Assembly (NCBI GenBank): GCA_030145085.1
Contig: JAQYWG010000001.1
Span: 1-60,553 of the forward strand
Length of the DNA: 60,553 nt
Direction of reading: 5' to 3'
Source of the DNA: Thermodesulfobacteriota bacterium
GTDB taxonomy: Bacteria > Desulfobacterota > BSN033 > WVXP01 > G020346125
Of this stretch, positions 1 through 60,553 are shown piece by piece. The notes under the pieces were generated by a model. It did no database searches and was not told the DNA's origin. It worked only from the letters and a program-made list of their open reading frames with translations. The position numbers and the translations under genes are program-made. Position 1 is the first letter of the stretch, and every line of letters begins with the position of its first letter.

Positions 1-154
1 GTCCATGCTGTCACGGTGGCGCTATTGGGGGAGAGGATAAGAATCCATTCCTGGGGGCAAGTATTCCGTTAGGAAGAGCATGTATGGCCTGCGCTGGAGG
101 CCGTAATTCATTTCCCGCTTTTGTGGTTTGTAAGCCGAACCCGGGAACCTTCTT

Positions 155-1108
155 TCACGAAGCGCTCTTTAAGCGCTCAATCCTATTCCTTACATCCAAA
201 AAATCGCTATCAAGGCTGATGACATGATTGTAGGCTTTTAGAGCTTCCTGCATCATGCCGTTGCTCTCATAAGCTAACCCCAGCCGATATTGGAGCCTGA
301 TTACCTCTTCTCTGTTGAGTTTTTTGACATGAGAGGCGTCGTTAAAGTAATGGATGGCTTTCTCGTATTCCTCCTTTTCCATAAAGCACATTCCCAACAT
401 CACCAGGCAATCGAATTTTCTTTCCTTATCCCCCGATGCAGTTTCAAATTCGGCAATGGCATGATCAATTAACTCCATCTCCTTGTAGGCAATGCCCAGG
501 TGATAGTGCACCTCGAAGTCTTTATCCTCCGTTTCCTGAACGATTTCGGAAGGGCCGAGAATGGTCACTTCATCCTTCGGCTCTTCACGGGCGGGAAGGG
601 ACTGCTCTGGATGGGGTTCTTCGGCCATCGGAGGTGGCTCTATGATGGGCCCTTCCTGGGACTGGGTTTGAGCTCGAACCCTATTCTGTTCGATTTTTTC
701 CAGCGCCTCTAAGGCAACGGGATCATCGGGCTGGACTTTAAGGATATTATGATACTGAAGTCGGGCACTGCCGACCAAATTCTCCCTTACATAGAGATTT
801 GCCAACTTATGATAGACATCGACTAAGTGTTGGTCCAGGTACAGTATCTTTTTGTAGATAGCGGTAGCCCTAAAATTGAGGTCGTCATTCTCATATTGTT
901 GGGCGACCTTCATATATTCGTCGATGGCCTTGTCCTTATGTCCATTTTTAAGATAGAGGTCACCCAATTTTAGGCGCAACCGTATATTCTTGGGGTCCTT
1001 ATCAAGGATTTTCCGGTATTCCTTGATGGCCTTTTTGTGCTGCCCCTTCTTTATGTACTTTTGAGCGATATCGAAGAGATGTTCTTTCGGTAAGTTCAAC
1101 TGCATCAA
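155..1108 (-). CDS. TPR-repeat protein, no signal peptide, central Pro/Glu-rich linker
   Basis: 317-aa ORF with repeated TPR-like helices (KAIKEYRKILDKDPKN, KAIDEYMKVAQQY, EKAIHYFNDASHV, EALKAYNHVISLDSDF). Divergent from the GTPase operon. Confidence 0.8.
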   Translation of the reverse strand: MMQLNLPKEHLFDIAQKYIKKGQHKKAIKEYRKILDKDPKNIRLRLKLGDLYLKNGHKDKAIDEYMKVAQQYENDDLNFRATAIYKKILYLDQHLVDVYHKLANLYVRENLVGSARLQYHNILKVQPDDPVALEALEKIEQNRVRAQTQSQEGPIIEPPPMAEEPHPEQSLPAREEPKDEVTILGPSEIVQETEDKDFEVHYHLGIAYKEMELIDHAIAEFETASGDKERKFDCLVMLGMCFMEKEEYEKAIHYFNDASHVKKLNREEVIRLQYRLGLAYESNGMMQEALKAYNHVISLDSDFLDVRNRIERLKSAS

Positions 1109-1197
1109 CCAAAAGAGGGCTTTTTTATTACAAACAATTAATTACATAAAGGCTGGATAAAAGTCAAGGTGGAAAAAAGACAAAGGTCGCTAAAGAG

Positions 1198-1269
1198 GTG
1201 GATTATTTTCGAACTTTCCGTCCCACCCAGAATGAACAATTTTTGTCCGCATGGTCGAAAATAGTCCAC
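1198..1269. promoter_or_regulatory. Imperfect inverted repeat with 17-nt arms, candidate operator or enhancer-binding site
   Basis: GTGGATTATTTTCGAAC (1198-1214) pairs with GGTCGAAAATAGTCCAC (1253-1269), 14 of 17 positions complementary by eye. It lies about 320-380 bp upstream of the sigma-54 promoter. Confidence 0.3.
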
Positions 1270-1578
1270 ATAATAAAAATTATTCCTTAAACTGTAAACA
1301 GATGTAAGGAATATATTAATGTTGATTATTAGAACTTACATATAATTTCCTGTTATTTTAGACTAATCTGCCAATTATGTTTACCTGACTTTGGGCGTAG
1401 ACGAATGAATGGCCTGAAATAGCTCACTAAAGGGAGGAGGAAACTGTGGTTAAAAATCGACCATTTCGTTTAGTATGTGGACCTTTTTTGATAACCCCAT
1501 TATTTACTTATTTTCTCATTGTGAGAAAAAATCAATAATATTAATAAGTTAAATTACTTTTCCTGAAAAGACAATAAT

Positions 1579-1594
1579 TGGCATTCATTTTGCT
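1579..1594 (+). promoter_or_regulatory. Sigma-54 (-24/-12) promoter TGGCAT-N5-TTGCT
   Basis: aaTTGGCATtcattTTGCTTa with GG and GC 12 nt apart. It sits 30 nt upstream of ATG 1624, and a GAGG ribosome-binding site lies between them. Confidence 0.65.
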
Positions 1595-1623
1595 TACACA
1601 TTCTAATCGCGAGGTTACTATTG

Positions 1624-2088
1624 ATGAAAGAAAAGCTCATGGAGATCAATTCCCTGAAGGGAGTCTGGGGGTATTTTCTCTGTGATAATATGGGGAAGAT
1701 ATTGGCGAGGCAAATGCCTATCGTCTTTATGAAACATCTGGCAATGATGGGAAAGGAGGTAACCCAGGTCATTGGCCTACTGGAGAACTTGAGCAGCAGT
1801 ACGGGGAACCTGGAATTTCTCTTTGAAGATGGAGGAGTGATGGTCAGGAGCGTGAAAAACTTTACCTTGGTGGTGTTTTGCGATCCAAACGTGGACATCT
1901 CCATGCTGAGGTCGAAGATGAATGTGATAATCTCTGAGATACAGGGGAATTCGAAAATGCAGGAACTGGTTCAAAAGGGAGAGTGGAGGAGAAGAAGGTT
2001 ACTCCAAAAGGAATATTTAAATCAGGAATACAGGGAGATCCTCGACCAATTGGTGCCCGAAGATATAAGCTCGTCTACCCCGAGTTAG
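1624..2088 (+). CDS. Roadblock/LC7 (MglB-like) domain protein with charged C-terminal tail
   Basis: ORF track 1621-2088, with ATG at 1624. The alternating beta/alpha pattern (GVWGYFLCDNMGKILA ... LEFLFEDGGVMVRSVKNFTLVVFCD) is typical of Roadblock folds. Assigned from motif pattern and operon context only. Confidence 0.55.
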   Translation: MKEKLMEINSLKGVWGYFLCDNMGKILARQMPIVFMKHLAMMGKEVTQVIGLLENLSSSTGNLEFLFEDGGVMVRSVKNFTLVVFCDPNVDISMLRSKMNVIISEIQGNSKMQELVQKGEWRRRRLLQKEYLNQEYREILDQLVPEDISSSTPS

Positions 2089-2108
2089 AAGGATAAGGAG
2101 TCAGGATC

Positions 2109-2996
2109 ATGGCGGAAACGAGAAGGAGGGGAATCAGCCTGTTGACCAAATTGACCATCGGGATCTTGATCCCCCTCGTCATATCATTTGGTGTGATTGG
2201 ATTTATTTACATCAGGCAGACCGAGGAGATTAAATCCATAGCAACAGAGGAAGGCGCCCGGACCCTCAATGATTTGGGGGAGAAGATGATAAGACAGAAG
2301 GCCCTGGACATAGCCAAACAGATCGAGATATTCATCAAATCTCACCCAGATTTCAGCAAGGGGGAATTCTATAATTCGCCAGCTCTCAAGGCCATAGCCG
2401 TACAAAAAGTGGGAGTGGGTAAAACTGGATATACATCCGTCCACGACAACAAGGGCATTAGCCGTTTCAACAAAAACCCGAAGGTCGTCGGAAGGGATCT
2501 CCTTTTGTTAGCCGAAAAACTCCCTGAATTCCGGTCGATCATAGAGACCAGTTTGAAGGGAAGGGCCCGCGGTTACTATGACTGGAAGGACACCGACGGC
2601 GTGCGGAGGCGCAAGTTCAGGTTTTGCGCTCCCATCGAGGGAACCGATCTCGTGGTCGCGGCCACCACCTCTATCGATGAATTCTCCAAGCCGGCCAAAC
2701 AGATCGAACATCGAATAATCAACAAAGTCGAAAGGACACGGATTCACTTCCTGATTGTAATGGGCGTATCCCTTATCGTTGTCATCCTGGTTACCTCCAT
2801 CTATTCGAGAACTGTTGTTAACCCCATTACATACCTGACCGACGTAGCCGACCGAATCAGCCTGGGGGACTTGGACACCAGGATCGAGATAAATTCCAGC
2901 GATGAGGTTGGCATGCTTGCCGATTCTCTCGAGAGAATGCAGGAAAGCTTAAAGGCGGCTATAGAACGACTGAGGAAAAAGCATTCTTCCGAATGA
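2109..2996 (+). CDS. Membrane sensor: TM, Cache-like periplasmic domain, TM, HAMP; no output domain
   Basis: Two hydrophobic helices (LLTKLTIGILIPLVISFGVIGFIYI and IHFLIVMGVSLIVVILVTSIY). A periplasmic segment of about 180 aa lies between them. HAMP motif: PITYLTDVADRISLGDLDTRIEINSSDEVGMLADSLERM. The ORF stops about 20 aa after the HAMP. Confidence 0.7.
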   Translation: MAETRRRGISLLTKLTIGILIPLVISFGVIGFIYIRQTEEIKSIATEEGARTLNDLGEKMIRQKALDIAKQIEIFIKSHPDFSKGEFYNSPALKAIAVQKVGVGKTGYTSVHDNKGISRFNKNPKVVGRDLLLLAEKLPEFRSIIETSLKGRARGYYDWKDTDGVRRRKFRFCAPIEGTDLVVAATTSIDEFSKPAKQIEHRIINKVERTRIHFLIVMGVSLIVVILVTSIYSRTVVNPITYLTDVADRISLGDLDTRIEINSSDEVGMLADSLERMQESLKAAIERLRKKHSSE

Positions 2997-3027
2997 GTTT
3001 GGCCTGACGGCAAATGGGAAGGAGAAA

Positions 3028-4182
3028 ATGACAAGGGAGTTGAAGAAGGTACTCATAGTGGACGATGAGGAAACTCTCACGTGGAGTATGGCAAAAAGCC
3101 TCTCAAGGGACAGGGATAAATACGGAGTGGAGATCGCAAACAACGGGAGAGAGGCCCTCGATGTTCTGAGTAAAATGCCCATTGACCTGGTTATTTCGGA
3201 CATTCGAATGCCGGATATCAATGGTTTGGATCTGTTGGTTCGCGTTAAGAGGGATTTTCCAAAGACGAAAGTGATCATCATGACGGCCTATGGGTCTTCG
3301 GATGTACAAAGGGAGGCGAGCAAAAGGGGATCCCTCCATTACATCGAAAAACCTTTTGAAATCAATGAAATCAGAAAATTGATTTTGGATCTCATCAAGG
3401 AAAAGAGGGGATTCGAAGGGAAGCTCTTCGACCTCCAATTGACCGATATCGTTCAAATGAATTGTCTCGGCCGGGTAACGACCATGCTGGTCATTACGAA
3501 AGACACTCATAGGGGGGTGATCTACTTTAATGACGGGGAGATCGTCCATGCCGAATGCGATGATATAGCGGGTGAAAAAGCCTTTTACACCATCCTTGAA
3601 TGGCAGGAGGGGAAATTTGTATCCAATATCGGAATCGTTCCACCTCGTGAGACGATTTCCTCGACCTGGGAACACTTGCTGGTGGAGGGAATGAAGAGGA
3701 AAGACGAGGGAGGGCCGTTAAGTTCGGAAATTGAAAAGGCGGAAAAGCCAAGGAGAAAAGAGGCTCCGGCAAACCAAGTGGACAGGGCGTTTGACCATTT
3801 GGAAGGGGGAGGGGAGAAGGGAAAACGGCAGAAAGCGGACCTATTCCATCGAATGTGCAAGTTGATCATGAAGATCCCGGAATGCGAAGGGATCATAGTC
3901 GCATCCAAAACCGGGAAGGTAGAAGCCTTCGAATCCATGGCCGAGATAGAAGAGGAAGGAGTACTGGCTGCCTTCCTCGGGTTATTTGGGGACAGGGTAG
4001 GAAACCTTTTTAGAATGGGTAAGCTTAACCGAATACTCTATGGAGATGTTCCACAGGGGAAGATGATCTTCAAACACGGGTCCAACTATTACGGAGTCGC
4101 ATTGAAAAGAGAGGCTCATTTCAACCGCTTCCTCGATTCATTGAAAAAGACGCTGGATAGTATCGCACAGGGGAAAGGATAA
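3028..4182 (+). CDS. Response regulator: REC + PATAN (DUF4388) + C-terminal Roadblock-like domain
   Basis: REC with DDE and the phospho-acceptor context LVISDIRMPDINGLD. PATAN signature: LFDLQLTDIVQMNCLGRVTTMLVI...GVIYFNDGEIVHAE...GEKAFYTILEWQEGKF. The C-terminal 110 aa (GIIVASKTGKVEAFES...) look Roadblock-like. Confidence 0.75.
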   Translation: MTRELKKVLIVDDEETLTWSMAKSLSRDRDKYGVEIANNGREALDVLSKMPIDLVISDIRMPDINGLDLLVRVKRDFPKTKVIIMTAYGSSDVQREASKRGSLHYIEKPFEINEIRKLILDLIKEKRGFEGKLFDLQLTDIVQMNCLGRVTTMLVITKDTHRGVIYFNDGEIVHAECDDIAGEKAFYTILEWQEGKFVSNIGIVPPRETISSTWEHLLVEGMKRKDEGGPLSSEIEKAEKPRRKEAPANQVDRAFDHLEGGGEKGKRQKADLFHRMCKLIMKIPECEGIIVASKTGKVEAFESMAEIEEEGVLAAFLGLFGDRVGNLFRMGKLNRILYGDVPQGKMIFKHGSNYYGVALKREAHFNRFLDSLKKTLDSIAQGKG

Positions 4183-4187
4183 GGAAT

Positions 4188-5225
4188 ATGATTTTCCCAA
4201 AAGGGGAAGTAATGCACAAGAATTTGAGCACCTCTTATACGAACCTCAATGGTTTGCTCCTTTCACTGAAAGGGGAGGATTTCAGTGGATATGTTAAAAT
4301 CGGCTTCATGGATTATGAAGCCATGCTCTTTATGGATTCGGGGGATATTATCAATGCCATCGAGCAGATGGGAGACAAGAAGAGAGTCGGCCAAAGGGCC
4401 ATCACCAATATCATATCCAAAGCAAAAGAGCAGGATGGCGTGATTAGCGTATATCAACTTTCACCTGAAATGGTCACAGTTTTGGCGAGCACACTGAAAA
4501 GGGAAATCCTCTATAGGGATCTTTCCACGGATTTCACAAGCCTGCAACGATTAATAGATAGGTTAGGCGAGCAAAAACATACGGGGTATATCGAAATCGC
4601 CTTGAGAAATGGCAAGGGGAGTGGAGTGATCTTCTTTCAAGAGGGGGAGCCCATCGAAACGATCCTTACCGCGAAGGATGGAGATCTTGTTTCGGGGAGG
4701 AATCTTCTCAGTCGGATCTTGGAGGAGGCTCAGGGAGCCGGAGTGGTTTTCCATGTGTACCGAGCTGATCTCCCCACACCTTCGGATCACATGGTAGAGA
4801 TCAATGAAGGGGGGAACCTCCAAGACTTGCTCAGGGTACTTCAAGATACAATCTCCAGTATAGAGACCGTTGTGGATGGATTGATCAAGAAGGGAATCTT
4901 CGGTTCCGAGTTGAGAAGGGTACTGGTTAAGAAGTCCAATGAGTACCCTTTTTTGGATCCCTTCGCCGCAGAGTTCAGATATGAAGACGGAAAAATCGTC
5001 TTCACGGGAAATACGGTTATCCGTGACTTGACAAGGGGATTGGGGGAATGTTTGGGACTAACGATAGAAGCTCTTTCAAATAAGTTTTCGAAAAAAAAGA
5101 TATTGGATCACGTGAAAGGGGAACTGGATCAGATTAAGGTCGACTTCAGAACAGAAATAAAAAAATTCAACCTTGAAATAGCTATGCCCGAGATTTTCGG
5201 GAGACACTTTATCAAGAAAAGATGA
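4188..5225 (+). CDS. Protein with two tandem PATAN/DUF4388-like repeats plus an unassigned C-terminal domain
   Basis: Internal duplication: FSGYVKIGFMDYEAMLFMDSGDIINA... and HTGYIEIALRNGKGSGVIFFQEGEPIET.... The ATG at 4212 has the better Shine-Dalgarno (aaGGGGAag) and may be the true start. Confidence 0.5.
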   Translation: MIFPKGEVMHKNLSTSYTNLNGLLLSLKGEDFSGYVKIGFMDYEAMLFMDSGDIINAIEQMGDKKRVGQRAITNIISKAKEQDGVISVYQLSPEMVTVLASTLKREILYRDLSTDFTSLQRLIDRLGEQKHTGYIEIALRNGKGSGVIFFQEGEPIETILTAKDGDLVSGRNLLSRILEEAQGAGVVFHVYRADLPTPSDHMVEINEGGNLQDLLRVLQDTISSIETVVDGLIKKGIFGSELRRVLVKKSNEYPFLDPFAAEFRYEDGKIVFTGNTVIRDLTRGLGECLGLTIEALSNKFSKKKILDHVKGELDQIKVDFRTEIKKFNLEIAMPEIFGRHFIKKR

Positions 5226-5644
5226 ATATTATTCTCTCCGGCAAGGATATAGTCAGGATCGATGGGTGTCTGAACAAGCTGGTAACGAGTTCAGCAGCAC
5301 ATTGCGTATTCTTGATCGATAGGTCTGGGCAATTAATCGCACACAGTGGCAATCCCTCAACGGTGGATGTTGCGGCGCTTTCGGCCCTAACGGCAGCCAA
5401 CTTCGGGGCAACGGCGGAAATTGCAAAGCTCCTTGGTGAAGATGAGTTCAACCTCCTTTTTCACAAGGGAAATAAGGAAAATATCTATTTTTCGGGGGTG
5501 GGCGAACACCTCATCGTGGTAACTATCTTCGATAATAAGACCTCCCTTGGATTGGTGAGATTAAGGGTAAACAAAGTCACCGACGAACTTTTGGAAATCT
5601 TTTCCGCGATTTTCGAGAGATCCAAATACATGAACTCCGGGTGA
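5222..5644 (+). CDS. mglB: MglB-like Roadblock/LC7 protein (candidate MglA GAP)
   Basis: 140 aa, ATGA-coupled to the upstream gene and directly upstream of mglA. Roadblock pattern: HCVFLIDRSGQLIAHSGN...AALSALTAANFGATAEIAKLLGE...HLIVVTIFD. Confidence 0.75.
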   Translation: MNIILSGKDIVRIDGCLNKLVTSSAAHCVFLIDRSGQLIAHSGNPSTVDVAALSALTAANFGATAEIAKLLGEDEFNLLFHKGNKENIYFSGVGEHLIVVTIFDNKTSLGLVRLRVNKVTDELLEIFSAIFERSKYMNSG

Positions 5645-5650
5645 TCTAGT

Positions 5651-6274
5651 ATGCCGTTTATCAATTTCAGTAAAGATGAAATTCAATGCAAGATCATCTA
5701 TTATGGGGCGGGCTTTTGTGGTAAGACCACCAACTTGCAATACATTTACAGCAAGACTACTGGAAAAACCAAGGGGAAAATGGTTTCCATCGACACGAAA
5801 GGGGGAGATCGAACTATCTTCTTCGACTTTCTCTCGCTCAATCTGGGCAAGATTAGGGGCTTCGACATCAGGGTACAGCTCTATACGGTCCCGGGACAAG
5901 TTCACTACGATGCCACCAGAAAACTGGTATTAAAGGGGGTGGATGGGGTAGTATTCGTCGCTGATTCCCTCAAGGTGCAGCGAAAGAAAAATATCGAGAG
6001 CTTGATCAACTTGGCCAAGAATTTGGCCGAAAAGAGGCTGAGCATTCGAACTGTTCCTTTGGTCATGCAGTATAATAAGCGGGATTTAGGCGGAACCGAC
6101 TCCGAGCTTCTTCCCGTGGAGATCCTCGAAAAGGATTTGAATTCGATGCTTAAGGTCCCGGTAATTGAAGCCAGTGCTTTGAAGGGGTTCGGGGTTTTCG
6201 AGACATTGAGGGAAATCAGTAAATTGGTTGTGAAGGAGGTAAGTCGAAAGGTTCTCTCCATGGATCGACTTTAA
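5651..6274 (+). CDS. mglA: MglA-family Ras-like small GTPase
   Basis: N-terminus MPFINFSKDEIQCKIIYYGAGFCGKTTNLQYIY. P-loop GAGFCGKT. MglA-specific switch-2 YTVPGQV. G4 motif QYNKRDL. DRTIFFDFL and LKGVDGVVFVADS closely mirror the Myxococcus MglA sequence as I recall it. Confidence 0.92.
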   Translation: MPFINFSKDEIQCKIIYYGAGFCGKTTNLQYIYSKTTGKTKGKMVSIDTKGGDRTIFFDFLSLNLGKIRGFDIRVQLYTVPGQVHYDATRKLVLKGVDGVVFVADSLKVQRKKNIESLINLAKNLAEKRLSIRTVPLVMQYNKRDLGGTDSELLPVEILEKDLNSMLKVPVIEASALKGFGVFETLREISKLVVKEVSRKVLSMDRL

Positions 6275-6316
6275 GTGGTCCCTGAGAACACTATCTTCGG
6301 ATAGGATTGGGTTTTT

Positions 6317-7729
6317 ATGGAAAAAGACGGTATAGAAGATCTGGATGAAGAGATCGAATCGGCGGTGGATTCCCTCTTCGTGGAAGAAGATACTGATGAA
6401 GGGATTAGGCCGGCAGGAGGAAAAGGGGGCATCCCCATACAGGCAGAACCCATTCCCGACATTTCTCCCGAGGTGATGGAGGAGCCCCTTGAGAGGGAGA
6501 TGCTTCGAGAGACCGCCCCAGAGGCCGAGCCGGTAGGCGAAGAGATCGTAACAGCCCCGGAGGCCGGGCCTGTGGGAGAAGAGATCATAACAACCCCGGA
6601 GGCCGAGTCTGTGGGCGAAGAGATCGTAACAGCCCCGGAGGCCAAGTCCGTAACGGAGGAGATAGCGTCCATTCCGGCGAAAGCCAAACCCGTGGAAAAG
6701 CCTCTGGAAGGGGAAAAGCTGCCCAAGGGTGTCGAAACTTTGGAGGTAGAACTCCTTTCCCTGGAGTGGGAATTCAATAGCGAGATCCTTAAGAAAATTA
6801 TTGCGGCTCTGGGTGGATTGAAAGCCGCTTACAGGGATAATGATTCCCTTTTGGAGATTATCAATATGATGGGCAAGGTTTCTCTCTATCTGCTCAATGA
6901 TGAAAAGAGCATTACACCGGAGGCCCTGAGGTTCTTGCAGGATGGAAAGGAAGTCATAAAGTTCCTGACCACGGAGAAAGGGGAGCTGCTCATATTCAAG
7001 AACCTCGTGGTTGAAGGTATCAATTCCCACTTTCAACTTTTGGGATTAGATAGGGGGGCAAGAAAGGACGAGGCTCCAGACGAGATATTTCAGAAGCTCT
7101 GTTCGGATTTAGAAAAAGATCGGATGAGGCTATTCGAGGGGGAAAACTGTTTAGGCAGGGCTCTTCACCAATTTAAGAATATGAAGGATGAACTCCTATT
7201 CGATGACGGAATGAGTGGCTTATCGGACGAATTGGAAAGAATCCAGGGTTCCCTAAGGAGTTGCTTCGGGGGTTTGGGCGACATTTCGGAGCAGTTTCAG
7301 CGGAAAATATTCGGGCAACGGTTATACGGAGTACAGAGGTTTTTGCTCGTTGAGACACAAAATCGGATATTTGGCATTCCAAGCGACTCGGTAATGAAAT
7401 CCTATACGCTTGCGGATGACTACGCTGAGAACATTGTCTCCCAGGATTCCATTACGCTTAAGGGAAAAAGAATTCCCTTGGTTAAACTATCCAGGGTATT
7501 CAACCTCGCCATGACGAGGGTGAAGAGGTCCCAGGGGATAGTTCTGGCAGGAGAGAGGAACCAAATAATAGCCATATTGGTGGATAGGGTATTGAGGAAT
7601 AGAAGCCTGTTCGTAAAGACCGCAGAGCAGGAGAGAAAGGGGTTAAAATATATAACGGCCATTTCGCATCTGAAAAGTGGCAAAATGGTTTATATCCTGA
7701 ACATTGACCGATTAAAGGCCCGCGCTTAG
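6317..7729 (+). CDS. Acidic tandem-repeat protein with C-terminal CheW-like domain
   Basis: The C-terminal 140 aa (FLLVETQNRIFGIPSDSVMKSY...LKGKRIPLVKLSRVFNL...GIVLAGERNQIIAILVDRVL...GKMVYILNIDRL) follow the CheW fold pattern. The N-terminus is highly acidic. Confidence 0.7.
   Translation: MEKDGIEDLDEEIESAVDSLFVEEDTDEGIRPAGGKGGIPIQAEPIPDISPEVMEEPLEREMLRETAPEAEPVGEEIVTAPEAGPVGEEIITTPEAESVGEEIVTAPEAKSVTEEIASIPAKAKPVEKPLEGEKLPKGVETLEVELLSLEWEFNSEILKKIIAALGGLKAAYRDNDSLLEIINMMGKVSLYLLNDEKSITPEALRFLQDGKEVIKFLTTEKGELLIFKNLVVEGINSHFQLLGLDRGARKDEAPDEIFQKLCSDLEKDRMRLFEGENCLGRALHQFKNMKDELLFDDGMSGLSDELERIQGSLRSCFGGLGDISEQFQRKIFGQRLYGVQRFLLVETQNRIFGIPSDSVMKSYTLADDYAENIVSQDSITLKGKRIPLVKLSRVFNLAMTRVKRSQGIVLAGERNQIIAILVDRVLRNRSLFVKTAEQERKGLKYITAISHLKSGKMVYILNIDRLKARA
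6515..6670 (+). repeat. Four in-frame tandem copies of a 39-bp (13-aa) unit, APEAEPVGEEIVT-like
   Basis: APEAEPVGEEIVT / APEAGPVGEEIIT / TPEAESVGEEIVT / APEAKSVTEEIAS, read directly from the translation and the DNA. Confidence 0.9.
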
Positions 7730-7745
7730 ACCTGATTGTTAATCG

Positions 7746-8939
7746 GTGAAGTCCATGGGAAGTGATTGGATAGTTATGGCAACACGACAATCTACAGAAT
7801 CATGGAAGGGCAAGGTTAATCAGGGCGATGGATTAAAGGCCAGGGAGCGGGATGTGCAGAGGCAACACAAAGAGGTGCAGCAGCTCAGGACTTTTACCGA
7901 AAGCCTCATCCAAAGCATTAGCAGCGGTCTCATTCTCGTGAATACGAAGGAACAGATCACCTATTTCAATCGGGCGGCGGAGAAAATCCTGGGGTATTCA
8001 AGGAAAGATGTTGTTGGAAAACCCTTTACGATTTTTTCCCTGAAGGAGAAGAAGCAGACTATGTCCACTCCCTTTAAGAATCACGATGAAATGGATTCCA
8101 GAAGGGAGGGCGTTATCTTAAGAAAGGACAAGGTTGAGATTCCCATTGGGTTTAACATTACCGATCACTTGGATTCGCGCGGGGAGAGAATCGGTAAGAT
8201 CATCAGTTTCAGGGACATGACCAATGTCCTAAAACTCCAGGAGGAAATTCTCCGCATGGATCGATTGGTATCCTTAGGTGAGCTCTCCTCGGGAATCGCC
8301 CACGAAATTCGAAATCCCTTGGCGGGGATAAAAACGACGGCTCAAGCCCTGGGTGAGGAGATGGGACAAGATGACCCCAAGAGGGAATATCTCAATCGGA
8401 TCACCAAGGAAATTGATCGGCTGAACGAGCTGCTGAAGACCTTCTTCTCCTTCGCCAAGCCTCAGAAATTGAGCCTGGTGGTCTGTAATATCAGGGACAT
8501 CGTGAATGAAATCATTCCACTTCTCATTAAGAATATCGCCAATAGGGGCATCAATTTTACGGAGGAGTACGCCCGCAACCTACCAAAGGTCAGGGTGGAC
8601 TTTAATCAGATGCACCAAGTATTTTTGAACCTTTTCCTGAACGCGATCCAGGCGATGCCAAATGGTGGGGAGTTGAAAATTAAAGCAGAGGCCATCGCGG
8701 TGGCCCCATTAGTTAATCCCGGTAAGGATTACGTTCGAATATCGATTTCCGACACGGGGAAGGGAATCCCGGCCCATGGTATCAACAAGATTTTCGATCC
8801 ATTCTTCACCACCCGATCAAAGGGAATCGGTTTAGGGCTCTCCATCACGTATCAAATCGTCAAGAAGCATGGAGGGAACATACGGGTTGAAAGTAAAGTA
8901 GATAAGGGAGCAACCTTCATTATTACACTGCCGAAATAG
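7746..8939 (+). CDS. Soluble PAS sensor histidine kinase (NtrB/PilS-like, no TM segment)
   Basis: PAS (ITYFNRAAEKILGYSRKDVVGKPF). HisKA H-box SGIAHEIRNPLAGI. HATPase N, G1 and G2 boxes (NLFLNAIQAM, DTGKGI, GIGLGLSI). GTG at 7746; ATG alternatives at 7755 and 7776. Confidence 0.88.
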   Translation: MKSMGSDWIVMATRQSTESWKGKVNQGDGLKARERDVQRQHKEVQQLRTFTESLIQSISSGLILVNTKEQITYFNRAAEKILGYSRKDVVGKPFTIFSLKEKKQTMSTPFKNHDEMDSRREGVILRKDKVEIPIGFNITDHLDSRGERIGKIISFRDMTNVLKLQEEILRMDRLVSLGELSSGIAHEIRNPLAGIKTTAQALGEEMGQDDPKREYLNRITKEIDRLNELLKTFFSFAKPQKLSLVVCNIRDIVNEIIPLLIKNIANRGINFTEEYARNLPKVRVDFNQMHQVFLNLFLNAIQAMPNGGELKIKAEAIAVAPLVNPGKDYVRISISDTGKGIPAHGINKIFDPFFTTRSKGIGLGLSITYQIVKKHGGNIRVESKVDKGATFIITLPK

Positions 8940-8956
8940 CCTGATTAGGGGAGAAT

Positions 8957-10321
8957 ATGAAACCGGCCGTATTAGTCGTGGATGACGATGAGGTTATGCG
9001 ACAAACGCTCTCCGATGTCCTCAAGAAGAAGGGGTATGCGATCTCTACCGCGGAGACAGGCAGACAGACGATATCTTCTGTTAAGGAACATTTTTTTGAC
9101 TTGATTTTGTTAGATATCCGACTCCCCGATATGGATGGACTCGATGTTCTAAAGAGCATAAAAGAGATTGAAAGCGACCTTATGGTTATCGTAATGACCG
9201 CTTATTCCGATGTCCAGACAGCAGTCATGGCGATGAAGTCAGGGGCTTATGATTACATCGATAAGCCTTTTGAGCTGGAGGAGCTGAAAATCCTTATCCA
9301 AAAGGCCCTGGAGACGCAGAACCTAAAAAATGAAATCCGCCAGTTACGGCGACAGGGAAAGGAGAAACATGAGGGCATCGAAATTTTTGGTAATAGCCCT
9401 CTTATAAAGAATGTGATGGAGTTGATCGAGATGATCAGCCAAACCCCGAAGACGTCCGTTTTGATTCAAGGGGAGAGCGGCACGGGAAAGGAATTGGCCG
9501 CGAATGCCATTCATTACCGGAGTAAGAGAGTCAATAAACCGCTGATGAAGATCAATTGCAGCGCAATCCCGGAAAATTTGCTGGAGACCGAACTTTTCGG
9601 CTATGAAAAGGGGGCCTTCACCGATGCCAAGGGAACGAAGAAAGGCCTTTTTGAACTGGCCAATGGGGGAACGGTCTTCCTGGACGAAATCGCTGAGATG
9701 AAATCCTACCTCCAAACAAAGCTTCTAAGGATTCTGGAGAACCAAAGATTCATGAGGGTAGGGGGGGAAAGGGAAATCGTTGTCGATGTCCGAATTATAG
9801 CCGCCACCAACAAAGATTTATCAGCCTTGGTCAACGGGGGACAGTTTAGAAAGGACCTGTATTATCGCCTAAAGGTTATGGTTATTGAAATGCCGCCCCT
9901 GAGGGAGAGAGTGGAAGACATCCTGTCTTTGGGGAACCTCTTTATCGAGGAAAATAATAAGGAATTGGGAAAGAACGTAACGGGAATATCGGAGGCGGCA
10001 AGCGAATATTTGCTCAATTATCAGTGGCCTGGAAACGTAAGGGAATTGAAGAATATTATCGAGCGGGCTATGATCTTATCCAATGGCAAGGAAATACTAC
10101 CCGACCATTTCCCCATTGAGTTGAGGAAGGGGCAAATGGAGGGGCTCGAAGATCGGACTTCGGGTACCGAGGATCTCGCCCTGGAGACCGTGGAAAAAAA
10201 GCATATCATGGATGTTCTGATGATGATGGATGGGAATAAATCGAAGGCTGCGAGGATGCTGGGAATCTCTCGATCCACCTTAAGGGAGAAGCTGAAGAAA
10301 TATTCTATTGCTGCGGCTTAG
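8957..10321 (+). CDS. Sigma-54-dependent response regulator (NtrC/PilR family)
   Basis: REC (LILLDIRLPDMDGL). AAA+ Walker A GESGTGKE. GAFTGA-type loop GYEKGAFTDA. C-terminal Fis-type HTH (NKSKAARMLGISRSTLREKLKKY). Confidence 0.92.
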   Translation: MKPAVLVVDDDEVMRQTLSDVLKKKGYAISTAETGRQTISSVKEHFFDLILLDIRLPDMDGLDVLKSIKEIESDLMVIVMTAYSDVQTAVMAMKSGAYDYIDKPFELEELKILIQKALETQNLKNEIRQLRRQGKEKHEGIEIFGNSPLIKNVMELIEMISQTPKTSVLIQGESGTGKELAANAIHYRSKRVNKPLMKINCSAIPENLLETELFGYEKGAFTDAKGTKKGLFELANGGTVFLDEIAEMKSYLQTKLLRILENQRFMRVGGEREIVVDVRIIAATNKDLSALVNGGQFRKDLYYRLKVMVIEMPPLRERVEDILSLGNLFIEENNKELGKNVTGISEAASEYLLNYQWPGNVRELKNIIERAMILSNGKEILPDHFPIELRKGQMEGLEDRTSGTEDLALETVEKKHIMDVLMMMDGNKSKAARMLGISRSTLREKLKKYSIAAA

Positions 10322-10430
10322 TACTTCGACTCGCAAATCGAGTTATCTATTTCGCTCGTATTGAGCTCGCTGAAATAGTTGTGACATACTCCCTTCGGGG
10401 ATTGAGCACAAGCGGGAAAGGAGTAAACCC

Positions 10431-11489
10431 ATGCTATTTTCGAAGAAGGGCAACGTGGTCGGCTTAGATATCGGCTCCAGTTCCATCAAGTTGGTAGAAC
10501 TGGCAGAGATGAAGGGGGGCTATCAGTTGAGAAACTTCGGAATTGCTCCTTTACCCCCCGAGGGCATCGTCGATGGAGCTCTCATGGATTCGGTAACCAT
10601 CGTTGATTCGATCAAAGGGTTGGCCAGCGCTTTGAGGATAAAGAGCAAGGATGTGGTGATTTCAGTATCGGGTCATTCCGTAATCGTCAAGAAGATCAAC
10701 ATCCCTGAGATGACGGAGGATCAACTCGAGGAATCTATCCAATGGGAAGCTGAACGATATATTCCCTTTGACATCAATGACGTAAACATCGACTTTCAAA
10801 TTCTTGGTTCCACTGAGGGAAACGAGGAGTTGATGGACGTCATATTGGTGGCGGCAAAAAAGGACATCATCAATGATTATCTGTCCGTGATCCACGAGGC
10901 ACGCTTCAATCCCGTTATCGTTGATATTGATTCTTTTGCCCTCGAAAATATGTTCGAGGCAAATTACCCCGTAGCCCAGGACGAGGTTATTGCCCTCGCC
11001 AATATGGGGGCGAGTGTAACGAATATCAATATTTTGAAAAGAGGAATCTCTTCCTTCACCAGAGACATATTTACCGGTGGAAACGCCATTACCGAGGAGA
11101 TCCAAAGGCAACTTAATGTGGACTTTGATGAAGCCGAATCCCTGAAATTGGGCAATCGCATGGATGAAGCAAGTCAAAAGGTCGTACGAGAGGTCCTGGA
11201 CTCTGCCTTAAATTCCCTGGCTACCGAGGTTGCCAAGTCGTTGGACTTCTTCCGCTCCACGAGCGCTCAAGAAAAAGTCGATAAACTCTTTTTGAGCGGA
11301 GGCTGCGCAAAGATAAATGGTATTGAAAACGTCGTCGAACAACAGGCTGGCATCCCGGTCGAGATCGCCAATCCCTTCAAGGAGATCGATTGTTCCAAGA
11401 GGGATTTGGACGTTGACTATCTCAAGGAAATGGAGCCAATTATGGCCGTCAGTGTCGGCCTGGCTTTAAGGAGGGTAGGAGACAAATGA
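10431..11489 (+). CDS. pilM: Type IV pilus assembly protein PilM (actin-like ATPase fold)
   Basis: VGLDIGSSSIKLVEL...QLRNFGIAPLP...IQWEAERYIPFDINDVNIDFQIL; 352 aa; ATGA-coupled to pilN. Confidence 0.93.
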   Translation: MLFSKKGNVVGLDIGSSSIKLVELAEMKGGYQLRNFGIAPLPPEGIVDGALMDSVTIVDSIKGLASALRIKSKDVVISVSGHSVIVKKINIPEMTEDQLEESIQWEAERYIPFDINDVNIDFQILGSTEGNEELMDVILVAAKKDIINDYLSVIHEARFNPVIVDIDSFALENMFEANYPVAQDEVIALANMGASVTNINILKRGISSFTRDIFTGGNAITEEIQRQLNVDFDEAESLKLGNRMDEASQKVVREVLDSALNSLATEVAKSLDFFRSTSAQEKVDKLFLSGGCAKINGIENVVEQQAGIPVEIANPFKEIDCSKRDLDVDYLKEMEPIMAVSVGLALRRVGDK

Positions 11490-12031
11490 TTCGCATTAAT
11501 TTGTTGATGGCGAGGGCTGTTAGGAGGAAGGTGGGCCTCCGCAAGGAGATCTCCATTTCCGTCTTCGTTCTGCTTTTGGTCTTTTTCATCATCGGACTCT
11601 TGCAATGGATATACTGGAACCAATCGGCCGCGCTGGAGAGGCAGATCAAAGACAAAAAGGTGGAATTAGAGAAGCTGCTGGCTTTGAAACAACAGATCGG
11701 GAAGTATAAGGCGAACATAAAGCTTCTTGAGAAGAAATTAGAGATCATCAACGAATTAAAAAAGAATAAAGGGAGGCCGGTCCGGATCCTGGATGAATTG
11801 AGCACGCACATGCCTGATAAGATGTGTCTCCGGACGCTGAAGAAAAAGGGAGCCCAATTGGAACTGGAGGGGTGGGCGCTCTCCGATGAGGTGATCGCCA
11901 ATTTCATGACCAACCTTCAGCGCTCGAAATCTTTCCGCGGTGTCGAATTGATCGTTACCGAACGCTTTAAGCCTGAGGGTACAGACGTAAACATCAAGAA
12001 ATTTACCATCACCACTACCGTTATACAGTGA
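11486..12031 (+). CDS. pilN: Type IV pilus assembly protein PilN
   Basis: MIRINLL N-terminus that binds PilM, one TM segment, a coiled coil, and its position between pilM and pilO. Confidence 0.87.
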   Translation: MIRINLLMARAVRRKVGLRKEISISVFVLLLVFFIIGLLQWIYWNQSAALERQIKDKKVELEKLLALKQQIGKYKANIKLLEKKLEIINELKKNKGRPVRILDELSTHMPDKMCLRTLKKKGAQLELEGWALSDEVIANFMTNLQRSKSFRGVELIVTERFKPEGTDVNIKKFTITTTVIQ

Positions 12032-12729
12032 AGGGGGATGTCATGGCCGTTTCCATGGATTCCATTGCCAAGTTACCTGCATCGAAGAAGCTCCTTATCT
12101 TACTAGCGTCCGTAGTGTTTATCTCAGGTCTCTACACCTATCTCCTCCATCTTCCCCAGCGGGAGAAGCTGGATGGCCTGAAGCGGGAACTGGGCAAATT
12201 AAATAAGGAGTTGAAGGAGAGCCAGGCCGTCGAACGAGAGCTGGCTAAATTTCAGAAAGAGGACGAGGTCCTACAGAGGAAGCTTACCTTGGCCCTGGCC
12301 CAGCTTCCCAACAAGAAGGAGATTCCAAGTCTCCTTCGGAATATCTCAAGCCTGGGGAAGGGGTCGGGACTGGAGTTTCTCCTCTTCAAACCAAAACCCG
12401 AGGAACGCGTCGGAGCAAAACCCGGGACACCCGACAAGCAAAAACCCGGAAAATCCGGCAAACCAAAACCTGAAGAACCCCAGGAATTTTACGCCCGGGT
12501 TCCCTTGGAGTTGACCATGCTGGGGAGTTATCACAACGTGGCCATATTCTTCGATAAGATCAGCAAACTGGACAGAATCATCAACATCCTCAACTTCTCC
12601 ATGGGAGATGTAAAGCAAATGGGAGGCGAGACGGTGGTGAAAACCTCATGCCTGGCCACCACCTTTCGCTTTCTCGAGACCGAGGAGGGGGGCAGTGAAA
12701 AGAAAACGAAAACTAAGGGCGGGAAATAG
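12028..12729 (+). CDS. pilO: Type IV pilus assembly protein PilO, with Lys/Pro-rich insertion
   Basis: TM (LLILLASVVFISGLYTYLL), coiled coil, core (FYARVPLELTMLGSYHNVAIFFDKISKLDRIINI). GTGA overlap with pilN; alternative ATG at 12043. Confidence 0.85.
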   Translation: MKGDVMAVSMDSIAKLPASKKLLILLASVVFISGLYTYLLHLPQREKLDGLKRELGKLNKELKESQAVERELAKFQKEDEVLQRKLTLALAQLPNKKEIPSLLRNISSLGKGSGLEFLLFKPKPEERVGAKPGTPDKQKPGKSGKPKPEEPQEFYARVPLELTMLGSYHNVAIFFDKISKLDRIINILNFSMGDVKQMGGETVVKTSCLATTFRFLETEEGGSEKKTKTKGGK

Positions 12730-13279
12730 GGTGGTTGGAGGGTATTGCCTCAAGGCCCTCTTTGTGGTGGGCATTTCCCTTCTCCTCATCTGGGGCTGTG
12801 AAGGCGGATCGAAACCCGCTAAACCGACCGTCATAAAGAAACAGCGACGCCGTAGGCCATCTTCCCAAAAGAAGGAGGAAAAGGTGACGAATAAGGTTCC
12901 AGACAAAAAGAAGGAGCCTGTCTATACTTATAATCCCGCGGGGAAACGAGACCCCTTTAAACCCTTTATCACCCTGGGGCCCAAGAAGCCTACCGCCACA
13001 GCTCGCCTTACCCCCCTTCAACGATATGATGTGAGCGAGCTGAAGTTGGTGGGAATTTTGAAGGGACCGGCGGGATATCGGGCCTTGGTGGAAGATGCCA
13101 GCGGAAAGGGATTTATTGTCACCAAGGGAACCCTCATTGGCCATGAGAACGGGCGCGTTAAAGAGATCCGCAAGGATCGAGTAATCATCAAACAGACCCA
13201 TAAGGATATATTCGGTCAGATCAAAGAGAAAGAGATTTCCATACGTTTGAGAAAGCCTGAGGAAGGGGGAGTGAGATGA
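12695..13279 (+). CDS. pilP: Type IV pilus lipoprotein PilP
   Basis: Lipobox LLLIWGC. KRDPFKPF motif. Beta-sandwich region SELKLVGILKGPAGYRALVEDASGKGFIVTKGTLIG. GTG start at 12695, or at 12731 just after the pilO stop. Confidence 0.82.
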   Translation: MKRKRKLRAGNRVVGGYCLKALFVVGISLLLIWGCEGGSKPAKPTVIKKQRRRRPSSQKKEEKVTNKVPDKKKEPVYTYNPAGKRDPFKPFITLGPKKPTATARLTPLQRYDVSELKLVGILKGPAGYRALVEDASGKGFIVTKGTLIGHENGRVKEIRKDRVIIKQTHKDIFGQIKEKEISIRLRKPEEGGVR

Positions 13280-15969
13280 AACATTCATTTTTTAAGAAAC
13301 CAATTCGATGGATTTGCCCTTTGGGTTTCATTTTCCTCATCTATGCCCTCGGTAGCTGTGCTCGGGGGCCCACAAAACCAATGACACCGGAGACAATGGA
13401 GGGAATGTCCATCAGGATTAAGGAGATCAGTTTCCAAGAGGAACCCAATTACACCCGTGTCATCATAGAGGGATCTGAGCCCCTCAAATATACCTTCTTT
13501 AAGCTCCTGACGGACCCCCTTAGAATCGCCATCGATGTTCCCAACGGTGAATTTGAGGATATCCCCGTTCCCATCGAGGTGAACAACGGCACATTGACCC
13601 AGATCAACATCGGCCAATTTGAGGGGAAGGGGAGGGTTGAGATCGGTTTAACCCAGACGGTCAACTATAATATCACCAAGGTGGAGAAGAAGCTCTTTGT
13701 GGATGTGGAACGAGTGGGAGTGGCCGAGGAGAAGATCCCCCCGGAGGCCGTAAAAATAAAGGCGAAGGCGGAAAAGATCACCCAAATCCTCGTGGATAAA
13801 GGGGAGAAGGTGATCCATGTTACCTTGGTCGGGGATGGAAAGATAGGGAATTACAATTCCTTCAAGCTGGGAGACCCCCCGCGCCTCGTGATCGATATCT
13901 GGAATGTGGAAAAGGAATATCCGAAGAACCTCGTCCAGGTCGACCACCCTCTCCTGAAGAGGGTTCGACTGGGAAAGCACCCCAAGAAGGCCCGTTTCGT
14001 CTTCGATTCGGCTCGCCCCCAGATGCCACCGTTTCAGATCCAAAGGGCCGAGAACCGATTGATTGTCTCCCTTGGTATAGCGGAGGAGGCCCCCCCCAAG
14101 GTCGAGAGATTGGGGACGTTAACAGGAATCGATTTCAAACAGATGGATCACACATCGAGGATCATCGTCTCTACCTCTGATGCGGCTACCTACGATGTCT
14201 TCAAAATATCGAAAAAGGCAGTGGCCCTGGATCTGAAAAAAATGAGGGTACCAAAAAGATTGAGGAGGAGAGTGGATACCAAGGCCTTTTACAGCGCCGT
14301 TGATTATATCAACCTCTACAATGTGAAGTCGGAGACTTCTAGGGATGTGAGGATCATCGTTCGCCTGAGGGAAGGGGTTGATTTTGAGGCAACCCAAGAG
14401 GGCAAACGAATCTACCTGGATTTTGAGAAGCCGGCCAAGCCCATTGGCCACGGTCGAGCTATCAAAAAAACCGAACCAGATGAATCCCAGGTGGCGAAGG
14501 CGGAGGTGATCGTAAGTGAAGAGGTAAAGCCGAAATCCCAAGAGGCTAAGGCCGAGGCCCCCGAAGCTACGGGGGAATCCCCCGAGAAAAATCAGGCTCT
14601 CGAAAGAGAAGAGGTTCCTCAGGAAGGCCCAAAGGCCGCTCAAGAGGCTCCTGCTTTCGCTGAAAAAAAGGCCGAAAAAGAGGAGGCCCCTGCAGAGCTC
14701 CTGGGGGAAAAGGAAAGCATCCTAGACGTGTTGGTGGCCCAGAAGCAGTATACTGGGAGAAAGTTATCCCTGGATTTCAAGGACGCCGATATCAACAATA
14801 TCCTGAGATTGATAGCAGAGGTGAGCGATCTCAATATCATCGCCGGTGAGGATGTCAAGGGCAAGCTGACCATACGTCTCGTTGACGTCCCGTGGGATCA
14901 AGCCTTGGATATCATTTTACAATCCAACGATTTGGGCAAGGTGAGGATCGGTAACGTAATCCGGGTGGCCCCCATTGACAAATTGAAGAAGGAAGAGGAA
15001 GATGTGCTAGCCGCCAGGAGGGCCAAAGAAAAACTGGAGGACTTGAGCACCGAACTTATCAACGTGAACTACGCCACGGCCAAGGATTTGCAAGAGCAGG
15101 TTAAGGAGATACTGACCGAGCGGGGAACCGTCGGCGTAGACGAGCGTACCAACGTGCTGGTCGTCAAGGATATCCAGTCCGCCATCAATGAGGCGAAGGA
15201 ATTGGTCGCATCCCTGGATACCAAAACCCCTCAGGTATTGATCGAGGCCAGGATCGTCGAAGCCAACGCCGATTTTACCAGGGAGCTCGGGGTGGTTTGG
15301 GGGGGAACAGCTACAAAAATACACGGAAACAGAGCGAGTCCTAAGGGGACATCCACCATCTCCGGAGGGCTTCTCGGAACCGATACCCTGATCAACCTTC
15401 CCGTGGGGAACCCCGCGGGAGCCATCAGTTTCGGGTGGTTATCGGATGTTGCGGGACTCAGAAATTTAGATATTACCCTCCATGCCTTGGAGGAGTCGGG
15501 CGGAGGGAAGGTCATATCAAGCCCGAGGATCGCTACCCTGGATAACACGGAGGCCTACGTTGAACGCGGGGATAGGATCCCCTACCTGAAGGTAACCGAA
15601 GAGGGCACGGTCACGACGGAGTTCATCGAGGCCAACCTGAAATTGACCGTAACCCCCCATGTAACCAACGATGGAAACATCAAGCTGAAGATCAAGGCCT
15701 CCAATGATGAGCCGGATTTCGATCGGACAGTTCAGGGCGTTCCCACCATTAAGAAAAAGGAAGCCATAACTGAAGTCCTGGTCAGGGACAACGATATCGT
15801 TGTCATCGCGGGGGTCTACGACATCGATGAGGGGAAACAACAGACGGGAATTCCCTTCTTCTCCAGAATTCCCCTTATTGGGTGGTTCTTTAAGTATGAA
15901 AAGAAGACCGTTATAAAAGAGGATCTCCTGATCTTTATCTCCCCCAAGATCTTGAAGGATTGGGTGTAG
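13276..15969 (+). CDS. pilQ: Type IV pilus secretin PilQ with three N-terminal AMIN domains
   Basis: 897 aa. Lipoprotein-like signal (LIYALGSC). Three AMIN-like repeats of about 100 aa. E/K/A/P-rich linker. N0/N1 (LSLDFKDADINNILRLIAEVSDLNII). Secretin core (VLIEARIVEA...GIPFFSRIPLIGWFF). Confidence 0.93.
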   Translation: MKHSFFKKPIRWICPLGFIFLIYALGSCARGPTKPMTPETMEGMSIRIKEISFQEEPNYTRVIIEGSEPLKYTFFKLLTDPLRIAIDVPNGEFEDIPVPIEVNNGTLTQINIGQFEGKGRVEIGLTQTVNYNITKVEKKLFVDVERVGVAEEKIPPEAVKIKAKAEKITQILVDKGEKVIHVTLVGDGKIGNYNSFKLGDPPRLVIDIWNVEKEYPKNLVQVDHPLLKRVRLGKHPKKARFVFDSARPQMPPFQIQRAENRLIVSLGIAEEAPPKVERLGTLTGIDFKQMDHTSRIIVSTSDAATYDVFKISKKAVALDLKKMRVPKRLRRRVDTKAFYSAVDYINLYNVKSETSRDVRIIVRLREGVDFEATQEGKRIYLDFEKPAKPIGHGRAIKKTEPDESQVAKAEVIVSEEVKPKSQEAKAEAPEATGESPEKNQALEREEVPQEGPKAAQEAPAFAEKKAEKEEAPAELLGEKESILDVLVAQKQYTGRKLSLDFKDADINNILRLIAEVSDLNIIAGEDVKGKLTIRLVDVPWDQALDIILQSNDLGKVRIGNVIRVAPIDKLKKEEEDVLAARRAKEKLEDLSTELINVNYATAKDLQEQVKEILTERGTVGVDERTNVLVVKDIQSAINEAKELVASLDTKTPQVLIEARIVEANADFTRELGVVWGGTATKIHGNRASPKGTSTISGGLLGTDTLINLPVGNPAGAISFGWLSDVAGLRNLDITLHALEESGGGKVISSPRIATLDNTEAYVERGDRIPYLKVTEEGTVTTEFIEANLKLTVTPHVTNDGNIKLKIKASNDEPDFDRTVQGVPTIKKKEAITEVLVRDNDIVVIAGVYDIDEGKQQTGIPFFSRIPLIGWFFKYEKKTVIKEDLLIFISPKILKDWV

Positions 15970-15984
15970 GCACCTCATAGGGAT

Positions 15985-16002
15985 TTTCCGTTTCAACGGA
16001 AA
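15985..16002 (+). terminator. Short hairpin after pilQ (weak terminator candidate, no U-tract)
   Basis: TTTCCGTT-tc-AACGGAAA lies 16 nt after the pilQ stop. No T-run follows it. Confidence 0.3.
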
Positions 16003-16334
16003 CAATCGCGGCAAAGGGATGGAGGATCTACCCTGACAAATCCTCGTAGTCTCCCTTGTGCGTATTATCCTGGAAAACGGGATAGATCCCAAAATGCGAT
16101 AGCCTTCATCTTTCAAAAAATTTTTCCGTAATCATTCCCTACCTCTTCTGGATATGGTTGATTCCCACCCGGTCGACAATTTCCCAATGAACGCCTGCTG
16201 ACACAATTACAACTTGAGACGTTCCAGCAGGGGCAAAATCCATAAATCCCTATATAATCAATAGATTACAAAAACATTTACCATCAAGGCCGGGAAGCTC
16301 CAGCCACGGCATCATGGCAGATACGTGGGCAATT

Positions 16335-16343
16335 TGCTATAAT
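16335..16343 (+). promoter_or_regulatory. Extended -10 sigma-70-type element TGCTATAAT upstream of aor
   Basis: TGcTATAAT lies about 100 nt upstream of ATG 16441. There is no convincing -35. Confidence 0.35.
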
Positions 16344-16440
16344 TTTTAATCGTGTGAACATCGATGATCGCGATGGAGGGTTTGAAGAACTCGCCCTGCA
16401 ATGATGGCCCGATTAACATGAAGAGAGAAATGAATGGCCT

Positions 16441-18177
16441 ATGGAAGGTTTCTTTAGAAGGCTTCTCCGAATTGATCTGAGCAACCAATCCTGGGCATGG
16501 GAAACGGTCCCGGGGAATCTCATAGAGGATTACCTGGGGGGGAAAGGAATGGGAACTTTTCTCCTTACTCAGGAAACCCCTCCAGGGATTGACTCGAGCG
16601 ACCCGCAGAACCCCATCATCTTCTCCAACGGATGCTTTGCTGACCTCCCCATTTACGGCTCCAGCCGATATGGGATCTTTACCAAATCGGCCCAGACGAG
16701 AGGATACCTGGAATGTTATGGGGGTGGGCACACAGCGATTCTCCTTTCTCGAACGGGGAATGATGCTATCATCATAAAAGGGAAATCCGTAGATCCCGTC
16801 TTCCTTGAAATCTCCCATAAGGGGGTTTTTTTTCGAGATGCATCTCCCATCTGGGGGCTCCCCACGGATCAAAGTGTGGAAATGATGCTTGGGGTAGTGG
16901 TAGAACCGCAGGCTTCCGCCCTCGTTATCGGCCCTGCGGGAGAAGCGGGGGTGAAATTTGCCATGGTGATCAACGAAGGAGGACGCTCCTTCGGGCGGGG
17001 GGGTCTCGGGGCCATTTGGGGTTCAAAGAGGCTGAAAGGGGTGGTCTTCCATGGAACGGAGAACCGCAGGCCCGCGGATCTTTCGAGGTTGAAGGTCTTT
17101 TACAAGAAGATGCAAAAGGAGGGGAAGGGGAGGGCACTAACCCGCATGTTCCGCACCTACGGTTCTCCCATGATGGTGGGGATCATGAACACCATGAAGG
17201 CATTTCCCACCCGCTATTGGGAAGAGGGGGCCGTTCAGGGATGGGAGCATCTCACAGCGGAACACCTCAAGAAAACCTGCCAGGTGAGGTCTATTTCCTG
17301 CCCCCATTGCTTTCTGGCCTGCGGAAAGCGAACGAAAGTAAAGAAAGGTCCCTACAAGGGACTTACGATATCGGGCCCTAACTATCAGACTATTGCGGCT
17401 TTCGGGGGCCTTTGCCTCATTAGTTCCCTTGAGGAAATCCTCTATCTGAATGATCTGTGTAATCGACTTGGGCTGGATACGGTGAGCGCTGGAAATGTAA
17501 TAGCCTTCGCCATGAAAGCCTCACAGGACGGAAGATTGGATCTCAACCTTCCCTTCGGGGATGCGGCACGTACTGAGGAAATACTCCAGAGGATAGCCCA
17601 TCGTGATAGTCTGGGCGGAATCCTGGCAGAGGGAGTGAGAGATGCTGCCCGCACCCTTGGGCTGGAGGATCTTGCCATCCATGTAAAAGGTTTGGAGCCT
17701 CCCGGGTTTGACCCCCGTTCCTTGAAAGGAATGGGCCTGGCATATGCTACTTCGCAAAGGGGAGCTACCCATCTTCAGAGTCTCTTCTATCTCGACGAGA
17801 TCAAAAGGGAATACAAGGCGGAGGATATCCGGGAATTGGTGCGGGCCTTGGTAGAAACAGAAGACCGTATGACCCTTTTTGATATGTTGCTCCTCTGTAA
17901 ATTCTATCGGAATTATCTCGGATGGGACGATATTATCTATCTCATCGAGGCGGTGACTGGAAGACGGTTCCGTGAGGAGGAACTCCGTGAGCGGGCTTCA
18001 AAGATCCTGAGCCTATCCATGGCCTTTAACAGACAGGAAGGAATCTCCATTGAGGAGGATACGCTACCGGTGAAGTTCTTAAGAAAGGCCGGCAAAAATG
18101 GCATCTGCCTGCCGCGTGAGGAACTGGAGATCATGGTGGCGGAATATCATCGCCTGCGGGGATGGAGAGGAGAATGA
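16441..18177 (+). CDS. aor: Aldehyde:ferredoxin oxidoreductase family (tungstopterin) enzyme
   Basis: 578 aa. N-terminus RLLRIDLSNQSW...EDYLGGKGMG. Cys cluster SCPHCFLACGK. The C-terminal EDTLPxxFL motif is typical of the AOR family. Confidence 0.9.
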   Translation: MEGFFRRLLRIDLSNQSWAWETVPGNLIEDYLGGKGMGTFLLTQETPPGIDSSDPQNPIIFSNGCFADLPIYGSSRYGIFTKSAQTRGYLECYGGGHTAILLSRTGNDAIIIKGKSVDPVFLEISHKGVFFRDASPIWGLPTDQSVEMMLGVVVEPQASALVIGPAGEAGVKFAMVINEGGRSFGRGGLGAIWGSKRLKGVVFHGTENRRPADLSRLKVFYKKMQKEGKGRALTRMFRTYGSPMMVGIMNTMKAFPTRYWEEGAVQGWEHLTAEHLKKTCQVRSISCPHCFLACGKRTKVKKGPYKGLTISGPNYQTIAAFGGLCLISSLEEILYLNDLCNRLGLDTVSAGNVIAFAMKASQDGRLDLNLPFGDAARTEEILQRIAHRDSLGGILAEGVRDAARTLGLEDLAIHVKGLEPPGFDPRSLKGMGLAYATSQRGATHLQSLFYLDEIKREYKAEDIRELVRALVETEDRMTLFDMLLLCKFYRNYLGWDDIIYLIEAVTGRRFREEELRERASKILSLSMAFNRQEGISIEEDTLPVKFLRKAGKNGICLPREELEIMVAEYHRLRGWRGE

Positions 18178-18273
18178 TCCGGGCAGAGAGTAAATGTATG
18201 AGGAATCGGATGAAGTAAATCGGCAACGAAATCCCCCTTCCAGAGATCTCAAGAGTTTTCCTTGACACTGGTC

Positions 18274-19983
18274 TCAGCAGATGAGGATATCCCTCAGTTC
18301 CAGTTGAATATTTTTCACCCCCTGCCACTCGTTGATCTGAGGGACAAAGGCGATCCTGACCCGTTTCGACTCCAAGGGGTAAAGGTGCCCCATGTGGAAC
18401 CCGATGGCATCGTAAATGACATCATCCTCCTCCACCCTCAACTTCACGTTGTCCTCCCCTACTATCCTGGAATCCAGCACCCTCAATTCCCTTGAGCAAA
18501 ATACTGGCTTGGGGTTGGAGGATCCAAAAGGGGCAAGCAAGGAGAGCTCTTCTATGAACTCCTTTTCGATGACGGGCAAAACCACCTCGGAGTCGATTCG
18601 TAGTTTGGGAATGAAATCGCTGGGTTTACAGCCCTGTGACACCAGCTCTTCGAACCGGCCCTTAAATGCCTCGATCTTCTCCCTTTCGATGGTGAGGCCG
18701 ACCGCAAACCGGTGCCCCCCAAAACTCAAGAGCAGAGGGCTGCACATCTTTACCCCCTCATAGAGATCGAACCCCTCGATACCCCTTCCCGAACCCTTTC
18801 CCCGATCCCCATCGAAGGAAATCAAGATCGTTGGTCTATAGTGGTGTTCCACCAAGCGCGAGGCCACGATTCCGATAACCCCTGGATGCCAGGACTCAGA
18901 AGAGAAGACCAAAGAGTTTCTCTGCAGTAGCTGGCCATCCTCCTCTATCCAGCCCATGATCTCAGTGAGAATATCCTCTTCCAACCGCTGCCTCTTGCTA
19001 TTTTCCAGGTTCAGCTCTCGGGCTATGTCCTCCGCCTTCTTGGGCTCCTGGGTCACCAAGAGCTCGATCCCCTTTTGGGCATCCCCAAGACGGCCGGCTG
19101 CGTTGATTCGGGGGGCCAGTTTGAATCCGACATTTCCCGTTGTGATGATGGCATCCTTCAAACCGCAGACCGCTTTAAGGACCCGGATGCCAAGACGACT
19201 GGCCTTGGTCAACTCCTCCAGGCCGTACCGGACGAAGATACGATTTTCGTCCAGAAGGGGGACAATATCGGCCACCGTTCCCATCGCCACCAGGTCAAGA
19301 TATCTCCTGAGATTGGGGACTTCCGTATCCCCCCATGCCCCCCGTTCCCGCAGCTTGGACCTGAGGGCAATGACTAAGTTAAAGACCACCCCTACGCCAG
19401 CCAATGATCTGAAGGGGAAGGAACAATCCCCACGTTTCGGGTTGAGGATGGCATAAGCTGGGGGAGTCTCGTTAGGGACTTCATGGTGATCGGTGATGAT
19501 GACGTCCACACCCATTTCCTGAGCCTTCTTGACCGCATCCATATCGGAGATGCCGCAATCAGCGGTAATGATCAACTTCACCCCCTGTTGAGCGAACTTC
19601 CCTATGATATCCGGGTGGAGGCCGTATCCCCTCTCGATTCGATGGGGGATGTAAAAACGGTGGGGGAATTGGAGGGATTGAAAGAAGAGGATGAGAATGG
19701 CTATGGAGGTGACCCCATCGACGTCATAATCCCCGTAGATTAAGACCTTTTCTTGCTTTGAAAGCGCCTGGATAACACGATCCACAGCCTTGTCCATATC
19801 CTTCATGAGAAAGGGGGAATGGAGATGGGATAGACTGGGATGGAGGAATTGATATGCCTGATCGATTTGATTGATGCCGCGGTTTGCTAAGACTTGGGCG
19901 GTAAGAGGGGATATCTCCAATTCCCTCGAAAAGGTTTCTTGAAGCGATGGATTCGGAGGGTAGATCTCCCACCTTTTCTTCAT
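18274..19983 (-). CDS. recJ: Single-stranded-DNA-specific exonuclease RecJ
   Basis: DHH motifs (IYGDYDVDGVTS, ITADCGI, VIITDHH) and DHHA1 (GGHRFAVG); 569 aa. Confidence 0.93.
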   Translation of the reverse strand: MKKRWEIYPPNPSLQETFSRELEISPLTAQVLANRGINQIDQAYQFLHPSLSHLHSPFLMKDMDKAVDRVIQALSKQEKVLIYGDYDVDGVTSIAILILFFQSLQFPHRFYIPHRIERGYGLHPDIIGKFAQQGVKLIITADCGISDMDAVKKAQEMGVDVIITDHHEVPNETPPAYAILNPKRGDCSFPFRSLAGVGVVFNLVIALRSKLRERGAWGDTEVPNLRRYLDLVAMGTVADIVPLLDENRIFVRYGLEELTKASRLGIRVLKAVCGLKDAIITTGNVGFKLAPRINAAGRLGDAQKGIELLVTQEPKKAEDIARELNLENSKRQRLEEDILTEIMGWIEEDGQLLQRNSLVFSSESWHPGVIGIVASRLVEHHYRPTILISFDGDRGKGSGRGIEGFDLYEGVKMCSPLLLSFGGHRFAVGLTIEREKIEAFKGRFEELVSQGCKPSDFIPKLRIDSEVVLPVIEKEFIEELSLLAPFGSSNPKPVFCSRELRVLDSRIVGEDNVKLRVEEDDVIYDAIGFHMGHLYPLESKRVRIAFVPQINEWQGVKNIQLELRDILIC

Positions 19984-20927
19984 GGTATCCTTAGACTTCC
20001 CACCAGTTCATTGATATGCTGGAATCCATTCTTCACTAGATAGGCTTCTATGCCATCGATGATCTCGACACAGGCATTGGGGTTGACGAAGTTGGCCGTC
20101 CCCACTTGGACGGCACAGGCCCCAGCAATGATAAACTCCAAGGCATCCTCCGGAGTCATAATGCCGCCTATTCCTATCACGGGGATCTGCACCGCATTCA
20201 CAGCCTCCCACACTAACCTGAGAGCCACGGGTTTTATGGCCGGACCCGAAAGCCCACCGATGATATTGTCCAACAAGGGTCTTCGGGATTGTGGGTCGAC
20301 GGCCATGGCCATAAGGGTGTTGATGAGGGAGATGCCGTCGGCCCCGGCCTCCTCCACGGCTTTGGCTATGAGGGTGATATCCGTGACATTGGGCGAGAGT
20401 TTTACGATGATCGGCCGGTGAGCCGACCGTTTAACCGTCCGGACGACGAGGTGGGCCATTTTCGGATCTGCCCCAAAGAGGACACCTCCCTTCGCCACAT
20501 TTGGACAGGAAATATTCACCTCCAGACCCGCAATTCCGGGGACGTCGTCCAGTCTCTTGGCCAACTCCCGGAACTCTCCGGCAGTTCCCCCAAAGATGCT
20601 GGCTATGACCGGAGTTTTGAATTGTCTCAAAAAGGGTACCTTATCTCTTATGAAGGCTTGAAGGCCAACGTTTTGAAGGCCGATAGAGTTAATCATACCG
20701 CTCGCCGTTTCCACGATGCGGGGCGGGGAATTCCCTTCCATGGGCTTGATGGAGATTCCCTTGGTAATAATACCCCCCAACCGATTGAGATCCACTATAC
20801 GAACAAACTCCTCGCCATACCCGAAAGTTCCCGAGGCCGCCATAACGGGGTTTTTCAATTTGATCCCCGCTATATCAATTGACATGCGAGGACTATGACC
20901 CGGGCTTTTCGGCCCTTCGTACGTCAT
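19980..20927 (-). CDS. pyrD: Dihydroorotate dehydrogenase B, catalytic subunit
   Basis: GIKLKNPVMAASGTFGYGEE, EVNISCPN, GLSGPAIKPVALR, IGIGGI. 4-nt overlap with pyrK. Confidence 0.93.
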   Translation of the reverse strand: MTYEGPKSPGHSPRMSIDIAGIKLKNPVMAASGTFGYGEEFVRIVDLNRLGGIITKGISIKPMEGNSPPRIVETASGMINSIGLQNVGLQAFIRDKVPFLRQFKTPVIASIFGGTAGEFRELAKRLDDVPGIAGLEVNISCPNVAKGGVLFGADPKMAHLVVRTVKRSAHRPIIVKLSPNVTDITLIAKAVEEAGADGISLINTLMAMAVDPQSRRPLLDNIIGGLSGPAIKPVALRLVWEAVNAVQIPVIGIGGIMTPEDALEFIIAGACAVQVGTANFVNPNACVEIIDGIEAYLVKNGFQHINELVGSLRIP

Positions 20928-21838
20928 ATTTTCCTCCAGTCTATTTCCTCGGAATTGAAGACGGGTCCCTCCTTACAGACCCGCTTATAGGAGGCGCCCT
21001 TTTCATGGCGGGTTTCCCCCTGAGATTTGACTGGACGTTCCCCTTTCGTCCTGATCACACACCCCAGACATGCTCCCAAACCGCAGGCCATCCTGGACTC
21101 CAAGGAGACCTGGCAGGGGATGGATTGAGACTTTGCTATCTCGGCGATGGATTTCAACATTCCTACTGGCCCACAGGCGAATAATCCCGAGGGATCCGGG
21201 AGACCGTGGAGAAAGGATCTGACCATATCCGAAACCATACCCCTGAACCCCAGGCTTCCATCCTCCGTAGCCATATGGACATCGGCTCCCAATCCTCGGA
21301 ACTCGTCCACGCAGAGGATGTGCTCCTTCGTTTTTCCGCCTATGAAGACCGAACATTGAAGTCCAAGTGCTTTCATCTTCTGGCCCAAGGCGAAAAGGCC
21401 GGCCGCACCTATTCCCCCCGCTATCAGAACCTGAACACCCTTGTTGATGGACAAAGAGAAACCCTTCCCCAGGGGGCCCAGGATATCGAGCCTCTTTCCC
21501 CTTTTCCAACTTGCCATGAGATTCGTTCCCTTTCCCACAATCTTATAGAGAATCTCGATGTCGCTGCCCTCCTTGGTCCTCAATTCCCTGAGGGAATGTA
21601 TGCTGAATGGTCTCCTCAAAAGGGGAAAGGGTTCTTCCGATATCCTGACCATCACAAACTGGCCCGGATGGATATCCTCGTACGGAATGGGTGTCCGTAT
21701 TCTCATCTTATGATAAGAGGAAACAACCATGGGATTCTCCAGAAGAGTCCCACAGACCAGATAGGGCCCCCCTCCTTCCTTGGCTACTGATGGAGAAGAG
21801 TTCATCGATCTATCTTTGATGGTCTCGTAAGAATTCAT
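20924..21838 (-). CDS. pyrK: Dihydroorotate dehydrogenase B electron-transfer subunit (FAD/2Fe-2S)
   Basis: FAD/NAD-binding pattern (RRPFSI, LIAGGIGAAG). C-terminal Cys cluster CGLGACLGCV...VCKEGPVF. Confidence 0.88.
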   Translation of the reverse strand: MNSYETIKDRSMNSSPSVAKEGGGPYLVCGTLLENPMVVSSYHKMRIRTPIPYEDIHPGQFVMVRISEEPFPLLRRPFSIHSLRELRTKEGSDIEILYKIVGKGTNLMASWKRGKRLDILGPLGKGFSLSINKGVQVLIAGGIGAAGLFALGQKMKALGLQCSVFIGGKTKEHILCVDEFRGLGADVHMATEDGSLGFRGMVSDMVRSFLHGLPDPSGLFACGPVGMLKSIAEIAKSQSIPCQVSLESRMACGLGACLGCVIRTKGERPVKSQGETRHEKGASYKRVCKEGPVFNSEEIDWRKI

Positions 21839-21841
21839 AAA

Positions 21842-22084
21842 TCAAAAGGCACAGTAATAAGCTCCAGATGCAAGGCGCGTGAATCTTTAGGAATGAGGCG
21901 TACTTTCCAGTACGCCGCAGTGACTAAAGATGAAGCGCAACGCCGCCCTTCGACTTTGCTCAGGGCCGTGAGTCCTTCGACCTTGCTCAGGACCGTGAGC
22001 TTGTCGAACGGCCTGTCGAACGGCCCTTCGACTTTACTCAGGGCCATGAGCCTGTCGAATGGCAGATGGATTTTTTACGAAGCC
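21842..22084 (+). repeat. Intergenic repeat family 1, copy a (with internal tandem sub-repeats)
   Basis: Shares ccagatgcaaggcgcg...ccgtgagtccttcgaccttgctcaggaccgtgagcttgtcgaacggcctgtcgaatggcagatgga-ttttacgaagcc with 45304-45514. It abuts the rimI stop codon. Confidence 0.85.
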
Positions 22085-22085
22085 G

Positions 22086-22559
22086 TCATCTTCCGTTCAG
22101 CTTCAATCCCATGATGAGGGCATCTTCGCCGTTATCGGCATAGTAGTGGGGTCTCAATCCCAGTTTTCGGAACCCCATTTTCCGATACATTTTGATGGCA
22201 GGATTGTTTGATGAACGAACGTCCAAGGTTATGGTTTTCACCTTCATCGTGAGGCAGAAGTCGTAGAAAAATCGCATCAAATGCGTGCCCAAACCCATAC
22301 GACGGTAGTCCGGATGTACGGCGATATTCAGTATATGGGCCTCACCGTGAAACAACCAGCTACAAATGTAACCTACGAGGATGTCCCCGTTTCCACTGGA
22401 ATTCAGCTTCCCAGTGAAATTGTGGGCAAAATCCAGGTATAATTCCGACTTGAACATCTCTTCATTCCATGGAATGGGGAAGGAGAATCTTTCGATTGCT
22501 AACACACCCTTCAGATCAACTTCGCTCATTTCTGAGATCCTAAGTCGATTGGTATCCAC
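22086..22559 (-). CDS. rimI: GNAT acetyltransferase, ribosomal-protein-alanine N-acetyltransferase-like
   Basis: 157 aa. LNIAVHPDYRRMGLGTHLM (acetyl-CoA binding R/Q-x-x-G-x-G/A) and MYRKMGF. Confidence 0.8.
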   Translation of the reverse strand: MDTNRLRISEMSEVDLKGVLAIERFSFPIPWNEEMFKSELYLDFAHNFTGKLNSSGNGDILVGYICSWLFHGEAHILNIAVHPDYRRMGLGTHLMRFFYDFCLTMKVKTITLDVRSSNNPAIKMYRKMGFRKLGLRPHYYADNGEDALIMGLKLNGR

Positions 22560-24475
22560 TACTGTCTACTTTCCTCCGTTTCCAGCTCATCCAGCATCTT
22601 CTGGATAATACCCTTCAGCTCGGGGTCCTTCGAGTCCTTCAGCACCTTTTTGTAAGCCGCCTTTGCCTGCGTGATCTTTCCCAATTGTCTCTGAATATTT
22701 CCCACCTCAAATTGCGCCAGCTCATACCACGGCGTCTGGGCCTTGAAATTCCCTTCGATGGCCCTGAAGTTCTCCATGGCTTTCGAGTAATTGGCCTGCT
22801 TGAAATAGATCTCCCCACAGCGAAAATAGGACTCGGCCAACACCCGTTTGTCATCTGTGTTCAGGGCCAGGGTATACGCATCCAATGCCTTTTCCTCATT
22901 TCCCTCGTTAAAGTAAATGGTTCCCAATCGAAAGGCGGCCAAAGGGCTTAAGGGACTGTTGGGAAAATCCTCGATAAGCCGGTGAAAGACCTCCTTTACC
23001 TTTTCCAGGTCTCTCCGTAATATATAAATTTTACCCAGATTGAATAGGGCATGGGTTGTCCACTTCCCCGTCTTGTTGGCCTTTGTTATCTGTTGGTAGC
23101 TCCGAATGGCGAGATCGAAATCCTCTAATTTCGATGATGCCGCTCCCCTGATGAAGAGGAGCTCCTGCATGTTTTTGAAATCGGGGTATTCAAGGATCAA
23201 AATTTCAATGTTCGTTAAGGCATCCTTAAATTTCCCCTCATAGAAATAGCATTTCGCCATTTTGAACAGTCCATTTTCTCGATATTCGGGAATATTAATC
23301 AGGTTGAAATAATAGGGGAGGGCCTCCGAATATCTGTTTTCGTGAAAATAGACCTCACCCAGGATGAGTTGCGATAGGTATTTCTCCCTTTCATGGGCGG
23401 GAAGTTTTAGAATCTTATGGGAAATTTTGGCGGCTTCCTCGAATTCTCCCACGTTGAGATAGCACCATCCCATATGGAGAAGAGATTGACCGAATCTGGG
23501 ATTTTGGGAAAAATCCTGGACCACTCCTTTAAACTCCTCCAGGGCCTTGGTATAGTCCTCCTGTTGGAGGTAAATTTCCCCCATACGGAACCGAACTTCC
23601 GGGAGCAATTTCGAATCGGAGAATCTCTTCTTAAACTGCAAGTAAGTCTGGATAGCTCCCCCTGCATCCCCTGATTGATATTGGGACCAGCCTAATCCAA
23701 AGAGTACGTCCGCGTATAAGGTGTCCTTCGGAAACAATCGGGTAAAGGTGAGATAGGCTTGCCTTGCTTTTTCATAACGACTTAGCCTCAACCGAATTTC
23801 CGCAAGCAAAAAGAGGGCTTCTCGAAAAAAGGGCTTTTGAGATGAAGCGGGGTTACCTACGAGCTTGTCCAATTGCTTTTCCGCTTCCCTATATCTTCCC
23901 TCGTTAAAGAAAATGAGGCCGAGCCAGTATTGGGCTTGGGTTAAGGTATCTCCGCCAATGGGGTGGGACATCAGTTCTCTCAAATAGTATTCCGCCTCTA
24001 CAAAGCGTTTCCACTGCACGTAGATGTTTCCCAAGTCAAAATATGCCTCACTCAAATGTTCATTTTCGTAGTGCCGAAAGACCAATCTCCTATAATATTT
24101 CACCGCTTCCTCTTGGTTCCCCAATTCGAGCCATGTCCTTCCTAGCCAGAAGAGGGCGTTTCCCATGTGTTCAAAGGAGGGAAATTCATGGACAACCTTC
24201 TGGAAAACCTCCTTAGCCTCAAGAACCTTTCCCTGGAGATAATAGGTCCTTCCGAGCAGGTAGTAGACCTGGTCAATATTGGGGCTATGGGGATAGGATT
24301 CGATGTATTTCTCGAACTGATTCTCCGCAAAACTATAGAATTTATCGTTAAAGGCACCGATGGCAATGGTGAAAAGCCTCTCTCGGGATGGTGATGCAGC
24401 TGAGGCGACACCCCATTGAATGGGATATTGGAGGGAAAAAAGGAGAAATAGGAGTAAAATTATTTTCGATGGCAT
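22559..24475 (-). CDS. Secreted multi-TPR protein (YbgF/tol-pal-like repeats)
   Basis: Signal peptide MPSKIILLLFLLFSLQYPIQWGVASAAS. About 15 TPR-like units with the recurring pattern A...Y..F...YP.S......Y.LG. Confidence 0.8.
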   Translation of the reverse strand: MPSKIILLLFLLFSLQYPIQWGVASAASPSRERLFTIAIGAFNDKFYSFAENQFEKYIESYPHSPNIDQVYYLLGRTYYLQGKVLEAKEVFQKVVHEFPSFEHMGNALFWLGRTWLELGNQEEAVKYYRRLVFRHYENEHLSEAYFDLGNIYVQWKRFVEAEYYLRELMSHPIGGDTLTQAQYWLGLIFFNEGRYREAEKQLDKLVGNPASSQKPFFREALFLLAEIRLRLSRYEKARQAYLTFTRLFPKDTLYADVLFGLGWSQYQSGDAGGAIQTYLQFKKRFSDSKLLPEVRFRMGEIYLQQEDYTKALEEFKGVVQDFSQNPRFGQSLLHMGWCYLNVGEFEEAAKISHKILKLPAHEREKYLSQLILGEVYFHENRYSEALPYYFNLINIPEYRENGLFKMAKCYFYEGKFKDALTNIEILILEYPDFKNMQELLFIRGAASSKLEDFDLAIRSYQQITKANKTGKWTTHALFNLGKIYILRRDLEKVKEVFHRLIEDFPNSPLSPLAAFRLGTIYFNEGNEEKALDAYTLALNTDDKRVLAESYFRCGEIYFKQANYSKAMENFRAIEGNFKAQTPWYELAQFEVGNIQRQLGKITQAKAAYKKVLKDSKDPELKGIIQKMLDELETEESRQ

Positions 24476-24478
24476 GAC

Positions 24479-25072
24479 TTACTCTTTTTCGACTTCCATC
24501 AAGATTTTCCGCACCGCTTCCATTTCTTCTTCGGTATTGACGTTGATGAGCGACCTCATATGAGGATCGAACTCCCTTATCTCCATTTCCTCGATATATT
24601 TCACCCTAACGTGGTGAAAGAAATTGACAATTCTCAGGTCACCACGTTCAAGCAATTGCCTCATTGGGTTTAAGCACTTCTTGGAATAAATGGCGTGTAA
24701 TGGGTGGAGTCCGTCATGGGTTTTGGGAACGATAACATCGTATGCATCCCTCTCCTCCGTCATGTATTTGATCACCCGAGGATTCAAAAGGGGCATGTCG
24801 CATGCAGTACAAAAGGCATGGTAGTTGGACGAATAGAAGAGCCCAGTGTAGAGCCCTCCAAGGGCCCCCTTGTCCCAAATGATGTCCTTTTGGAGAATGG
24901 CCTCGTATGTTTCAAAAGGGCGGGTATCATTGGCTACGATGATGATTTCCGAAAAGATTTCCTTAAATACGCGATAGACTCTGCCGAAAAGAGGGATCCC
25001 TTCCGAATCTATGAAGGCCTTATTTTTCCCCATCCTTTGGCTTTTTCCGCCTGCTAAGATGATACCCGTCAT
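24479..25072 (-). CDS. mobA: Molybdenum cofactor guanylyltransferase
   Basis: MTGIILAGGKSQRMGKNKAF N-terminus; ACDMPLL motif; 197 aa. Confidence 0.88.
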   Translation of the reverse strand: MTGIILAGGKSQRMGKNKAFIDSEGIPLFGRVYRVFKEIFSEIIIVANDTRPFETYEAILQKDIIWDKGALGGLYTGLFYSSNYHAFCTACDMPLLNPRVIKYMTEERDAYDVIVPKTHDGLHPLHAIYSKKCLNPMRQLLERGDLRIVNFFHHVRVKYIEEMEIREFDPHMRSLINVNTEEEMEAVRKILMEVEKE

Positions 25073-25198
25073 GCAAAATCCTTCAGCCCCTAAGGCCAGT
25101 TAATAGCATTTTTTATCCTCTAAATCAAGGGAACTGAGAGGGGAGTTTCCAGCGTTTTGAGCGATTACCCTTCTCCTTGAGCGAAATTCAAACGAGGA

Positions 25199-25450
25199 TC
25201 AAATCCTAAATCGACTCGGCCGAGCGACTCGACTGTCTTTGACCCTGAGGACTTCGGCGTGAGCTCAGTCGAACGCTCAGACCCGAAGGGAGCTCGTCGA
25301 AGTCTCGTCGCGGGCCGAAGCACTAAATCCTAAACAATATCTAAATCCAAATGGCCAAAAATGCTTATTTTCTAACTCCTACTGTTTTGAGTTTTTGGCT
25401 TCGGTCATTTGAATTTGTTTAGAGTTTAGAAATTAGTGTTTGGAATTTGC
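25199..25450. repeat. Repeat-like intergenic element (family 3, single copy in window) with ctaaa-type end motifs
   Basis: aaatcctaaa occurs at 25201 and again at about 25325. An inverted gtttagagtttagaaatt lies at about 25418. The GC-rich centre is rich in short gtcga/cgac and ctcag motifs. It sits in the mobA/phosphoesterase divergent gap. Confidence 0.4.
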
Positions 25451-25596
25451 TTGTATTCTCTCGGGTCACTTCGGAGGCAATGAAGCGAAGGGACAACGGT
25501 GTTTCTCCCGACGAACTCAGAAAACTCCACCGGGATTATCCCTTGACACTTGAGAATGCTATGTGGTAGGTGAAATTCTACTCGTCGGTGATCGAG

Positions 25597-26070
25597 ATGA
25601 AGATCGGTGTGATTTCGGATACCCATCTCAGAGAGCCATCCGGGCAGCTGGAAAGGATCGTCCTGGCCCATTTCAGTGACGCGGATATGATTCTGCACGC
25701 GGGGGATTTTGTAGACCAGCGCATCGTCGATTTTTTCCAACGATGGGATTTGGTCGCCGTCTTCGGGAATATGGACGCAGGGGAAGTGAGGTCTTTGCTG
25801 CCAGAAAAGAGGGTCATCGACGTTTCAGGCTTTAAGATTGGCCTGATTCATGGGTGGGGATCCCCCCTTGGTTTGGAAAAACGCGTTAAAAGTAAATTCC
25901 CACCGTTGGATTGCCTTGTGTACGGTCATACCCACTACCCTGCCAACCACAAGAGGGCGGGGCTCATCTTTTTTAACCCTGGTTCTCCAACTCGATCCTT
26001 CACCGGCCGTAACACCATCGGCATCCTTTCCCTGGGAAAAGAGATTAAAGGGGAGATCATCAGGGTTTGA
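25597..26070 (+). CDS. YfcE/MJ0936-family metallophosphoesterase
   Basis: MKIGVISDTHL, HAGDF, GNMD, LIHGW, VYGHTH. The ORF-track start at 25570 (GTG) lies inside repeat sequence, so ATG 25597 is preferred. Confidence 0.87.
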   Translation: MKIGVISDTHLREPSGQLERIVLAHFSDADMILHAGDFVDQRIVDFFQRWDLVAVFGNMDAGEVRSLLPEKRVIDVSGFKIGLIHGWGSPLGLEKRVKSKFPPLDCLVYGHTHYPANHKRAGLIFFNPGSPTRSFTGRNTIGILSLGKEIKGEIIRV

Positions 26071-26173
26071 CCTCTTTCGGTGAGCCCCATTGTGCTGTGT
26101 CGTTTGTCGCGATTGGCGAAAGTTCCAGGGCACTTATCGGCTATTCAGCGTGGAATCGAGGAAAGGAAAATGG

Positions 26174-26220
26174 TTGACAAACGTGCGTTATTTGACAATA
26201 ATTAATTATTCCGGTAAATT
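26174..26220 (+). promoter_or_regulatory. Two overlapping sigma-70-like promoter candidates upstream of the exeA-like operon
   Basis: TTGACA(26174)-N17-AATAAT(26197) and TTGACA(26192)-N17-TAAATT(26215). Confidence 0.35.
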
Positions 26221-26232
26221 GAGAGATGATAG

Positions 26233-27057
26233 ATGAATTACTACGAGATATTAGGACTTGAAAGGGAGCCCTTCTCCAGTTCACCTGACCCCGCTTTTTT
26301 CTACCTTTCAGATGATTACCGTGAATGTCTCCAGAGATTAGAGATCTCAATTCGGTTAAAAAGAGGGCTGAATATCATCTTGGGCGAGGTTGGGACCGGC
26401 AAGACAACCCTTTCCAGGGTTTTGTACCGAATGTTTCAAAGGGAAAGCCGGGATTTTATTTTTCACTTCATCCTCGATCCCAGTTTTCCCACGGAATTCC
26501 AATTCTTCAGCAGCCTGGTTGCATTGTTCGACATCACGCCATCTGGACGTTCAACCTTTGAGTACAAGGAGGCTATCCAAAATTACCTCTTCCAAAAAGG
26601 GGTTGATGAGAAAAAGACCATAGTGTTGCTCATTGACGAAGGTCAGAAATTGTCCAAACCCCATCTGGAGATCTTGAGAAATCTCCTCAATTATGAAACC
26701 AATGAGTACAAACTGCTCCAGCTCCTCATTTTTGCCCAGATGGAGTTTTCTGATCGAGTAAAGGGGGTAGAGAATTTTCTGGACAGGGTGAATCTGAAAT
26801 ATGTATTTCTCCCGTTAAATGAGATAAATACGAGGAAAATGATAGAATTTAGGTTAAGAGTTGCAGGCCTCAACAGTGGAAGGTCGTTATTCACGGACGA
26901 CGCCTATATGGCAATTTATATGGAAACCCTAGGCTATCCGAGAAAGATTATTAACCTCTGCCATCACGCCCTCCTCACCATGTTGATAAGGGAAAAGGAG
27001 ATTATTGACGGAGAAATAATCCGGATAACGGCAAAAGCGAGAGGGGATCAAATTTGA
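26233..27057 (+). CDS. ExeA/GspA/MshM-like AAA+ ATPase
   Basis: YYEILGLEREPFSSSPDPAFFYLSDDY...GLNIILGEVGTGKTTLSRVL (Walker A), LLIDEGQ (Walker B). First gene of the second pilus operon. Confidence 0.8.
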   Translation: MNYYEILGLEREPFSSSPDPAFFYLSDDYRECLQRLEISIRLKRGLNIILGEVGTGKTTLSRVLYRMFQRESRDFIFHFILDPSFPTEFQFFSSLVALFDITPSGRSTFEYKEAIQNYLFQKGVDEKKTIVLLIDEGQKLSKPHLEILRNLLNYETNEYKLLQLLIFAQMEFSDRVKGVENFLDRVNLKYVFLPLNEINTRKMIEFRLRVAGLNSGRSLFTDDAYMAIYMETLGYPRKIINLCHHALLTMLIREKEIIDGEIIRITAKARGDQI

Positions 27058-28250
27058 GCGAAAAGGACAAGGACATCGCTGCGACCAATCGGTTGCTGGA
27101 GGTGATTCGAGGCAAGGGTGATATAGAATCATCCCCCGTGGATCGCGAACCTCCCCGACAGGAGGGAGTAAAACCCGAGGGGCCGCCAATACGTGAAAAG
27201 AAAAAGGCCCCAAGTTCCTTCTCCCTCTTTTCGAGCAAGACAGTGGGACTGGATATCGGATCTCATTCGGTAAAATGCGTCCAACTGGAAAAAAAGGGGA
27301 CGGCGGCTTATCGATTGCTTTCGGTCGGGGTTCTCGAGATTGCGCCGGAGGGAATCAATCTCGAGGAGGATCCGAGAAAGGCGATCATATCCGCCATCAG
27401 GAAATCCATCGAAGGAATAAACCTTAAAAGGACGCCGATTACCACCGCCATTGGCGGGGTATCCACCGCTATCAGGCAGATTGAACTCCCCTTTATGACT
27501 GAAAAGGAGCTGGCCTCGGCCATAAAATGGGAGGCGCGAAATTACATTCCCTTCGATATCAACGATGTAGAATTGGATTACCAAATTATCAATACATCCA
27601 AGGCCAGCAATAAATTGGATATTATCCTTGTCTCCATCATCAAGGACTTCGTACGATACCACCTCGATCTACTCAGGGAGGTCCCCATCGATCCCCAAAT
27701 CATCGATGTCAATCCATTGGCCCTGGTGAATGCTGTGCTGTTCAACGAGGAAATAGAGAAAGATGAATACGTCGTGCTGATGGACATCGGGGATAAGAAT
27801 ACCACCTTGAGCGTCTATAGTGAGGAGGGTCAGTATTTCGTACGGAATATTATGATATCCGGCAATGATTTTACCGATGACATTATGAGGGGAATGGGAC
27901 TTTCCTACGCAGATGCCGAAAAGTTCAAGAGAAACGAGGACTCCGTTGGCTTGATTGAGACCATCAAACCATCCTTGGACAACCTGGTCAGGGAAGTTCG
28001 AAGGTCCTTGACCTTTTATGAGAATCAGGTCAAAATAAAGGGGTTTAGCAAAATCTTCCTCACGGGGGGAAGTGCGCCCCTCAAGGGTTTGGATGATTAT
28101 TTGAGCACTGAACTTGGGCTGCCCGTAACGATACTCAACCCCTTTTCGGAAATCAATGTGGAAAAGGCCTCTCTGCTATCCCCATTTGGGAACGACCTGT
28201 GCACATTAGCCTTGGCCGTTGGCCTGGCGATAAGGGGGGTAAATGGGTGA
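27054..28250 (+). CDS. pilM: PilM/MshI-like pilus assembly ATPase-fold protein with N-terminal extension of about 65 aa
   Basis: VGLDIGSHSVKCVQLEKK...AIKWEARNYIPFDINDVELDYQII. TTG start overlaps the exeA-like stop, so the true start is uncertain. Confidence 0.85.
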   Translation: MSEKDKDIAATNRLLEVIRGKGDIESSPVDREPPRQEGVKPEGPPIREKKKAPSSFSLFSSKTVGLDIGSHSVKCVQLEKKGTAAYRLLSVGVLEIAPEGINLEEDPRKAIISAIRKSIEGINLKRTPITTAIGGVSTAIRQIELPFMTEKELASAIKWEARNYIPFDINDVELDYQIINTSKASNKLDIILVSIIKDFVRYHLDLLREVPIDPQIIDVNPLALVNAVLFNEEIEKDEYVVLMDIGDKNTTLSVYSEEGQYFVRNIMISGNDFTDDIMRGMGLSYADAEKFKRNEDSVGLIETIKPSLDNLVREVRRSLTFYENQVKIKGFSKIFLTGGSAPLKGLDDYLSTELGLPVTILNPFSEINVEKASLLSPFGNDLCTLALAVGLAIRGVNG

Positions 28251-28897
28251 AATTTCAGATCAATATATATAAACCGGGGAGAAAGCCGAAAAAGGTCCCC
28301 AAGCTAACGGGAGAGGAGAGACGGGTATCCGTAGCGATGCTTGTCGTCCTGATGATCATTCTACTCGGGGTAATCTACTTGGCCTATATGAATTGGATTT
28401 TCCCATCAATAAATAAAAAGATTAGGTGGAATAAAAACCAAACGCTCGTCCTAAGTAATCAGTTAAGCGAAGTGGAGAAGGATTTGGAGAAGCATTCCAA
28501 TGAGGCAGGGCTCCTTTCCAAACTCCACATTAAGAGGGTATTGTGGTCCCGCAAGTTGGTGGATCTCAGCAGGGTCACGCCCGATGATCTATGGCTAACC
28601 GATCTTTCAATCAAGACAATTGAAAAAAAGAAAAAGGCATCAAAACAGGTCGAGAAGGAGACGTATCTCACCATCAAGGGGGTTACCTTGCCCGTGCCAG
28701 GTCGGGTACCCCTCGACAGCATCGCCCAACTCATACTGGCATTGAATGGTTCGAAATCCTTTAGTCAGGACTTCGAGGCGGTCAAACTCGTCTACACCCA
28801 CCTTACCAGGGAGAAAGACCGCGATATTATGGAATTTGAGCTCTCGAGCAAGTTGAGCGGCAGCTCTCCGCTCAGGAAAGAAAAGGCGTCGAGATGA
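28247..28897 (+). CDS. PilN-like fimbrial assembly protein
   Basis: GTG at 28247 overlaps the pilM2 stop (GTGA). It has one TM segment (VSVAMLVVLMIILLGVIYLAYM), a coiled coil, and a C-terminal pattern LWLTDLSI...LTIKGVT. The ORF-track start at 28199 lies inside pilM2. Confidence 0.65.
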   Translation: MKFQINIYKPGRKPKKVPKLTGEERRVSVAMLVVLMIILLGVIYLAYMNWIFPSINKKIRWNKNQTLVLSNQLSEVEKDLEKHSNEAGLLSKLHIKRVLWSRKLVDLSRVTPDDLWLTDLSIKTIEKKKKASKQVEKETYLTIKGVTLPVPGRVPLDSIAQLILALNGSKSFSQDFEAVKLVYTHLTREKDRDIMEFELSSKLSGSSPLRKEKASR

Positions 28898-29802
28898 AAT
28901 CTTCCATTTCCACAAGAAACATGATAATAGCCCTGGTGATCTTTTTCTTCGGGGTGTCATCCCTCTTCTACTTCTTCGACTATCGCCGATATTTGAACAA
29001 GGCGAAAAAGGGGATGAAGACGATATCCCTCCTCAACGGGAGGGTTGAAAAGGCCGTTCGGGAGGTCAATGAACTCCAGGAGAGGATCGAGCGATTCAAC
29101 AAAGAGGAGGTGAACGTCGACTTCTTCAAGCGGCACCAAATCCCCCCGGAGAGGCGGACACCTACCTTTCTCGAAAAAATAAATGACTTGGTCAATCGAC
29201 TGGGGATCAAAACCATTATGGTGAAACCCATGCCCCAAGAGGAATCCCCCGATTATATTCGGTATCCCTTTTTGGTCGAAACGAGATCCAAATACGAGGA
29301 AATCGCCAAATTCATCGATAGCCTCGAGAACAGTTTTAAACTCAACTTAGACGACCTTCACATTGAGAATGATCCCAAGGCCCCCCTCTGGCATCGCCTC
29401 AAATTCACCGTTAGTACCTTCGAATTGAAAAGCGCCGAATCCTCACCTTCTGATGAAACGGGGAAGGTGGAGGCCGCCCCCATCCAAATGGTGGTAAAGG
29501 ACGATATCACGGTGAGGAGGGATCCCTTCCTGGAGAAGGAGGTGCCGAAGGGGGAGAAGAAGGTTACAACCGTGTCCCTCCCCAAGAGACGGCGAAAGAG
29601 GCGACCTCCTTTAAAACTCAAGGGCATCATCGATATCGCGGGAAAGAAGGTGGCCATCATGAACGACAAGATCGTTAGGGAAGGGGATTGGATCGCGAGA
29701 CACCGCATCGTCCGGATTGGCGAGGATGAGGTTATAGCGGTCTCCGGAGGGAAAAAACGCACCCTCAAGATAGAAGAGTTGGTCAAAACCAAATTGAGGT
29801 AA
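28894..29802 (+). CDS. PilO-like / PilP-like fusion protein
   Basis: TM segment, coiled coil and PilO-type core (YPFLVETRSKYEEIAKFIDSLENSFKLNLDDLHI). Then a linker with RRDPF and a PilP/GspC-type beta domain (LKLKGIIDIAGKKVAIMNDKIVREGDWI...RIVRIGEDEVIAV). Confidence 0.6.
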   Translation: MKSSISTRNMIIALVIFFFGVSSLFYFFDYRRYLNKAKKGMKTISLLNGRVEKAVREVNELQERIERFNKEEVNVDFFKRHQIPPERRTPTFLEKINDLVNRLGIKTIMVKPMPQEESPDYIRYPFLVETRSKYEEIAKFIDSLENSFKLNLDDLHIENDPKAPLWHRLKFTVSTFELKSAESSPSDETGKVEAAPIQMVVKDDITVRRDPFLEKEVPKGEKKVTTVSLPKRRRKRRPPLKLKGIIDIAGKKVAIMNDKIVREGDWIARHRIVRIGEDEVIAVSGGKKRTLKIEELVKTKLR

Positions 29803-29808
29803 GCAGCT

Positions 29809-31212
29809 ATGAAAAGGATTTCTTTTCCCATTACCCTATGTCTGATTTTTCTCCTCGCCCTCGCGTCCACGGGATTGGGCCAGTCTCCCCAGGTCAAAAA
29901 TCCCCTGGAAAGTGACCTGCCTTTCTCCTTGAAGGTAAGAGATGTTGATATTCGGGATGTTCTGACCATAATCGCCGAAGAGTATGGTTTGAACCTCATC
30001 CTTTCGCCGGCGGTTTCGGGAAGAATCACCTATGATATCGAGAACACCACACTGAGAGATGGGTTTAACGCCATACTCAGGAGCAGCGGCTTAACTTACA
30101 TTATTGAGGGGAATATCATCCGGGTGGACGAACAGGCGGAATTGCGTAAGAAGCTGAAAACCGAGCTGGATATCTATAAGGCGCGCCAAGAGCTGAGAGA
30201 AGCGGCGAAACTGGAGAAGCCGTTGGAGACGACCTATGTCGACCTCAACTATATCGGAACGACCCTCTCCAAGGAGAAGGGGACGGAGACCACCGATTTG
30301 CAGGATGCCATGGAGAAGTTGTTGAGCCACAACAAGGAGAAAGGGGTTGATAGAGGGGCCAACGTCAGCATCATCAAGAAAACCAATACCTTGGTCATTA
30401 CCGACGTTGAGGAAAATGTTCGCGAAATTGCGGCGATGGCCAAAAAATTGGATCTGCCAACGGAACAGGTAAGGATTGATGCGAGGATTGTGGAGACAAG
30501 TCGCGATTTCTCCCAGGAATTGGGCATTAAATGGGGCGGAACGGCACAAACCCGGGTGGGCAGTACGCGGGATAGGAAGGGTAACCTTACCTTCGATGGG
30601 TCTGCGGGTGGGGATATCGTGAATCTACCCGTGATAAATCCCGCGGGCGTCTTTAGCCTGGGCTGGCTCTCGTCGACTGCGGTTCTCCGAAACCTGGATG
30701 TTGAGCTCTCGGCCCTTGAGGCGACGGGCGACGTGAAGATCGTCTCCAAGCCCTCAATCCTCGTCGTCGAAAGTCAGGAGGCGGAGATATTTGTTGGAGA
30801 GAAAGTTCCCGTTGCGGAGGGGTATGATGCCGAGACGGCCCAAGTCAGTATTCGGCTGGAAGACGTGGGTACGAAGTTGAGGATCACCCCTCAAATCACC
30901 CGGGATGGCTCAATTTTTATGCTGGTGGGGGTGGAAACGAGTGAAATTTCAGGTGAAACCGTAATTCAGGGACAACCTTACGACACTCTCGGAACGAAGA
31001 GGGCAGCCACACAGGTCTTGGTAAAGGACGGACAAACCGTGGTCATTGGAGGTCTTTTGAGCACCCGCAAAGAGGAAAATCGAGACCGCGTCCCCTTTCT
31101 GTCCAGGGTTCCCATTGTGGGCCTTCTCTTCAAGAGCAAGGAGGATATCTCGGAGTATCGGGAGCTGATGATATTCATTACGCCCCAAATCGCCACTCAG
31201 GTGGGGGGGTGA
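29809..31212 (+). CDS. Short secretin (PilQ/MshL/GspD family) without AMIN domains
   Basis: Signal peptide. N0 (LKVRDVDIRDVLTIIAEEYGLNLIL). Secretin core (VRIDARIVETS...VPFLSRVPIVGLLFK). 467 aa. Confidence 0.9.
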   Translation: MKRISFPITLCLIFLLALASTGLGQSPQVKNPLESDLPFSLKVRDVDIRDVLTIIAEEYGLNLILSPAVSGRITYDIENTTLRDGFNAILRSSGLTYIIEGNIIRVDEQAELRKKLKTELDIYKARQELREAAKLEKPLETTYVDLNYIGTTLSKEKGTETTDLQDAMEKLLSHNKEKGVDRGANVSIIKKTNTLVITDVEENVREIAAMAKKLDLPTEQVRIDARIVETSRDFSQELGIKWGGTAQTRVGSTRDRKGNLTFDGSAGGDIVNLPVINPAGVFSLGWLSSTAVLRNLDVELSALEATGDVKIVSKPSILVVESQEAEIFVGEKVPVAEGYDAETAQVSIRLEDVGTKLRITPQITRDGSIFMLVGVETSEISGETVIQGQPYDTLGTKRAATQVLVKDGQTVVIGGLLSTRKEENRDRVPFLSRVPIVGLLFKSKEDISEYRELMIFITPQIATQVGG

Positions 31213-31246
31213 GGAGGGAAACCCCGAAATGAAGGCATACTGAACA

Positions 31247-32989
31247 ATGGCCCATCCCAAAAGCTACACGTTGAGTTACAAATCTCTCGGCGCGCTGTTG
31301 GTCGATAACAAGGTGTTCACCCAGGAACAGCTTGACAAGGCCCTCGATCGACAGAGAAAGAAGGGGGGGCTTTTAGGGGATATCATAATCGAAATGGGCC
31401 TCGCCTCTGAGGGTCAGGTCCTCGGGGCCCTTGCGCAACAGCTCAGCATCCCACACCTAACCCCCGACGAAGTTGTCTTTATCGATCCCGAGGTCATTAG
31501 GCTCGTTCCCGAGCGCATTGCGCGACAGTCCATGGCAATACCCGTTTCCATACGGGACAATACCTTGACCGTGGCCATGGTGAACCCCTTCGATATCATC
31601 GCCATCGATGACCTCCGGACTATTACCAATTATAAGATCAATACGGCCATTATATCCAAATCGGGATTGGAAGCCCTCATCAATCGATTCTATGGGGTCA
31701 GTGAGCGGGAATCTAGCCTGGAGGATGTCTTAAAGGATGTATCGGAGACCCACCTTGAGCTCAAAAAGGAATTCGACGATGATCGCGAGGTTAACCTGGA
31801 GAGGCTCCGGGAGCAGGTGGAAGAGGCCCCCATTGTCAAATTGGTGGATTACATCATATCGAACGCCATCAACGAGCGGGCGAGCGATATCCACATCGAG
31901 CCCCAGGAGACACGGTTGAGCATTCGCTACCGGATTGACGGGGTACTCCACGATATCATTTCTCCGGCAAAGGCACTCCAGATGGCCATCGGTTCTCGAA
32001 TCAAGATTATGTCCAACATGGATATCGCCGAAAGACGCCTTCCTCAGGATGGCCGTTTTACCATAAAGCAGGGGTTTCGGGAGGTTGACCTGAGGGTATC
32101 CACGTTGCCCACCATCTTCGGCGAAAAGGTGGTAATGAGGCTCCTGGAGAAGGGGTCCCTTTCCCTGGACATAGACAGCCTGGGATTCGGCGACGGCCAA
32201 TTGGAAATTTTTCGGAGCTACATATCAAAACCCCACGGGATGGTTCTCCTCACGGGACCAACGGGAAGCGGAAAGACGACCACCCTCTATTCGGCCCTGA
32301 CGGAGATTAAATCCTCTCAGACCAATATCGTTACGGTGGAGGATCCCGTGGAGTATCAGATCAAGGGGATCTACCAGGTTCAGGCCAATCCCAAAATCGG
32401 CCTCACCTTTGCCAACGGTTTACGGTACATTCTTCGCCAGGATCCGGATATCATCATGGTGGGCGAGATCCGGGACTTGGAGACGGCCGAGATGGCCATT
32501 CGGTCCGCCCTTACCGGGCATCTCGTATTCAGCACCCTGCATACCAATGACGCCGTGGGAACCATTGTCCGACTGATCAACATGGGTGTGGAGCCATATC
32601 TCGTCTGCTCTTCTCTGAGTTTGGCCGTCGCCCAGCGCCTGGTGCGAAAGATCTGCCCTCACTGCAAGGAGTCATACAAGCCAACCAAGGAGGTGCTGCG
32701 GAGCCTCGGAGTCGATGAAAAGCCTCAAAAGAACTTTCTCTTTCACCAGGGCAAGGGGTGCCATAGATGCAAGGGCACGGGCTATTACGGTAGGACGGCT
32801 ATCTGCGAAATTTTGGAGATGAAGGCTCCAGTTCGAAACGCCATCCTCAACGGGGCCGATATCGAGGGAATGAGGCAGGTGGCCCTTGAGCTGGGGATGA
32901 CCACCCTCAGGAAAGGCGGCTTGCAGAGGGTGCGAGATGGGATTACAACTCCGGAAGAGGTTTTCAGGGCGACCATCGAGGAAGATTAA
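31247..32989 (+). CDS. pilB: Type IV pilus extension ATPase (PilB/MshE/GspE family) with MshEN-like N-terminus
   Basis: T2SSE_N region. Walker A GPTGSGKTTT. Asp box VEDPVEY. Walker B IMVGEIRD. His box. Tetracysteine CPHC...CHRC. Confidence 0.94.
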   Translation: MAHPKSYTLSYKSLGALLVDNKVFTQEQLDKALDRQRKKGGLLGDIIIEMGLASEGQVLGALAQQLSIPHLTPDEVVFIDPEVIRLVPERIARQSMAIPVSIRDNTLTVAMVNPFDIIAIDDLRTITNYKINTAIISKSGLEALINRFYGVSERESSLEDVLKDVSETHLELKKEFDDDREVNLERLREQVEEAPIVKLVDYIISNAINERASDIHIEPQETRLSIRYRIDGVLHDIISPAKALQMAIGSRIKIMSNMDIAERRLPQDGRFTIKQGFREVDLRVSTLPTIFGEKVVMRLLEKGSLSLDIDSLGFGDGQLEIFRSYISKPHGMVLLTGPTGSGKTTTLYSALTEIKSSQTNIVTVEDPVEYQIKGIYQVQANPKIGLTFANGLRYILRQDPDIIMVGEIRDLETAEMAIRSALTGHLVFSTLHTNDAVGTIVRLINMGVEPYLVCSSLSLAVAQRLVRKICPHCKESYKPTKEVLRSLGVDEKPQKNFLFHQGKGCHRCKGTGYYGRTAICEILEMKAPVRNAILNGADIEGMRQVALELGMTTLRKGGLQRVRDGITTPEEVFRATIEED

Positions 32990-32998
32990 GGGACCCAG

Positions 32999-34234
32999 AT
33001 GCCACTGTATTCTTATACGGCCAAGAGGGGAGACGGAAGAAACCTAAGGGGTGACCTGGAGGCAATCAGCGAGCTGGAGGTAATAGAGACATTACACCGG
33101 CGGAACCTCACCGTCCTCGACATCGCGGAGAAGAAAAGTGCCCGGGAAAAGGACCTCGTGGGCCGGTTCTCAATGAGTGATCCCCTCTTCGGAGGGGGGG
33201 TTAAACACGATGAGATTTTCCTCTTTGCGAGTCAAATGTCGGCCATGGTTGAAGCCGGGCTGCCCTTGCTTCGATGTCTGACGAGCTTCGGCAATGAGGT
33301 TGAGAACCCGCGGTTCAAGAGGGTGATGGATTCCGTGAGCATTGATGTCGAGGAGGGAAGTACCTTTTTCGATGCCCTGTCCAAGCATCCTAAGGTATTC
33401 AGCAAACTCTTCGTCAACATGGTCAAGGCCGGCGAAGTCAGCGGACGGTTGGATCAAACCCTTGCTCAACTGGCCAGTTATCTGGAGAGTACCGCAAACC
33501 TTCGGAGGAAGGTGAAGGCAGCCGTCACATACCCCCTTTTTCTCATCGGATTTACCATCTTCGCCATCATCCTCCTGGTAGCCAAGGTGGTCCCTGTATT
33601 CCAAAAGATTTATACAGGGGCGAGGGTACGCCTTCCGGTCCCCACTCGGATATTGATAGGCAGCAGTGTCGCTATTCGTGACTACTATTGGCTTATCCTG
33701 TTGATCGCCGCAGGAATCGGGATTCTCATTTATGCCGGGCTTCAAACCGAAAGGGGTCGGCTTTTCTGGGATAAGCATAAGCTCCGGATTCCCATCTTAG
33801 GACCATTGATGCGGAAATATTCCCTGACCAAATTTACCAGGACACTGGGGGTTTTGCTCAATAGTGGAGTTCCCATCTTGGGTTCCCTTGATCTGGTTGC
33901 GGAGACCGCTGGCAATAGGATGTTGGAAAGGGCCATTCTTGGAAGCTCAGCGTCCATTGAGCAGGGCAGTGGGTTTGCCGAAGCCCTCGCTGAAAGGAGA
34001 GATGTATTTCCGGAGATGGTGGTTCAGATGTCCGCCACGGGTGAGGAATCGGGGACGTTGGACAACATGGTGAGCAAAGTGGCAAATTTCTACGAGAAAC
34101 AGATAGAGGCGAGCATCACCACCGTGACGTCTCTCATCGAGCCTATCCTCGTCATCTTCATCGGAACGGTGGTGGGAGGAATTTTGCTCTCCATCTTCCT
34201 CCCCATATTCAAGATGGGGCGGGCAATTCACTGA
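32999..34234 (+). CDS. pilC: Type IV pilus platform protein PilC/GspF
   Basis: 411 aa with two T2SSF repeats (MVEAGLPLLRCL, LLNSGVPILGSL) and three TM segments. Confidence 0.94.
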   Translation: MPLYSYTAKRGDGRNLRGDLEAISELEVIETLHRRNLTVLDIAEKKSAREKDLVGRFSMSDPLFGGGVKHDEIFLFASQMSAMVEAGLPLLRCLTSFGNEVENPRFKRVMDSVSIDVEEGSTFFDALSKHPKVFSKLFVNMVKAGEVSGRLDQTLAQLASYLESTANLRRKVKAAVTYPLFLIGFTIFAIILLVAKVVPVFQKIYTGARVRLPVPTRILIGSSVAIRDYYWLILLIAAGIGILIYAGLQTERGRLFWDKHKLRIPILGPLMRKYSLTKFTRTLGVLLNSGVPILGSLDLVAETAGNRMLERAILGSSASIEQGSGFAEALAERRDVFPEMVVQMSATGEESGTLDNMVSKVANFYEKQIEASITTVTSLIEPILVIFIGTVVGGILLSIFLPIFKMGRAIH

Positions 34235-35729
34235 TGTGGGGACTTCCCGTCCCCGTAATGGATAGTTCGATTCTGAAGATCACCCCTTTCCTTTTCCCCT
34301 CCATCTCGTTCATTACCCTAATACGGCCTCCATGAGCGGTGACGATCTGTTGGGCAATGCTCAAACCGAGTCCGATGCCTCCGGGCTTGGTGGTGAAGAA
34401 AGGATTGAATACCCGTTCGCTGTCCTCGACGGATATGGGGTCTCCCGTATTGAAGACGTCGATCATAACGCGCTGCTGCGTCGACGGACCGGACCGATGA
34501 GGACCGGTAGTATCTTGCCCCCTATCCAGGGACAGCTGCACGATATCCGTAGTAACCTGAACGGTTCCTCCTTCAGGGGTGGCCTCCAGTGCGTTGTTGA
34601 TGATATTGAGGATCGCCTGGGTCATCTTATCGCCCTCCACGGCGATCTCGGGGAGGTCCCCCCGGTAATGTTCCTTGACGATGATCTTTTTTTCGGGAAA
34701 CCCGGTTTTCGCCAGGGAGACCGTCTCCCGAACGATTTCCTCTATGTCCCGTTGTTCAAACGCGAAGGTTGAGGGTTGGGCAAAAGTCAGAAGCTCTTCC
34801 ACGACTTTATTCAACCTGTCGATCTCCTTGATGATTACCTCGACGTATTCCGCCCTTCCACCCCTCTCGATGATATCCTCTTGCAGGAGTTGGGCCAACC
34901 CCCTCAGAGACCCCAGAGGGCTCCGAATCTCATGGGCCAGCCCGGCCACAAGGCTACCCAACGAAGCGAGCCGATTGATTCTCTCGATTTCCCGTTGAAT
35001 CTCTTGAATCTCCCCCAGGTCACGGAAACTGGCCACCACCTCCACCAACTTTCCCTCGGCACCGCCCAATAAGGCCGTCCTGATTCTCATGGCCAACTTC
35101 TTTCCCTTATCGGTCATGACCGTCACATCTTCCACTGAGCTGGGCATTTCCTTCTCAATCCCAAGAAGTATCATATCCGTGAGCGCTTTGTTGGATTTAT
35201 GGATGGGGAAGAGATCCGTGAAGTGTCTTCCCACTACGTCCCGGGTATCATGATCAAATATGGTCTCAGCAGCAGGGTTGAAGGTCGCAATAATGCCATC
35301 GGAGTTGATGGTTACCACCGCACCGACAGAAGTCTCCAGGAGGTATCGATTCAATGAAGAGACCATTTGATTGTAGGCCTGAACCAGTTGGTTGATCTCC
35401 TCCTGGGGGAAGAGTTCCAAGCTTTGGCTGAGATCTCCTTGGGCGACGGATTGGACCCCTCTGGTTAGCTGTTTGATCGGTCTCTTGATGGCATAGGTGA
35501 GCACTACACCCGAGAGGCACGCCACGAATCCTCCGATCAAAACGTAAATTCGCATTTGTTGCGTTGCCGCCTTGACTTTGGCGATGGTTGGGGGGTTGTT
35601 GGGGGATCGGAGGAGCTCTCGTTCATTGATCTCAATGGCGAGGAATCCCGTAAAGAGGACCAGGAGTGTAGTGAACACCTGGATGGCGATGAAAATACGG
35701 ATTCCGACCAACCTCGACCGTATCTTCAT
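34209..35729 (-). CDS. TM-HAMP-PAS sensor histidine kinase (paralog A)
   Basis: Two TM segments with a short loop. HAMP (PIKQLTRGVQSVAQGDLSQSLE). PAS. H-box AGLAHEIRSPLGSL. HATPase (GIGLGLSIAQQIV). The 3' end overlaps the pilC 3' end by 26 nt. Confidence 0.88.
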   Translation of the reverse strand: MKIRSRLVGIRIFIAIQVFTTLLVLFTGFLAIEINERELLRSPNNPPTIAKVKAATQQMRIYVLIGGFVACLSGVVLTYAIKRPIKQLTRGVQSVAQGDLSQSLELFPQEEINQLVQAYNQMVSSLNRYLLETSVGAVVTINSDGIIATFNPAAETIFDHDTRDVVGRHFTDLFPIHKSNKALTDMILLGIEKEMPSSVEDVTVMTDKGKKLAMRIRTALLGGAEGKLVEVVASFRDLGEIQEIQREIERINRLASLGSLVAGLAHEIRSPLGSLRGLAQLLQEDIIERGGRAEYVEVIIKEIDRLNKVVEELLTFAQPSTFAFEQRDIEEIVRETVSLAKTGFPEKKIIVKEHYRGDLPEIAVEGDKMTQAILNIINNALEATPEGGTVQVTTDIVQLSLDRGQDTTGPHRSGPSTQQRVMIDVFNTGDPISVEDSERVFNPFFTTKPGGIGLGLSIAQQIVTAHGGRIRVMNEMEGKRKGVIFRIELSITGTGSPHISELPAPS

Positions 35730-35736
35730 AGGCGGA

Positions 35737-37284
35737 TTAATCCCCTTGGTCTAAAAGGTATCGGACGAAGATATCGACCAACTCGGGATCGAATTGCTTC
35801 CCCTTCTGCTCCTTGAGGACGGCAATAACGTCATCCTTGGGAAGGGGCCCCCTGTAAGGTCGCTCGGTGGTCATGGCGTCATAGGTATCCGCTATGGCAA
35901 TGATCCGAGCCCCCAACTCGATCTCTTTCCCCCTCAATCCATCTGGGTATCCAGTACCATCGAACCTCTCATGATGGTGGCGAATGATGGGCTGGGCGGG
36001 CTCCAAAAAAGGGATCACTCGGATAATATTTTCGCCCTTTGCCGGGTGTTCCTTTATCTGTGTATATTCCTCATCGGTGAGATCTCGATCCTTGTGAATG
36101 ATGGCATCGGGGATTCCGATCTTCCCGATATCGTGCAACACACATGCGTATTCAATGGTAGAGGTGATTTCACTTAGCAGTCCCAGGTGTCTGGCCATTT
36201 CAACGGCATAGGTCTTCACCCTTTCGGAGTGCCCCCTTGTATACCGGTCCTTCTCCTCAACGGCCCTGGCAAGGGCTTTCATGGTCCGAAAATAACTCCT
36301 CTCTATCTCAATGCTCTTCAGTTGATTGTTGATGGCAACGGAAGCCGTATCAGCGATGAAATCCAAATTTTCCAAATCTTCCTCAACATAGGGTTGATCC
36401 CCAAAACGATTCGTTACGTTAATGATCCCCAATGAGAGGTTGGTAGCCTTGAGGGGAGCTTGCATGAGCGGAAAGCTCATAAAGGACCTATACTGGGAAT
36501 ACCGATCCGATTCCGCCTTCATGGAGCCGATGTCATCGACTCTGATGGCCTTCCCCGTTTCCAAAATCTTTCCCGCAATTGCCTCACCCCTCCTTATCCT
36601 CGTCTTTCTCACTATCTCTTCTTCCAATCCAATGGCACCCTTAATGCTGAGGTATTCACCTTTTTCGTCGAGCAGCATAATGGATACCCTCTTACTATAC
36701 ATGAAATCGGCCACGAAATTCACCACGGAATTGACTACGTCCTCGAGGTTATCCATTGAATTGAGCTGGTTGGCGAACTTGTAAATGGCGAAGATGGTCT
36801 TCGTCTGTTCCCGCACCTTCAGCTCTAAACTCCGCTGATACTCTTTGATTTGATCATTGAGCCTCTTCTTCTCAAGGGCCCTCTTAACGGTATTGATCAG
36901 GATTTCCCGTTCAATGGGCTTGGTGATATAATCATAGGCCCCCGCCTTAATGGATTCCTGGGCCGTATCCAGGGAGGGTGCACCTGTGACCATGATAATC
37001 GGGATATCCCTGCGCTGGTCTTGTAGCCTCTGGAGGAGTTCGAGACCGTCCATCTCCTCCATGCGGATGTCCGAAATGACCGTATCGAAGGAGTTCTCCT
37101 GAAAGAGCTGGAGGGCATCCTTGGCGTTATCGGCCGAGGTTACCTCATATCCCTCCTTTTCCAAACGCTTTTGGATGGATTTCCTGATCGTCAACTCATC
37201 ATCGACCACGAGGATCCTCGACCTGTTCAACCCTTGATCCTCATTCGTCATCTTCGATATCTCCTTCATATACGGGAAGATCAA
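35737..37284 (-). CDS. Response regulator REC-GAF-HD-GYP (predicted c-di-GMP phosphodiesterase)
   Basis: REC (VISDIRMEEMDGLE). GAF segment. HD-GYP signatures HDIGKIGIPD and HHERFDGTGYPDGL. Alternative starts at 37269 and 37251 reduce the overlap with the upstream kinase. Confidence 0.9.
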   Translation of the reverse strand: MIFPYMKEISKMTNEDQGLNRSRILVVDDELTIRKSIQKRLEKEGYEVTSADNAKDALQLFQENSFDTVISDIRMEEMDGLELLQRLQDQRRDIPIIMVTGAPSLDTAQESIKAGAYDYITKPIEREILINTVKRALEKKRLNDQIKEYQRSLELKVREQTKTIFAIYKFANQLNSMDNLEDVVNSVVNFVADFMYSKRVSIMLLDEKGEYLSIKGAIGLEEEIVRKTRIRRGEAIAGKILETGKAIRVDDIGSMKAESDRYSQYRSFMSFPLMQAPLKATNLSLGIINVTNRFGDQPYVEEDLENLDFIADTASVAINNQLKSIEIERSYFRTMKALARAVEEKDRYTRGHSERVKTYAVEMARHLGLLSEITSTIEYACVLHDIGKIGIPDAIIHKDRDLTDEEYTQIKEHPAKGENIIRVIPFLEPAQPIIRHHHERFDGTGYPDGLRGKEIELGARIIAIADTYDAMTTERPYRGPLPKDDVIAVLKEQKGKQFDPELVDIFVRYLLDQGD

Positions 37285-38731
37285 TGGTCACTTTGGTGTA
37301 TTCCCCTTCTTTGCTATCGAAACGAATAGCGCCCTTGTGTTCCTGGATGATATTAAAGCTGATGCTCAAGCCCAAACCGGTCCCCTGACCCTGTTCCTTT
37401 GAGGTGAAAAAGGGGTTGAAGATCTTGTCCATATCTTCCTCGGGTATGCCGATGCCCTTGTCATGAAATTCGACACGTACATATTTCCTACCGTTCTCCT
37501 CTACCTGATCGGTTCGGATAAGGAGGGTTTTATCTTCATGGGGACTGGGATATTTCTGATTCAAGGCGTGCCGCGCATTGCTGAGCAGGTTGATGAAGAC
37601 CTGTTCGATTTGATTGAAGCTTCCCCTGACGAAGGGCAGTGTCTCCTGGATCTCCTTGACGATTTTAATACGATCGAGGTGGATCTGATGTTCGGTAAGG
37701 TTGAGAGAGGAGGCGATGACCGAGGAAATGTCGAGGGTCGTGTAAGTCTTTGAATCCCTCTGTCTGGAGAAGTTGAGCAGATCCTGGACAATGGTCTTAA
37801 TCCGCTGGCTGTTCTCGATGATTTCCCGGATTTCCTCCTGTTGTTCCTCGTTATTCTCGGGGATCTCCTCTTGGAGAAACTCGGCGTTGCTGAGGATACC
37901 CGAAAGGGGATTGTTGATCTCGTGGGCCACGCCCGCGGCCAGTTCTCCCAGGGAGGCCATTTTATCTGCCTGAATCAGCTGCATCTCCATCTGTTTCTTC
38001 TCGGTCATATCCCTGACCACGCTCAGATATCCGATGATTTCCCCGGTTTCCTCGGTCAACGTGGTCATCACGCACCATCCGTCGATGGAATGCCCCTTGC
38101 TATTGGAATAGACGATCTCACCTTGCCAGCGTCCTTTTTTCATGGCGGATTCCTGCATGTGCTGGATGAGATCCGGCTTCATCTTGGGCGAGTGGAGCGT
38201 ACTCAGGCCCTTTCCCACGATATAGTCCTTGCCGTATCCGAACATCCGCTCAGAACTTTCGCTCCAGAGGGTAATCCGGCCCTCTCGGTCCGTGGTCATG
38301 ATGGCATCATCGGCGGCATAGAAGACCTTTCGAAGGTGTTCCTCCGACTTCTTCAGGGAGGAAAGCATCTGGTTATATGCCTGCACCAACTGCGAGAACT
38401 CAAACTGACTGGGCACGTCGATGGTCTTGGTGAAATCGCCCACAGCGGCCGATTGAACGCTTTCGATCAGCTTTTTGATAGGCTTGGTTATGGCCAAGGT
38501 GAGGGCGATGCCCGACAGACACGCAATAACGCCTCCGATCAACACCTTGACTCGGATGGTCTGGAGCGACTGCTTTACCTGCCAAATTGTGGGGGGCTTC
38601 TTTCGGCGCAAGAGGGCAATCCGGTTGGTCTCGATGGCCCAAAATCCGGTGCCGAGGACGATGAGGGTGGTGAAAACCTGGGTGAGGATAAATAATCTTA
38701 AACCTAAGCCGCCAAATCTCTTTTTTTCCAT
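37241..38731 (-). CDS. TM-HAMP-PAS sensor histidine kinase (paralog B)
   Basis: The N-terminal 100 aa align with the 34209-35729 kinase (QVFTTLxVLxTGFxAIE...LIGGxxACLSGxxLTxAIxxPIKxL). H-box AGVAHEINNPLSGI. HATPase GTGLGLSISFNII. Confidence 0.88.
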   Translation of the reverse strand: MEKKRFGGLGLRLFILTQVFTTLIVLGTGFWAIETNRIALLRRKKPPTIWQVKQSLQTIRVKVLIGGVIACLSGIALTLAITKPIKKLIESVQSAAVGDFTKTIDVPSQFEFSQLVQAYNQMLSSLKKSEEHLRKVFYAADDAIMTTDREGRITLWSESSERMFGYGKDYIVGKGLSTLHSPKMKPDLIQHMQESAMKKGRWQGEIVYSNSKGHSIDGWCVMTTLTEETGEIIGYLSVVRDMTEKKQMEMQLIQADKMASLGELAAGVAHEINNPLSGILSNAEFLQEEIPENNEEQQEEIREIIENSQRIKTIVQDLLNFSRQRDSKTYTTLDISSVIASSLNLTEHQIHLDRIKIVKEIQETLPFVRGSFNQIEQVFINLLSNARHALNQKYPSPHEDKTLLIRTDQVEENGRKYVRVEFHDKGIGIPEEDMDKIFNPFFTSKEQGQGTGLGLSISFNIIQEHKGAIRFDSKEGEYTKVTIDLPVYEGDIEDDE

Positions 38732-38808
38732 GATTTTTCTTTTCTCTTTAAATCAAATTGTAGGCTCAAAATGTCACCGTGTCAAGAAACAAGGAGCTAT
38801 TGATATTG

Positions 38809-38837
38809 TTGCAAATATTTTGCCAAAATGCTAGAAT
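38809..38837 (+). promoter_or_regulatory. Sigma-70-like promoter TTGCAA-N17-TAGAAT for the divergent activator gene
   Basis: The -35 lies at 38809-38814 and the -10 at 38832-38837, about 38 nt upstream of ATG 38875. It physically overlaps the minus-strand sigma-54 element. Confidence 0.4.
38810..38825 (-). promoter_or_regulatory. Sigma-54 promoter TGGCAA-N5-TTGCA for the kinase/HD-GYP/kinase operon
   Basis: The minus strand reads ttTTGGCAAaatatTTGCAacaa with correct GG-N10-GC spacing, about 80 nt upstream of ATG 38731. Confidence 0.55.
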
Positions 38838-38874
38838 TATTTCAATTTTAACCTTTTGGTATGGGAACCAGTCC

Positions 38875-40269
38875 ATGGCTCAAGAGAGGATATTGGTCGT
38901 AGAGGACGATCCCAGTATGAGCTTCTTTCTCTCCGAGGCAATGCAAAAGGAGGGATATCGGGTGGATGCCATCGCCTCCGGGGAGGAGGCCCTGGAGAAG
39001 ATCGGGCAAGATCGGTTCAATTTGGTGATTTTGGACCTGAAACTCCCCTCAATGGATGGGATGGAGGTTCTGGCAAACATTAAGGTGACCAATCCGGAGA
39101 TGGCGGTGATCATGGTTACCGCACATGGCTCAAAGGATATCGCCATCGAGGCAATACGGAAAGGTGCCTACGATTACTTCACCAAGCCTTTGGATATCAA
39201 CGAGATGAGGGTAGTGGTTAAGCGGGCTCTGGAGAGGGAACACCTTCAGAATGAACTCAGACAACTGAGGGAGACGGTCGAAAAGAGGAGGGGGTTTTTC
39301 AATATTGTGGGAAACAGCAAGGAAATGAGGGAGGTCTTCGATATGGCGGAGACCGTCTTCGATAATGACATCACCGTCCTGATTACCGGGGAGAGCGGAG
39401 CGGGAAAGGAATTGATCGCGGAGGCCATTCATTACAATAGCCCACGGAGGGCAAAACCCTTTGTCAAACTAAACTGCGTAGCCATTCCGGAGACCCTTCT
39501 GGAAAGCGAGCTCTTCGGCTACGAGAAGGGGGCCTTCACCGGCGCAACCAGGCAGAAGCTGGGCAAATTTGAACTGGCCAACCAAGGGACCCTGTTGCTG
39601 GACGAAATCGGGGACATGAGCCTGGCAACCCAGGCCAAGCTATTGAGGGTGCTGCAGGAGAGGGAAGTGGAAAGGGTAGGGGGGGTTAAGCCCATTAAGG
39701 TCGATGTCCGGATTATCGCCTCCAGCAATCAAGATCTGGCTCAACTGGTCATGGAAAAACGCTTCCGGGAAGACCTCTATTTCCGGCTCAACGTTCTTCC
39801 CATCCACATTCCTCCCCTGAGGGAGCGTGTGGAAGATATTCCCCTTTTGGTGGATCATTTCGTGAGCTTATCCAAGACAAGGTTTCACAAGGATATCGAG
39901 GGGTTTTCTGAAGATGCCATGGATTTCTTGATCACCTATTCCTGGCCTGGAAACGTGAGGGAGCTGGAAAATATCGTGCAGAGGGCTATTATTTTGGCCA
40001 AGGAACCGGTCATCCAGGAATGGGACCTGCCCCCGGAGATACGCGGGCAGACGAAAAAATCTCACTTCGACGTGGAGAAGCTTGAAACGGATATCCCATT
40101 AAACGAAAAGGTGGAGATGATCATAGCCGAGGTCGAAAAAAAGCTCATTATTCAGGCATTGGATAAGGTTGGTTGGAAAAGGGAAGAGGCGGCCTCTCTC
40201 CTTGGGACAAGCCTCAAGACCCTCTATAACAAGATGAAGAAATACGGGCTTTTTGATCAATCCTCCTGA
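38875..40269 (+). CDS. Sigma-54-dependent response regulator, PilR-like by position upstream of the pilin gene
   Basis: MAQERILVVEDD start (the ORF-track extension from 38779 lacks homology-like content). REC (LVILDLKLPSMDGM). GESGAGKE. GAFTGA loop ELFGYEKGAFTGA. C-terminal HTH. Confidence 0.92.
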   Translation: MAQERILVVEDDPSMSFFLSEAMQKEGYRVDAIASGEEALEKIGQDRFNLVILDLKLPSMDGMEVLANIKVTNPEMAVIMVTAHGSKDIAIEAIRKGAYDYFTKPLDINEMRVVVKRALEREHLQNELRQLRETVEKRRGFFNIVGNSKEMREVFDMAETVFDNDITVLITGESGAGKELIAEAIHYNSPRRAKPFVKLNCVAIPETLLESELFGYEKGAFTGATRQKLGKFELANQGTLLLDEIGDMSLATQAKLLRVLQEREVERVGGVKPIKVDVRIIASSNQDLAQLVMEKRFREDLYFRLNVLPIHIPPLRERVEDIPLLVDHFVSLSKTRFHKDIEGFSEDAMDFLITYSWPGNVRELENIVQRAIILAKEPVIQEWDLPPEIRGQTKKSHFDVEKLETDIPLNEKVEMIIAEVEKKLIIQALDKVGWKREEAASLLGTSLKTLYNKMKKYGLFDQSS

Positions 40270-40300
40270 GCTGGACCATAGCAAGGAGGAAAGAGATTAC

Positions 40301-40325
40301 CGGTAATTGATTACCGATTTTTTTT
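40301..40325 (+). terminator. Rho-independent terminator after the activator gene
   Basis: CGGTAAT-tg-ATTACCG stem followed by ATTTTTTTT. Confidence 0.55.
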
Positions 40326-40441
40326 GATCATGGGCCTGTTTCCTGAGGGTAAAGAGGGATATCTCAATAGTTGATCAGAAATTAATTAATAATAACAAAT
40401 AGTTAGACACAATGTAATTAATTACCGGAAAGTTTGTAAAT

Positions 40442-40457
40442 TGGCATGATAGTTGCT
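40442..40457 (+). promoter_or_regulatory. Sigma-54 promoter TGGCAT-N5-TTGCT of the major pilin gene
   Basis: aaTTGGCATgatagTTGCTTa lies 57 nt upstream of ATG 40514. A strong Shine-Dalgarno (GGGAGGAAG) precedes the start. Confidence 0.72.
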
Positions 40458-40513
40458 TAATAGAGTTGTCAGAAGATAAAGGCCCATACTATGGGTCATA
40501 GAGGGAGGAAGCC

Positions 40514-40975
40514 ATGAAAAAGAGAAGGATCTTAAATCACAGAGGTTTTACCCTGGTGGAATTGATGGTGGTCATCATCATCGTCGGTATTCTGGCCGCT
40601 ATCGCTGTTCCCCTGTATACGGGATACGTCGAAAGGGCAAGGGTAACCGAGGCAACCAGTATCATGGGGGCCATCATTACCTCTCAAAAGGTGGAGATGC
40701 AGAGGACGACCAACTTTTACAATGCAGCGGATATCGCTACTTTTAGGAACAAAGGAATTGATATAAGCGATACGAAGTTTTTCACCTATGTAACATCCAT
40801 GGATGTGCCAGTAGCCGGGGGCTTTCAGGCCGTCGCCACCTCTACAGCCGATTTCGGTCAAGCAGGGGGGACCATAACTTACCAGTATAACCCAACAGTC
40901 TCTCCTCCTGGAAGCTGGGCGGCCGACGGGTCAATCATACTGGACGACATGTTGCCCACTGAGCCGAGCGGCTAA
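40514..40975 (+). CDS. pilA: Type IV pilin (type IVa-like, no cysteines)
   Basis: Leader [11 protein letters not shown], then the cleavage and methylation motif [37 protein letters not shown] with Glu at +5. Confidence 0.92.
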
Positions 40976-41003
40976 TGCAAACATTACTCCAGTAAACTTC
41001 CGT

Positions 41004-41034
41004 GAGAAGGGAGGTGGTTCTTCCCTTCTCTTTT
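41004..41034 (+). terminator. Strong hairpin plus short T-run after pilA (terminator or attenuator)
   Basis: GAGAAGGGA-(9 nt loop)-TCCCTTCTC followed by TTTT, 29 nt after the pilA stop. Confidence 0.6.
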
Positions 41035-41055
41035 CCCGATATCGGTCCCATCTGA

Positions 41056-41565
41056 ATGAGAAATTCTGCTTCAAATTCCATTGGTAAGCTCTCCTTTCTC
41101 AGAAATGGTTTGAAGGATGTAAAAGGGCTTTCCCTCCTTGAGACCCTCATAGCCATCATCATTTTGGCCATCACCCTCACCTCCATCAGCTATTTCTTCT
41201 CAACGGCCAGGGGCAATATCGAAACCTTCGGCCACATGAGATGTGGCCTTGTCTTGGCCCAGGATAAGATGGAACAGTTGAAGGACCTGGGCTACTTCCA
41301 CGACGATTTGAGCGGAGGTTTTAGTGGAGAAACACACTCGGACCGTGTAGACAGTGCTGGGGATCCAGATGCGGACGACAGGCCATTTTACCGGGAGTGG
41401 ACCGTTTATGATATAGATAACCCCGCCGATGGCACAGGCCCAGACGAGGTGGACTACAAGCGCGTCGAGTTGGCGGTCTACGACCAACGGCTGAACCCCG
41501 GAAATGTAACCTTAAATGATATAAATAAATTGGTGGCTGAACTGAGGACCTACATCTCCCCGTAG
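41056..41565 (+). CDS. Minor pilin / pseudopilin with prepilin-type N-terminus
   Basis: KG/LSLLETLIAIIILAITLTSISYFF (Glu at +5). The leader from ATG 41056 is unusually long at 24 aa, so the start is uncertain. Confidence 0.65.
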   Translation: MRNSASNSIGKLSFLRNGLKDVKGLSLLETLIAIIILAITLTSISYFFSTARGNIETFGHMRCGLVLAQDKMEQLKDLGYFHDDLSGGFSGETHSDRVDSAGDPDADDRPFYREWTVYDIDNPADGTGPDEVDYKRVELAVYDQRLNPGNVTLNDINKLVAELRTYISP

Positions 41566-41578
41566 AGAAAGCCACACC

Positions 41579-42148
41579 ATGAACAAAAATATGAGGAGTC
41601 GCCCTATGATCTTTCGGAAGAACGACCAACGGGGAAGCGTGCTCATCGAGCTGGTCGTCGCCGCCATCATCTTCGCCGTCGTCGTGGCGGCCATTGCCTT
41701 CTATTTCATCTATCACGTCGGAACCATAGATAACGGACGGGCGCAACTGAAGTTGCAGAGGGTCGGAAGCCTCCTCATGGAGGAAATGGCCGGGGCCATT
41801 CGAGAGGGGAAGACCACCGATCTAGTGGCGGGAAGCATTCCGCCTCCTACTCAGCTTATGATCACTTACCCGGATGCTAGCACGCAGTGTTTCAGCCTTG
41901 ATGATGTTAATAAAGACATCAACTGGGGGGATAATTACGATACCCTCACCCCCATGGAAGTCCTGGATGACAGCCACACCGTGGGGAGTGTAAACCGTAC
42001 CCACCGGATCCTCTGCGATGAGCTGCGGTTTACGAAGGATGGAGATCGCGTGATTATTCGGTTTGAGCTCCGACACGATCTGGATAACGGCGATGGGCCT
42101 GACGATCTGGAAATCAAATTTGGCTCAACGGTGAAATTGAGGGGATGA
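41579..42148 (+). CDS. Minor pilin / pseudopilin with prepilin-type N-terminus
   Basis: RG/SVLIELVVAAIIFAVVVAAIAFYF (Glu at +5). Several in-frame ATG starts are possible. Confidence 0.65.
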   Translation: MNKNMRSRPMIFRKNDQRGSVLIELVVAAIIFAVVVAAIAFYFIYHVGTIDNGRAQLKLQRVGSLLMEEMAGAIREGKTTDLVAGSIPPPTQLMITYPDASTQCFSLDDVNKDINWGDNYDTLTPMEVLDDSHTVGSVNRTHRILCDELRFTKDGDRVIIRFELRHDLDNGDGPDDLEIKFGSTVKLRG

Positions 42149-42173
42149 CATACCGCCTGCCGGGCCACGAGGT

Positions 42174-44597
42174 ATGAGAATGAGGGCGAAGGGAATTGGG
42201 GCAAAAGGGAAGGGCGGCGCGGCCTTGGTGACCGCCATCATATTCGTCTTCTTCCTTACGCTTTTCGGATTGGCCTTTTACAGGCTCGGGGAGACGGATA
42301 TCGATCTGTTCGGGTACGATACGAACCTGTCAAAAGCCCTCTATGCCTCGGAGGCCGGCTTTGATAAGGTACGATGGATGATCAGGGAAAGTCACCAGAT
42401 CCCCGGGATGAATCCTTTTAGCAACGACTACGATGCCGCTGCCGAGGCCAACGCCATTTCCATCGCCAACCCCACGGAAGGGGATTTCTTTCCCGGCGTG
42501 GCGGATGAACCTTACTTCAGGGTTTCCATGATACAGGATGCCTCCAAACTAGAGCCAACGGAACCTAAGAGCAAAGTGAGGGTTCGAGTCCTGGGGTCGG
42601 TGGATGTGGACGGTGATGGAGAAGCCGGACTGACGGTGACCGAAGACGTTTTTACCTTCGATCCCGGCGACGTGAATCGAAGATTTGAGGCATATGTCGG
42701 CCTTCCGGGGACCCTGGGCGAGAGGGTTGGAGGGAAGGGTATTTCGGCAGCAGCTAGTGCGTTCTTTGCCAGCGGGGTGGAGGTTCCCCTTTCCTCGCAG
42801 CCCAGACAATTTGTGACCCCGGATGGGGATTCTATGACCGGTTTTCTCTACAGAGGGGGACCGACTGACTTCGGAATCTGGGATAAATGGGATTTCATCT
42901 TCTCGGACCCGGTTGTAACGGGCGAAGTTGAACTGCCCCGCGGAATCTTCGATACGGATGGGGATTACATCGATGATGATAACGACACAATACCGGACTA
43001 CTTTCAGGATTTGAACCTGAGAACTTATGCGGGCGATCAAACCTTCACCTCTTCCAATGACCCGACGGAAGGTGATTCCGGTCGGAGCGTTATCTACGTC
43101 AATGGAGATATCACCATCACCGGGGTTGATTTCGGGCACCTGAATGACCAGGGGGACATTAGGAACTGCGACTGGGAAGGGTATCCTCCTGAGAAGTTTG
43201 ACCTTACATTCATCGCCAATGGCGATATTACTGTGGACCGAATCGACTGCGGAAATGTGGGGAGATTGGTCCTGGTGGCCCAAAACATTTTTCTAGTGGG
43301 GAATTACGATACCAAGGTCAACGGCATTGCTATTGCCTTCAATGACATTACCCTGAATGGGCAGTATTGTGACGACGGAATCCTGACCCATCAAACCGAT
43401 TTCTCGCGGCCAGTCAGGTACACGGCCTACTTCCTGGGCAGCATGGTGGCCGGAAACCACATCGTGCTCCAGGACGACGGCTGGACCGTCATCTACGACG
43501 AGAATGTCATCAACGGCTACATGTACAGCACAACCGTTTCAAAACCCACCCTTACCTACGAGAGGGCCGAGGCAGAGGATTTTGACTCCTCCAACAACTG
43601 GCAACTGAATGAGTCAACCCCGGAATTGGCCTACACTCAGGGCATATACACCCAGGATGAGATCGACACCACGCAAGGGAATTATGCCGATGGCGGGGAG
43701 GATGAGCTCCCCGAGCTCATGAGGGTTTACACGGACCGTGACAACTGGCAGCCCAAGAACTATCCGGCAATAGGGGAAAACCTCAGGCTCGATTTTACCA
43801 CCGGTGACTTTGAAGACCCGCATATCCCGGATTCTAGCCCGCAGAATTGGGACTACTATGATACCATCACCTTCTGGATGGCGCTGGACAATTTCAAGAG
43901 GACCAGTACCGACCTCACCAAGACCACTCGCCGTGAGGCCCATTATGAAATCACATTGAGAGACTCCGGTGGGAACACAATCCCCGTCCTGTTGGATACC
44001 CTCTATCCTGATTCTGAGTGGGGAACCGTCCGATACCACCATACAGGAGAGGAGTATGCCAACGAAATCCGTGATCTGACGGATGGCGAAAAGGCCGGCG
44101 GGGAGGCTTACAGTTCCTGGAAAAGGATTAAGATCACCCCACAGAATATTGACCCTGGCATACCCTTCGATTTCAGCAGTGTGGAGCAGTTCAGTATCAA
44201 ATATCTAGATCTGGAGCTTAGTTGGACAGTTACAGGGGGCACCCGTGAGGTAAAATGGTGGGGAACATACTTCAGGTATATCTATGAGGATGGGATTAAT
44301 TGGGAGAGTATCGACGGCAAGGACAATCAGGGAAATCTCAACAACGATCCTCCAGATTCTAATGATGGTTACTACTACCTTTACAGTTATGATTCTGGTA
44401 CCGGGATATACACGTGGTTTAGGTGGATTGAAGACCCCGATTCATCCACGGAAATAAGGATGAGGGAAGAAGTGCTCATGCCGACCCTCCGGATTGACCG
44501 ACTCGAGCTTCCGGGAAAACCCGCCAGTAACAGCTACCTCGAATATGGCCTCCCTCACTCCCTGCGGCTCGAGGTTACCAACTGGCGCGAGCTGTAA
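42174..44597 (+). CDS. Large (807 aa) PilX_N-type pilus-associated protein, candidate tip or adhesin component
   Basis: N-terminus GGAALVTAIIFVFFLTLFGLAFY...ALYASEAGFD matches the PilX N-terminal pattern. Asp-rich stretches (DVDGDGEAG, DTDGDYIDDDNDTIPDY). Last gene of the pilin operon. Confidence 0.65.
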   Translation: MRMRAKGIGAKGKGGAALVTAIIFVFFLTLFGLAFYRLGETDIDLFGYDTNLSKALYASEAGFDKVRWMIRESHQIPGMNPFSNDYDAAAEANAISIANPTEGDFFPGVADEPYFRVSMIQDASKLEPTEPKSKVRVRVLGSVDVDGDGEAGLTVTEDVFTFDPGDVNRRFEAYVGLPGTLGERVGGKGISAAASAFFASGVEVPLSSQPRQFVTPDGDSMTGFLYRGGPTDFGIWDKWDFIFSDPVVTGEVELPRGIFDTDGDYIDDDNDTIPDYFQDLNLRTYAGDQTFTSSNDPTEGDSGRSVIYVNGDITITGVDFGHLNDQGDIRNCDWEGYPPEKFDLTFIANGDITVDRIDCGNVGRLVLVAQNIFLVGNYDTKVNGIAIAFNDITLNGQYCDDGILTHQTDFSRPVRYTAYFLGSMVAGNHIVLQDDGWTVIYDENVINGYMYSTTVSKPTLTYERAEAEDFDSSNNWQLNESTPELAYTQGIYTQDEIDTTQGNYADGGEDELPELMRVYTDRDNWQPKNYPAIGENLRLDFTTGDFEDPHIPDSSPQNWDYYDTITFWMALDNFKRTSTDLTKTTRREAHYEITLRDSGGNTIPVLLDTLYPDSEWGTVRYHHTGEEYANEIRDLTDGEKAGGEAYSSWKRIKITPQNIDPGIPFDFSSVEQFSIKYLDLELSWTVTGGTREVKWWGTYFRYIYEDGINWESIDGKDNQGNLNNDPPDSNDGYYYLYSYDSGTGIYTWFRWIEDPDSSTEIRMREEVLMPTLRIDRLELPGKPASNSYLEYGLPHSLRLEVTNWREL

Positions 44598-44815
44598 AGA
44601 ATAATAACTTCCCTATCATTCCCCATAGTTAGCTCTATTTTCCCCATAAAAATCTTCCAGCCTCCAGTTCGTCGTTTCCCGTCAAGTTTCCCTGCATAAC
44701 CCCTCCTCATCATAAAGGTAGTTTCACAAATTATCAATACTTTCAAATAGTTTTATTTCATTTGATGTATTTTCTATGAGATATAGGGTTTTTTCGTCTA
44801 AATCTTAATTTTTCC

Positions 44816-44844
44816 TTGACAATATGGATTTGTTCGCTTATTAT
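44816..44844 (+). promoter_or_regulatory. Near-consensus sigma-70 promoter TTGACA-N17-TATTAT in a long non-coding gap
   Basis: The -35 lies at 44816-44821 and the -10 at 44839-44844. No convincing ORF follows for about 900 nt. Confidence 0.35.
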
Positions 44845-45303
44845 TCGGGAAAAAATCTCTAATCATAACAAAAGGATAATTGTATATCGGCGGAAAACGC
44901 TTGGAATTATTGGAATAAAGGGTATTTTGAGGGAAATTCATATAAGTGTTTGATATTATAATTTTATTTTTATTACGATGACACTCGGACCCTTCATGGC
45001 TAGTGGGCCACGGGACGTTAGGAAGCTGCCTCACAATGATACCGGCGCCGAAAATAATAAAAATGCTCCGGCAGCGCGTATTTTGTTGCCGAAATCTATG
45101 GCACTGAGATTCTCTAATTTGGGAGAAGTACTCATGGCAAGCCAATCGGAGCCATGCGGAGGTTATAGCGTTCTTCGAAGATGATAAACAACGCGGCGAC
45201 GCCAAAGGGAAAAGTGGAATGGTGAGTCACTGATTTAAGAAGAAACAGAGGATGGAAATATAGGCGGTGTGAAAAATATCCCAACCTTGACGCCATTGTA
45301 AAA

Positions 45304-45514
45304 AGTCAAAATAAGAGGCAAAGAAAAAAGATCCAGATGCAAGGCGCGCAAATCCTGAGGAATGAAGCGTACAGAGAAGTACGGTGCAGTGACGAAGGAT
45401 GAAGCGGAACGCAGCCTTTCGGCTTCGCTCAAGGCCGTGAGTCCTTCGACCTTGCTCAGGACCGTGAGCTTGTCGAACGGCCTGTCGAATGGCAGATGGA
45501 CTTTTTACGAAGCC
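45304..45514 (+). repeat. Intergenic repeat family 1, copy b
   Basis: Same orientation as, and long identical stretches with, 21842-22084, ending in the shared ...gtcgaatggcagatggac-tttttacgaagcc. Confidence 0.85.
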
Positions 45515-45754
45515 TTCAACCTTAATTGTTGAAAGCGAACGATACGGTATATGAAGGGATGAAGAAATTCAGGAAAACACCATGGGAAATATTGGAAAGC
45601 CACTAAAAAAGGTCTGATAAGATATATTATGTAAACTTTTATCAAAAAATCGAAATAACCACAGATCTTCACCTGTAACATACTGGATATTCCAATAAAT
45701 ACCCTCTTCTGGGCTCCAACAAATGATGATATCCCTGGTTTTAATTTTAATGAA

Positions 45755-46189
45755 ATGAAAAAGGCCTTGAATCCCCAAAAGGGTTTTACCCTGGTGGAGT
45801 TGGTGGTGGTCATCATCATCGTAGGCATTCTAGCCAGCATTGCCGTTCCCCTGTATCTCAATTACAGCGAGACGTGTAAGGTACGAGAGGCATTGGGCAT
45901 GATCAAGGCAATCAAAACCTCACAAAAGGTTGAGCAAATGAGAACGTTGAATTTCTTCACAGCCACTGGGGATACGGCTTCAACGATTTTCCTGAAAAAG
46001 GGGGTGGACGTAAGGGAGTCCCTCTATTTTACCTACGAAACGGCAGGTGATGCCGACACGTTTACTGTCACGGCCACTGCAACTGCTGAATCGGGAATCA
46101 CGGGAACCGTCTCCTATGATAGCGCCACCAATAGCTGGTCATCTGTCGGGGATATTACGGAAAGCATGTTGCCCGAGCCATCGGAATGA
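45755..46189 (+). CDS. Type IV pilin paralog (no cysteines)
   Basis: [34 protein letters not shown]. It aligns with PilA 40514-40975 over its full length, including the C-terminal MLPEPSE versus MLPTEPSG. I saw no Shine-Dalgarno or sigma-54 promoter upstream. Confidence 0.88.
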   Translation: MKKALNPQKGFTLVELVVVIIIVGILASIAVPLYLNYSETCKVREALGMIKAIKTSQKVEQMRTLNFFTATGDTASTIFLKKGVDVRESLYFTYETAGDADTFTVTATATAESGITGTVSYDSATNSWSSVGDITESMLPEPSE

Positions 46190-46351
46190 ATAAAATTTGA
46201 TATCTCCCTATGCTTCTGTCTCTCTATGCCGTTGGAGGAAAAAGTCTCGTTACGGGGCGAATATGAAAGCCTGGCGGGAAATTGAGTAGGCAAGGGATTT
46301 ACGGGCGCTATTCGATGAAATAAGCAATATGCCCCAAAATTTCGTTCAATC

Positions 46352-46534
46352 TTATGCTTTCAACTCCTCACTATTCGATGGTTGGTTGCCTTTCTCCTCG
46401 GGAATTGCATACCGTTCATCTATCCACGATCCCAAATCGATGAGCTTACACCGTTCTGAGCAAAAAGGGCGATAGGGATTTTCCCTCCACGTCGTCTTCT
46501 TTCGACATTTTGGACAGATTACGGTTTTCCTCAT
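46352..46534 (-). CDS. yacG: DNA gyrase inhibitor YacG (zinc finger)
   Basis: CPKCRKK...[27 protein letters not shown]; 60 aa; 4-nt overlap with dnaJ. Confidence 0.85.
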
Positions 46535-47625
46535 CTTCCCCTTTTCCTGAAAAACCCCTTTTTGCCCTTCCCTTCTTCGATCGCTGCAAACTCCCCCAGC
46601 AACTCCTCCTGTCTTTTGGTCAATTTAGTCGGGGTCTTCACGATAACCTGAACGATCTCATCTCCCCTCCCAAATCCCCTCATGTGATGAAAACCCTCCC
46701 CCTTTAATCGAAAGATCTGTCCACCCTGAGTACCCCTTGGGATGGTTAATTTCCTCGTCCCGTTCAAGGTCGGGACTTCGATTTCCCCTCCAATGGCAGC
46801 TTGGGAAAAGGATATGGGAATCTGGTAGGTAATATCATCTCCGTCCCTACCAAAGAATTCGTGGGGTTCTACGTGAATAATTATATAGAGGTCCCCAGGT
46901 GGACCGCCCCTCTCGCCTTCTTCTCCTTCTCCCCTCAATCTCAGCCTGGATCCCGTCTCCACCCCTGGGGGAATTTTCAGGGCGATGCTCTTCTTTTTTC
47001 TCACCTTTTTCCTGCCCCTACATTGACTACACGGCGTATGAATAACCTCTCCTTCCCCCTGACAGTGGGGACAGGTGGTGGTTATGCTGAAGAACCCTTG
47101 GGAACGAGAGACCTGACCATGCCCTCGACATGTGGGGCAAGATGAGGGAGATGTCCCGGGTTCAGCTCCGGAACCTCCGCAATGATCGCACCTCATGGAC
47201 TTGGGTATCTCAATATCTATCTCCCTCCCGAAGGCGGCGTCGAGAAAGGATACGATCACGTCGTACCTCAAGTCGGCACCGGCCCTTGCCATTGCTCTCC
47301 CCCCCCTTCGGGTGGTTCCAAATCCAAAAAAATCCTCGAAGATATCGCCGAATGTGGAGAAGATATCCTCAAATCCCCTAAAGCCGGTGAACCCTGTTCC
47401 TCTCAGTCCTTCGTGGCCGTAATGGTCGTAGATCTCCCTCTTTTGTGGATCCCTCAATACTTCGTAAGCCTCGGAGGCCTCTTTAAATTTCTCCTCCGCT
47501 TCCTTATCGCCAGGATTCCTATCCGGATGATATTCCATTGCCAATCTCCGGTAGGATCGCTTAATCTCCTCTTCACCGGCATCCCTGCCGAGGCCTAGGA
47601 TTTTGTAATAGTCTCTTTCCGCCAT
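46531..47625 (-). CDS. dnaJ: Molecular chaperone DnaJ
   Basis: J domain (DYYKILGL...[18 protein letters not shown]). G/F region. Four CxxCxGxG-type zinc motifs. Confidence 0.95.
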
Positions 47626-47686
47626 TTTTATTTCTTGATTTTATTCAAAGCAATGGAAATTCAAGTCATTATTATTATTCATTTAT

Positions 47687-48025
47687 TTATTTTTCGTAAT
47701 CCTCGAGAATCTTTCCTGTGCGAGCCCTGTCCACTACTTCATCGAATTTTGGTCCCAAATCAACGCCCAAATCTTTAGCACGCTTCTTGGCCCATAACCC
47801 TACGTTGCGGGAATCCTTATAGAAGGTATCATCTCGAGATTTTCTCGTGTCGAATTCCGCGAGACGGGACTCCTCCGACTGGTGATAGGAGAAGCGTGAT
47901 AACAAACGCGTCAGTTCGGTCGAGCCACACATTTTACATCGAATTCTCAATTCGTCTCCAGAACGGATGATCAGTGTGTTAAATTCTCCATCACATCTCT
48001 TGCAGCGATATTCGTAGATAGGCAT
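47687..48025 (-). CDS. FmdB-family zinc-ribbon protein
   Basis: MPIYEYRCKRCDGEF...CKMCGS, the characteristic N-terminal zinc ribbon. Confidence 0.8.
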   Translation of the reverse strand: MPIYEYRCKRCDGEFNTLIIRSGDELRIRCKMCGSTELTRLLSRFSYHQSEESRLAEFDTRKSRDDTFYKDSRNVGLWAKKRAKDLGVDLGPKFDEVVDRARTGKILEDYEK

Positions 48026-48039
48026 ATCCGCCTCAGCTC

Positions 48040-48318
48040 TTATTTCTTCTCCGAGGTCCTCCCTTCGCCAACGGATTCCTTGGGTTTTTCCCCCTTATCT
48101 TCGATGATCTCTTCATCTTGTTCTTTTTGTTCTTCTTGTTCTTCTTCAGACATGACGAAGTCTACCTTATCGGAAACATCGGGGAGCCCGTTGAGAAATT
48201 GCTCCCACTCCTTGGCGGAAATGGTCCCTGCCTTCAGGTCCCTCTGGATGGTTCTTTTGTCGAACTTCTTGCTCTCATCAATATGCATGATCGAACCCCC
48301 CGAACTGAAGGTATTCAT
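48040..48318 (-). CDS. Small hypothetical protein with acidic C-terminal tail
   Basis: 92-aa ORF. The likely start is the internal MHIDESKKFDKR at 48288. The second half is Glu-rich. Function unknown. Confidence 0.5.
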   Translation of the reverse strand: MNTFSSGGSIMHIDESKKFDKRTIQRDLKAGTISAKEWEQFLNGLPDVSDKVDFVMSEEEQEEQKEQDEEIIEDKGEKPKESVGEGRTSEKK

Positions 48319-48462
48319 ACAAAGGCTAATCTTATATTATTATCACAGTTTATTGCCATATTCAAGATCTCTGAAACTGCCCCCCAAGAGGTTGACACGG
48401 ACTATGGATCCTGAATATTATCTATTAAATTCAAGGGAACTGGTTTCGACCGGGGTAACAGT

Positions 48463-49317
48463 ATGGAAATGGATCTGATAAGCCCTACCCTCTTCTCCGT
48501 CTCCATGTACGTTTATCTCTGTACCTTTATAGTGTATCTCTTTTTCCTCGCCAACCGAAAAAGGTATATTGGGATAGCAGCCACATCCCTTATTTCGGGG
48601 GGGTTGTTCATCCACACCCTCGGCCTCATCTACCGATGGGTCGAAACCCATAAAACAGGATACGGGTATGTCCCCTTGTCGAACATGTATGAATCGCTGA
48701 TCTTCTTTTCATGGACCATTGTCCTCATATATCTCTTGCTCGAATTTCGTTTTAAACAGAGGATTATCGGGACCTTCGCCACCCTGTTTGCCTGCATGGC
48801 TATAGCCGCCTCATCCATTCTTCCCGGCAGCGATGCAACGATAAAACCGTTAATGCCGGCATTGCAGAGCAATTGGCTTGCCATCCACGTCATCACCTGC
48901 TTTTTCGGCTACGCCGCTTTTGCCGTCTCCTTCGGGGTCAGCCTTCTCTTTTTGATTCAGCATCGATGGGAGGGGATCTCCGGAGGCATTGGATGGCTGC
49001 CGAATACCAAAATGCTGGATGAAGTCAATTACCGGTCGATCGTTATTGGATTCCCCATGTTGACGGTGGGAATCATCACCGGGGCGGCTTGGGCACATTA
49101 TGCTTGGGGAAGTTACTGGAGTTGGGATCCAAAGGAAACCTGGTCCCTCATTACCTGGCTCATTTATGCGGCATTTCTCCATGCCAGGGTCACTCGGGAC
49201 TGGAGGGGAAGGAGAATGGCGATTCTATCCCTTCTCGGTTTTATCGCCGTTCTGTTTACCTACTTCGGCGTTTCATATATCCTCGCGGGCCTCCATAGTT
49301 ACGCGAGTCCATCGTAG
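48463..49317 (+). CDS. ccsA: Cytochrome c biogenesis protein CcsA/ResC (heme handling)
   Basis: Polytopic membrane protein with the WWD-type motif WAHYAWGSYWSWDPKETWSLITWLIYA and conserved His residues. Confidence 0.88.
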   Translation: MEMDLISPTLFSVSMYVYLCTFIVYLFFLANRKRYIGIAATSLISGGLFIHTLGLIYRWVETHKTGYGYVPLSNMYESLIFFSWTIVLIYLLLEFRFKQRIIGTFATLFACMAIAASSILPGSDATIKPLMPALQSNWLAIHVITCFFGYAAFAVSFGVSLLFLIQHRWEGISGGIGWLPNTKMLDEVNYRSIVIGFPMLTVGIITGAAWAHYAWGSYWSWDPKETWSLITWLIYAAFLHARVTRDWRGRRMAILSLLGFIAVLFTYFGVSYILAGLHSYASPS

Positions 49318-49337
49318 GAAAATTTTATGAAATCAAG

Positions 49338-49802
49338 CTATTGGAGGTAGATCGTGTATATCTCCTCATCAATCATCCGGACCCAATTTTTCCTCAGAAC
49401 TCGAATGGCCTCTTCCATGTTATCCACTCCCACGATGAGCACGGCGTTTTCAGATCTCGCTAAGCAGGTATAGAGGTAATGTATATTAATATTTGCCTCT
49501 TTGAGGGGCTTCAGGACGGCATTGAGTCCCCCGGGGTGATGCGGGGCTTCTACGGCTAATACCTCCGTTATCTTGACGGAATAACCACGGCTTTTTAACA
49601 CATTGGCCGCTTTCTCGTAATCATTGGCCACAAATCGAACGGCGCTGATATCCGCAGTATCGGCTACACTGAGGGCGATAATACTGATGCCATTTTCCCC
49701 TAGGTATTCGATCACTTTCGAAAATTTCCCCGGAACATTTTCCACGCTGATGGAAATCTGTTTTACGGACATCCCTTCCTCCTGTTCCAATTGATCCTTC
49801 AA
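49338..49802 (-). CDS. Tandem ACT-domain protein
   Basis: Two ACT-like units of about 70 aa (ISISVENVPGKFSKVIEYLGENGISI, VEAPHHPGGLNAVLKPLKEANINI). 4-nt overlap with the upstream oxidoreductase gamma gene. Confidence 0.72.
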   Translation of the reverse strand: MKDQLEQEEGMSVKQISISVENVPGKFSKVIEYLGENGISIIALSVADTADISAVRFVANDYEKAANVLKSRGYSVKITEVLAVEAPHHPGGLNAVLKPLKEANINIHYLYTCLARSENAVLIVGVDNMEEAIRVLRKNWVRMIDEEIYTIYLQ

Positions 49803-50332
49803 TCGTAGTTGTGGCCTTCCATAAAGGCCTTTTTGTTCAAGGTGACCATTGTTTTTCCCCTTGGGGAGAATGTGTCTTCCAATGTCTTTTCTACGGCCTC
49901 CCGTGAAACGAGCCCTGTCTTCTTGATGAAGAATCCCAACATAACCATGTTCATAACCCTCTCATTACCCAACTCCTTAGCTATGTCATTGGCTGGAATT
50001 TCGAAAAGTTCGATATCACCACGAATGGGTCGAGCATCGATCATGGTTGCATTTAAAAAGATGATGCCGCCGGATTGGACTACGTTCTGAAATCGCAATA
50101 GGGATGGATTATTCATGACCACTACGAATTCAGGAGATGAGGCAACGGGCGAAGCGATCTCCTCATCCGAGATGACTATCGTGCAGTTGGCAGTGCCACC
50201 CCTTACTTCGGCGCCGTATGATGGGAGATATGTCACATTTCTCCCATCCGACATCGCCGCATAGGCAAAGATATATCCCATTGACAGTACGCCCTGCCCC
50301 CCAAATCCCGAAAAGATCGTATTGATCAGCAT
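49799..50332 (-). CDS. 2-oxoacid:ferredoxin oxidoreductase, gamma subunit
   Basis: IFSGFGGQGVLSMGYIFAYAA...TYLPSYGAEVRGG motif; 177 aa. Confidence 0.87.
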   Translation of the reverse strand: MLINTIFSGFGGQGVLSMGYIFAYAAMSDGRNVTYLPSYGAEVRGGTANCTIVISDEEIASPVASSPEFVVVMNNPSLLRFQNVVQSGGIIFLNATMIDARPIRGDIELFEIPANDIAKELGNERVMNMVMLGFFIKKTGLVSREAVEKTLEDTFSPRGKTMVTLNKKAFMEGHNYD

Positions 50333-51081
50333 CCCTGGCCCCTTTTCGTTACATCCTTGATCACGCCCAAGGGGTAGTACTGGATGATCTCCTTTTCAAT
50401 CCATTGACATGCCTCATGGGAACTCATCCTCCAATTGGTGGGGCATGGAGATACTATTTCAATGAGGGAAAATCCAAGGCCATCCATTTGAACTTTGAAG
50501 CCTTTGGCAATGGCCTTCTTTGTTTTCCTGATATTGACAGGACTGTTTACCGCCGTTCTTTCGATATAAGCACTTCCATCGGTTAATGCCAGCATTTCGC
50601 TCAACCGAATGGGGTAACCATCCCGAAGTCCTTCTCTTCCTCCAGGAGAAGTCGTTGTATTTTGCCCCAACAATGTGGTTGGAGCCATCTGACCCCCTGT
50701 CATGCCGTAGCAAGCGTTATTGATGAAGAGGGCGGTGATGTTCTCACCCCTATTAGCGGTGTGGATCGTTTCGGCGGTTCCAATAGCGGCGATATCACCA
50801 TCCCCCTGGTACGTGAATACCAATCTGTCGGGAAGCGCCCTTTTAAGACCCGTTGCCAGGGCGGTTCCCCTCCCATGGGGCGATTCTCCCATATCGAAAT
50901 CGAAGTAGAAGTAGGCGAGGACCGCACATCCCGCAGGGGGGACTCCGATGGTGATCTCCCTCAACCCCATCTCATCGATGACTTCGGCCACCAAGCGGTG
51001 AATGATACTATGGCCGCATCCGGGACAGTAATGGAATGGGACCTTTCTTAAACTCCTCGGCCTGGAAAAAACCTTCTTCAT
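50326..51081 (-). CDS. 2-oxoacid:ferredoxin oxidoreductase, beta (TPP-binding) subunit
   Basis: YCPGCGH, GDGD...IG, NNACYGMTGGQ. The start was trimmed to MKKVFSRP (51081) because the ORF-track extension overlaps the alpha subunit. Confidence 0.88.
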   Translation of the reverse strand: MKKVFSRPRSLRKVPFHYCPGCGHSIIHRLVAEVIDEMGLREITIGVPPAGCAVLAYFYFDFDMGESPHGRGTALATGLKRALPDRLVFTYQGDGDIAAIGTAETIHTANRGENITALFINNACYGMTGGQMAPTTLLGQNTTTSPGGREGLRDGYPIRLSEMLALTDGSAYIERTAVNSPVNIRKTKKAIAKGFKVQMDGLGFSLIEIVSPCPTNWRMSSHEACQWIEKEIIQYYPLGVIKDVTKRGQGC

Positions 51082-51091
51082 AACCCCGCGC

Positions 51092-52159
51092 TCAAAGTCT
51101 CTTTCGCAAGTAGTGGCTAGATATGATTCGGGAAATCTCCAAAGGGGTTGGAACGACGCCGCCAGGCCTCCCGTAAAAATGAATATCTCCATCCCTTCCC
51201 AGGGCAATTCTCACGTCTTCGACCATTTGCCCCATGTTCATCTCGAAGACGAAAAAGAGCTTTACCCTCTTTCCCAATTCCACAAGGACTTTTTCCGGAA
51301 AAGGCCAAAGGCTAATAGGCCGAAGTAATCCAACCTTAAGGCCCTGCTCCCTCACCTTCTGTACCGCTCCCTTTGCGATGCGCGCTGCGGTTCCAAAGGC
51401 AACGACAGCCATCTTTGCGTCCCCAAGCAAGAAGGTCTCATATCTGACCTCCTTTTTTTGGATCCTCTCGTACTTCCTCATCAGCTTCCAGTTGTGTTCC
51501 TCTTCCAGAACTGGGTCCAAAATGAGGGATCTAATGACCCGGCCGGGCCTTCCCTTTGCCCCTGTGAGGGCCCAGTCCTTCGGGGAGAGCTTCTTCGGGT
51601 TTTTATGGTCGGGAAATTCAACGGGTTCCATCATCTGGCCCAACATTCCATCGGCCAAGATAATGACGGGGATTCTGTAAATATCCGCTAAATCGAAGGC
51701 TTCCATGGTGAGTTCCGCCAATTCTTGACATGAGCTGGGGGCCAATACGATATTCCTGTAATCCCCGTGTCCCCCTCCCCTCGTTGCCTGAAAATAATCA
51801 GACTGGGCAGGAGCAATATTGCCCAAACCAGGTCCTCCCCTGCACATATTGACGATGACCGCGGGTAGCTCAAGGGCAGCCAGATAGGAAATTCCCTCCT
51901 GTTTTAGGCTGATCCCCGGGCTGGAGGAGGAGGTCATCACCCGTACACCCGCCATGCTCCCACCGATCACCATATTGATGGCCGCCAATTCGCTTTCGGC
52001 CTGTATGAAAACGCCATCTTTCAGCTTTGATAAGGCCGCGGCCATATACTCGGGCGTCTCATTCTGAGGGGTTATGGGATAGCCGAAATAGAACCGACAC
52101 CCAGCCCTTATGGCCGCTTCAGCTACAACATGGTTTCCCCGCATTAACACCTTAGCCAC
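51092..52159 (-). CDS. 2-oxoacid:ferredoxin oxidoreductase, alpha subunit
   Basis: GNHVVAEAAIRAGCRFYFGYPITPQNE N-terminus; 355 aa. Confidence 0.9.
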   Translation of the reverse strand: MAKVLMRGNHVVAEAAIRAGCRFYFGYPITPQNETPEYMAAALSKLKDGVFIQAESELAAINMVIGGSMAGVRVMTSSSSPGISLKQEGISYLAALELPAVIVNMCRGGPGLGNIAPAQSDYFQATRGGGHGDYRNIVLAPSSCQELAELTMEAFDLADIYRIPVIILADGMLGQMMEPVEFPDHKNPKKLSPKDWALTGAKGRPGRVIRSLILDPVLEEEHNWKLMRKYERIQKKEVRYETFLLGDAKMAVVAFGTAARIAKGAVQKVREQGLKVGLLRPISLWPFPEKVLVELGKRVKLFFVFEMNMGQMVEDVRIALGRDGDIHFYGRPGGVVPTPLEISRIISSHYLRKRL

Positions 52160-52397
52160 GATAGACCTCTATTGCGACTTCAGGGCAGACAATTGCACAT
52201 ATTGAACAACCCGTGCACTGTCGCTTCTCTTTCTTGGTATTCTCCTCGGTAAAGTAAGCGGGATGATAACCCTTTTGATTGAGATTATTGGAGAGCGAAA
52301 TGATCCCCTTGGGACAAAACTCGATGCACAGCTTACATCCTTTGCAAAACTCCCGGTCGATCTCAATGTATCCCTTCAAACTCGTTCTCCCATTCAT
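52152..52397 (-). CDS. 2-oxoacid:ferredoxin oxidoreductase delta subunit (2x[4Fe-4S] ferredoxin)
   Basis: CKGCKLCIEFCP and CTGCSICAIVCP motifs. The start was trimmed to MNGRTSL (52397). Confidence 0.8.
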   Translation of the reverse strand: MNGRTSLKGYIEIDREFCKGCKLCIEFCPKGIISLSNNLNQKGYHPAYFTEENTKKEKRQCTGCSICAIVCPEVAIEVYRG

Positions 52398-52518
52398 AGT
52401 GAAAGAACAAGCACTTACAATAAAATAATACGACAAAATGTCAAGCTTTTTCTCTCTTTATCTCTGAAGTTTCCTGGGTTTTATAGGGACTATGTTTGTT
52501 ACCTGTTGACTCTATTAG

Positions 52519-52862
52519 GAACTCAGGGGCTTTCCTGCAGCGGGAATATTGGAATAGTGGAATATTGGAATGATGGGTTCATGGATAGATATTACCCTGG
52601 TAGAGGTTGGAGGAGCGTCCGCCTGCACCGGACTTGAGGCTGAAGGCCAAGAATATTTTGCCTTGTGCCTCAGTCCTTCGTTCCTCAGGATAAACTCAGT
52701 GATCCTCAAACCTGTCCCATGGAGTGGCGACAAGCCTATTTCACAGGGCGAGCGCTCCTGAACCAAAAGTAACGCTTTTCCAGCTTTTATTCCCCACCAT
52801 TCTAATTCTTCAAAAGATCGCGTTCACGGACAACGGTGTTCTCAAGAAACGCAAGAAGTTCC
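52519..52862 (+). mobile_element. MITE-like repeat family 2, copy a
   Basis: Modules: outer arm (ggaactcaggggctttcctgcag), ggaatattggaat motifs, a core shared with copy b, a degenerate inverted ggaat arm, and an inverted outer arm (gttctcaagaaacgcaagaagttcc). No ORF of its own. Confidence 0.7.
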
Positions 52863-52943
52863 AGAATTTATCGCCTTGACTTTCGAAAGTTATTGGTAAT
52901 ATATTCTATCACCAAACCCGAAAGGTATTCCAGGGGACGAATA

Positions 52944-53900
52944 ATGAACGATTCCCTCGTTGATTTGGAAAATAAGCATAAACAGTTGGTTATGATCGGT
53001 GGAAAGGGAGGAGTGGGTAAGACTACATGTGCTACGGCCATCGCCGTCCATTTTGCCCGTTTGGGAAGAAAGACCTTGGTCATCTCCAGCGATCCAACCC
53101 CATCCCTTTCCGATATCTTTGAGATGGAGATCGGAGATCAGCAGACCCCCATCGCGGGGATCGGAGGTCTTTACGGCATCGAAATCAGCTCCGACGTGGT
53201 TCTCAATATGTGGAGAGAACGTTTTGGCGCCGAAATCTATGAGGTCATCTCCTCCTTTGCCGATGTAGACTACGACTTCGTGGATTACATCGGTACTGCT
53301 CCCGGAATAGAGGAGGAGTACATGTTGAATTACATCCTGGGGCTGGTAGAGAGCAAGCAATTCGATCTGGTGGTCTGGGATACAGCCCCCGCCGGACACA
53401 CCTTAAGGTTGCTCCATCTCCCTCAGATCTTCCTGAAACACCTGGAAGCAGCTACCAAATTCTACATGAACATTTATAGTTACTTCGAAAAATTGAAGGA
53501 AACCGTGAAACTCCAAAAGGGGAAACGTACCCTGTTGGATATTATCAGCAGCTGGGAAGCCTTAGCCATTAAAATCGTTGACTTCATTCGGGATCAGGAG
53601 AAGTCCGAGTTCATCATCGTCACCATACCCGAAGCCCTGGGAGTCAGACAGACGGAGAGGATCATCAGCGATTTCGATCAATACGAACTTATGGTAAACC
53701 ACATGATTATCAATAACGTCGTCAAAGAGGCAGATTGTTCTTTTCATCAGGCCAGAAAGGCGATGCAGACGGAATATATAAAAATCCTCGAGGATCGATA
53801 TGGAGATAGAATAAAACTGATCCAGGTTCCCCTGGCCCCTCACGAAATCAAGGGAGTGGAACGCATCGAGCAGGTGTCGGAGATCCTCTTCTCAAAATAG
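52944..53900 (+). CDS. ArsA/GET3-family P-loop ATPase
   Basis: Deviant Walker A IGGKGGVGKTT and DTAPAGHTLRLL. The start was trimmed to ATG 52944 because the ORF-track start lies in the repeat. Confidence 0.85.
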   Translation: MNDSLVDLENKHKQLVMIGGKGGVGKTTCATAIAVHFARLGRKTLVISSDPTPSLSDIFEMEIGDQQTPIAGIGGLYGIEISSDVVLNMWRERFGAEIYEVISSFADVDYDFVDYIGTAPGIEEEYMLNYILGLVESKQFDLVVWDTAPAGHTLRLLHLPQIFLKHLEAATKFYMNIYSYFEKLKETVKLQKGKRTLLDIISSWEALAIKIVDFIRDQEKSEFIIVTIPEALGVRQTERIISDFDQYELMVNHMIINNVVKEADCSFHQARKAMQTEYIKILEDRYGDRIKLIQVPLAPHEIKGVERIEQVSEILFSK

Positions 53901-53929
53901 GTTTTCCCTCAATCCTTCGACGCAGAGCA

Positions 53930-54015
53930 CCACGGCTTTAGCCGTGGGTGAATGCTCTTTGCTCAGGATGTCGCTCGTCTGAGCGTAACAAGAGGTACCA
54001 CAGGCTTGCCTGTGG
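53930..54015. repeat. Two similar GC-rich stem-loops in the 150-bp spacer (REP-like)
   Basis: CCACGGC-ttta-GCCGTGG (53930-53947) and CCACAGGC-tt-GCCTGTGG (53998-54015). Confidence 0.4.
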
Positions 54016-54052
54016 GGCTCCATCTATGGGGAATAGTCCTTCGGGAGGTATT

Positions 54053-55246
54053 ATGACCATTTCAAGACGAGTCCAAGCGATCAAACCCTCACCAACCCTG
54101 ACCATCACGGCGAAGGCAAAGGCCATGAAAGCAGAGGGTATCGATGTAATCGGATTTGGCGCAGGGGAGCCGGATTTCGATACCCCGGATCATATCAAGA
54201 AGGCCGCCATCAAAGCCCTGGAGAACGGGTTCACCAAATATACGGCGGCCGGTGGGACCGATGAGCTGAAGGATGCCGTCATCGGGAAATTCAAGCGGGA
54301 CAATGGATTGGACTATGACCGAACACAAATTCTCGTCTCCTGTGGGGGAAAGCATTGCTTCTATAACTTGGCCCAGGTTCTCTTCGACACGGGAGACGAG
54401 GTGATAATTCCATCCCCCTACTGGGTCTCCTATCCCCCCATAGTCACCCTGGCCGACGCCCTTCCCGTCATCCTCGAAACGACGGAGGAAAGCGGGTTCA
54501 AGATGGACCCTGATAAGCTGAGACGGGCCATCACCAAAAGGACCAAGGCATTGGTCTTAAACAGCCCGTGTAACCCCAGCGGGATGACGTACACGGAAAG
54601 CGAGCTGAGGGAGATCGCGGATATCGTCTTGGAGAAAGGGATTTATGTCATTTCAGACGAGATTTACGAAAAGATCGTCTACGACGGGTTTCAGTCCGTC
54701 AGCATCGCCTCTCTCGATAAGGAAATCAAGGAGAGGACCATTATTGTCCATGGCGTATCCAAGACGTACTCAATGACCGGTTGGCGGATCGGCTTCACGG
54801 CCGGACCGAGTTCCATTATTGAGGCCATGAATAAAATCCAGGGCCAGAGCACCTCCAATCCTACTTCCATCTCCCAAAAGGCCTCTCAGGAGGCCTTGAG
54901 CGGTCCGCAGGATGTGGTTGAGGCCATGGTAGGTGAATTCCAAAAAAGGCGGGACTACATCATCGATAGGCTCAACTCCTTGGAGGGGGTCACGTGTGTC
55001 AAACCAGCAGGTGCTTTCTACGCCTTCCCCAATTTCTCAAGCTATTTGGGCAAATCCTTTAGGGAGAAACCCATAAGGAATTCCATGGATTTGGCGGATT
55101 ATCTTCTCAATTTCGCCCAGGTCGCCGTGGTTCCCGGTGCTGCCTTCGGTACCGAGGGGTTTGAAAGACTCTCCTTCGCCACCTCCATGGAGAATATCGA
55201 GATTGGCATAGATAGAATTGAAAAGGCGCTCAAGGAATTCGATTGA
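54053..55246 (+). CDS. Aspartate/aromatic aminotransferase (class I PLP enzyme)
   Basis: MTISRRVQAIKPSPT start with a GGGAGG Shine-Dalgarno. GAGEPDFDTP. NSPCNPSG. PLP lysine context SKTYSMTGWRIG. Confidence 0.9.
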   Translation: MTISRRVQAIKPSPTLTITAKAKAMKAEGIDVIGFGAGEPDFDTPDHIKKAAIKALENGFTKYTAAGGTDELKDAVIGKFKRDNGLDYDRTQILVSCGGKHCFYNLAQVLFDTGDEVIIPSPYWVSYPPIVTLADALPVILETTEESGFKMDPDKLRRAITKRTKALVLNSPCNPSGMTYTESELREIADIVLEKGIYVISDEIYEKIVYDGFQSVSIASLDKEIKERTIIVHGVSKTYSMTGWRIGFTAGPSSIIEAMNKIQGQSTSNPTSISQKASQEALSGPQDVVEAMVGEFQKRRDYIIDRLNSLEGVTCVKPAGAFYAFPNFSSYLGKSFREKPIRNSMDLADYLLNFAQVAVVPGAAFGTEGFERLSFATSMENIEIGIDRIEKALKEFD

Positions 55247-55265
55247 GAGAAACCGGACGAGATCT

Positions 55266-55721
55266 TCACTCCCCGCCCCCTTTCTGGTTCTTGTCCTTAA
55301 AATATTCCTCCAAGATCTTCCGGTGGTCGAAGACAATGTCAGCAGGGAGGTTATGGTGATCGAAGATTTCCGCATCCTGAGCATCATCCTCAGCCGTAGG
55401 AACTCCCTGAGCCTTTGCAAAATAAACCGTTGATATGGCGTGAAATCTGGGATCTCTCTTTGGATCCGAATAGGTGTGAAACTGGCGGATGAGACGGACG
55501 TTGAGCCCCGTCTCCTCCTTGGCTTCCCGAACCGCAGCCTCCTCCAAACTTTCCCCGTAATCGACAAATCCCCCAGGAATCGCCCAGCCGAAAGGCTCAT
55601 TTTTTCTCTTGATCAAGACGATTCCCGCCTCCACCTCAATAATGATGTCCACTGTTGGCAGGGGGTTCTTATACTGTCTCATTTTAGTCCCGCATTGAGG
55701 GCATTGCTTAAATCTTATCAT
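55266..55721 (-). CDS. NUDIX hydrolase with N-terminal zinc ribbon
   Basis: CPQCG. Nudix box [24 protein letters not shown]. Confidence 0.88.
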
Positions 55722-55755
55722 ATTTTCCCCCGTCTAAACGATTCCTTCCCATCCA

Positions 55756-57006
55756 TTACGCCTTGGTCATCTTAGACAATTCCTTTCTCAACGTGTCCAG
55801 GGCGAGTATAGCCGCCCTCTCCCGAAGCATTTTTTGCGTTCCCCCCAGGTGGTGATCGATCCACCTCTTCATACCTTCGGAGGCGATGCCGATATACAGG
55901 TGGGCCTTGCTCTCCCCCCCCTCTTTTGAGCTTTCCTTTTCCGAAAACCCCGAGACGGACAATCCCAGATGGCTTTGACAACGCTCCCTCGCTTTCTGCG
56001 CAAGGCAATGGACAAATTCTCCCCCCTCTCTCTTCAGCTTCCTGAATTCTCCCATTCCAACGCCCAAAAAAGCCCGTGTTGCCTCTTCCGTATTGAGCAC
56101 AACTCCCCCGAGGAATTGCGCGCTGTTGGTCCCTGACAGCCTCTGGGCGATCAAACCACCTGTATAGGGCTCCGCCGTTGAAAGGGTGAGGTTCATTTTT
56201 TCCAGGAGCTTTGTTACGCTCCCCTCCAGGGTATCCTCATCCACTCCATAGATGAGTATTCCCAACCGATCCCTTATCCGGGCCTCCGCCTCTTTAATGA
56301 GGGATTTCGCCTCCGTAGGACGCCTACCCCTGGCCATGATACGGATCTTTATATCTCCCGGGGATGCCAGGAGCCCGATGCACGGATTTTCTCCCTCCTG
56401 GATGAGATCCGCGATCTGGTCGTTCACGGAACTCTCACCCAGGCCGCATACCCTCAAGACCTTAGACTGAACCGTTTCCTCCTTTATGGCAAATCTTTTC
56501 TGAAGATACGGGATCACCGCCCTTTCCATCAGGAATTCCATCTCCCGGGGAACTCCGGGCAACGTGATCAGTGCCCTCCCCTCTTCCTCCAAGATAAAGC
56601 CGGGTGCTGTTCCCGCGGGATTTTCGATGGGAATGGCCCCATCGGGTATGAAGGCCTGCCGCCTATTGCTCGCCACCATCTGAAATCCCCTTCGACGGAA
56701 ATGGGCCTCAATTTGATCCATGAGGTGCTGGTGAAATATCAGGTTCCTCCCAGCAACCTGAGAGACCACTTCCCGGGTTAAATCGTCCTCGGTTGGCCCG
56801 AGGCCTCCCGTAGTAATGATGATCTGCGATCGCTTCAGGGCAAGGCTCAGGGTTTCGGCCATCTCGGCTCTGCTGTCCCCCACGGCGGTCACATAGGCTA
56901 AATCTATTCCCAATGGGGTCAGCCTCCGGCCAATATGGGCCGAATTGGTATCGACGATCTGTCCAATCAATAACTCGGTCCCGATGGTAATAATTTCCGC
57001 CCTCAT
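55756..57006 (-). CDS. cinA: CinA-family protein (MoCF-like domain + nicotinamide-nucleotide amidohydrolase)
   Basis: MRAEIITIGTELLIGQIVDTNSAHIG N-terminus (start trimmed from 57030). C-terminal PncC-like region. Confidence 0.9.
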   Translation of the reverse strand: MRAEIITIGTELLIGQIVDTNSAHIGRRLTPLGIDLAYVTAVGDSRAEMAETLSLALKRSQIIITTGGLGPTEDDLTREVVSQVAGRNLIFHQHLMDQIEAHFRRRGFQMVASNRRQAFIPDGAIPIENPAGTAPGFILEEEGRALITLPGVPREMEFLMERAVIPYLQKRFAIKEETVQSKVLRVCGLGESSVNDQIADLIQEGENPCIGLLASPGDIKIRIMARGRRPTEAKSLIKEAEARIRDRLGILIYGVDEDTLEGSVTKLLEKMNLTLSTAEPYTGGLIAQRLSGTNSAQFLGGVVLNTEEATRAFLGVGMGEFRKLKREGGEFVHCLAQKARERCQSHLGLSVSGFSEKESSKEGGESKAHLYIGIASEGMKRWIDHHLGGTQKMLRERAAILALDTLRKELSKMTKA

Positions 57007-57134
57007 CTGCTCCTCTCCCAATGGATTCATCTCCCTAAAAGGAATAAACGACCCGAAAGAGGATGAAATGAATCATCCCCGAAGGCTTTTCAATGTACCA
57101 CAATGGTATGGGAAATGGGAAGGGGGAATCAAAT

Positions 57135-57520
57135 GAAGTTCCCTGAGTTTCTTGAGAACATCGTTGTGCCTGAGCGTAATGGGGTTATGCCATCCACATG
57201 GAAGGTTGGAATACTGGAATGATGGGTTCATGGATAGGTATTACCCTCATAGAGGTCGGAGGAGCGTCCGCTTGCAGCGGACTTGAGGCTGAAGGCCAAG
57301 AATCATTTGCCTCGTTCCTCAGGATAAACTCAGCGATCCTCAAGCTTGCCCCGTGGAGTGACGGCAAGCCTATTCCACAGGGCGAGCGCTCCTGAACCAA
57401 AAGTAATGCTTTTTCGTTTTTGATAACCGATACTCCATTATTCCACGATTCCAGTATTTTCCATCATTCCATTATTCCAGTTGGGATGTTTCAGCTGCAG
57501 GAAAGTCCCTGATTTCCCAT
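57135..57520 (+). mobile_element. MITE-like repeat family 2, copy b (complete inverted arms)
   Basis: The core at 57208-57415 is highly similar by eye to 52559-52790. Left arm ggaatactggaatgatggg; right arm ccattattccacgattccagtattttccatcattccattattccag. Outer arms gaagttccctgagtttcttgagaac and ctgcaggaaagtccctgatttccc. Confidence 0.75.
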
Positions 57521-57536
57521 AGAATCAACAGATTAC

Positions 57537-57560
57537 AAAAAAACCCTCGTAAAACGAGGG
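57537..57560 (-). terminator. Rho-independent terminator of the lipoprotein gene
   Basis: The minus strand reads CCCTCG-tttta-CGAGGG followed by TTTTTTT, about 55 nt after the stop at 57616. Confidence 0.68.
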
Positions 57561-57615
57561 AAACTCGAGGGAATCGAAGGTTACCAGAGAGGGGACGTGG
57601 GGAGAACTGCCGATG

Positions 57616-58074
57616 TTATATGATGGAGGCGTTTTCGAAGCGCTCTTTTTGACCTAAGCCCTCGGCTGCTTCCACGGACTGACGGATGATCTCAAGGGCG
57701 GTGGCCTTGTCCTTTATGATGACATGTCTTGCATTGACCTTGATCTTGGTGCTCTTATGGGTTATTTCCTTCAACTTAATGGTAATATCCAGGTCTTTTG
57801 CCTTCGCTCGTATCTTCCTCTGCCCTTCGGCCTTGGATTGATCATGAATCGACATTCCCATCTTCTTCAAGGCGAGCACAGTGGCCCTGCTCATCCTATC
57901 AAGATCAAAGGAAACCGTCTTTTCGGCAACATTGGTGTAAAGGTAAGCGACCCCCATTGAAACGCCGGTCAGAGCGCCGGTAAGGGCATACTCACATCCG
58001 GTGTGAGAGCCGCCGAACAGTATCAAGACTACCCCGAAAGCAACGACCTTTAAGCTTCTTGTAATGGATCTCAT
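57616..58074 (-). CDS. Small lipoprotein (DUF3568-like)
   Basis: Signal peptide and lipobox-like region VVLILFGGSHTGC. 152 aa. The family assignment comes from memory of the pattern only. Confidence 0.55.
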   Translation of the reverse strand: MRSITRSLKVVAFGVVLILFGGSHTGCEYALTGALTGVSMGVAYLYTNVAEKTVSFDLDRMSRATVLALKKMGMSIHDQSKAEGQRKIRAKAKDLDITIKLKEITHKSTKIKVNARHVIIKDKATALEIIRQSVEAAEGLGQKERFENASII

Positions 58075-58483
58075 AGGGAATCCTCTCCGTCTCTTTCGGT
58101 AAATCTTTTAAATCATAAAAAGCAAAAAATATACCAATACTTGGGATATGTGCTTTCGGGTAAAAGGAAATAAAAGGGGAAAATGCCAATCAAATGAAAA
58201 TTATTGGATTGGCAAAAATTGTCGAGAACGTTAACTTTTTTTCATAATTCGCCCTAAGGAGACAAAAATAGCCCCAAAAGTGGCATGAGGCCCGCTAAAA
58301 ACCTGTATATATAAAGATTTCTCATGATTTCTCCAAGTACCCGATTCGCTGCGGTGTGGTACGAATTTTGCGTAATAATGGTTCTTTACCAGGGCGCCTA
58401 TTGGATTTTTGGATGAACAAAAAATGACTGTGTCTAAAATCGCTTCAAGATATTTTTTTCGACTGCGATTCATACTTTCGAGA

Positions 58484-60553
58484 ATGCTGAAAATCTCTCG
58501 GATTGGCCTTGCCCTTCCTCTTGTTGTTCTTTTGTTGCTTCTACCGGCAACCTCATTTGCGGATATCGAAAATCTCTATGCTGAAAGTTACTCAAGCAGC
58601 GTCGAGATCACCAATCCCTCCAATGCATATGGAGCCCCCGATGGAATTACGGCTGAATCCACCGACAAGGAGAAGTGGGGTGTGTTTCTGCAAAACTGGA
58701 CATTTTCAATGGCCGACAGCGGGAATACAACGGAGGTTTTCCAATCGGCTGAATTCTATTTCACCCACTATGTTGGCAATGGTTATTTTGAGGACTTCAT
58801 CGACCTCGAATATTCCCCGGATAACGGGGAAAACTGGTACCTCTTAAAAAGGTACACCGAATTGGATCCTCCTCCCGAGAGCCTCACTACCGAAGGGCCT
58901 TTCTCAGCGCCAGTCATAACCCACTGGACCCAAGTGGATAGCGCCAGGTTTCGAATTATAGGAAAAGGACAAGTCCTCGGTGAGGATGTTTTCAGGTGGT
59001 TTGTGGATGCCGTGGAGATGCGCGTTCAGTACACAATATCCGTGAAATTAACCCTCACGGGGACGGGGATCGCGCCCGCGACGGTGAATGCCGGAGATCA
59101 AAATGTGGGAATGGAGCGTATCGTCCTCGACCCGGGATCGGATACCATTGAGGTCAACAGTATTACCGTCACTCGGAGTGGAACCGCAAGGCCGTCCGAC
59201 GTGGGCACGGTAAGCCTCTACGACGACAGCGGAAGCACACCCGGTAGCTTCGATGCCGGGGATGTGGAAGTTTCCGGGGCATCGGGGATGTTCAGCGGAG
59301 CGACAGTCACCCTCACACCGACGACTCCCATAACCCTGATCGGGTCCCCGGAGACCTACTTCATCGTCTATGATGTCCCCCTCAGCGCGGTAAACGGCAG
59401 AACGCTGGGAGCGCAGATTAACGCCGGAACCGATATCGATCGTGACGCAGATATCGTCCTCCCCGGAGGAGCGGGTTTTCCGGAGCCACCGGTCGAGGAT
59501 AACGCCACCATCCAAGGAGGGGTGCCTCCCAAGACATTGACCCTGACGGGTACGGGCATCGCCCCGGCAACGGTCATGAACGGCCAGCTGGACGTCGGTA
59601 TGGTGAAATTGGATTTCGATCCGAACGGGGATACCATCCCCGTCTATGGAATGACGGTTACCCGAACGGGAACGGCCCTGGACTTCGATGTGGGGCTCGT
59701 GAGCTTGTATGACGATAGCGGGCCAACCCCGGGAATCTTCGATGCTGGCGATGCAGAGGTGCCCGGTGCGACGGGAACATTTGTCGGTGGTACGGTAACC
59801 CTCAACCCATTGACGCCCATGTCTCTGACGGGTTCTCCTCAAACCTATTACATCGTCTACGACATTGATGACAATGCCATCGATGGGAGAACGGTGGGGG
59901 GGCAGATCAATTCGGATGCCGATATCAATTCCGATGTTGATGTCAATGTCGAGGCGGGAGGAGGGGGCTTTCCGGAGCCCGTCGTAGAGGACAATGCCAT
60001 CATCAACGGTGTCGCCGGTGTCATAACGGTATACGGCGAGAGGAGGGTTACGACGCCGAGATATATTACGTGGGACGGAACTTCATGGTCAGGGGAAAAC
60101 AGCGCTCCAGACATAGGGGGAGAGATTCGCTGGGTAGTCCAGAGGTCCAGCCCTTTCAAGGATGAGAGAATCCTGGGAGTCCTGGACGAAGACGGGCATC
60201 TCAATCTGGAAGTTTGGGATGGCACGAGCTGGGCAGCCCCCCTCGAGGTCACCACATCCATCGGGGCCGCCAACAGCGCCTATCGGGGCTTCGATATTAC
60301 CTACGATCACGTTGGCGGAGACGCGATGGTGGTCTATCACAACGGCGGAAATGACCCGGAGTACAGGATTTGGGACGGGAATAACTGGAGTGGGGCGTCT
60401 GTTATTGACCTCCCCACCGGCGGCGTCCCGGTATGGATAAAGATGGTGCCGGACGCCTCAGGAAGCGATGAGATTATCCTCGTGACACTTGATACTTCCA
60501 ATACCGTAACGGCGGCGGTATGGGATGGCAGTAGCTGGGGCAATACCATCTCC
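58484..60553 (+). CDS. Secreted multi-domain repeat protein, 5' partial (runs off the window, at least 690 aa)
   Basis: Not in the ORF track because it has no stop in the window. The frame is open from ATG 58484 to the end, by my manual translation. Signal peptide MLKISRIGLALPLVVLLLLLPATSFA. Two repeats of about 163 aa (59042-59530 and 59531-60019). Four W-D-G-x-x-W units spaced about 50 aa apart (60071, 60215, 60371, 60521). Confidence 0.78.
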   Translation, partial: MLKISRIGLALPLVVLLLLLPATSFADIENLYAESYSSSVEITNPSNAYGAPDGITAESTDKEKWGVFLQNWTFSMADSGNTTEVFQSAEFYFTHYVGNGYFEDFIDLEYSPDNGENWYLLKRYTELDPPPESLTTEGPFSAPVITHWTQVDSARFRIIGKGQVLGEDVFRWFVDAVEMRVQYTISVKLTLTGTGIAPATVNAGDQNVGMERIVLDPGSDTIEVNSITVTRSGTARPSDVGTVSLYDDSGSTPGSFDAGDVEVSGASGMFSGATVTLTPTTPITLIGSPETYFIVYDVPLSAVNGRTLGAQINAGTDIDRDADIVLPGGAGFPEPPVEDNATIQGGVPPKTLTLTGTGIAPATVMNGQLDVGMVKLDFDPNGDTIPVYGMTVTRTGTALDFDVGLVSLYDDSGPTPGIFDAGDAEVPGATGTFVGGTVTLNPLTPMSLTGSPQTYYIVYDIDDNAIDGRTVGGQINSDADINSDVDVNVEAGGGGFPEPVVEDNAIINGVAGVITVYGERRVTTPRYITWDGTSWSGENSAPDIGGEIRWVVQRSSPFKDERILGVLDEDGHLNLEVWDGTSWAAPLEVTTSIGAANSAYRGFDITYDHVGGDAMVVYHNGGNDPEYRIWDGNNWSGASVIDLPTGGVPVWIKMVPDASGSDEIILVTLDTSNTVTAAVWDGSSWGNTIS

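Follow-up and report, generated by a model that had tools for sequence, protein, structure and literature searches.

A conserved sigma-54-type MglA/MglB block with an apparent CheA relic beside the pilMNOPQ genes of a Thermodesulfobacteriota bacterium

The window, as the term is used here, is the whole 60,553-nt stretch of DNA from a Thermodesulfobacteriota bacterium that was analyzed (GCA_030145085.1 JAQYWG010000001.1:1-60553). Its first 16 kb hold the following features.

155..1108, minus strand: divergent TPR protein, 317 aa (Pfam TPR families), arranged as TPR, acidic/Pro-rich linker, TPR
1447..1463, no strand: palindrome TGGTTAAAAATCGACCA, family consensus TGGTCAA-N3-TTGACCA, with invariant columns in the promoter alignment
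1579..1594, plus strand: sigma-54-type -24/-12 element TGGCAT-N5-TTGCT (TGGCATTCATTTTGCT), by pattern match
1624..2088, plus strand: p1, accessory, 154 aa, putatively Roadblock/LC7-like from its family profile against the PDB, with a conserved basic C-terminal helix
2109..2996, plus strand: p2, accessory, TM-Cache-TM-HAMP membrane sensor, 295 aa (dCache_2, 9.6e-7; HAMP, 9.7e-16)
3028..4182, plus strand: p3, REC-PATAN response regulator with a probable C-terminal Roadblock domain, 384 aa (Response_reg, 1.3e-25; DUF4388/PATAN, 1.4e-19)
4188..5225, plus strand: p4, two tandem PATAN-like repeats, 345 aa (DUF4388, 1.2e-5, just above the cut-off of 25 at 25.7 bits)
5222..5644, plus strand: MglB, core, Roadblock/LC7 GTPase-activating protein, 140 aa (Pfam Robl_LC7, 2.7e-10)
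5651..6274, plus strand: MglA, core, group-1-type Ras-like GTPase, 207 aa (M. xanthus MglA in the PDB, E 8.4e-66)
6317..7729, plus strand: p7, core, putative CheA-relic scaffold, 470 aa (Pfam CheW domain at residues 342-466, 1.4e-13)
6515-6643, plus strand: repeat in the p7 linker, 39-bp unit, 3.3 copies
7746..8939, plus strand: soluble PAS-HisKA-HATPase histidine kinase, core, 397 aa (Pfam), in a PilS2-like position
8957..10321, plus strand: REC-Sigma54_activat-HTH_8 response regulator, core, 454 aa (Pfam), in a PilR2-like position
10431..15969, plus strand: pilM, pilN, pilO, pilP and pilQ (ORFs), type IVa pilus alignment complex and secretin

The tight, co-oriented module of seven genes behind a sigma-54 promoter that an earlier note had described is present, with plus-strand ORFs from p1 to p7 separated by 20, 31, 5, -4, 6 and 42 nt. 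That note overlooked that the conserved block also takes in the kinase and sigma-54 regulator genes. Orthologues of the pil genes in two other loci (L002 and L003) match Pfam PilM_2, PilN, PilO, PilP and Secretin. The PilB, PilT and PilC that belong with these genes are not encoded in the window. Shuffled sequence gives terminator-like hairpins at least as often as positions 1-16500 do. As the earlier note had held, the CheW-domain protein is not accompanied by a visible CheA or MCP: a Pfam scan of 43 ORFs from this 60-kb contig detected no CheA, MCP, CheB or CheR domain. The translation of the TPR gene has no detectable signal peptide or lipobox, and the protein is therefore read as cytoplasmic; it is kept at 38-48% identity in distant loci, and PilY1 lies beyond it in 15 of 22.

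Pfam and PDB searches upheld the MglA, MglB, REC-PATAN, Cache-HAMP and CheW-like assignments of the earlier note, with weaker results for the other Roadblock calls and for the tandem PATAN. MglA retains the P-loop and the DRT arginine, along with the TVPGQ switch that the earlier note had reported for it. MglB matches the M. xanthus protein in the PDB at E 2.4e-32, and the NCBIfam MglB model at 1e-20 with 74.5 bits, well under that model's 200-bit cut-off. The receiver of p3 has every phospho-acceptor and switch residue, with D12, D13, D58, T86, Y105 and K108 invariant, and shares 39% identity with the receiver of the co-encoded sigma-54 regulator.

The neighborhood was surveyed in about 60 divergent metagenome loci, all from uncultured MAGs. 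As these were fetched by a p7 motif, the survey shows that p7 always accompanies MglA, not the converse. The invariant block consists of the divergent TPR gene followed by REC-PATAN, MglB, MglA, the CheW-domain protein, the PAS kinase, the sigma-54 regulator and pilMNOPQ. MglA lies directly upstream of the CheW-domain gene in all 60 loci, with MglB (56/56) and REC-PATAN (44/44) also upstream; the histidine kinase is immediately 3' in 57 of 58, the sigma-54 regulator is present in 50 of 50 and pilM lies downstream in 38 of 38, which bears out the physical tie to pilMNOPQ. This order persists even where p7 identity falls to 23-29% and pilN to pilQ stand at 35-50%. MglA is 83-88% identical over all loci and 93-99% identical inside the clade of the window. 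p7 evolves much faster than its neighbors, and about 250 metagenome relatives keep an unbroken ORF for it. The majority of loci (type A) lack the Cache-HAMP gene and encode a REC-PATAN of 229 aa, while types B and C carry p1, the Cache-HAMP gene and a Roadblock extension on REC-PATAN, with p4 in type C alone, the type of the window's clade. The HAMP-only gene, which the earlier note had proposed to look for around mglA, is confined to types B and C.

The accessory parts co-vary: types B and C are the only ones to have p1, Cache-HAMP and the p3 Roadblock extension, and they have them jointly. As a clade-specific addition, the Cache-HAMP sensor tracks p1 and the p3 extension, not p7. In p2 the hydrophobic segments of the translation lie at residues 11-35 and 212-233 and the HAMP domain at residues 232-282 of 295, with no output domain beyond; orthologues in L028, L032 and L035 are 46-50% identical, and type A loci have none. 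p1 has no Pfam match, and its assignment as a Roadblock/LC7-like protein is a weaker one, suggested by a family profile for which 16 of 18 sub-threshold PDB matches are Roadblock, LC7 or LAMTOR2 proteins (best E 0.047, full length and in register); its orthologues in L032 and L035 are 44% identical. Residues 1-228 of p3 (REC-PATAN) are core. The Roadblock call on its C-terminal part is similarly weaker, and draws on the L035 orthologue (53% identical), which matches Robl_LC7 above cut-off at 8.5e-7, and on sub-threshold matches of its own profile to Roadblock proteins in the PDB (E 0.043 and 0.098). The tandem duplication in p4 is real (hhalign probability 94.7%, E 5.6e-8), while the kinship of its repeats with PATAN appears weak (E 3.7e-4). 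Besides the repeats, p4 has a C-terminal stretch of 140 aa with no domain assignment.

The CheW-domain protein p7 can be divided into five parts.

Residues 4-22: N-terminal conserved helix, conservation 0.79, the highest in p7
Residues 23-131: acidic/Pro-rich disordered linker
Residues 137-241: His-less, P1-like five-helix bundle
Residues 255-332: helical hairpin
Residues 337-470: P5/CheW-like domain, conservation 0.52

The 39-bp repeat listed above accounts for the acidic repeat noted previously. The AF2 model of p7 has a pLDDT of 72.9, and the C-terminal domain has its best sequence and fold matches in CheA P5 (fold E 4e-10; PDB matches 8c5v, 6s1k, 3ur1 and 4jpb). The bundle has a weak Foldseek match to CheA P1 (1i5n_B, probability 0.94), and its profile finds the P1 entries 2ld6_A and 1tqg_A at sub-threshold E of 0.2-0.5. 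It has no conserved His, the His position being variable in the family. Invariant residues are held by the N-terminal helix and the bundle, while the CheW-like domain diverges fast and keeps mainly glycine and hydrophobic positions (e.g., G353, L391 and L461). The canonical partners of P5, the MCP tip and CheW, are absent from the locus. Compared to CheA (P1-P2-P3-P4-P5), p7 shares P5/CheW in sequence and fold and, weakly, P1, but lacks the P4 kinase domain, P2 and the phospho-accepting His, and is therefore neither a kinase nor a phosphotransfer protein. On its sequence and model, p7 looks like a kinase-less, His-less CheA relic, which would describe it better than a CheW-like adaptor. This scaffold family and its fixed placement in a pilus locus appear to be new.

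The promoter region is conserved along with the genes. The window contains the pattern TGGCAY-N5-TTGCW twice, where 0.08 occurrences are expected, and the -24/-12 element precedes the first module gene in 36 of 42 loci, plus four with TGGTAY variants, including loci in which p7 is about 24% identical. At 37 of 42 -24/-12 sites, the palindrome keeps a fixed distance to the -24 element downstream of it, 114-115 nt in the window's clade and mostly 92-95 nt in the common type A loci, a spacing that is helically phased. The palindrome has no second copy in the window, and the pilin promoter lacks it; it is a candidate binding site for a sigma-54 activator.

Combined, these observations are consistent with a type IVa pilus polarity and regulation unit, set between the pilY1/minor-pilin genes and pilMNOPQ, under sigma-54 and two-component control and with a FimL-like p7, a reading held here at about even confidence. 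The kinase would phosphorylate the sigma-54 regulator, which would bind the palindrome and drive the operon in positive autoregulation. REC-PATAN, whose receiver is canonical, is probably a second substrate of this kinase. Such shared kinase use is conjecture, and the lack of any obvious likeness between the two receivers in their alpha-1 specificity regions counts against it. The PATAN domain may act on the pilus motor (PilB/PilC), as in cyanobacterial PatA-type regulators, while MglA-GTP would pick the active pole with MglB as its GAP, as in Myxococcus, and the TPR protein is a candidate MglA effector. p7 would serve as a non-catalytic, CheA-derived scaffold, its N-terminal peptide and/or P1-like bundle holding the receiver protein and its P5-like domain and hairpin anchoring it. 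The peptide resembles the CheZ C-terminal peptide (checked against 1kmi_Z) and that of FliM, which bind phospho-CheY, though the motif is short and the likeness could be chance. The lineage of the window may have gained an accessory input layer, in which p1 could pair, in the manner of MglB, with the Roadblock domain of the REC-PATAN fusion; that pair, with the Cache-HAMP sensor, would make the MglA cycle respond to an external ligand.

The earlier note had instead proposed that the Cache-HAMP sensor signals via the CheW-like adaptor and receiver to MglA, the GTPase replacing CheA in a chemosensory-style layer. While the window and its clade do encode the sensor, CheW-domain protein, receiver and MglA in a single sigma-54 operon, and the scan of 43 ORFs found no CheA or MCP, this wiring is not borne out and is decidedly unlikely: p7 is kept with MglA in the type A majority without the sensor gene, and the sensor co-varies with the Roadblock parts. 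CheW and P5 domains bind a receptor signaling tip, which a HAMP-only protein lacks, and the CheW-like domain of p7 is only moderately conserved relative to its N-terminal helix.

It is unlikely that p7 is an alternative coupling protein in a Frz- or Pil-Chp-like MCP-CheA array encoded elsewhere, tying that array to REC-PATAN and MglA/MglB. P5 and CheW domains assemble with one another and with receptor tips into array rings, the Myxococcus Frz array controls MglA/MglB, cyanobacterial PATAN-REC regulators belong to Che-like systems and 60 kb of this genome is in view. However, no MCP or CheA occurs within +/-8-10 kb in any of the roughly 60 loci, though all else is tightly clustered, and the CheW-like domain diverges fast. 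Highly improbable is a neighborhood by descent only, with mglBA, the two-component system and the pil genes independent and p7 a decaying CheA fragment of no role. The near identity of MglA within the window's clade means that synteny there could be simple inheritance, and the rapid evolution of p7 would suit decay, but no locus breaks the order or the adjacency despite deep divergence of p7 and pilN-pilQ, one conserved promoter and upstream site precede the block, and p7 retains both invariant residues and an intact ORF. The pilus-regulation module and its undescribed p7 thus offer testable leads on pilus steering in uncultured sulfate-reducer relatives.

Several known systems resemble parts of this module. 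The MglA/MglB pair of Myxococcus xanthus (also Thermus thermophilus) shares the mglB-mglA order, the type IV pilus link and sequence matches. There the module comes with RomR-RomX, MglC, SgmX and FrzS, whereas here the pair sits inside a T4aP locus behind a sigma-54 promoter, flanked by REC-PATAN and the putative CheA relic, and the conserved block encodes neither RomR nor RomX. MglB here also lacks the C-terminal extension of the M. xanthus protein, the alignment stopping at residue 137 of 160. The earlier note could match the arrangement to no characterized pathway, but PATAN-MglB-MglA neighborhoods are already in print, with PATAN directly upstream of mglB-mglA, as for Sfum_0316 of Syntrophobacter fumaroxidans (PMC4316618), and the conservon is a further precedent. 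The surveys of Makarova et al. 2006 and of Wuichet and Sogaard-Andersen 2014 report PATAN, MglB and MglA only, with zero occurrences of a CheW-domain gene and no mention of a kinase, a sigma-54 regulator or linkage to pilMNOPQ. In cyanobacterial PatA-type regulators (PixG, PixE and TaxP; Tax/Pil-Chp-like), PATAN and REC likewise share one protein, in a pathway with a CheW-domain protein and T4P; their output domain, PATAN, binds PilB1 and PilC (bioRxiv 10.1101/2021.06.11.447907). The protein of the window has the opposite domain order (REC-PATAN), and its locus has an MglA/MglB pair, no MCP or CheA and, as the likely kinase, a classical PAS-HisKA protein.

The actinobacterial conservon encodes a CvnA sensor kinase with HAMP, a CvnB Roadblock protein, CvnC and a CvnD MglA-like GTPase. 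Its joint encoding of a membrane HAMP sensor, Roadblock proteins and an MglA-family GTPase, which makes the GTPase a likely signaling output, fits the accessory layer of the window. Conversely, the sensor here is a Cache protein without a kinase, CvnC/DUF742 is absent, and MglA is group-1-like with catalytic Arg and Gln and would target the pilus system. The PilS2/PilR2 pair of M. xanthus, which lies directly upstream of pilM, is alike in position, as a kinase and NtrC-type regulator pair. pilR2S2 lies inside the M. xanthus T4aP cluster (PMC6060248), while the pair here is predicted to be co-transcribed with mglBA. FimL of Pseudomonas and Acinetobacter, a homologue of the ChpA N-terminus that binds PilG and the polar hub FimV (PMC10519157), may be a functional analogue of p7 only, as a non-kinase CheA-type relative that acts in pilus polarity alongside a receiver protein. 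FimL lacks a CheW domain, whereas p7 combines a P5/CheW-like domain with its N-terminal peptide and acidic linker.

The window is one entire MAG contig of 60,553 bp, in which the block under study is arranged as follows.

1447-1463, palindrome TGGTTAAAAATCGACCA (family consensus TGGTCAA-N3-TTGACCA)
1579-1594, -24/-12 element TGGCATTCATTTTGCT (TGGCAT-N5-TTGCT), with a GAGG ribosome-binding site just after and the ATG 29 nt downstream
1624-2088, plus strand, p1, Roadblock-like protein
2109-2996, plus strand, Cache-HAMP sensor
3028-4182, plus strand, p3, REC-PATAN protein
4188-5225, plus strand, p4, tandem PATAN-like protein
5222-5644, plus strand, MglB
5651-6274, plus strand, MglA
6317-7729, plus strand, p7, CheW-domain protein
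7746-8939, PAS-HisKA-HATPase histidine kinase
8957-10321, sigma-54 regulator (Pfam REC-Sigma54_activat-HTH_8)
10431-15969, pilMNOPQ

The seven plus-strand genes called in the earlier note were recovered with exactly these coordinates, separated in order by gaps of 20, 31, 5, -4, 6, and 42 nt, such that the MglB gene overlaps p4 by 4 nt and mglA starts 6 nt later. The histidine kinase follows p7 after 16 nt and the sigma-54 regulator after a further 17 nt, and pilMNOPQ begins 109 nt past the regulator gene. Terminator-like hairpins in positions 1-16500 were not commoner than in shuffled sequence, and an Rfam scan of the window returned no match. Directly after pilQ lies a tungsten-type aldehyde:ferredoxin oxidoreductase gene (AFOR_N/AFOR_C; 16441-18177), which in the related locus L002 is found at 20055-21377 on the opposite strand.

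The close relatives of p7 are all at least 60% identical, originate from uncultured Syntrophobacterales/Thermodesulfobacteriota MAGs, and share the complete gene order. When the central region of p7 served as query in an exhaustive HMMER search, ~65 further clusters at 24-42% identity were added, and a metagenome scan by the p7 family alignment yielded 250 relatives, from which 80 loci were taken. A scan of GTDB genomes yielded no more than 6 close species as a result of the clade-specific nature of the derived peptide patterns. Neighborhoods anchored on p7 were surveyed by tblastn, with each count restricted to loci with enough flank.

Neighbors of p7 in testable loci
MglA, directly upstream: 60/60
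MglB: 56/56
REC-PATAN: 44/44
PAS kinase, directly downstream: 57/58
Sigma-54 regulator: 50/50
pilM: 38/38

Upstream of the block is a divergent cytoplasmic TPR gene, past which PilY1 occurs in 15 of 22 loci and, in one locus, minor pilin genes as well. Identity to the window proteins is 83-88% for MglA, ~68-72% for REC-PATAN, 61-68% for MglB, and 23-29% for p7. Three architectures were distinguished. Type A, the commonest, has a REC-PATAN protein of 229 aa and no sensor; type B (L028, L032, and L035) gains p1, a 263-aa PATAN protein, the Cache-HAMP sensor, and a Roadblock-like extension on REC-PATAN; and type C, the clade of the window, retains p1, Cache-HAMP, and the REC-PATAN extension, with p4 added. 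In CP070774.1 ('Syntrophobacterales bacterium bin204 chromosome', L001/L009; ~9765-12635), p7 and the kinase sit among unrelated genes, and tblastn recovered from the flanks no more than the final 50 codons of mglA and the initial 22 of the sigma-54 regulator gene. The idea, drawn from this locus, that p7 goes with the kinase and not with MglA was dropped, as mglA and the regulator are truncated there; in this MAG, which carries the label of a chromosome, the locus has the look of an assembly join or of a decayed remnant.

Three features served to recognize a sigma-54 promoter, namely a GG-N10-GC (-24/-12) element, a site for an activator upstream of it, and a gene for a bacterial enhancer-binding protein, and all three are present in the sequence, the last encoded at 8957-10321, in agreement with the previous claim of a sigma-54-driven module. 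Matches to TGGCAY-N5-TTGCW number 2 in the 60.5-kb window versus 0.08 expected, and the element precedes the first module gene in 36 of 42 loci, with a TGGTAY variant in 4 more. Of 42 -24/-12 sites, 37 have the palindrome upstream, and its distance from the -24 element is mostly 92-95 nt for type A loci and 114-115 nt for the clade of the window, a difference of ~2 helical turns; no further copy occurs elsewhere in the window. Enhancer sites of NtrC-family activators typically have this arrangement, and the co-encoded regulator would be the obvious candidate binder.

The group-1 MglA were defined by full-length similarity, the P-loop GxxxxGKT, an intrinsic arginine (DRT), the TVPGQ glutamine, and NKxD. 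The MglA proposed earlier matches 6hjh, 5ymx, and 6h17 over residues 1-198 (phmmer against the PDB, E 8.4e-66) and has each of these residues when aligned to M. xanthus MglA; a search for its homologues returned only MAG names among the matches. Definition of an MglB required a Robl_LC7 domain, similarity to a solved MglB, and a gene next to mglA. The MglB-like call was likewise sustained, with matches to PF03259 (Robl_LC7; 2.7e-10) and 6h5b_B (2.4e-32), and the 140-aa protein scores 74.5 bits against the NCBIfam MglB equivalog, under its 200-bit cut-off. On all three counts the product of 5222-5644 is identified as MglB, with a predicted GAP role.

As the earlier note had it, p3 combines Pfam Response_reg and DUF4388/PATAN domains; with a PATAN domain defined as a DUF4388 (PF14332) match over the gathering score of 25 bits, p3 reaches 70.7 bits. 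The p3 receiver is fully canonical (D12, D13, D58, T86, Y105, and K108 are invariant) and 39% identical to the receiver of the sigma-54 regulator. For the 345-aa p4, described as a tandem PATAN-like protein, the duplication holds (hhalign probability 94.7%) and the PATAN kinship is only suggestive (25.7 bits vs the 25-bit cut-off); this call is weak because it combines a borderline Pfam score with a match of the second repeat to the p3 PATAN profile at E 3.7e-4. Pieces of p1, of the C-terminal part of p3, of p4, and of the central p7 region were also scanned permissively against Pfam, and the one informative match was a 17-bit DUF4388 hit in the second p4 repeat. The 263-aa protein with an N-terminal PATAN, for which precomputed annotation also lists DUF8082, sits between the Roadblock-like and Cache-HAMP genes in L002/L003 (4992-5783) and L035 (3682-4473) and is absent from the window. 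A kinship of p4 with the L002 copy was rejected, the two being unrelated on comparison.

The sensor is indeed output-less, with Pfam dCache_2 and HAMP domains and nothing beyond the HAMP. The extra Roadblock calls for p1 and the p3 C-terminus, judged by similarity to PF03259 or to Roadblock proteins of solved structure, are weaker than that of MglB. The 154-aa p1 has no Pfam and no PDB sequence match, and the window p3 C-terminus has no Pfam Roadblock match. The profile of nine p1 family sequences retrieved Roadblock/LC7/LAMTOR2 entries as 16 of its 18 PDB matches, over the full domain and all sub-threshold (E 0.047-0.9), and the two best PDB matches of the profile for the last 130 residues of p3 are Roadblock entries. 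Above the Pfam cut-off is the p3 orthologue in L035 (53% identical; Robl_LC7 8.5e-7, 29.1 bits). Comparisons of p1 and the p3 C-terminus to MglB by hhalign, from shallow alignments, were non-significant (E 0.14-0.15), and p1 matches the p3 C-terminus over just 38 columns (E 0.011). After its Roadblock-like domain, p1 ends in a basic segment, KGEWRRRRLLQKEYL (1990-2088), that does not vary within the clade of the window and is likewise basic in type B loci, and which may be a membrane- or partner-binding helix.

A CheW-like domain, defined by PF01584 over the gathering score of 23.5 bits and a double SH3-like barrel fold, occupies residues 342-466 of the 470 in p7 (51.1 bits), as had been proposed, and is present in 45 of the 47 distant family members scanned. 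An AlphaFold2 model from 14 sequences, all at least 60% identical, was unusable (pLDDT 37); a model built on 66 diverse sequences (mean pLDDT 72.9) has an N-terminal helix (4-20), after which residues 23-131 are disordered and acidic/Pro-rich; residues 137-241 form a five-helix bundle (pLDDT >90), 255-332 a long helical hairpin, and 337-470 the CheW-like domain. Foldseek matched this last domain to CheA P5 and CheW (E 4e-10 to 3e-5; TM-score 0.82 to the P5 chain 4jpb_A), and in sequence searches CheA P5 outranks CheW. The best Foldseek match of the bundle is CheA P1 1i5n_B (probability 0.94, E 0.22), and, independently, the bundle profile places two T. maritima CheA P1 entries in its top five PDB matches (E 0.31 and 0.45), in register over ~90 residues. 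In an HMM alignment of the bundle to P1 sequences, the LLSLEWE that is invariant in the p7 family falls on P1 helix A, the L-[KR] of HTLKG is kept, and the residue opposite CheA His45 varies in the family and is Gly in the window; no conserved His occurs in the bundle across the family alignment. The P1 assignment is thereby a consistent yet sub-threshold signal. What defines a CheA kinase is a catalytic P4 domain (HATPase_c) plus a P1 domain of Hpt type whose His accepts the phosphoryl group; p7 has neither Pfam match, while its model contains helical bundle, hairpin, and P5-like domain with no P4. Because P2, the P4 kinase, and the phospho-acceptor are missing from a protein with P1-like and P5-like parts, p7 is read, from sequence and model, as a CheA relic.

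Within p7, conservation is highest in the N-terminal helix (consensus LKGLEEEIDSAVDRLFVEK; mean top-residue frequency 0.79, compared to 0.61 for the bundle, 0.52 for the CheW domain, and 0.22 for the linker). This helix resembles the FliM N-terminal EIDALL motif. It also resembles the C-terminal CheY-binding peptide of CheZ (QVDDLLDSLGF, verified in 1kmi_Z), and these likenesses provide a lead. The acidic repeat reported for p7 is a 39-bp tandem unit (6515-6643, 3.3 copies, 86% matches) encoding PEAExVGEEIVTA units; copy number and linker length differ among relatives, from which the linker appears to evolve by repeat expansion and contraction. Fusions of the bundle to other domains were sought in longer proteins (P0109, P0050, P0091, P0096, and P0081) and none was informative, the scattered, domain-less Pfam matches of P0081 and P0096 looking spurious.

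Elsewhere in the window are a second cluster of genes, resembling those for a pilus or for type II secretion, and a regulatory island beside pilin genes (34209-44597). The MshEN domain encoded in the former is named for the N-terminal part of MshE, which binds c-di-GMP. The second -24/-12 match of the window lies in the island, ahead of the pilin genes and behind another sigma-54 activator gene, without the palindrome.

26233-34234, AAA_22, PilM_2, two ORFs without Pfam match, 467-aa secretin, T2SSE ATPase with MshEN, T2SSF platform protein
34209-35729 and 37241-38731, minus strand, two HAMP-PAS histidine kinases
35737-37284, minus strand, REC-GAF-HD protein
38779-40269, second sigma-54 activator
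40442-40457, second TGGCAT-N5-TTGCT site, directly 5' of the N_methyl pilin genes
40514-40975 and 41056-41565, N_methyl pilin genes
41579-42148 and 42174-44597 (807 aa), two ORFs without Pfam match, after the pilin genes

Anatomy, conservation, and promoter architecture are the observed part of the explanation; beyond the anatomy we infer every step of the mechanism, and the carriers are uncultured. The kinase and sigma-54 regulator pair may autoregulate the operon through the palindrome. As the sole kinase of the conserved block, the PAS kinase is the likeliest phosphoryl donor for the canonical REC-PATAN receiver and would phosphorylate it. PATAN would serve as the output domain and act on PilB/PilC, as is the case in Synechocystis (bioRxiv 10.1101/2021.06.11.447907), with MglA/MglB as a Myxococcus-like polarity switch. 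The p7 protein may be a non-catalytic scaffold that holds the receiver protein in the manner of FimL, a homologue of the ChpA N-terminus which binds PilG and the polar hub FimV (PMC10519157). Loci of types B and C would have an added, conservon-like input on MglA, made up of the Cache-HAMP sensor together with p1 and the putative Roadblock domain fused to REC-PATAN.

The earlier note suggested a layer of sensor, CheW-like adaptor, and receiver that acts on the GTPase. All three of these components are encoded in the block, but the types A, B, and C indicate that the sensor tracks the Roadblock-like parts and not p7, which type A carries without a sensor, and the proposed wiring is unlikely. 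Less probable than the main reading, too, is that p7 couples to an MCP/CheA array encoded elsewhere; its P5-like domain is in keeping with such a partner, but neither MCPsignal nor CheA was found in the 43 window ORFs scanned or the flanks of related loci. That the block is mere synteny is very unlikely in view of the neighbor counts across testable loci, with MglA directly upstream in every one. For the lineage of the window, an improbable reading is a chain in which a ligand-binding Cache-HAMP membrane receptor devoid of enzymatic output would act on MglA directly, through a dedicated p1/p3 Roadblock heterodimer, with the kinase-less, His-less p7 tethering the phosphorylated receiver to that complex; if true, it would be a bacterial 'receptor to G-protein' pathway joined to two-component phosphorylation, steering type IV pilus polarity.

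How signals reach MglA/MglB is understood in detail chiefly for Myxococcus, in which the genes for the partners Frz, RomR/RomX, and SgmX are scattered in the genome. Here, the switch shares one conserved block with the pilus machine, a kinase, a transcriptional activator, a candidate scaffold, and a phosphorylatable PATAN regulator, which offers a compact list of candidate interaction partners. The Che/Tfp-type chemosensory systems encode together an MCP with signalling domain, CheA, and CheW; consistent with the earlier note, none of the 43 window ORFs scanned has a CheA, MCP, CheB, or CheR domain. The actinobacterial conservon consists of CvnA (a HAMP histidine kinase), CvnB (Roadblock), CvnC (DUF742), and CvnD (group-2 MglA). 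Unlike CvnA, the window sensor is without HisKA or HATPase, no DUF742 protein is present, and the window MglA, in contrast to CvnD, has group-1 catalytic residues, such that the likeness is in logic only. By defining features, the block qualifies neither as a chemosensory system nor as a CheA or conservon.

PATAN genes adjoining mglB-mglA have been published (Makarova et al. 2006; Wuichet and Sogaard-Andersen 2014, PMC4316618), and Sfum_0316 is given as PATAN>MglB>MglA in a supplementary table of the latter, which makes no mention of a CheW-domain gene. Full-text literature searches, among them ones on DUF4388 with Roadblock and on MglA with CheW-like, turned up no description of the block. 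As far as the literature searched shows, three features are new, namely a p7 family that is invariably paired with MglA, the fixed position of the block between pilY1 and pilMNOPQ with a sigma-54 promoter and conserved enhancer site, and the lineage-specific add-on of sensor and Roadblock-like parts. The case made for the block is comparative-genomic in kind and for this reason stands on solid ground. The p7 protein defines an undescribed family, a putative CheA relic that combines a P1-like bundle and a P5-like domain, and the clade-specific add-on is a natural experiment in which an external input would be grafted onto a small GTPase. The block joins two paradigms of pilus steering, the myxobacterial MglA GTPase and the PATAN or PilG-type receivers of cyanobacteria and pseudomonads.

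Follow-up and report, generated by a model that had tools for sequence, protein, structure and literature searches.

The closest described relatives of the system reported here are the canonical type IVa pili (T4aP; PilMNOPQ plus PilBTC) of P. aeruginosa and M. xanthus, the MSH pilus (mshIJKLMNEGF; the MSH class of Denise et al. 2019) of V. cholerae and Aeromonas, and the GspA/GspB (ExeA/ExeB) pair that belongs to type II secretion (the T2SS) in Aeromonas and Vibrio. GspA/GspB are found in varied archetypes, and the HR domain of GspB binds the secretin (PMC9239104). In the T2SS the part of the secretin that it binds is the N0 domain. In P. aeruginosa the ExeA-like protein PA5037 (PA14_66580) is encoded just 5' of pilMNOPQ and affects twitching; its loss leads to fewer pili and less twitching, with normal PilQ multimers (PMC6321873). 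Given this gene, the initial annotation went too far in its premise that classical T4aP have no ExeA-type proteins at their side.

In the window, the whole stretch of 60,553 nucleotides that we analysed from a Thermodesulfobacteriota bacterium, an ExeA/MshM-family AAA+ gene heads an operon whose remaining parts are T4aP-like, as had been proposed from the sequence. The seven co-oriented open reading frames at 26233-34234 agree exactly with the initial annotation in coordinates and order, and are listed here after a promoter-like site that precedes them:

26174..26202, + strand: sigma-70-like promoter TTGACA-17-AATAAT, 31 nt 5' of the exeA-like start (consensus match only, 11/12)
26233..27057, + strand: ExeA/GspA-family AAA+ ATPase, 274 aa (AAA_22 1e-16; best NCBIfam match TIGR03015)
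27054..28250, + strand: PilM (actin-like), 398 aa (TIGR01175 211 bits, above the 133-bit cut-off)
28247..28897, + strand: PilN-like bitopic protein, 216 aa, GTG start (Pfam PilN 2.2e-4)
28894..29802, + strand: PilO fused to a GspB/PilP-type HR domain, 302 aa (PilO 5e-8, 33.6 bits)
29809..31212, + strand: short PilQ-type secretin, 467 aa (TIGR02515 PilQ 294 bits, cut-off 284.35)
31247..32989, + strand: extension ATPase of the PilB/GspE/MshE superfamily, 580 aa (T2SSE 4e-142, MshEN 8e-18)
32999..34234, + strand: platform protein PilC, 411 aa, two T2SSF domains (T2SSF 8e-60)

The stop/start overlaps TTGA, GTGA and ATGA are likewise as first described, and the remaining gaps are 6, 34 and 9 nt. 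At the exeA-like/pilM junction (ATTTGA, giving the TTGA overlap) the TTG start of pilM overlaps the exeA-like stop, and the GTGA overlap of pilM and pilN uses the GTG at 28247, which is preceded by a GGGGGG Shine-Dalgarno sequence and which we take as the pilN start because the orthologues have 216-217 aa. No sigma-54 site was found ahead of the seven-gene operon. The identical order recurs in 12 other genomes (loci L001-L008, L092, L093, L096, L101, L103) and the arrangement is therefore beyond chance. The seven genes are real. Their sequences predict that they provide a pilus-type machine, the third in this sulfate-reducer-like bacterium, with its motor and with the frame that spans the envelope.

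The explanation we favour, with a probability of roughly 0.68, is that this genome has a third, self-contained type IV filament system whose assembly machine comes from the operon, and that the system is a T4aP-like pilus of a distinct, conserved lineage (here XA). We consider the machine T4aP-like on its trees, and read a redistributed GspA/GspB secretin-assembly module from the ExeA-like ATPase, an HR domain on PilO and a motif on PilM. The genome is a MAG, and the XA filament is a predicted one.

The ExeA-like ATPase has intact Walker A (GEVGTGKTT) and Walker B (LLIDEGQ) motifs and is of the same family as GspA, although it scores only 142 bits with TIGR03015, far below the cut-off of 324.5. 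Neither a transmembrane helix nor a peptidoglycan-binding domain was found in its 274 residues, and it reads as a GspA reduced to the cytoplasmic AAA+ module. Without a periplasmic or peptidoglycan-binding part, the window protein lacks the cell-wall link that defines ExeA function, an observation that counts against our explanation. Longer orthologues of the same subfamily do have a transmembrane helix and a peptidoglycan-binding domain, which is LysM and not PF01471. In the protein tree the subfamily forms its own clade on a long stem (support 100) with relatives from Thermodesulfobacteriota and Omnitrophota, separate from Aeromonas ExeA, the PEP-CTERM ATPases and the MshM clade (96), and we rejected the window protein as an MshM orthologue on this placement. 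In Thermodesulfobacteriota, Omnitrophota, Nitrospirota and KSB1 the subfamily is always tied to clusters of pilus-like type.

The partner of the ATPase differs from GspB in that its two functional pieces are found on separate proteins, PilM and PilO, and in that the module belongs to a T4aP-like system instead of a T2SS. The window PilM has an N-terminal extension of about 60 aa with the conserved motif ATNRLLEVIRG at residues 10-20 (nt 27081-27113). Of 34 loci that have this ExeA subfamily, 25 carry a motif of this type when counted by regular expression, and of 82 others, 1 does; some of the 9 motif-less loci are truncated and some have variant motifs. The bearer is always encoded adjacent to or near exeA, and in relatives it is a GspB-like protein whose gene adjoins exeA. 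Aeromonas ExeB (MSTLLKALRR...) and MshN (MSVINQMLKDLD...) start with similar peptides, as do the partner proteins of those ExeA genes that are linked to a T2SS. The PilN-like protein scores 21.7 bits with Pfam PilN, slightly below the 22.8 cut-off; it has a single transmembrane helix at 24-55, and its orthologues have 214-218 aa.

The PilO protein consists of a transmembrane helix, a coiled coil, the PilO core (85-173), a disordered basic linker (176-233) and a beta domain (240-292; nt ~29611-29769). The C-termini of 9/9 orthologues match Pfam T2SSB (GspB), the best at 2.3e-5, below the Pfam gathering scores. An AF2 model built on an 8-sequence alignment is of moderate quality (mean pLDDT 62; domain pLDDT 70-85), and Foldseek matches it to PilO (3jc8_O, 2rjz), to GspB (4wfw, rmsd 2.2 over 56 columns) and also to PilP (3jc8_P, 2lc4). 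The 'pilO/P fusion' of the initial annotation is thus supported, with the added domain better termed a GspB/PilP-type HR domain in view of the T2SSB and Foldseek matches.

Most of the remaining machine resembles T4aP. PilM, PilN and PilO are separate proteins as in the canonical system, and the secretin, whose SPI-type signal peptide is followed by N0/STN, a single N1 and the secretin domain, falls inside the PilQ clade of a careful tree (100/99). In the careful platform tree, the PilC of the window and that of canonical T4aP are sisters (87/89). The likeness extends to a full-length prepilin behind a PilR/sigma-54-type switch and to a large PilX/PilY1-like protein. There are clear differences from T4aP, however. 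The 467-aa secretin has no AMIN domain, and no lipobox or N2/N3 was found in it; a separate PilP lipoprotein is missing, the HR domain being joined to PilO instead; PilT is absent from the locus; PilM has the motif-bearing extension; and the operon is headed by an ExeA-family ATPase, an arrangement that PA5037 resembles in lying beside a T4aP alignment/secretin operon but differs from in lying outside the pilM operon. PilB, with a predicted c-di-GMP-binding MshEN motif at residues 14-65 (NF053729 56 bits, cut-off 38), confirms the MshE-type N-terminus noted initially. It scores below the equivalog cut-off of the PilB model (644 against 675.65) and just below the cut-off of the GspE model (624.8 against 630.25), and in the careful ATPase tree it is found in its own clade with a sister lineage, XB (87/96). 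The deep nodes of this tree have support below 50, and a pairing of XA with T4aP is allowed by the data (AU p 0.225). The PilC data weakly disfavour XA and XB as a single clade (AU p 0.043), so that there may have been some ancient exchange of components.

The genes that follow the operon read as its cognate regulators and pilins, at 34.2-46.2 kb:

34209-35729, - strand: HAMP-PAS histidine kinase (Pfam)
35737-37284, - strand: REC-GAF-HD-GYP response regulator (Pfam)
37241-38731, - strand: second kinase (Pfam)
38779..40269, + strand: PilR-like sigma-54 activator with REC, AAA+ and Fis HTH (Pfam; synteny)
40442..40456, + strand: sigma-54-type promoter-like site TGGCAT-N5-TTGC ahead of the major pilin gene, one mismatch
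40514-40975, + strand: major prepilin, 153 aa
41056-41565, + strand: prepilin-like minor subunit
41579-42148, + strand: 189-aa protein
42174-44597, + strand: 807-aa PilX-N-type large, tip-like protein, the last of the fibre gene set (40514..44597; N_methyl matches within the set)
45755..46189, + strand: second full-length pilin paralogue, 144 aa

The pilin peptide quoted initially is present in the 153-aa prepilin. L095, L096, L101 and L103 have the genes for regulators, pilins and machine together in a single contiguous cluster, in which the PilR-like activator is syntenic with the pilins and machine genes, and in L096, L101 and L103 the kinases and HD-GYP regulator are co-oriented with the machine. 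Homologues of all four fibre genes are found directly upstream of exeA in L095 and L096; L101 and L103 have three of them, tblastn giving no match to the 189-aa protein. Two tandem pilins are also seen in relatives. The sigma-54-like site at 40442 is by itself weak evidence for a pilin promoter, because the window has 6 such sites against 2.1 expected by chance. Elsewhere the genome has further filament genes: a canonical PilMNOPQ set in the window at 10431-15969, whose AMIN-bearing PilQ is 897 aa long, PilB-PilT-PilC on contig C333, a T2SS with a GspG-like pseudopilin on C3, and its sole PilD homologue on C199, adjoining other pilins. Neither a prepilin peptidase nor PilT was found at the seven-gene locus.

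One might instead expect an MSH-type pilus, or a recent hybrid of MSH and T4aP clusters. The MSH pilus shares with XA an ExeA-family ATPase (MshM), a c-di-GMP-binding MshEN extension ATPase, encoding in a single locus and the lack of its own prepilin peptidase and PilT. XB moreover shows the MSH gene order (secretin-ExeA-ATPase-platform) and an XB PilC that is sister to MshG (96/91), and the careful ATPase tree nominally places MSH as sister to XA+XB, at a support of only 49/50. We nevertheless regard this explanation as unlikely. The MshE, MshG, MshL and MshM clades of proteobacteria are monophyletic without the window proteins (100/100, 100/100, 100/100 and 96), which removes all four shared components from MSH and speaks against the MSH membership suggested initially. 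The secretin is PilQ-type and not an MshL lipoprotein (MshL model 112, cut-off 250), PilM and PilN are not fused as in MshI, an MshN-like TPR gene is missing from the operon, and the gene order differs, with exeA first in XA. A recent hybrid is hard to reconcile with an architecture kept across many families. It is about as improbable that the operon encodes a T2SS-like machine with a short pseudopilus for protein secretion and no surface pilus. The GspA/GspB-like module, the lack of a retraction ATPase at the locus, the few minor-pilin-like genes and the near miss of PilB with the GspE model would fit such a machine, as would a quick ATPase tree in which the ExeA-linked ATPases joined GspE (83), but the careful tree no longer joins XA to the T2SS. 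The secretin, a member of the PilQ clade without N2/N3, scores 235 with the GspD model (cut-off 351), the pilin at 40514 was rejected as GspG (40.8 bits, cut-off 88.85), separate PilM, PilN and PilO take the place of GspL and GspM, and the scans of cluster proteins reported neither a GspC-type family nor GspK. The genome already has its T2SS, and the full-length pilins with their PilR/sigma-54-type switch and large PilX/PilY1-like protein are typical of T4aP.

A less remote alternative, though still an improbable one, denies the ATPase a part in secretin assembly and confines its action to the cytoplasmic side, where it could for instance load, remodel or regulate the PilM ring or act in the same ways on the recruitment of PilB. 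The window protein is entirely cytoplasmic, the motif is borne by the cytoplasmic PilM, and the ATPase is the best-conserved component across phyla (identity to Omnitrophota ~60%, against 46% for PilB, 32% for PilC and 27% for the secretin). PA5037 points the same way: since it is dispensable for PilQ multimerisation in P. aeruginosa, secretin assembly may not be the role of the ATPase. Against a purely cytoplasmic role, orthologues of the same clade have a transmembrane helix and LysM, and the gene is always accompanied by those for a secretin and for a protein with an HR domain; GspA/GspB share the tight linkage to a secretin. In Omnitrophota the conserved core consists of three genes, exeA, that of the HR protein and that of the secretin; the HR protein there is a separate, single-pass one encoded between the other two.

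Under our preferred explanation of a T4aP-like machine with a redistributed GspA/GspB module, PilB and PilC are motor and platform, PilM, PilN and PilO the inner-membrane alignment complex, and the short AMIN-less secretin the outer-membrane pore. The GspA module would be a free cytoplasmic protein, while the GspB HR domain and the GspB/MshN-like peptide would have been relocated to the PilO C-terminus and to the PilM extension encoded right after exeA. Co-occurrence and gene adjacency suggest that the ATPase might use the peptide of PilM as its docking site at the cytoplasmic face. Via PilM, PilN and PilO-HR it could then promote or stabilise secretin assembly and anchoring over the alignment complex, a route that would take the place of AMIN and PilP as used by canonical T4aP. 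Extension might be gated through PilB by c-di-GMP, partly set by the neighbouring HD-GYP regulator, with PilR and sigma-54 presumably driving the transcription of the pilins. The system would borrow its prepilin peptidase, and a retraction ATPase if it has one, from elsewhere in the genome.

Of the initially proposed mosaic of MSH and T4aP features, the ExeA-family gene amid T4aP-like parts stands, but a hybrid origin is not shown, as the secretin and platform trees ally with T4aP. It was also proposed that a mosaic would be contradicted if all components belonged to one established family with routine exeA-like genes. Such genes are indeed routine in this lineage, but the lineage is not a named family. 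The XA architecture is old, and at least 11 families of the phylum have kept it; a mosaic in the sense of a hybrid is unsupported. On the evidence of these genes, XA is an old, widespread and undescribed branch of type IVa-like pili, and the MSHA pilus of Vibrio has no share in it as a hybrid partner.

The host genome is a Thermodesulfobacteriota MAG of 3.14 Mb in 480 contigs, of which the window is contig C111. A canonical pilMNOPQ set with a separate PilP and an AMIN-bearing PilQ of 897 aa is found in the window at 10431-15969, its partner genes pilB-pilT-pilC lie apart from it on contig C333, and contig C3 carries a T2SS with secretin, GspE, GspF and GspG-like pseudopilins. As these two systems are already present, the seven-gene operon represents a third type IV filament machine. 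Additional pilins are found on contigs C199 and C200, and the only prepilin peptidase (PilD) homologue of the genome lies beside other pilins on C199. We also observed an MglB-like GTPase-activating protein (NF052242, 1e-20) together with a small Ras-like GTPase at 5222-6274. They follow a HAMP protein and a response regulator and lie some kilobases upstream of the canonical pilMNOPQ set. By analogy with Myxococcus or Thermus, this pair suggests a polarity module of the canonical pilus.

The genes of the operon, identified with Pfam and NCBIfam, and the features adjoining it are as follows.

Features of the operon and its surroundings
26174-26202: sequence match to a sigma-70-like promoter, upstream of the operon
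26233-27057, + strand: ExeA-family AAA+ protein, 274 aa; AAA_22 at 1e-16; TIGR03015 at 142 bits, far below cut-off
27054-28250, + strand: PilM, 398 aa; TIGR01175 at 211 bits (cut-off 133)
28247-28897, + strand: PilN-like protein, 216 aa; score 21.7, slightly under the cut-off of 22.8
28894-29802, + strand: PilO-like protein, 302 aa; PilO score 33.6 (cut-off 22)
29809-31212, + strand: secretin, 467 aa; N0/STN, a single N1 and the secretin domain
31247-32989, + strand: PilB/GspE-type ATPase, 580 aa; c-di-GMP-binding MshEN N-terminus (NF053729 at 56 bits, above cut-off)
32999-34234, + strand: PilC/GspF-type platform protein, 411 aa
34209-38731, - strand: two HAMP-PAS kinases and a REC-GAF-HD-GYP regulator, adjoining the operon
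38779-40269: PilR-like sigma-54 activator
40514-44597: 153-aa prepilin with a sigma-54-like site ahead of its gene, two small proteins and an 807-aa PilX-N-type protein
45755-46189: second pilin

ORF calls, domain matches and junction sequences agree with the initial annotation on all seven ORFs, their order, coordinates and junctions: overlaps of TTGA, GTGA and ATGA are followed by gaps of 6, 34 and 9 nt. Orthologue lengths and the conserved N-terminus of PilM speak for the GTG start of pilN and the TTG start of pilM, and the protein at the pilN position has the topology and location expected of PilN. A search for a sigma-54 promoter ahead of the operon found none. We consider the regulators and fibre genes to be part of the same system, because in relatives from other families (L095, L096, L101 and L103) they form one co-oriented cluster with the machine, in the order kinase, HD-GYP, PilR, pilin, pilin, minor subunit, (189-aa protein), large protein, followed by ExeA, PilM, PilN, PilO, secretin, PilB and PilC. 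Upstream of the operon, a 638-aa TPR protein (22559-24475, - strand) keeps its position in the closely related L002-L008. It may be a pilotin, an MshN-like factor or a plain syntenic neighbour; we set it aside as an MshN- or pilotin-like part, its synteny being confined to close relatives.

The initial annotation had described the operon as a mosaic of MSH-like and T4aP-like features. To place its components we used MSH, Exe T2SS and Tap references from one Aeromonas caviae chromosome, 80 further MSH loci from Gammaproteobacteria and others, all PilB-like ATPases of 19 genomes and canonical PilQ genes. The careful trees were built with IQ-TREE under LG+C20, and the ExeA family was analysed with a quick tree. 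The Aeromonas record, NZ_AP026896.1 (loci L081/L089-L091), is 4.94 Mb long and filed as 'plasmid pKAM479_3', but evidently represents a chromosome, in which an insertion of about 1.2 kb interrupts tapB (pilB). It was found in a plasmid search with the ExeA-like protein, which otherwise returned mainly EPS/PEP-CTERM-linked and transposon-linked paralogues of about 30% identity or less that served as outgroups.

In the ATPase tree the window's lineage, here XA, is recovered at 100/100 and is sister (87/96) to XB, a lineage with the MSH gene order. MSH (100/100), T2SS (100/98), canonical T4aP (94/98) and an Omnitrophota group (100/100), the latter sister to T2SS at 99/98, are separate, and the deeper nodes have less than 50% support. 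The platform tree joins XA with canonical T4aP (87/89) and XB with MshG (96/91). The secretin tree unites XA, XB and canonical PilQ in a single clade (100/99), which includes the window's protein and excludes MshL, GspD and the Omnitrophota secretins. In all genomes tested, the XA and XB secretins also score above the PilQ equivalog cut-off; that of the window reaches 294 bits against TIGR02515 (cut-off 284.35).

By phylogeny, none of the four tested components is of MSH type. The window's PilB lies outside a monophyletic MshE clade of Aeromonas, Vibrionaceae, Shewanella and others (100/100), its platform protein lies outside the MshG clade (100/100), and its secretin is separate from the MshL clade (100/100) and reaches only 112.5 bits against the MshL model TIGR02519 (cut-off 250.2). 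The MshM-type ATPase is mandatory in the TXSScan MSH model (PMC6668835). The first gene had been called ExeA/MshM-like: membership of the superfamily holds, but the protein is excluded from the MshM clade (96 in the quick tree) and is 29% identical to Aeromonas MshM, compared with about 60% to its Omnitrophota relatives. In the same tree XA, XB and Omnitrophota copies share one clade with a long stem (100), apart from MshM, Aeromonas ExeA, and the T2SS-linked and PEP-CTERM/EPS-linked copies.

A T2SS is likewise not indicated. The equivalog cut-offs for GspD (234.8/351.35), GspE (624.8/630.25), GspF (350.4/424) and GspG (40.8/88.85) are all missed, the GspD and GspF clades exclude the window's secretin and platform, and no GspC, GspL/GspM or GspK family was reported among the cluster proteins scanned. 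A PilT-rooted ATPase tree had placed MSH basally and joined the ExeA-linked ATPases to T2SS (83). We do not rely on this grouping, since it is absent from the careful tree that lacks the long outgroup.

We also considered a recent mosaic and rejected it. In AU tests, a grouping of XA with T4aP is not rejected by the ATPase data (p 0.225), and a grouping of XA with XB, picked after the trees were seen, is marginally disfavoured by the PilC data (p 0.043). There is no convincing conflict between the components, and at most a weak and ancient incongruence. The alliance with T4aP comes from the secretin and the platform and is compatible with the ATPase data. On the component trees and the AU tests, the XA system belongs to neither MSH nor T2SS and forms a separate branch whose ally is canonical T4aP. 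This agrees with the finding that T4aP are paraphyletic and that MSH and T2SS were derived from them (Denise et al. 2019). XA resembles T4aP in its PilQ-type secretin and its separate PilM, PilN and PilO alignment proteins. It differs in that the window's short secretin lacks the AMIN domains of the canonical PilQ, in that the cluster proteins include neither a separate PilP nor a PilT (PilT homologues are on other contigs), and in that the window's PilB stays under the PilB equivalog cut-off (TIGR02538, 644.1 against 675.65) and outside the canonical PilB clade (94/98).

The ExeA-like gene is widespread. At least 80 species-level genomes encode close relatives of the window's protein (56-99% identity); in a few Thermodesulfobacteriota among them (L001-L008) the seven-gene order is identical. 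A large number are from Omnitrophota, and others from Nitrospirota and KSB1; in these phyla the order is pilB-pilC...pilM-like...exeA-X-secretin. ExeA-family proteins as such are near-universal in Thermodesulfobacteriota (227/301 sampled genomes at E 1e-20), and orthologues of at least 41% identity were found in 22 of these 301 genomes from at least 11 families. In all 12 orthologue loci that were fetched, exeA lies among pilus-machine genes, either in the window's order (XA) or as secretin-exeA-pilB-pilC with a long PilM-like protein upstream (XB), with L098 having an additional gene between exeA and the secretin. An exeA-like gene is therefore a routine part of the XA/XB group. The PilM-like proteins of XB (L097, L099, L102) and of Omnitrophota and Nitrospirota (L024, L045, L061) are 475-744 aa long and probably combine PilM and PilN in one chain, as in MshI or GspL, unlike the separate PilM and PilN of the window's lineage. 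Another ExeA-linked lineage of Thermodesulfobacteriota, XC (L202, L208, L229, L217), has a secretin sister to MshL (100/99) and an ATPase and platform in clades of their own; genomes G024, G077 and G175 carry XA and XC together.

The window's ExeA-like ATPase resembles GspA/ExeA in its AAA_22 module with intact Walker A (GEVGTGKTT) and Walker B (LLIDEGQ) motifs. It differs in consisting of this AAA+ module alone, with no TM helix and no periplasmic peptidoglycan-binding domain. In long XA/XB orthologues (L094, L096, L101) the module is joined by a TM helix and by LysM, a peptidoglycan-binding domain, and AAA-only archetypes of GspA are known (PMC9239104). A PDB sequence search with the protein matched ORC1-type AAA+ proteins only (E about 0.004) and so gave no informative structure.

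An HR-like domain, putatively of the GspB type, is found on another protein. The 302-aa PilO fusion consists of a TM helix, a coiled coil, the PilO core, a disordered basic linker and a beta domain of about 55 residues. The similarity of this C-terminus to the window's own PilP is weak in pairwise BLAST (33% over 82 aa, E 0.09), which made a Pfam scan of orthologues and a fold comparison necessary. The C-termini of all nine orthologues scanned match Pfam T2SSB (GspB), with a best E of 2.3e-5 and every match under the gathering score. With an AF2 model (domain pLDDT 70-85), Foldseek retrieved PilO structures first, then Dickeya GspB (4wfw), M. xanthus PilP and P. aeruginosa PilP; a PDB profile search with the PilO C-termini found nothing significant (GspC 3oss, E 0.29). 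The HR domain of GspB binds the secretin N0 domain, and GspB usually partners GspA (PMC9239104). Omnitrophota carry the same T2SSC/T2SSB-type domain on a single-pass protein, the product of gene X, which separates exeA from the secretin gene. The fusion is not universal in XA: in the two members L092/L093 (6798-8057) the PilO-like protein has 402 aa and ends in what looks like a different small domain, not alignable with the HR domain of the other members.

A second trace of GspB might be a short motif, [A/S]-T-x-[K/R]-L-L-x-[V/L]-I-R-G, at about residues 10-20 of the PilM extension in XA, the long PilM-like protein in XB and protein X in Omnitrophota. The motif co-occurs with this ExeA subfamily (25 of 34 loci, compared with 1 of 82 other loci). 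A similar amphipathic start peptide is found in Aeromonas ExeB, in MshN proteins and in the partners of T2SS-linked ExeA genes, each of them encoded directly after its ExeA-family gene. We infer that the peptide recruits the ExeA-like ATPase, and that PilM and PilO of XA have each acquired one of the two functional ends of GspB. A bolder proposal, to which we give roughly one chance in three, is that the peptide is a portable docking tag for ExeA-type AAA+ ATPases, which would have moved between GspB in T2SS, MshN in MSH, a single-pass HR protein in Omnitrophota and PilM in XA.

The domain content, synteny and phylogeny of the XA system come directly from the data, and they suggest how its components might interact and what the ATPase might do. 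The HD-GYP regulator and the two kinases would set the c-di-GMP level and pilin expression. c-di-GMP would activate PilB through MshEN, PilB and PilC would polymerise the pilin, and this sigma-54/PilR-controlled pilin would pass through the short PilQ-type secretin. PilM-PilN-PilO would span the inner membrane, with the HR domain of PilO substituting for PilP in the contact with the secretin N0 ring. The ExeA-like ATPase would dock on PilM and drive or check the assembly of the PilO-secretin connection, and the prepilin peptidase and any retraction motor would be shared with the canonical T4aP. The ATPase may act in stabilisation or cytoplasmic remodelling rather than in secretin multimerisation; such a role is conceivable given P. 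aeruginosa PA5037, whose mutant has fewer pili but normal PilQ multimers (PMC6321873).

Our literature search on ExeA/GspA with PilM, PilQ, Omnitrophota or Deltaproteobacteria found no description of the XA lineage or the motif. Few components of type IV filament machines are as poorly understood as the ExeA/GspA/MshM ATPases, whose mechanism is known in outline only, from the T2SS of Aeromonas and Vibrio. The lineage described here, present in many Thermodesulfobacteriota and very widely in Omnitrophota, is a natural dissection of the module, with the ATPase alone, the HR domain on PilO and the N-terminal peptide on PilM, and offers a directly testable hypothesis for ATPase-machine coupling. 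If the docking tag is real, all ExeA/GspA/MshM ATPases would share one mechanism, a cytoplasmic action on the membrane-spanning scaffold that holds the secretin. XA would then be the link, and the GspAB module would be ancestral and general in type IV filament machines, not an accessory of T2SS and MSH. The current classes T4aP, MSH and T2SS omit a coherent and common group of systems, which automatic tools would mislabel or report as 'generic'. Omnitrophota are uncultured, often tiny and host-dependent, and the related machine they carry may be relevant for their attachment.

Follow-up and report, generated by a model that had tools for sequence, protein, structure and literature searches.

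The MshEN domain is already known to be widespread on PilB-type motors. In V. cholerae, the pilus extension ATPase MshE carries at its N-terminus two tandem 24-residue motifs with a 5-residue spacer (5HTL). It has Arg at both motif heads (position 1), Gly at both turns (position 10; G18 and G47) and Asp at position 108. Mutation of R9 leads to a loss of at most about 5-fold (PMC5013675). In the published ITC series, which mutated G11 and G40 and never the turn glycine, G11L abolishes binding, G40I costs 72-fold and L29V costs 4-fold. The phosphodiesterase CdpA, an EAL-type enzyme encoded elsewhere in the V. cholerae genome, lowers c-di-GMP and so inactivates the MshE motor (PMC8851539). The PilF ATPase of T. 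thermophilus carries three GSPII domains. The site of GSPII-B (8PDK) is free of Arg: Lys and Leu stand at the heads of motifs I and II, with Gly at the turn and a D266-R268 pair, and c-di-GMP is bound with a Kd of 6 nM. Restoring Arg lowers this affinity, hydrophobic residues at position 1 raise it, and the consensus has been widened to (R/K/L)LG (Neissner 2024; PMC11731258). In PilF, Ile at both positions 17 and 21 costs 2.4-fold, and D266A costs 4.5-fold. The GSPII-A domain of the same protein (9G1W) does not bind. It has Asn at the D108/D266 position and Ser (S39) at the head of motif II, it has lost both Gln (H33, R62) and the second Gly (A41), and an ideal N-cap (L4-T5-I6-G7-D8-K9) locks its helix 1, which is extended. 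In a weakened, engineered GSPII-A construct, putting Ser39 back at the head of motif II abolished binding (PMC12002112). The PilB proteins of M. xanthus, Geobacter and Chloracidobacterium have a single MshEN domain on a type IVa-like, deltaproteobacterial-type motor, with Arg or Lys at the motif heads. M. xanthus and Geobacter PilB have Asn at the motif I turn, and c-di-GMP binding is reported for M. xanthus PilB, as it is for that of C. thermophilum. The in vitro ATPase rates of PilB and MshE are little affected by c-di-GMP.

We analysed a window, that is, the whole stretch of 60,553 nucleotides, from an uncultured Syntrophobacterales-like bacterium. Its pilus locus contains the following features:

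26233–31212, plus strand: ExeA/MshM-like AAA_22 ATPase, PilM, PilN, PilO and PilQ secretin, in the same operon upstream of pilB (Pfam and NCBIfam)
31247–32989, plus strand: PilB/GspE-class pilus extension ATPase of 580 aa, an MshEN domain followed by a T2SSE ATPase domain
31283–31354, plus strand: MshEN motif I, SLGALLVDNKVFTQEQLDKALDRQ, residues 13–36, part of the NF053729 match
31355–31369, plus strand: spacer RKKGG, residues 37–41
31370–31441, plus strand: MshEN motif II, LLGDIIIEMGLASEGQVLGALAQQ, residues 42–65, part of the NF053729 match
31442–31696, plus strand: C-terminal alpha/beta subdomain of MshEN, residues 66–150 (PF05157 and AlphaFold model), with N113 at 31583–31585
32999–34234, plus strand: PilC platform protein (Pfam T2SSF, 8e-60)
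34209–35729, minus strand: histidine kinase 1 (HAMP-PAS-HisKA-HATPase), whose 3' end overlaps that of pilC by 26 nt
35737–37284, minus strand: REC-GAF-HD-GYP response regulator, probable c-di-GMP phosphodiesterase (Pfam Response_reg, GAF, HD_5)
37241–38731, minus strand: histidine kinase 2 (HAMP-PAS-HisKA-HATPase, by domain matches)
38779–40269, plus strand: PilR-like sigma-54 activator, REC-AAA-HTH (Pfam Sigma54_activat 8e-73, Response_reg, HTH_8)
38810–38825, minus strand: sigma-54-like -24/-12 element TGGCAAAATATTTGCA upstream of the kinase/HD-GYP/kinase operon, one mismatch to TGGCAC-N5-TTGCW
40442–40457, plus strand: sigma-54-like -24/-12 element TGGCATGATAGTTGCT, 57 nt upstream of the pilin gene
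40514–46189, plus strand: pilin (40514–40975), two minor pilin-like genes, an 807-aa protein and a second pilin (45755–46189), by N_methyl motif and translations

The ATPase domain of the motor occupies residues 190–574 (T2SSE, 4e-142) and carries the Walker A sequence GPTGSGKT and a CPHC...CHRC tetracysteine; Pfam places MshEN (PF05157) at residues 68–154. The protein scores just under both equivalog cut-offs, with 644 bits for TIGR02538 pilB (cut-off 676) and 625 for gspE (cut-off 630). Its neighbours, the pilMNOQ, pilC and pilin genes, mark it as a probable PilB-family motor, serving a T4a-like or MSHA-like pilus. The genome encodes two other PilB/GspE paralogs. The order of the AAA_22 ATPase gene and pilMNOQ is the same in orthologous loci; the ExeA/MshM-like ATPase is common to this locus and the V. 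cholerae msh operon, in which the gene order differs. The N-terminus is not an artefact of a wrong start codon, because an in-frame TGA lies 3 nt upstream and the orthologs share the start.

The first-pass annotation had described tandem 24-residue motifs joined by RKKGG at this N-terminus, and they are indeed there, at residues 13–65 (bases 31283–31441), with the same motif and spacer lengths as in MshE. Residues 14–65 match positions 2–53 of the 53-position model NF053729 ('c-di-GMP_motif', MshE-related) with 56.1 bits (E 2e-15, cut-off 38). A six-frame scan of the 3.14 Mb genome found only five such motifs, and the PilB copy tops them with 60.5 bits; a chance match is thus ruled out by the score and by the number of motifs per genome. 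The alignment to validated MshEN domains that the annotation had called for matched, by phmmer, the N-domains of MshE, PilF, and Geobacter and M. xanthus PilB with E-values of 1e-15 to 1e-41. From the curated model, these matches to solved N-domains of MshE, PilF and PilB and the predicted fold, the MshEN domain is genuine.

All core contact residues are kept (L14, G15, L29, L33, Q36, L43, G44, L62 and Q65), which rules out a degenerate XpsE-like motif; clearly degraded motifs, e.g., 'IADxLL...RLLKLL', do occur in many relatives (Verrucomicrobiota, Riflebacteria and others). Both motifs have Leu-Gly at positions 2–3 (L14-G15 and L43-G44, corresponding to L10/G11 and L39/G40 of MshE) and Gln at position 24 (Q36, Q65). 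The Leu clusters at positions 17 and 21 are also present (L29 and L33; V58 and L62), with Val58 as a conservative change. Among 71 orthologs of at least 67% identity, contact positions are invariant or nearly so and surface positions vary freely. Invariant are S13, L14, G15, L17, L18, V23, L33, R35 and Q36 in motif I, G40 and G41 in the spacer, and L43, G44, M50, L62 and Q65 in motif II; L42 is present in 93%. G15, G44 and Q65 remain invariant in 56 homologs down to about 33% N-terminal identity.

The deviations listed earlier (S13 and L42 at position 1, K22 at the motif I turn) are real. S13 falls outside both the original Arg consensus and the extended R/K/L form; L42 is not Arg and fits the extended (R/K/L)LG consensus. 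K22 replaces the turn Gly of motif I, and G51 keeps that of motif II. Beyond that list, the protein has F24 and A53 at position 12, V58 where the consensus is Leu, and N113 where MshE has D108 and PilF D266; the equivalence of N113 and D108 is derived through PilF D266 (GSPII-B alignment and residue numbering) and not from a direct alignment with MshE. Thus, the protein differs from MshE at both heads, the first turn and position 113, and from GSPII-B in Ser at the first head, Lys22 and the N113-F115 pair. With GSPII-B it shares Leu at the head of motif II in an Arg-free site, and unlike PilF it carries a single domain of this kind. It resembles M. xanthus and Geobacter PilB in the single domain and the non-Gly turn, and differs from them and from Chloracidobacterium PilB in lacking Arg or Lys at the heads. 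With GSPII-A it has in common Asn at position 113 and a Ser head, here in motif I.

For comparison, we took other motifs with an intact core from related loci. Motif II most often starts with Leu (15 of 35). Motif I has Arg or Lys at its head in just 14 of 30 and Lys or Arg at its turn in 9 of 35. Position 1 varies widely (R 9, Q 6, P 5, K 5, H 3), and position -1 is often Lys (18 of 23). The annotation held that loss of the leading Arg makes binding uncertain. This does not apply to motif II, given the Leu precedent in PilF, and it stands for Ser13. L42 occurs with N113 in 66 sequences, and Arg or Lys at 42 with Asp at 113 in about 45. This covariation mirrors the R38-D108 contact of MshE and indicates that the guanine pocket is maintained. 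S13 and K/R22 are fixed throughout the clade, which looks like selection and not decay.

The AlphaFold model of the N-domain (pLDDT 88) predicts a four-helix bundle (helices 14–20, 26–39, 43–49 and 55–66) followed by an alpha/beta part, with residues 1–10 disordered. In the Foldseek search, c-di-GMP-bound MshE (5HTL; TM 0.76–0.82, 34% identity) and ligand-bound GSPII-B (TM 0.74–0.81) ranked at the top, and the non-binders scored lower (GSPII-A 0.56, XpsE 0.58–0.64). The training of AlphaFold came after the release of 5HTL, and likeness to the bound state therefore adds no independent evidence. In the model, helix 1 begins at L14 and Ser13 takes the N-cap position, where it could compete for the guanine-reading amides. 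Neither a T/S-x-x-D/E capping box nor an N-terminal extension of helix 1 is predicted, in contrast to the locked helix 1 of GSPII-A.

The neighbouring REC-GAF-HD-GYP protein has the architecture that the annotation gave it; the distance of 1.5 kb downstream holds from the pilC stop, and from the pilB stop the gene lies about 2.75 kb away, on the minus strand. Two kinase genes enclose it in an operon (kinase/HD-GYP/kinase) that converges on pilC, diverges from the PilR-like gene, and is wedged between pilC and the PilR-like activator with the pilin genes. The ligand set of PmGH (E185, H189, H221, D222, H250, H276, H277 and D305, with the HHExxDGxGYP motif) served as the reference. Aligned to PmGH (4MCW) and V-cGAP3 (5Z7C), the protein keeps seven of the eight metal ligands as well as D183, K225 and GYP; its motifs against 4MCW are GH, LHDIGK, EHP, HHHERFDGTGYP and IADTYD. 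The sole ligand change is at E185, where the protein has Tyr; this assigns it to the Y/F subfamily, for which a binuclear centre is predicted, whereas PmGH belongs to the trinuclear E/D-T-G group. Judged by these residues, the regulator looks catalytically competent. The receiver domain (Response_reg 3e-33) keeps D28/D29, D72, T100 and K122. An NCBIfam name, 'NosR family', was set aside, as the match (253 bits, cut-off 400) covers the HD-GYP part only. Like the RpfG- and RpfX-type REC-(PAS/GAF)-HD-GYP regulators and PmGH (GAF-HD-GYP), the protein has an intervening sensor domain and conserved catalytic motifs; unlike them, it is encoded in a pilus locus, between the genes of two paralogous kinases. 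The pil clusters of M. xanthus, Geobacter and Chloracidobacterium have pilT and pilSR and no embedded HD-GYP gene (M. xanthus operon listing), and CdpA is encoded away from the msh genes.

The HD-GYP module is syntenic between pilC and pilR/pilA in loci whose PilB is 70–97% identical. One locus of 88% identity (L014), in which the HD-GYP gene is missing, was ruled out as a counter-example, since it has a 100-N scaffold gap after the first kinase. Other GAF-HD-GYP or GGDEF genes recur beside related pilB loci in other clades and phyla. The regulator is a conserved component of the pilus locus and not a chance neighbour. The genome encodes four to five GGDEF, no EAL, seven HD-GYP and about 16 PilZ proteins; this gene content shows a c-di-GMP network. 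For the sigma-54-like element, the window as a whole gives 16 matches against 18 expected, which is not above chance; the two listed are suggestive by position alone, upstream of the HD-GYP operon and of the pilin gene.

On the basis of these residues and the model, the N-domain of PilB probably binds c-di-GMP. Most likely, one molecule would be bound so as to span the N-terminal ends of helices 1 and 3. Judging from the homologous complexes of MshE and GSPII-B, main-chain amides of G15/A16 and of G44/D45 would read the two guanines, the L29/L33/L43 and L14/V58/L62 clusters would stack on the bases, and Q36 and Q65 would hold the ribose-phosphate. The second guanine may be capped hydrophobically by L42, as by L196 of GSPII-B, and N113 would take the place of the Asp partner of Arg in domains of the Arg type. 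S13 would be unable to stack; invariant K12 or Y11 may do so, or else the first site may just bind less strongly. As in MshE, the occupancy of the site would be expected to adjust how active or engaged the extension motor is. The operon is a likely locus-specific sink for c-di-GMP: kinase input would lead to phosphorylation of D72 in the receiver and switch the HD-GYP domain, and the resulting shift in c-di-GMP would shift the output of PilB. The analysis itself establishes the identity of the domains, the conservation of residues, the fold as predicted, the catalytic residues and the synteny; binding, its affinity, the direction in which it would shift extension and the coupling of this receptor to this phosphodiesterase are inferred. 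Taken as a whole, the reading of the N-terminal 150 residues as a functional MshEN receptor that tunes the motor, with the HD-GYP operon as its likely local sink, has in our estimation a slightly better than even chance of being right.

It is possible that the MshEN fold is kept and physiological c-di-GMP binding is lost, the domain acting instead in docking or autoinhibition with PilM, PilC or another partner, whose contacts would explain the conservation. We consider this unlikely. S13 and K22 lie outside the consensus, F24, A53, V58 and N113 deviate further, and a position-1 Ser was incompatible with binding in the GSPII-A reconstruction. On the other hand, known non-binders have lost several core residues (G11V, G40L, L54H, L58C and Q61V in XpsE; H33, A41 and R62 in GSPII-A), while here every core Gly, Leu and Gln is kept, invariant or nearly so, and positions 42 and 113 covary. 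GSPII-A is a near-consensus sequence that fails to bind for structural reasons, and sequence alone is therefore not predictive; the extended helix 1 and the capping box that go with this failure are not predicted here. The model also superposes on the N-domain of X. citri PilB bound to PilZ (TM 0.70–0.74), and the many PilZ proteins of the genome could sense c-di-GMP instead, although the window contains no PilZ gene. The ATPase activity of CtPilB rises without its N-domain, which is consistent with autoinhibition independent of a ligand.

Binding by PilB could also be correct and the HD-GYP regulator not its dedicated partner, the operon being a PilS/PilR-like unit for pilin transcription or acting on a global pool that serves PilZ and other receptors. 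This is possible, if on the doubtful side. The operon and the PilR-like activator gene are divergently transcribed, and one sigma-54-like element lies ahead of the operon and another ahead of the pilin gene. The HD-GYP gene is in a separate convergent operon, it is one of seven, PilZ receptors are many, and c-di-GMP diffuses. Moreover, two related pilus loci (56–58% identity) have no HD-GYP gene within 10 kb. Against this, the operon keeps its place between pilC and pilR/pilA in loci with as little as 70% PilB identity, and about 0.05 HD-GYP genes are expected by chance within 20 kb (seven in 3.14 Mb). Beside related loci a different architecture, HAMP-GAF-HD-GYP, has been recruited, and HD-GYP or GGDEF genes abut MshEN-type pilB in Nitrospirota and Omnitrophota. 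We regard as very improbable that the variant site prefers another cyclic dinucleotide, e.g., 3'3'-cGAMP, which the HD-GYP enzyme would degrade. MshEN binds cGAMP weakly, and the best solved-structure match of the enzyme is the cGAMP-specific V-cGAP3 (145 bits vs 138 for PmGH), with which it shares Tyr at the E185 position. However, a gap of 7 bits between PDB matches is not discriminating, and the G-x amide pairs that read guanine O6/N7 are kept in both half-sites, so that both look guanine-specific. A stronger form of the receptor reading is improbable, less so than the cGAMP one. It would make the clade-fixed set S13, K/R22, L42 and N113 a distinct Arg-free subclass of MshEN, in which a Y11-K12 lid replaces the position-1 stacker and gives very high affinity or altered kinetics, within a hard-wired local circuit whose sigma-54 co-regulated phosphodiesterase, fed by two kinases, sits in the pilus locus.

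As a further case of second-messenger control of pilus extension, a functional MshEN receptor on this motor is plausible and ordinary, and it adds no new principle. With its conserved place between pilC and pilR/pilA, the kinase/HD-GYP/kinase operon makes a clean candidate, on genomic grounds, for c-di-GMP signalling that acts locally on a pilus motor, and it lies in an uncultured syntroph lineage without EAL enzymes. The site itself is a natural test case for which 'key' positions of the 53-residue motif predict binding: it is fixed in its clade, neither head is Arg, motif I opens with Ser, and the turn of motif I is Lys or Arg. The answer would sharpen the annotation of thousands of PilB, GspE and related proteins.

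The pilB gene is the sixth in a plus-strand run encoding an ExeA/MshM-like AAA ATPase, PilM, PilN, PilO, PilQ, PilB and PilC. A minus-strand operon convergent with pilC encodes a HAMP-PAS histidine kinase, a REC-GAF-HD-GYP regulator and a second, paralogous kinase. Divergent from this operon are genes for a PilR-like sigma-54 activator, a pilin, two minor pilin-like proteins, an 807-aa protein and a second pilin. The features considered are as follows.

31247-32989, plus strand: PilB-type ATPase of 580 aa, an ORF with T2SSE and MshEN
31283-31441, plus strand: tandem MshEN motif, PilB residues 13-65 (SLGALLVDNKVFTQEQLDKALDRQ, RKKGG, LLGDIIIEMGLASEGQVLGALAQQ)
35737-37284, minus strand: REC-GAF-HD-GYP response regulator, middle gene of the kinase/HD-GYP/kinase operon

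The residues 13-65 quoted in the first-pass annotation agree exactly with the translation of 31283-31441. The HD-GYP gene, placed there 1.5 kb downstream, is present; this distance is measured from the end of pilC, the gap to the pilB stop being 2.75 kb, and the gene is on the opposite strand. Sigma-54-like -24/-12 elements lie 57 nt upstream of the pilin gene and about 80 nt upstream of the kinase operon; such matches are not enriched over the whole window, and just the placement of these two counts. Among public records, the closest are MAGs under the labels Syntrophobacterales or Thermodesulfobacteriota. A long PilO-like protein (302 aa, 28894-29802) with a basic linker and a C-terminal extension, and the 807-aa protein (42174-44597), last in the pilin operon and without a Pfam match, are both kept in orthologous loci.

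The T2SSE ATPase domain of PilB is recognized at 4e-142, and the Pfam MshEN model covers residues 68-154. NF053729, an NCBI curated c-di-GMP motif model separate from Pfam MshEN, matches residues 14-65 with 56.1 bits (cut-off 38). When all 3.14 Mb of the assembly were scanned in six frames, only five such motifs emerged, that of PilB scoring highest. Since the match exceeds the cut-off and is the best of just five, it is, judging from the sequence, homology rather than chance. The N-terminus is genuine and not an annotation artefact, because an in-frame TGA stands 3 nt upstream of the pilB ATG and ortholog starts coincide. A strong Shine-Dalgarno sequence, GGAGGGA (region 31213-31246), serves a 4-codon mini-ORF, ATG AAG GCA TAC TGA (31229-31243), which stops 3 nt ahead of the pilB ATG; the latter has no Shine-Dalgarno sequence itself. 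Among the compared pil loci, the mini-ORF is retained in L010-L013 (90-97% identical) and in the orphan paralog L090, changed in L014 and L015, and absent from L006 and L007. The arrangement may represent termination-reinitiation coupling.

In MshE, each guanine is recognized by backbone amides, those of Gly3 and of the residue after it, and is stacked by three clustered Leu residues together with the Arg at position 1; Gln24 binds the ribose-phosphate. Binding is abolished by G11L and weakened 72-fold by G40I, 10-38-fold by Leu to Ala, about 10-fold by Gln to Ala, 4-fold by L29V and at most about 5-fold by R9 mutation (PMC5013675). PilB has the core contacts L14, G15, L29, L33, Q36, L43, G44, L62 and Q65, with V58 as a conservative replacement at a core Leu position. 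The first-pass annotation held that loss of the leading Arg makes binding uncertain. From the alignment, the two missing arginines are not equivalent. For L42 the objection falls, as this is the state of L196 in GSPII-B of PilF, which binds with a Kd of 6 nM without any Arg and with lower affinity when Arg is reintroduced; the motif-head consensus has been formally widened to (R/K/L)LG (PMC11731258). For S13, outside this consensus, it stands. Restoring Ser at the motif II head of an engineered PilF GSPII-A fragment gave no binding, in a background that also had Ala for the adjacent Gly (PMC12002112). K22 stands at the turn-Gly position, which is absent from the published MshE ITC mutants; M. 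xanthus PilB, reported to bind c-di-GMP, has Asn there. Among 35 other core-intact motifs from related loci (a biased sample of sequences alone), Leu is the commonest motif II head (15/35), the turn is K/R in 9/35, the motif I head is R/K in just 14/30, and Lys at position -1 is frequent (18/23).

Across 71 orthologs of at least 67% identity, K12, S13, L14, G15, L17, L18, V23, L33, R35, Q36, G40, G41, L43, G44, M50, L62 and Q65 are 100% conserved, and the surface positions 27, 30, 56 and 60 vary freely. Ser13 is invariably accompanied by non-Gly at position 22. G15, G44 and Q65 are also invariant in a 56-sequence alignment reaching down to about 33% N-terminal identity. Residues 42 and 113 co-vary: Leu occurs with Asn in 66 sequences, and Arg/Lys with Asp in about 45, R42 and D113 being borne by a subclade at 77% identity. 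N113 is the counterpart of D266 in PilF and D108 in MshE, which make a secondary contact (about 4.5-fold in PilF). The covariation of 42 and 113 mirrors the R38-D108 contact seen in MshE chain B and argues for coherent remodelling of the second guanine pocket and not for its loss. The 77%-identical paralogs P0041-P0045 (e.g., L090, GCA_012974965.1, 4515-6257) are orphan pilB genes with R42/D113 instead of L42/N113; the L090 copy has no pil neighbours.

An AlphaFold model built from the 56-sequence alignment has a mean pLDDT of 88, with residues 1-10 disordered and helix 1 beginning at L14. Predicted helix 1 has the short form of ligand-bound MshE, and the model lacks the N-capped extended helix that obstructs the site in GSPII-A. 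The top Foldseek matches were c-di-GMP-bound MshE (TM 0.76-0.82) and bound GSPII-B (0.75-0.81), with the non-binders GSPII-A (0.56) and XpsE (0.58-0.64) lower. The resemblance gives only weakly independent support, because AlphaFold training postdates the release of the MshE structure 5HTL.

The HD-GYP domain, aligned to 4MCW (PmGH, an active HD-GYP enzyme) and 5Z7C (V-cGAP3), retains H189, H221/D222, K225, H250, H276/H277, D305, D183 and GYP (PmGH numbering). The sole departure, E185 to Tyr, places it in the Y/F subfamily with a predicted binuclear centre. The receiver has D28/D29, D72, T100 and K122, and REC-GAF/PAS-HD-GYP is a recognized architecture. The genome has 4-5 GGDEF, seven HD-GYP and about 16 PilZ domains; its ATPases of the PilB/GspE class number three, and there are four PilT-like matches. 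Since EAL domains are absent from the whole genome, the HD-GYP enzymes appear to be its sole recognizable c-di-GMP hydrolases. Four further MshEN-motif proteins are encoded at C333:5280-6392 (+), C72:2799-5384 (-), C3:2964-5048 (+) and C333:20088-21884 (-) of the source assembly: a DUF4388-like protein with stand-alone MshEN_N; an 862-aa chain-length-determinant/tyrosine-kinase-like protein with an inserted MshEN_N sharing with PilB the motif I turn Lys and motif II head Leu; a GspE-like ATPase with an N-terminal extension of roughly 130 aa; and a second PilB adjoining a PilT-like gene, with degenerate motif II (SFGANL...SRY).

In loci with PilB 97, 93, 91, 85 and 70% identical, the kinase/HD-GYP/kinase module likewise lies between pilC and the gene for the sigma-54 activator. 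Its apparent loss in the 88%-identical L014 (CP070774.1, a MAG deposited as 'chromosome') is an assembly artefact, because a 100-N scaffold join (11554-11653) lies right after the first kinase and there is an abrupt change of gene content at this join. In clades further away, at 54-57% identity, a different HAMP-GAF-HD-GYP gene is found 3-5 kb downstream, once with a GAF-GGDEF gene too; two loci have no HD-GYP gene within 10 kb. In 80 loci from named genomes, HD-GYP lies within 7 kb of a pilB homolog in nine and GGDEF in about 11; in some Thermodesulfovibrio and Omnitrophota loci such genes directly abut pilB. About 0.05 HD-GYP genes would be expected by chance within 20 kb (seven in 3.14 Mb). 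The association looks functional, although this is no proof of a private circuit. In the Thermodesulfovibrio MAG loci L072 and L086 (8632-10850), two same-strand HD-GYP genes lie immediately 3' of the pilB homolog. Omnitrophota and Planctomycetota MAG loci (L051, L056, L057, L060, L062, L064, L067, L079, L085) repeat one gene order: GGDEF is followed by a stand-alone MshEN_N protein of roughly 150 aa with a near-perfect motif (e.g., KQLGELLVERGVI...GGLIGQILIGLGY...Q), and this by one or two PilB-like ATPases that themselves have degenerate motifs (RLTEIL...). Such an arrangement hints at a c-di-GMP sensor acting in trans on the motor.

We consider it fairly probable that the PilB N-domain binds c-di-GMP at physiological affinity. 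That the locus HD-GYP regulator is the principal controller of this domain is a tentative reading, close to an even call. The two kinases would sense signals and set the phosphorylation state of D72, which together with the GAF domain would switch the HD-GYP hydrolase. The c-di-GMP level thus reached would determine occupancy of the MshEN site and hence pilus extension, and the PilR-like branch would govern pilin supply. If MshE and the V. cholerae phosphodiesterase CdpA are taken as the analogy (PMC8851539), hydrolysis would favour retraction. In vitro, c-di-GMP scarcely changes ATPase rates even for the motors of the model systems. MshEN on PilB-type motors is already known and widespread, and a curated HMM recognizes it; what is new, as read from these genomes, is a PilB member whose combination of residues is fixed in the clade and whose locus offers a neat link to a predicted phosphodiesterase.
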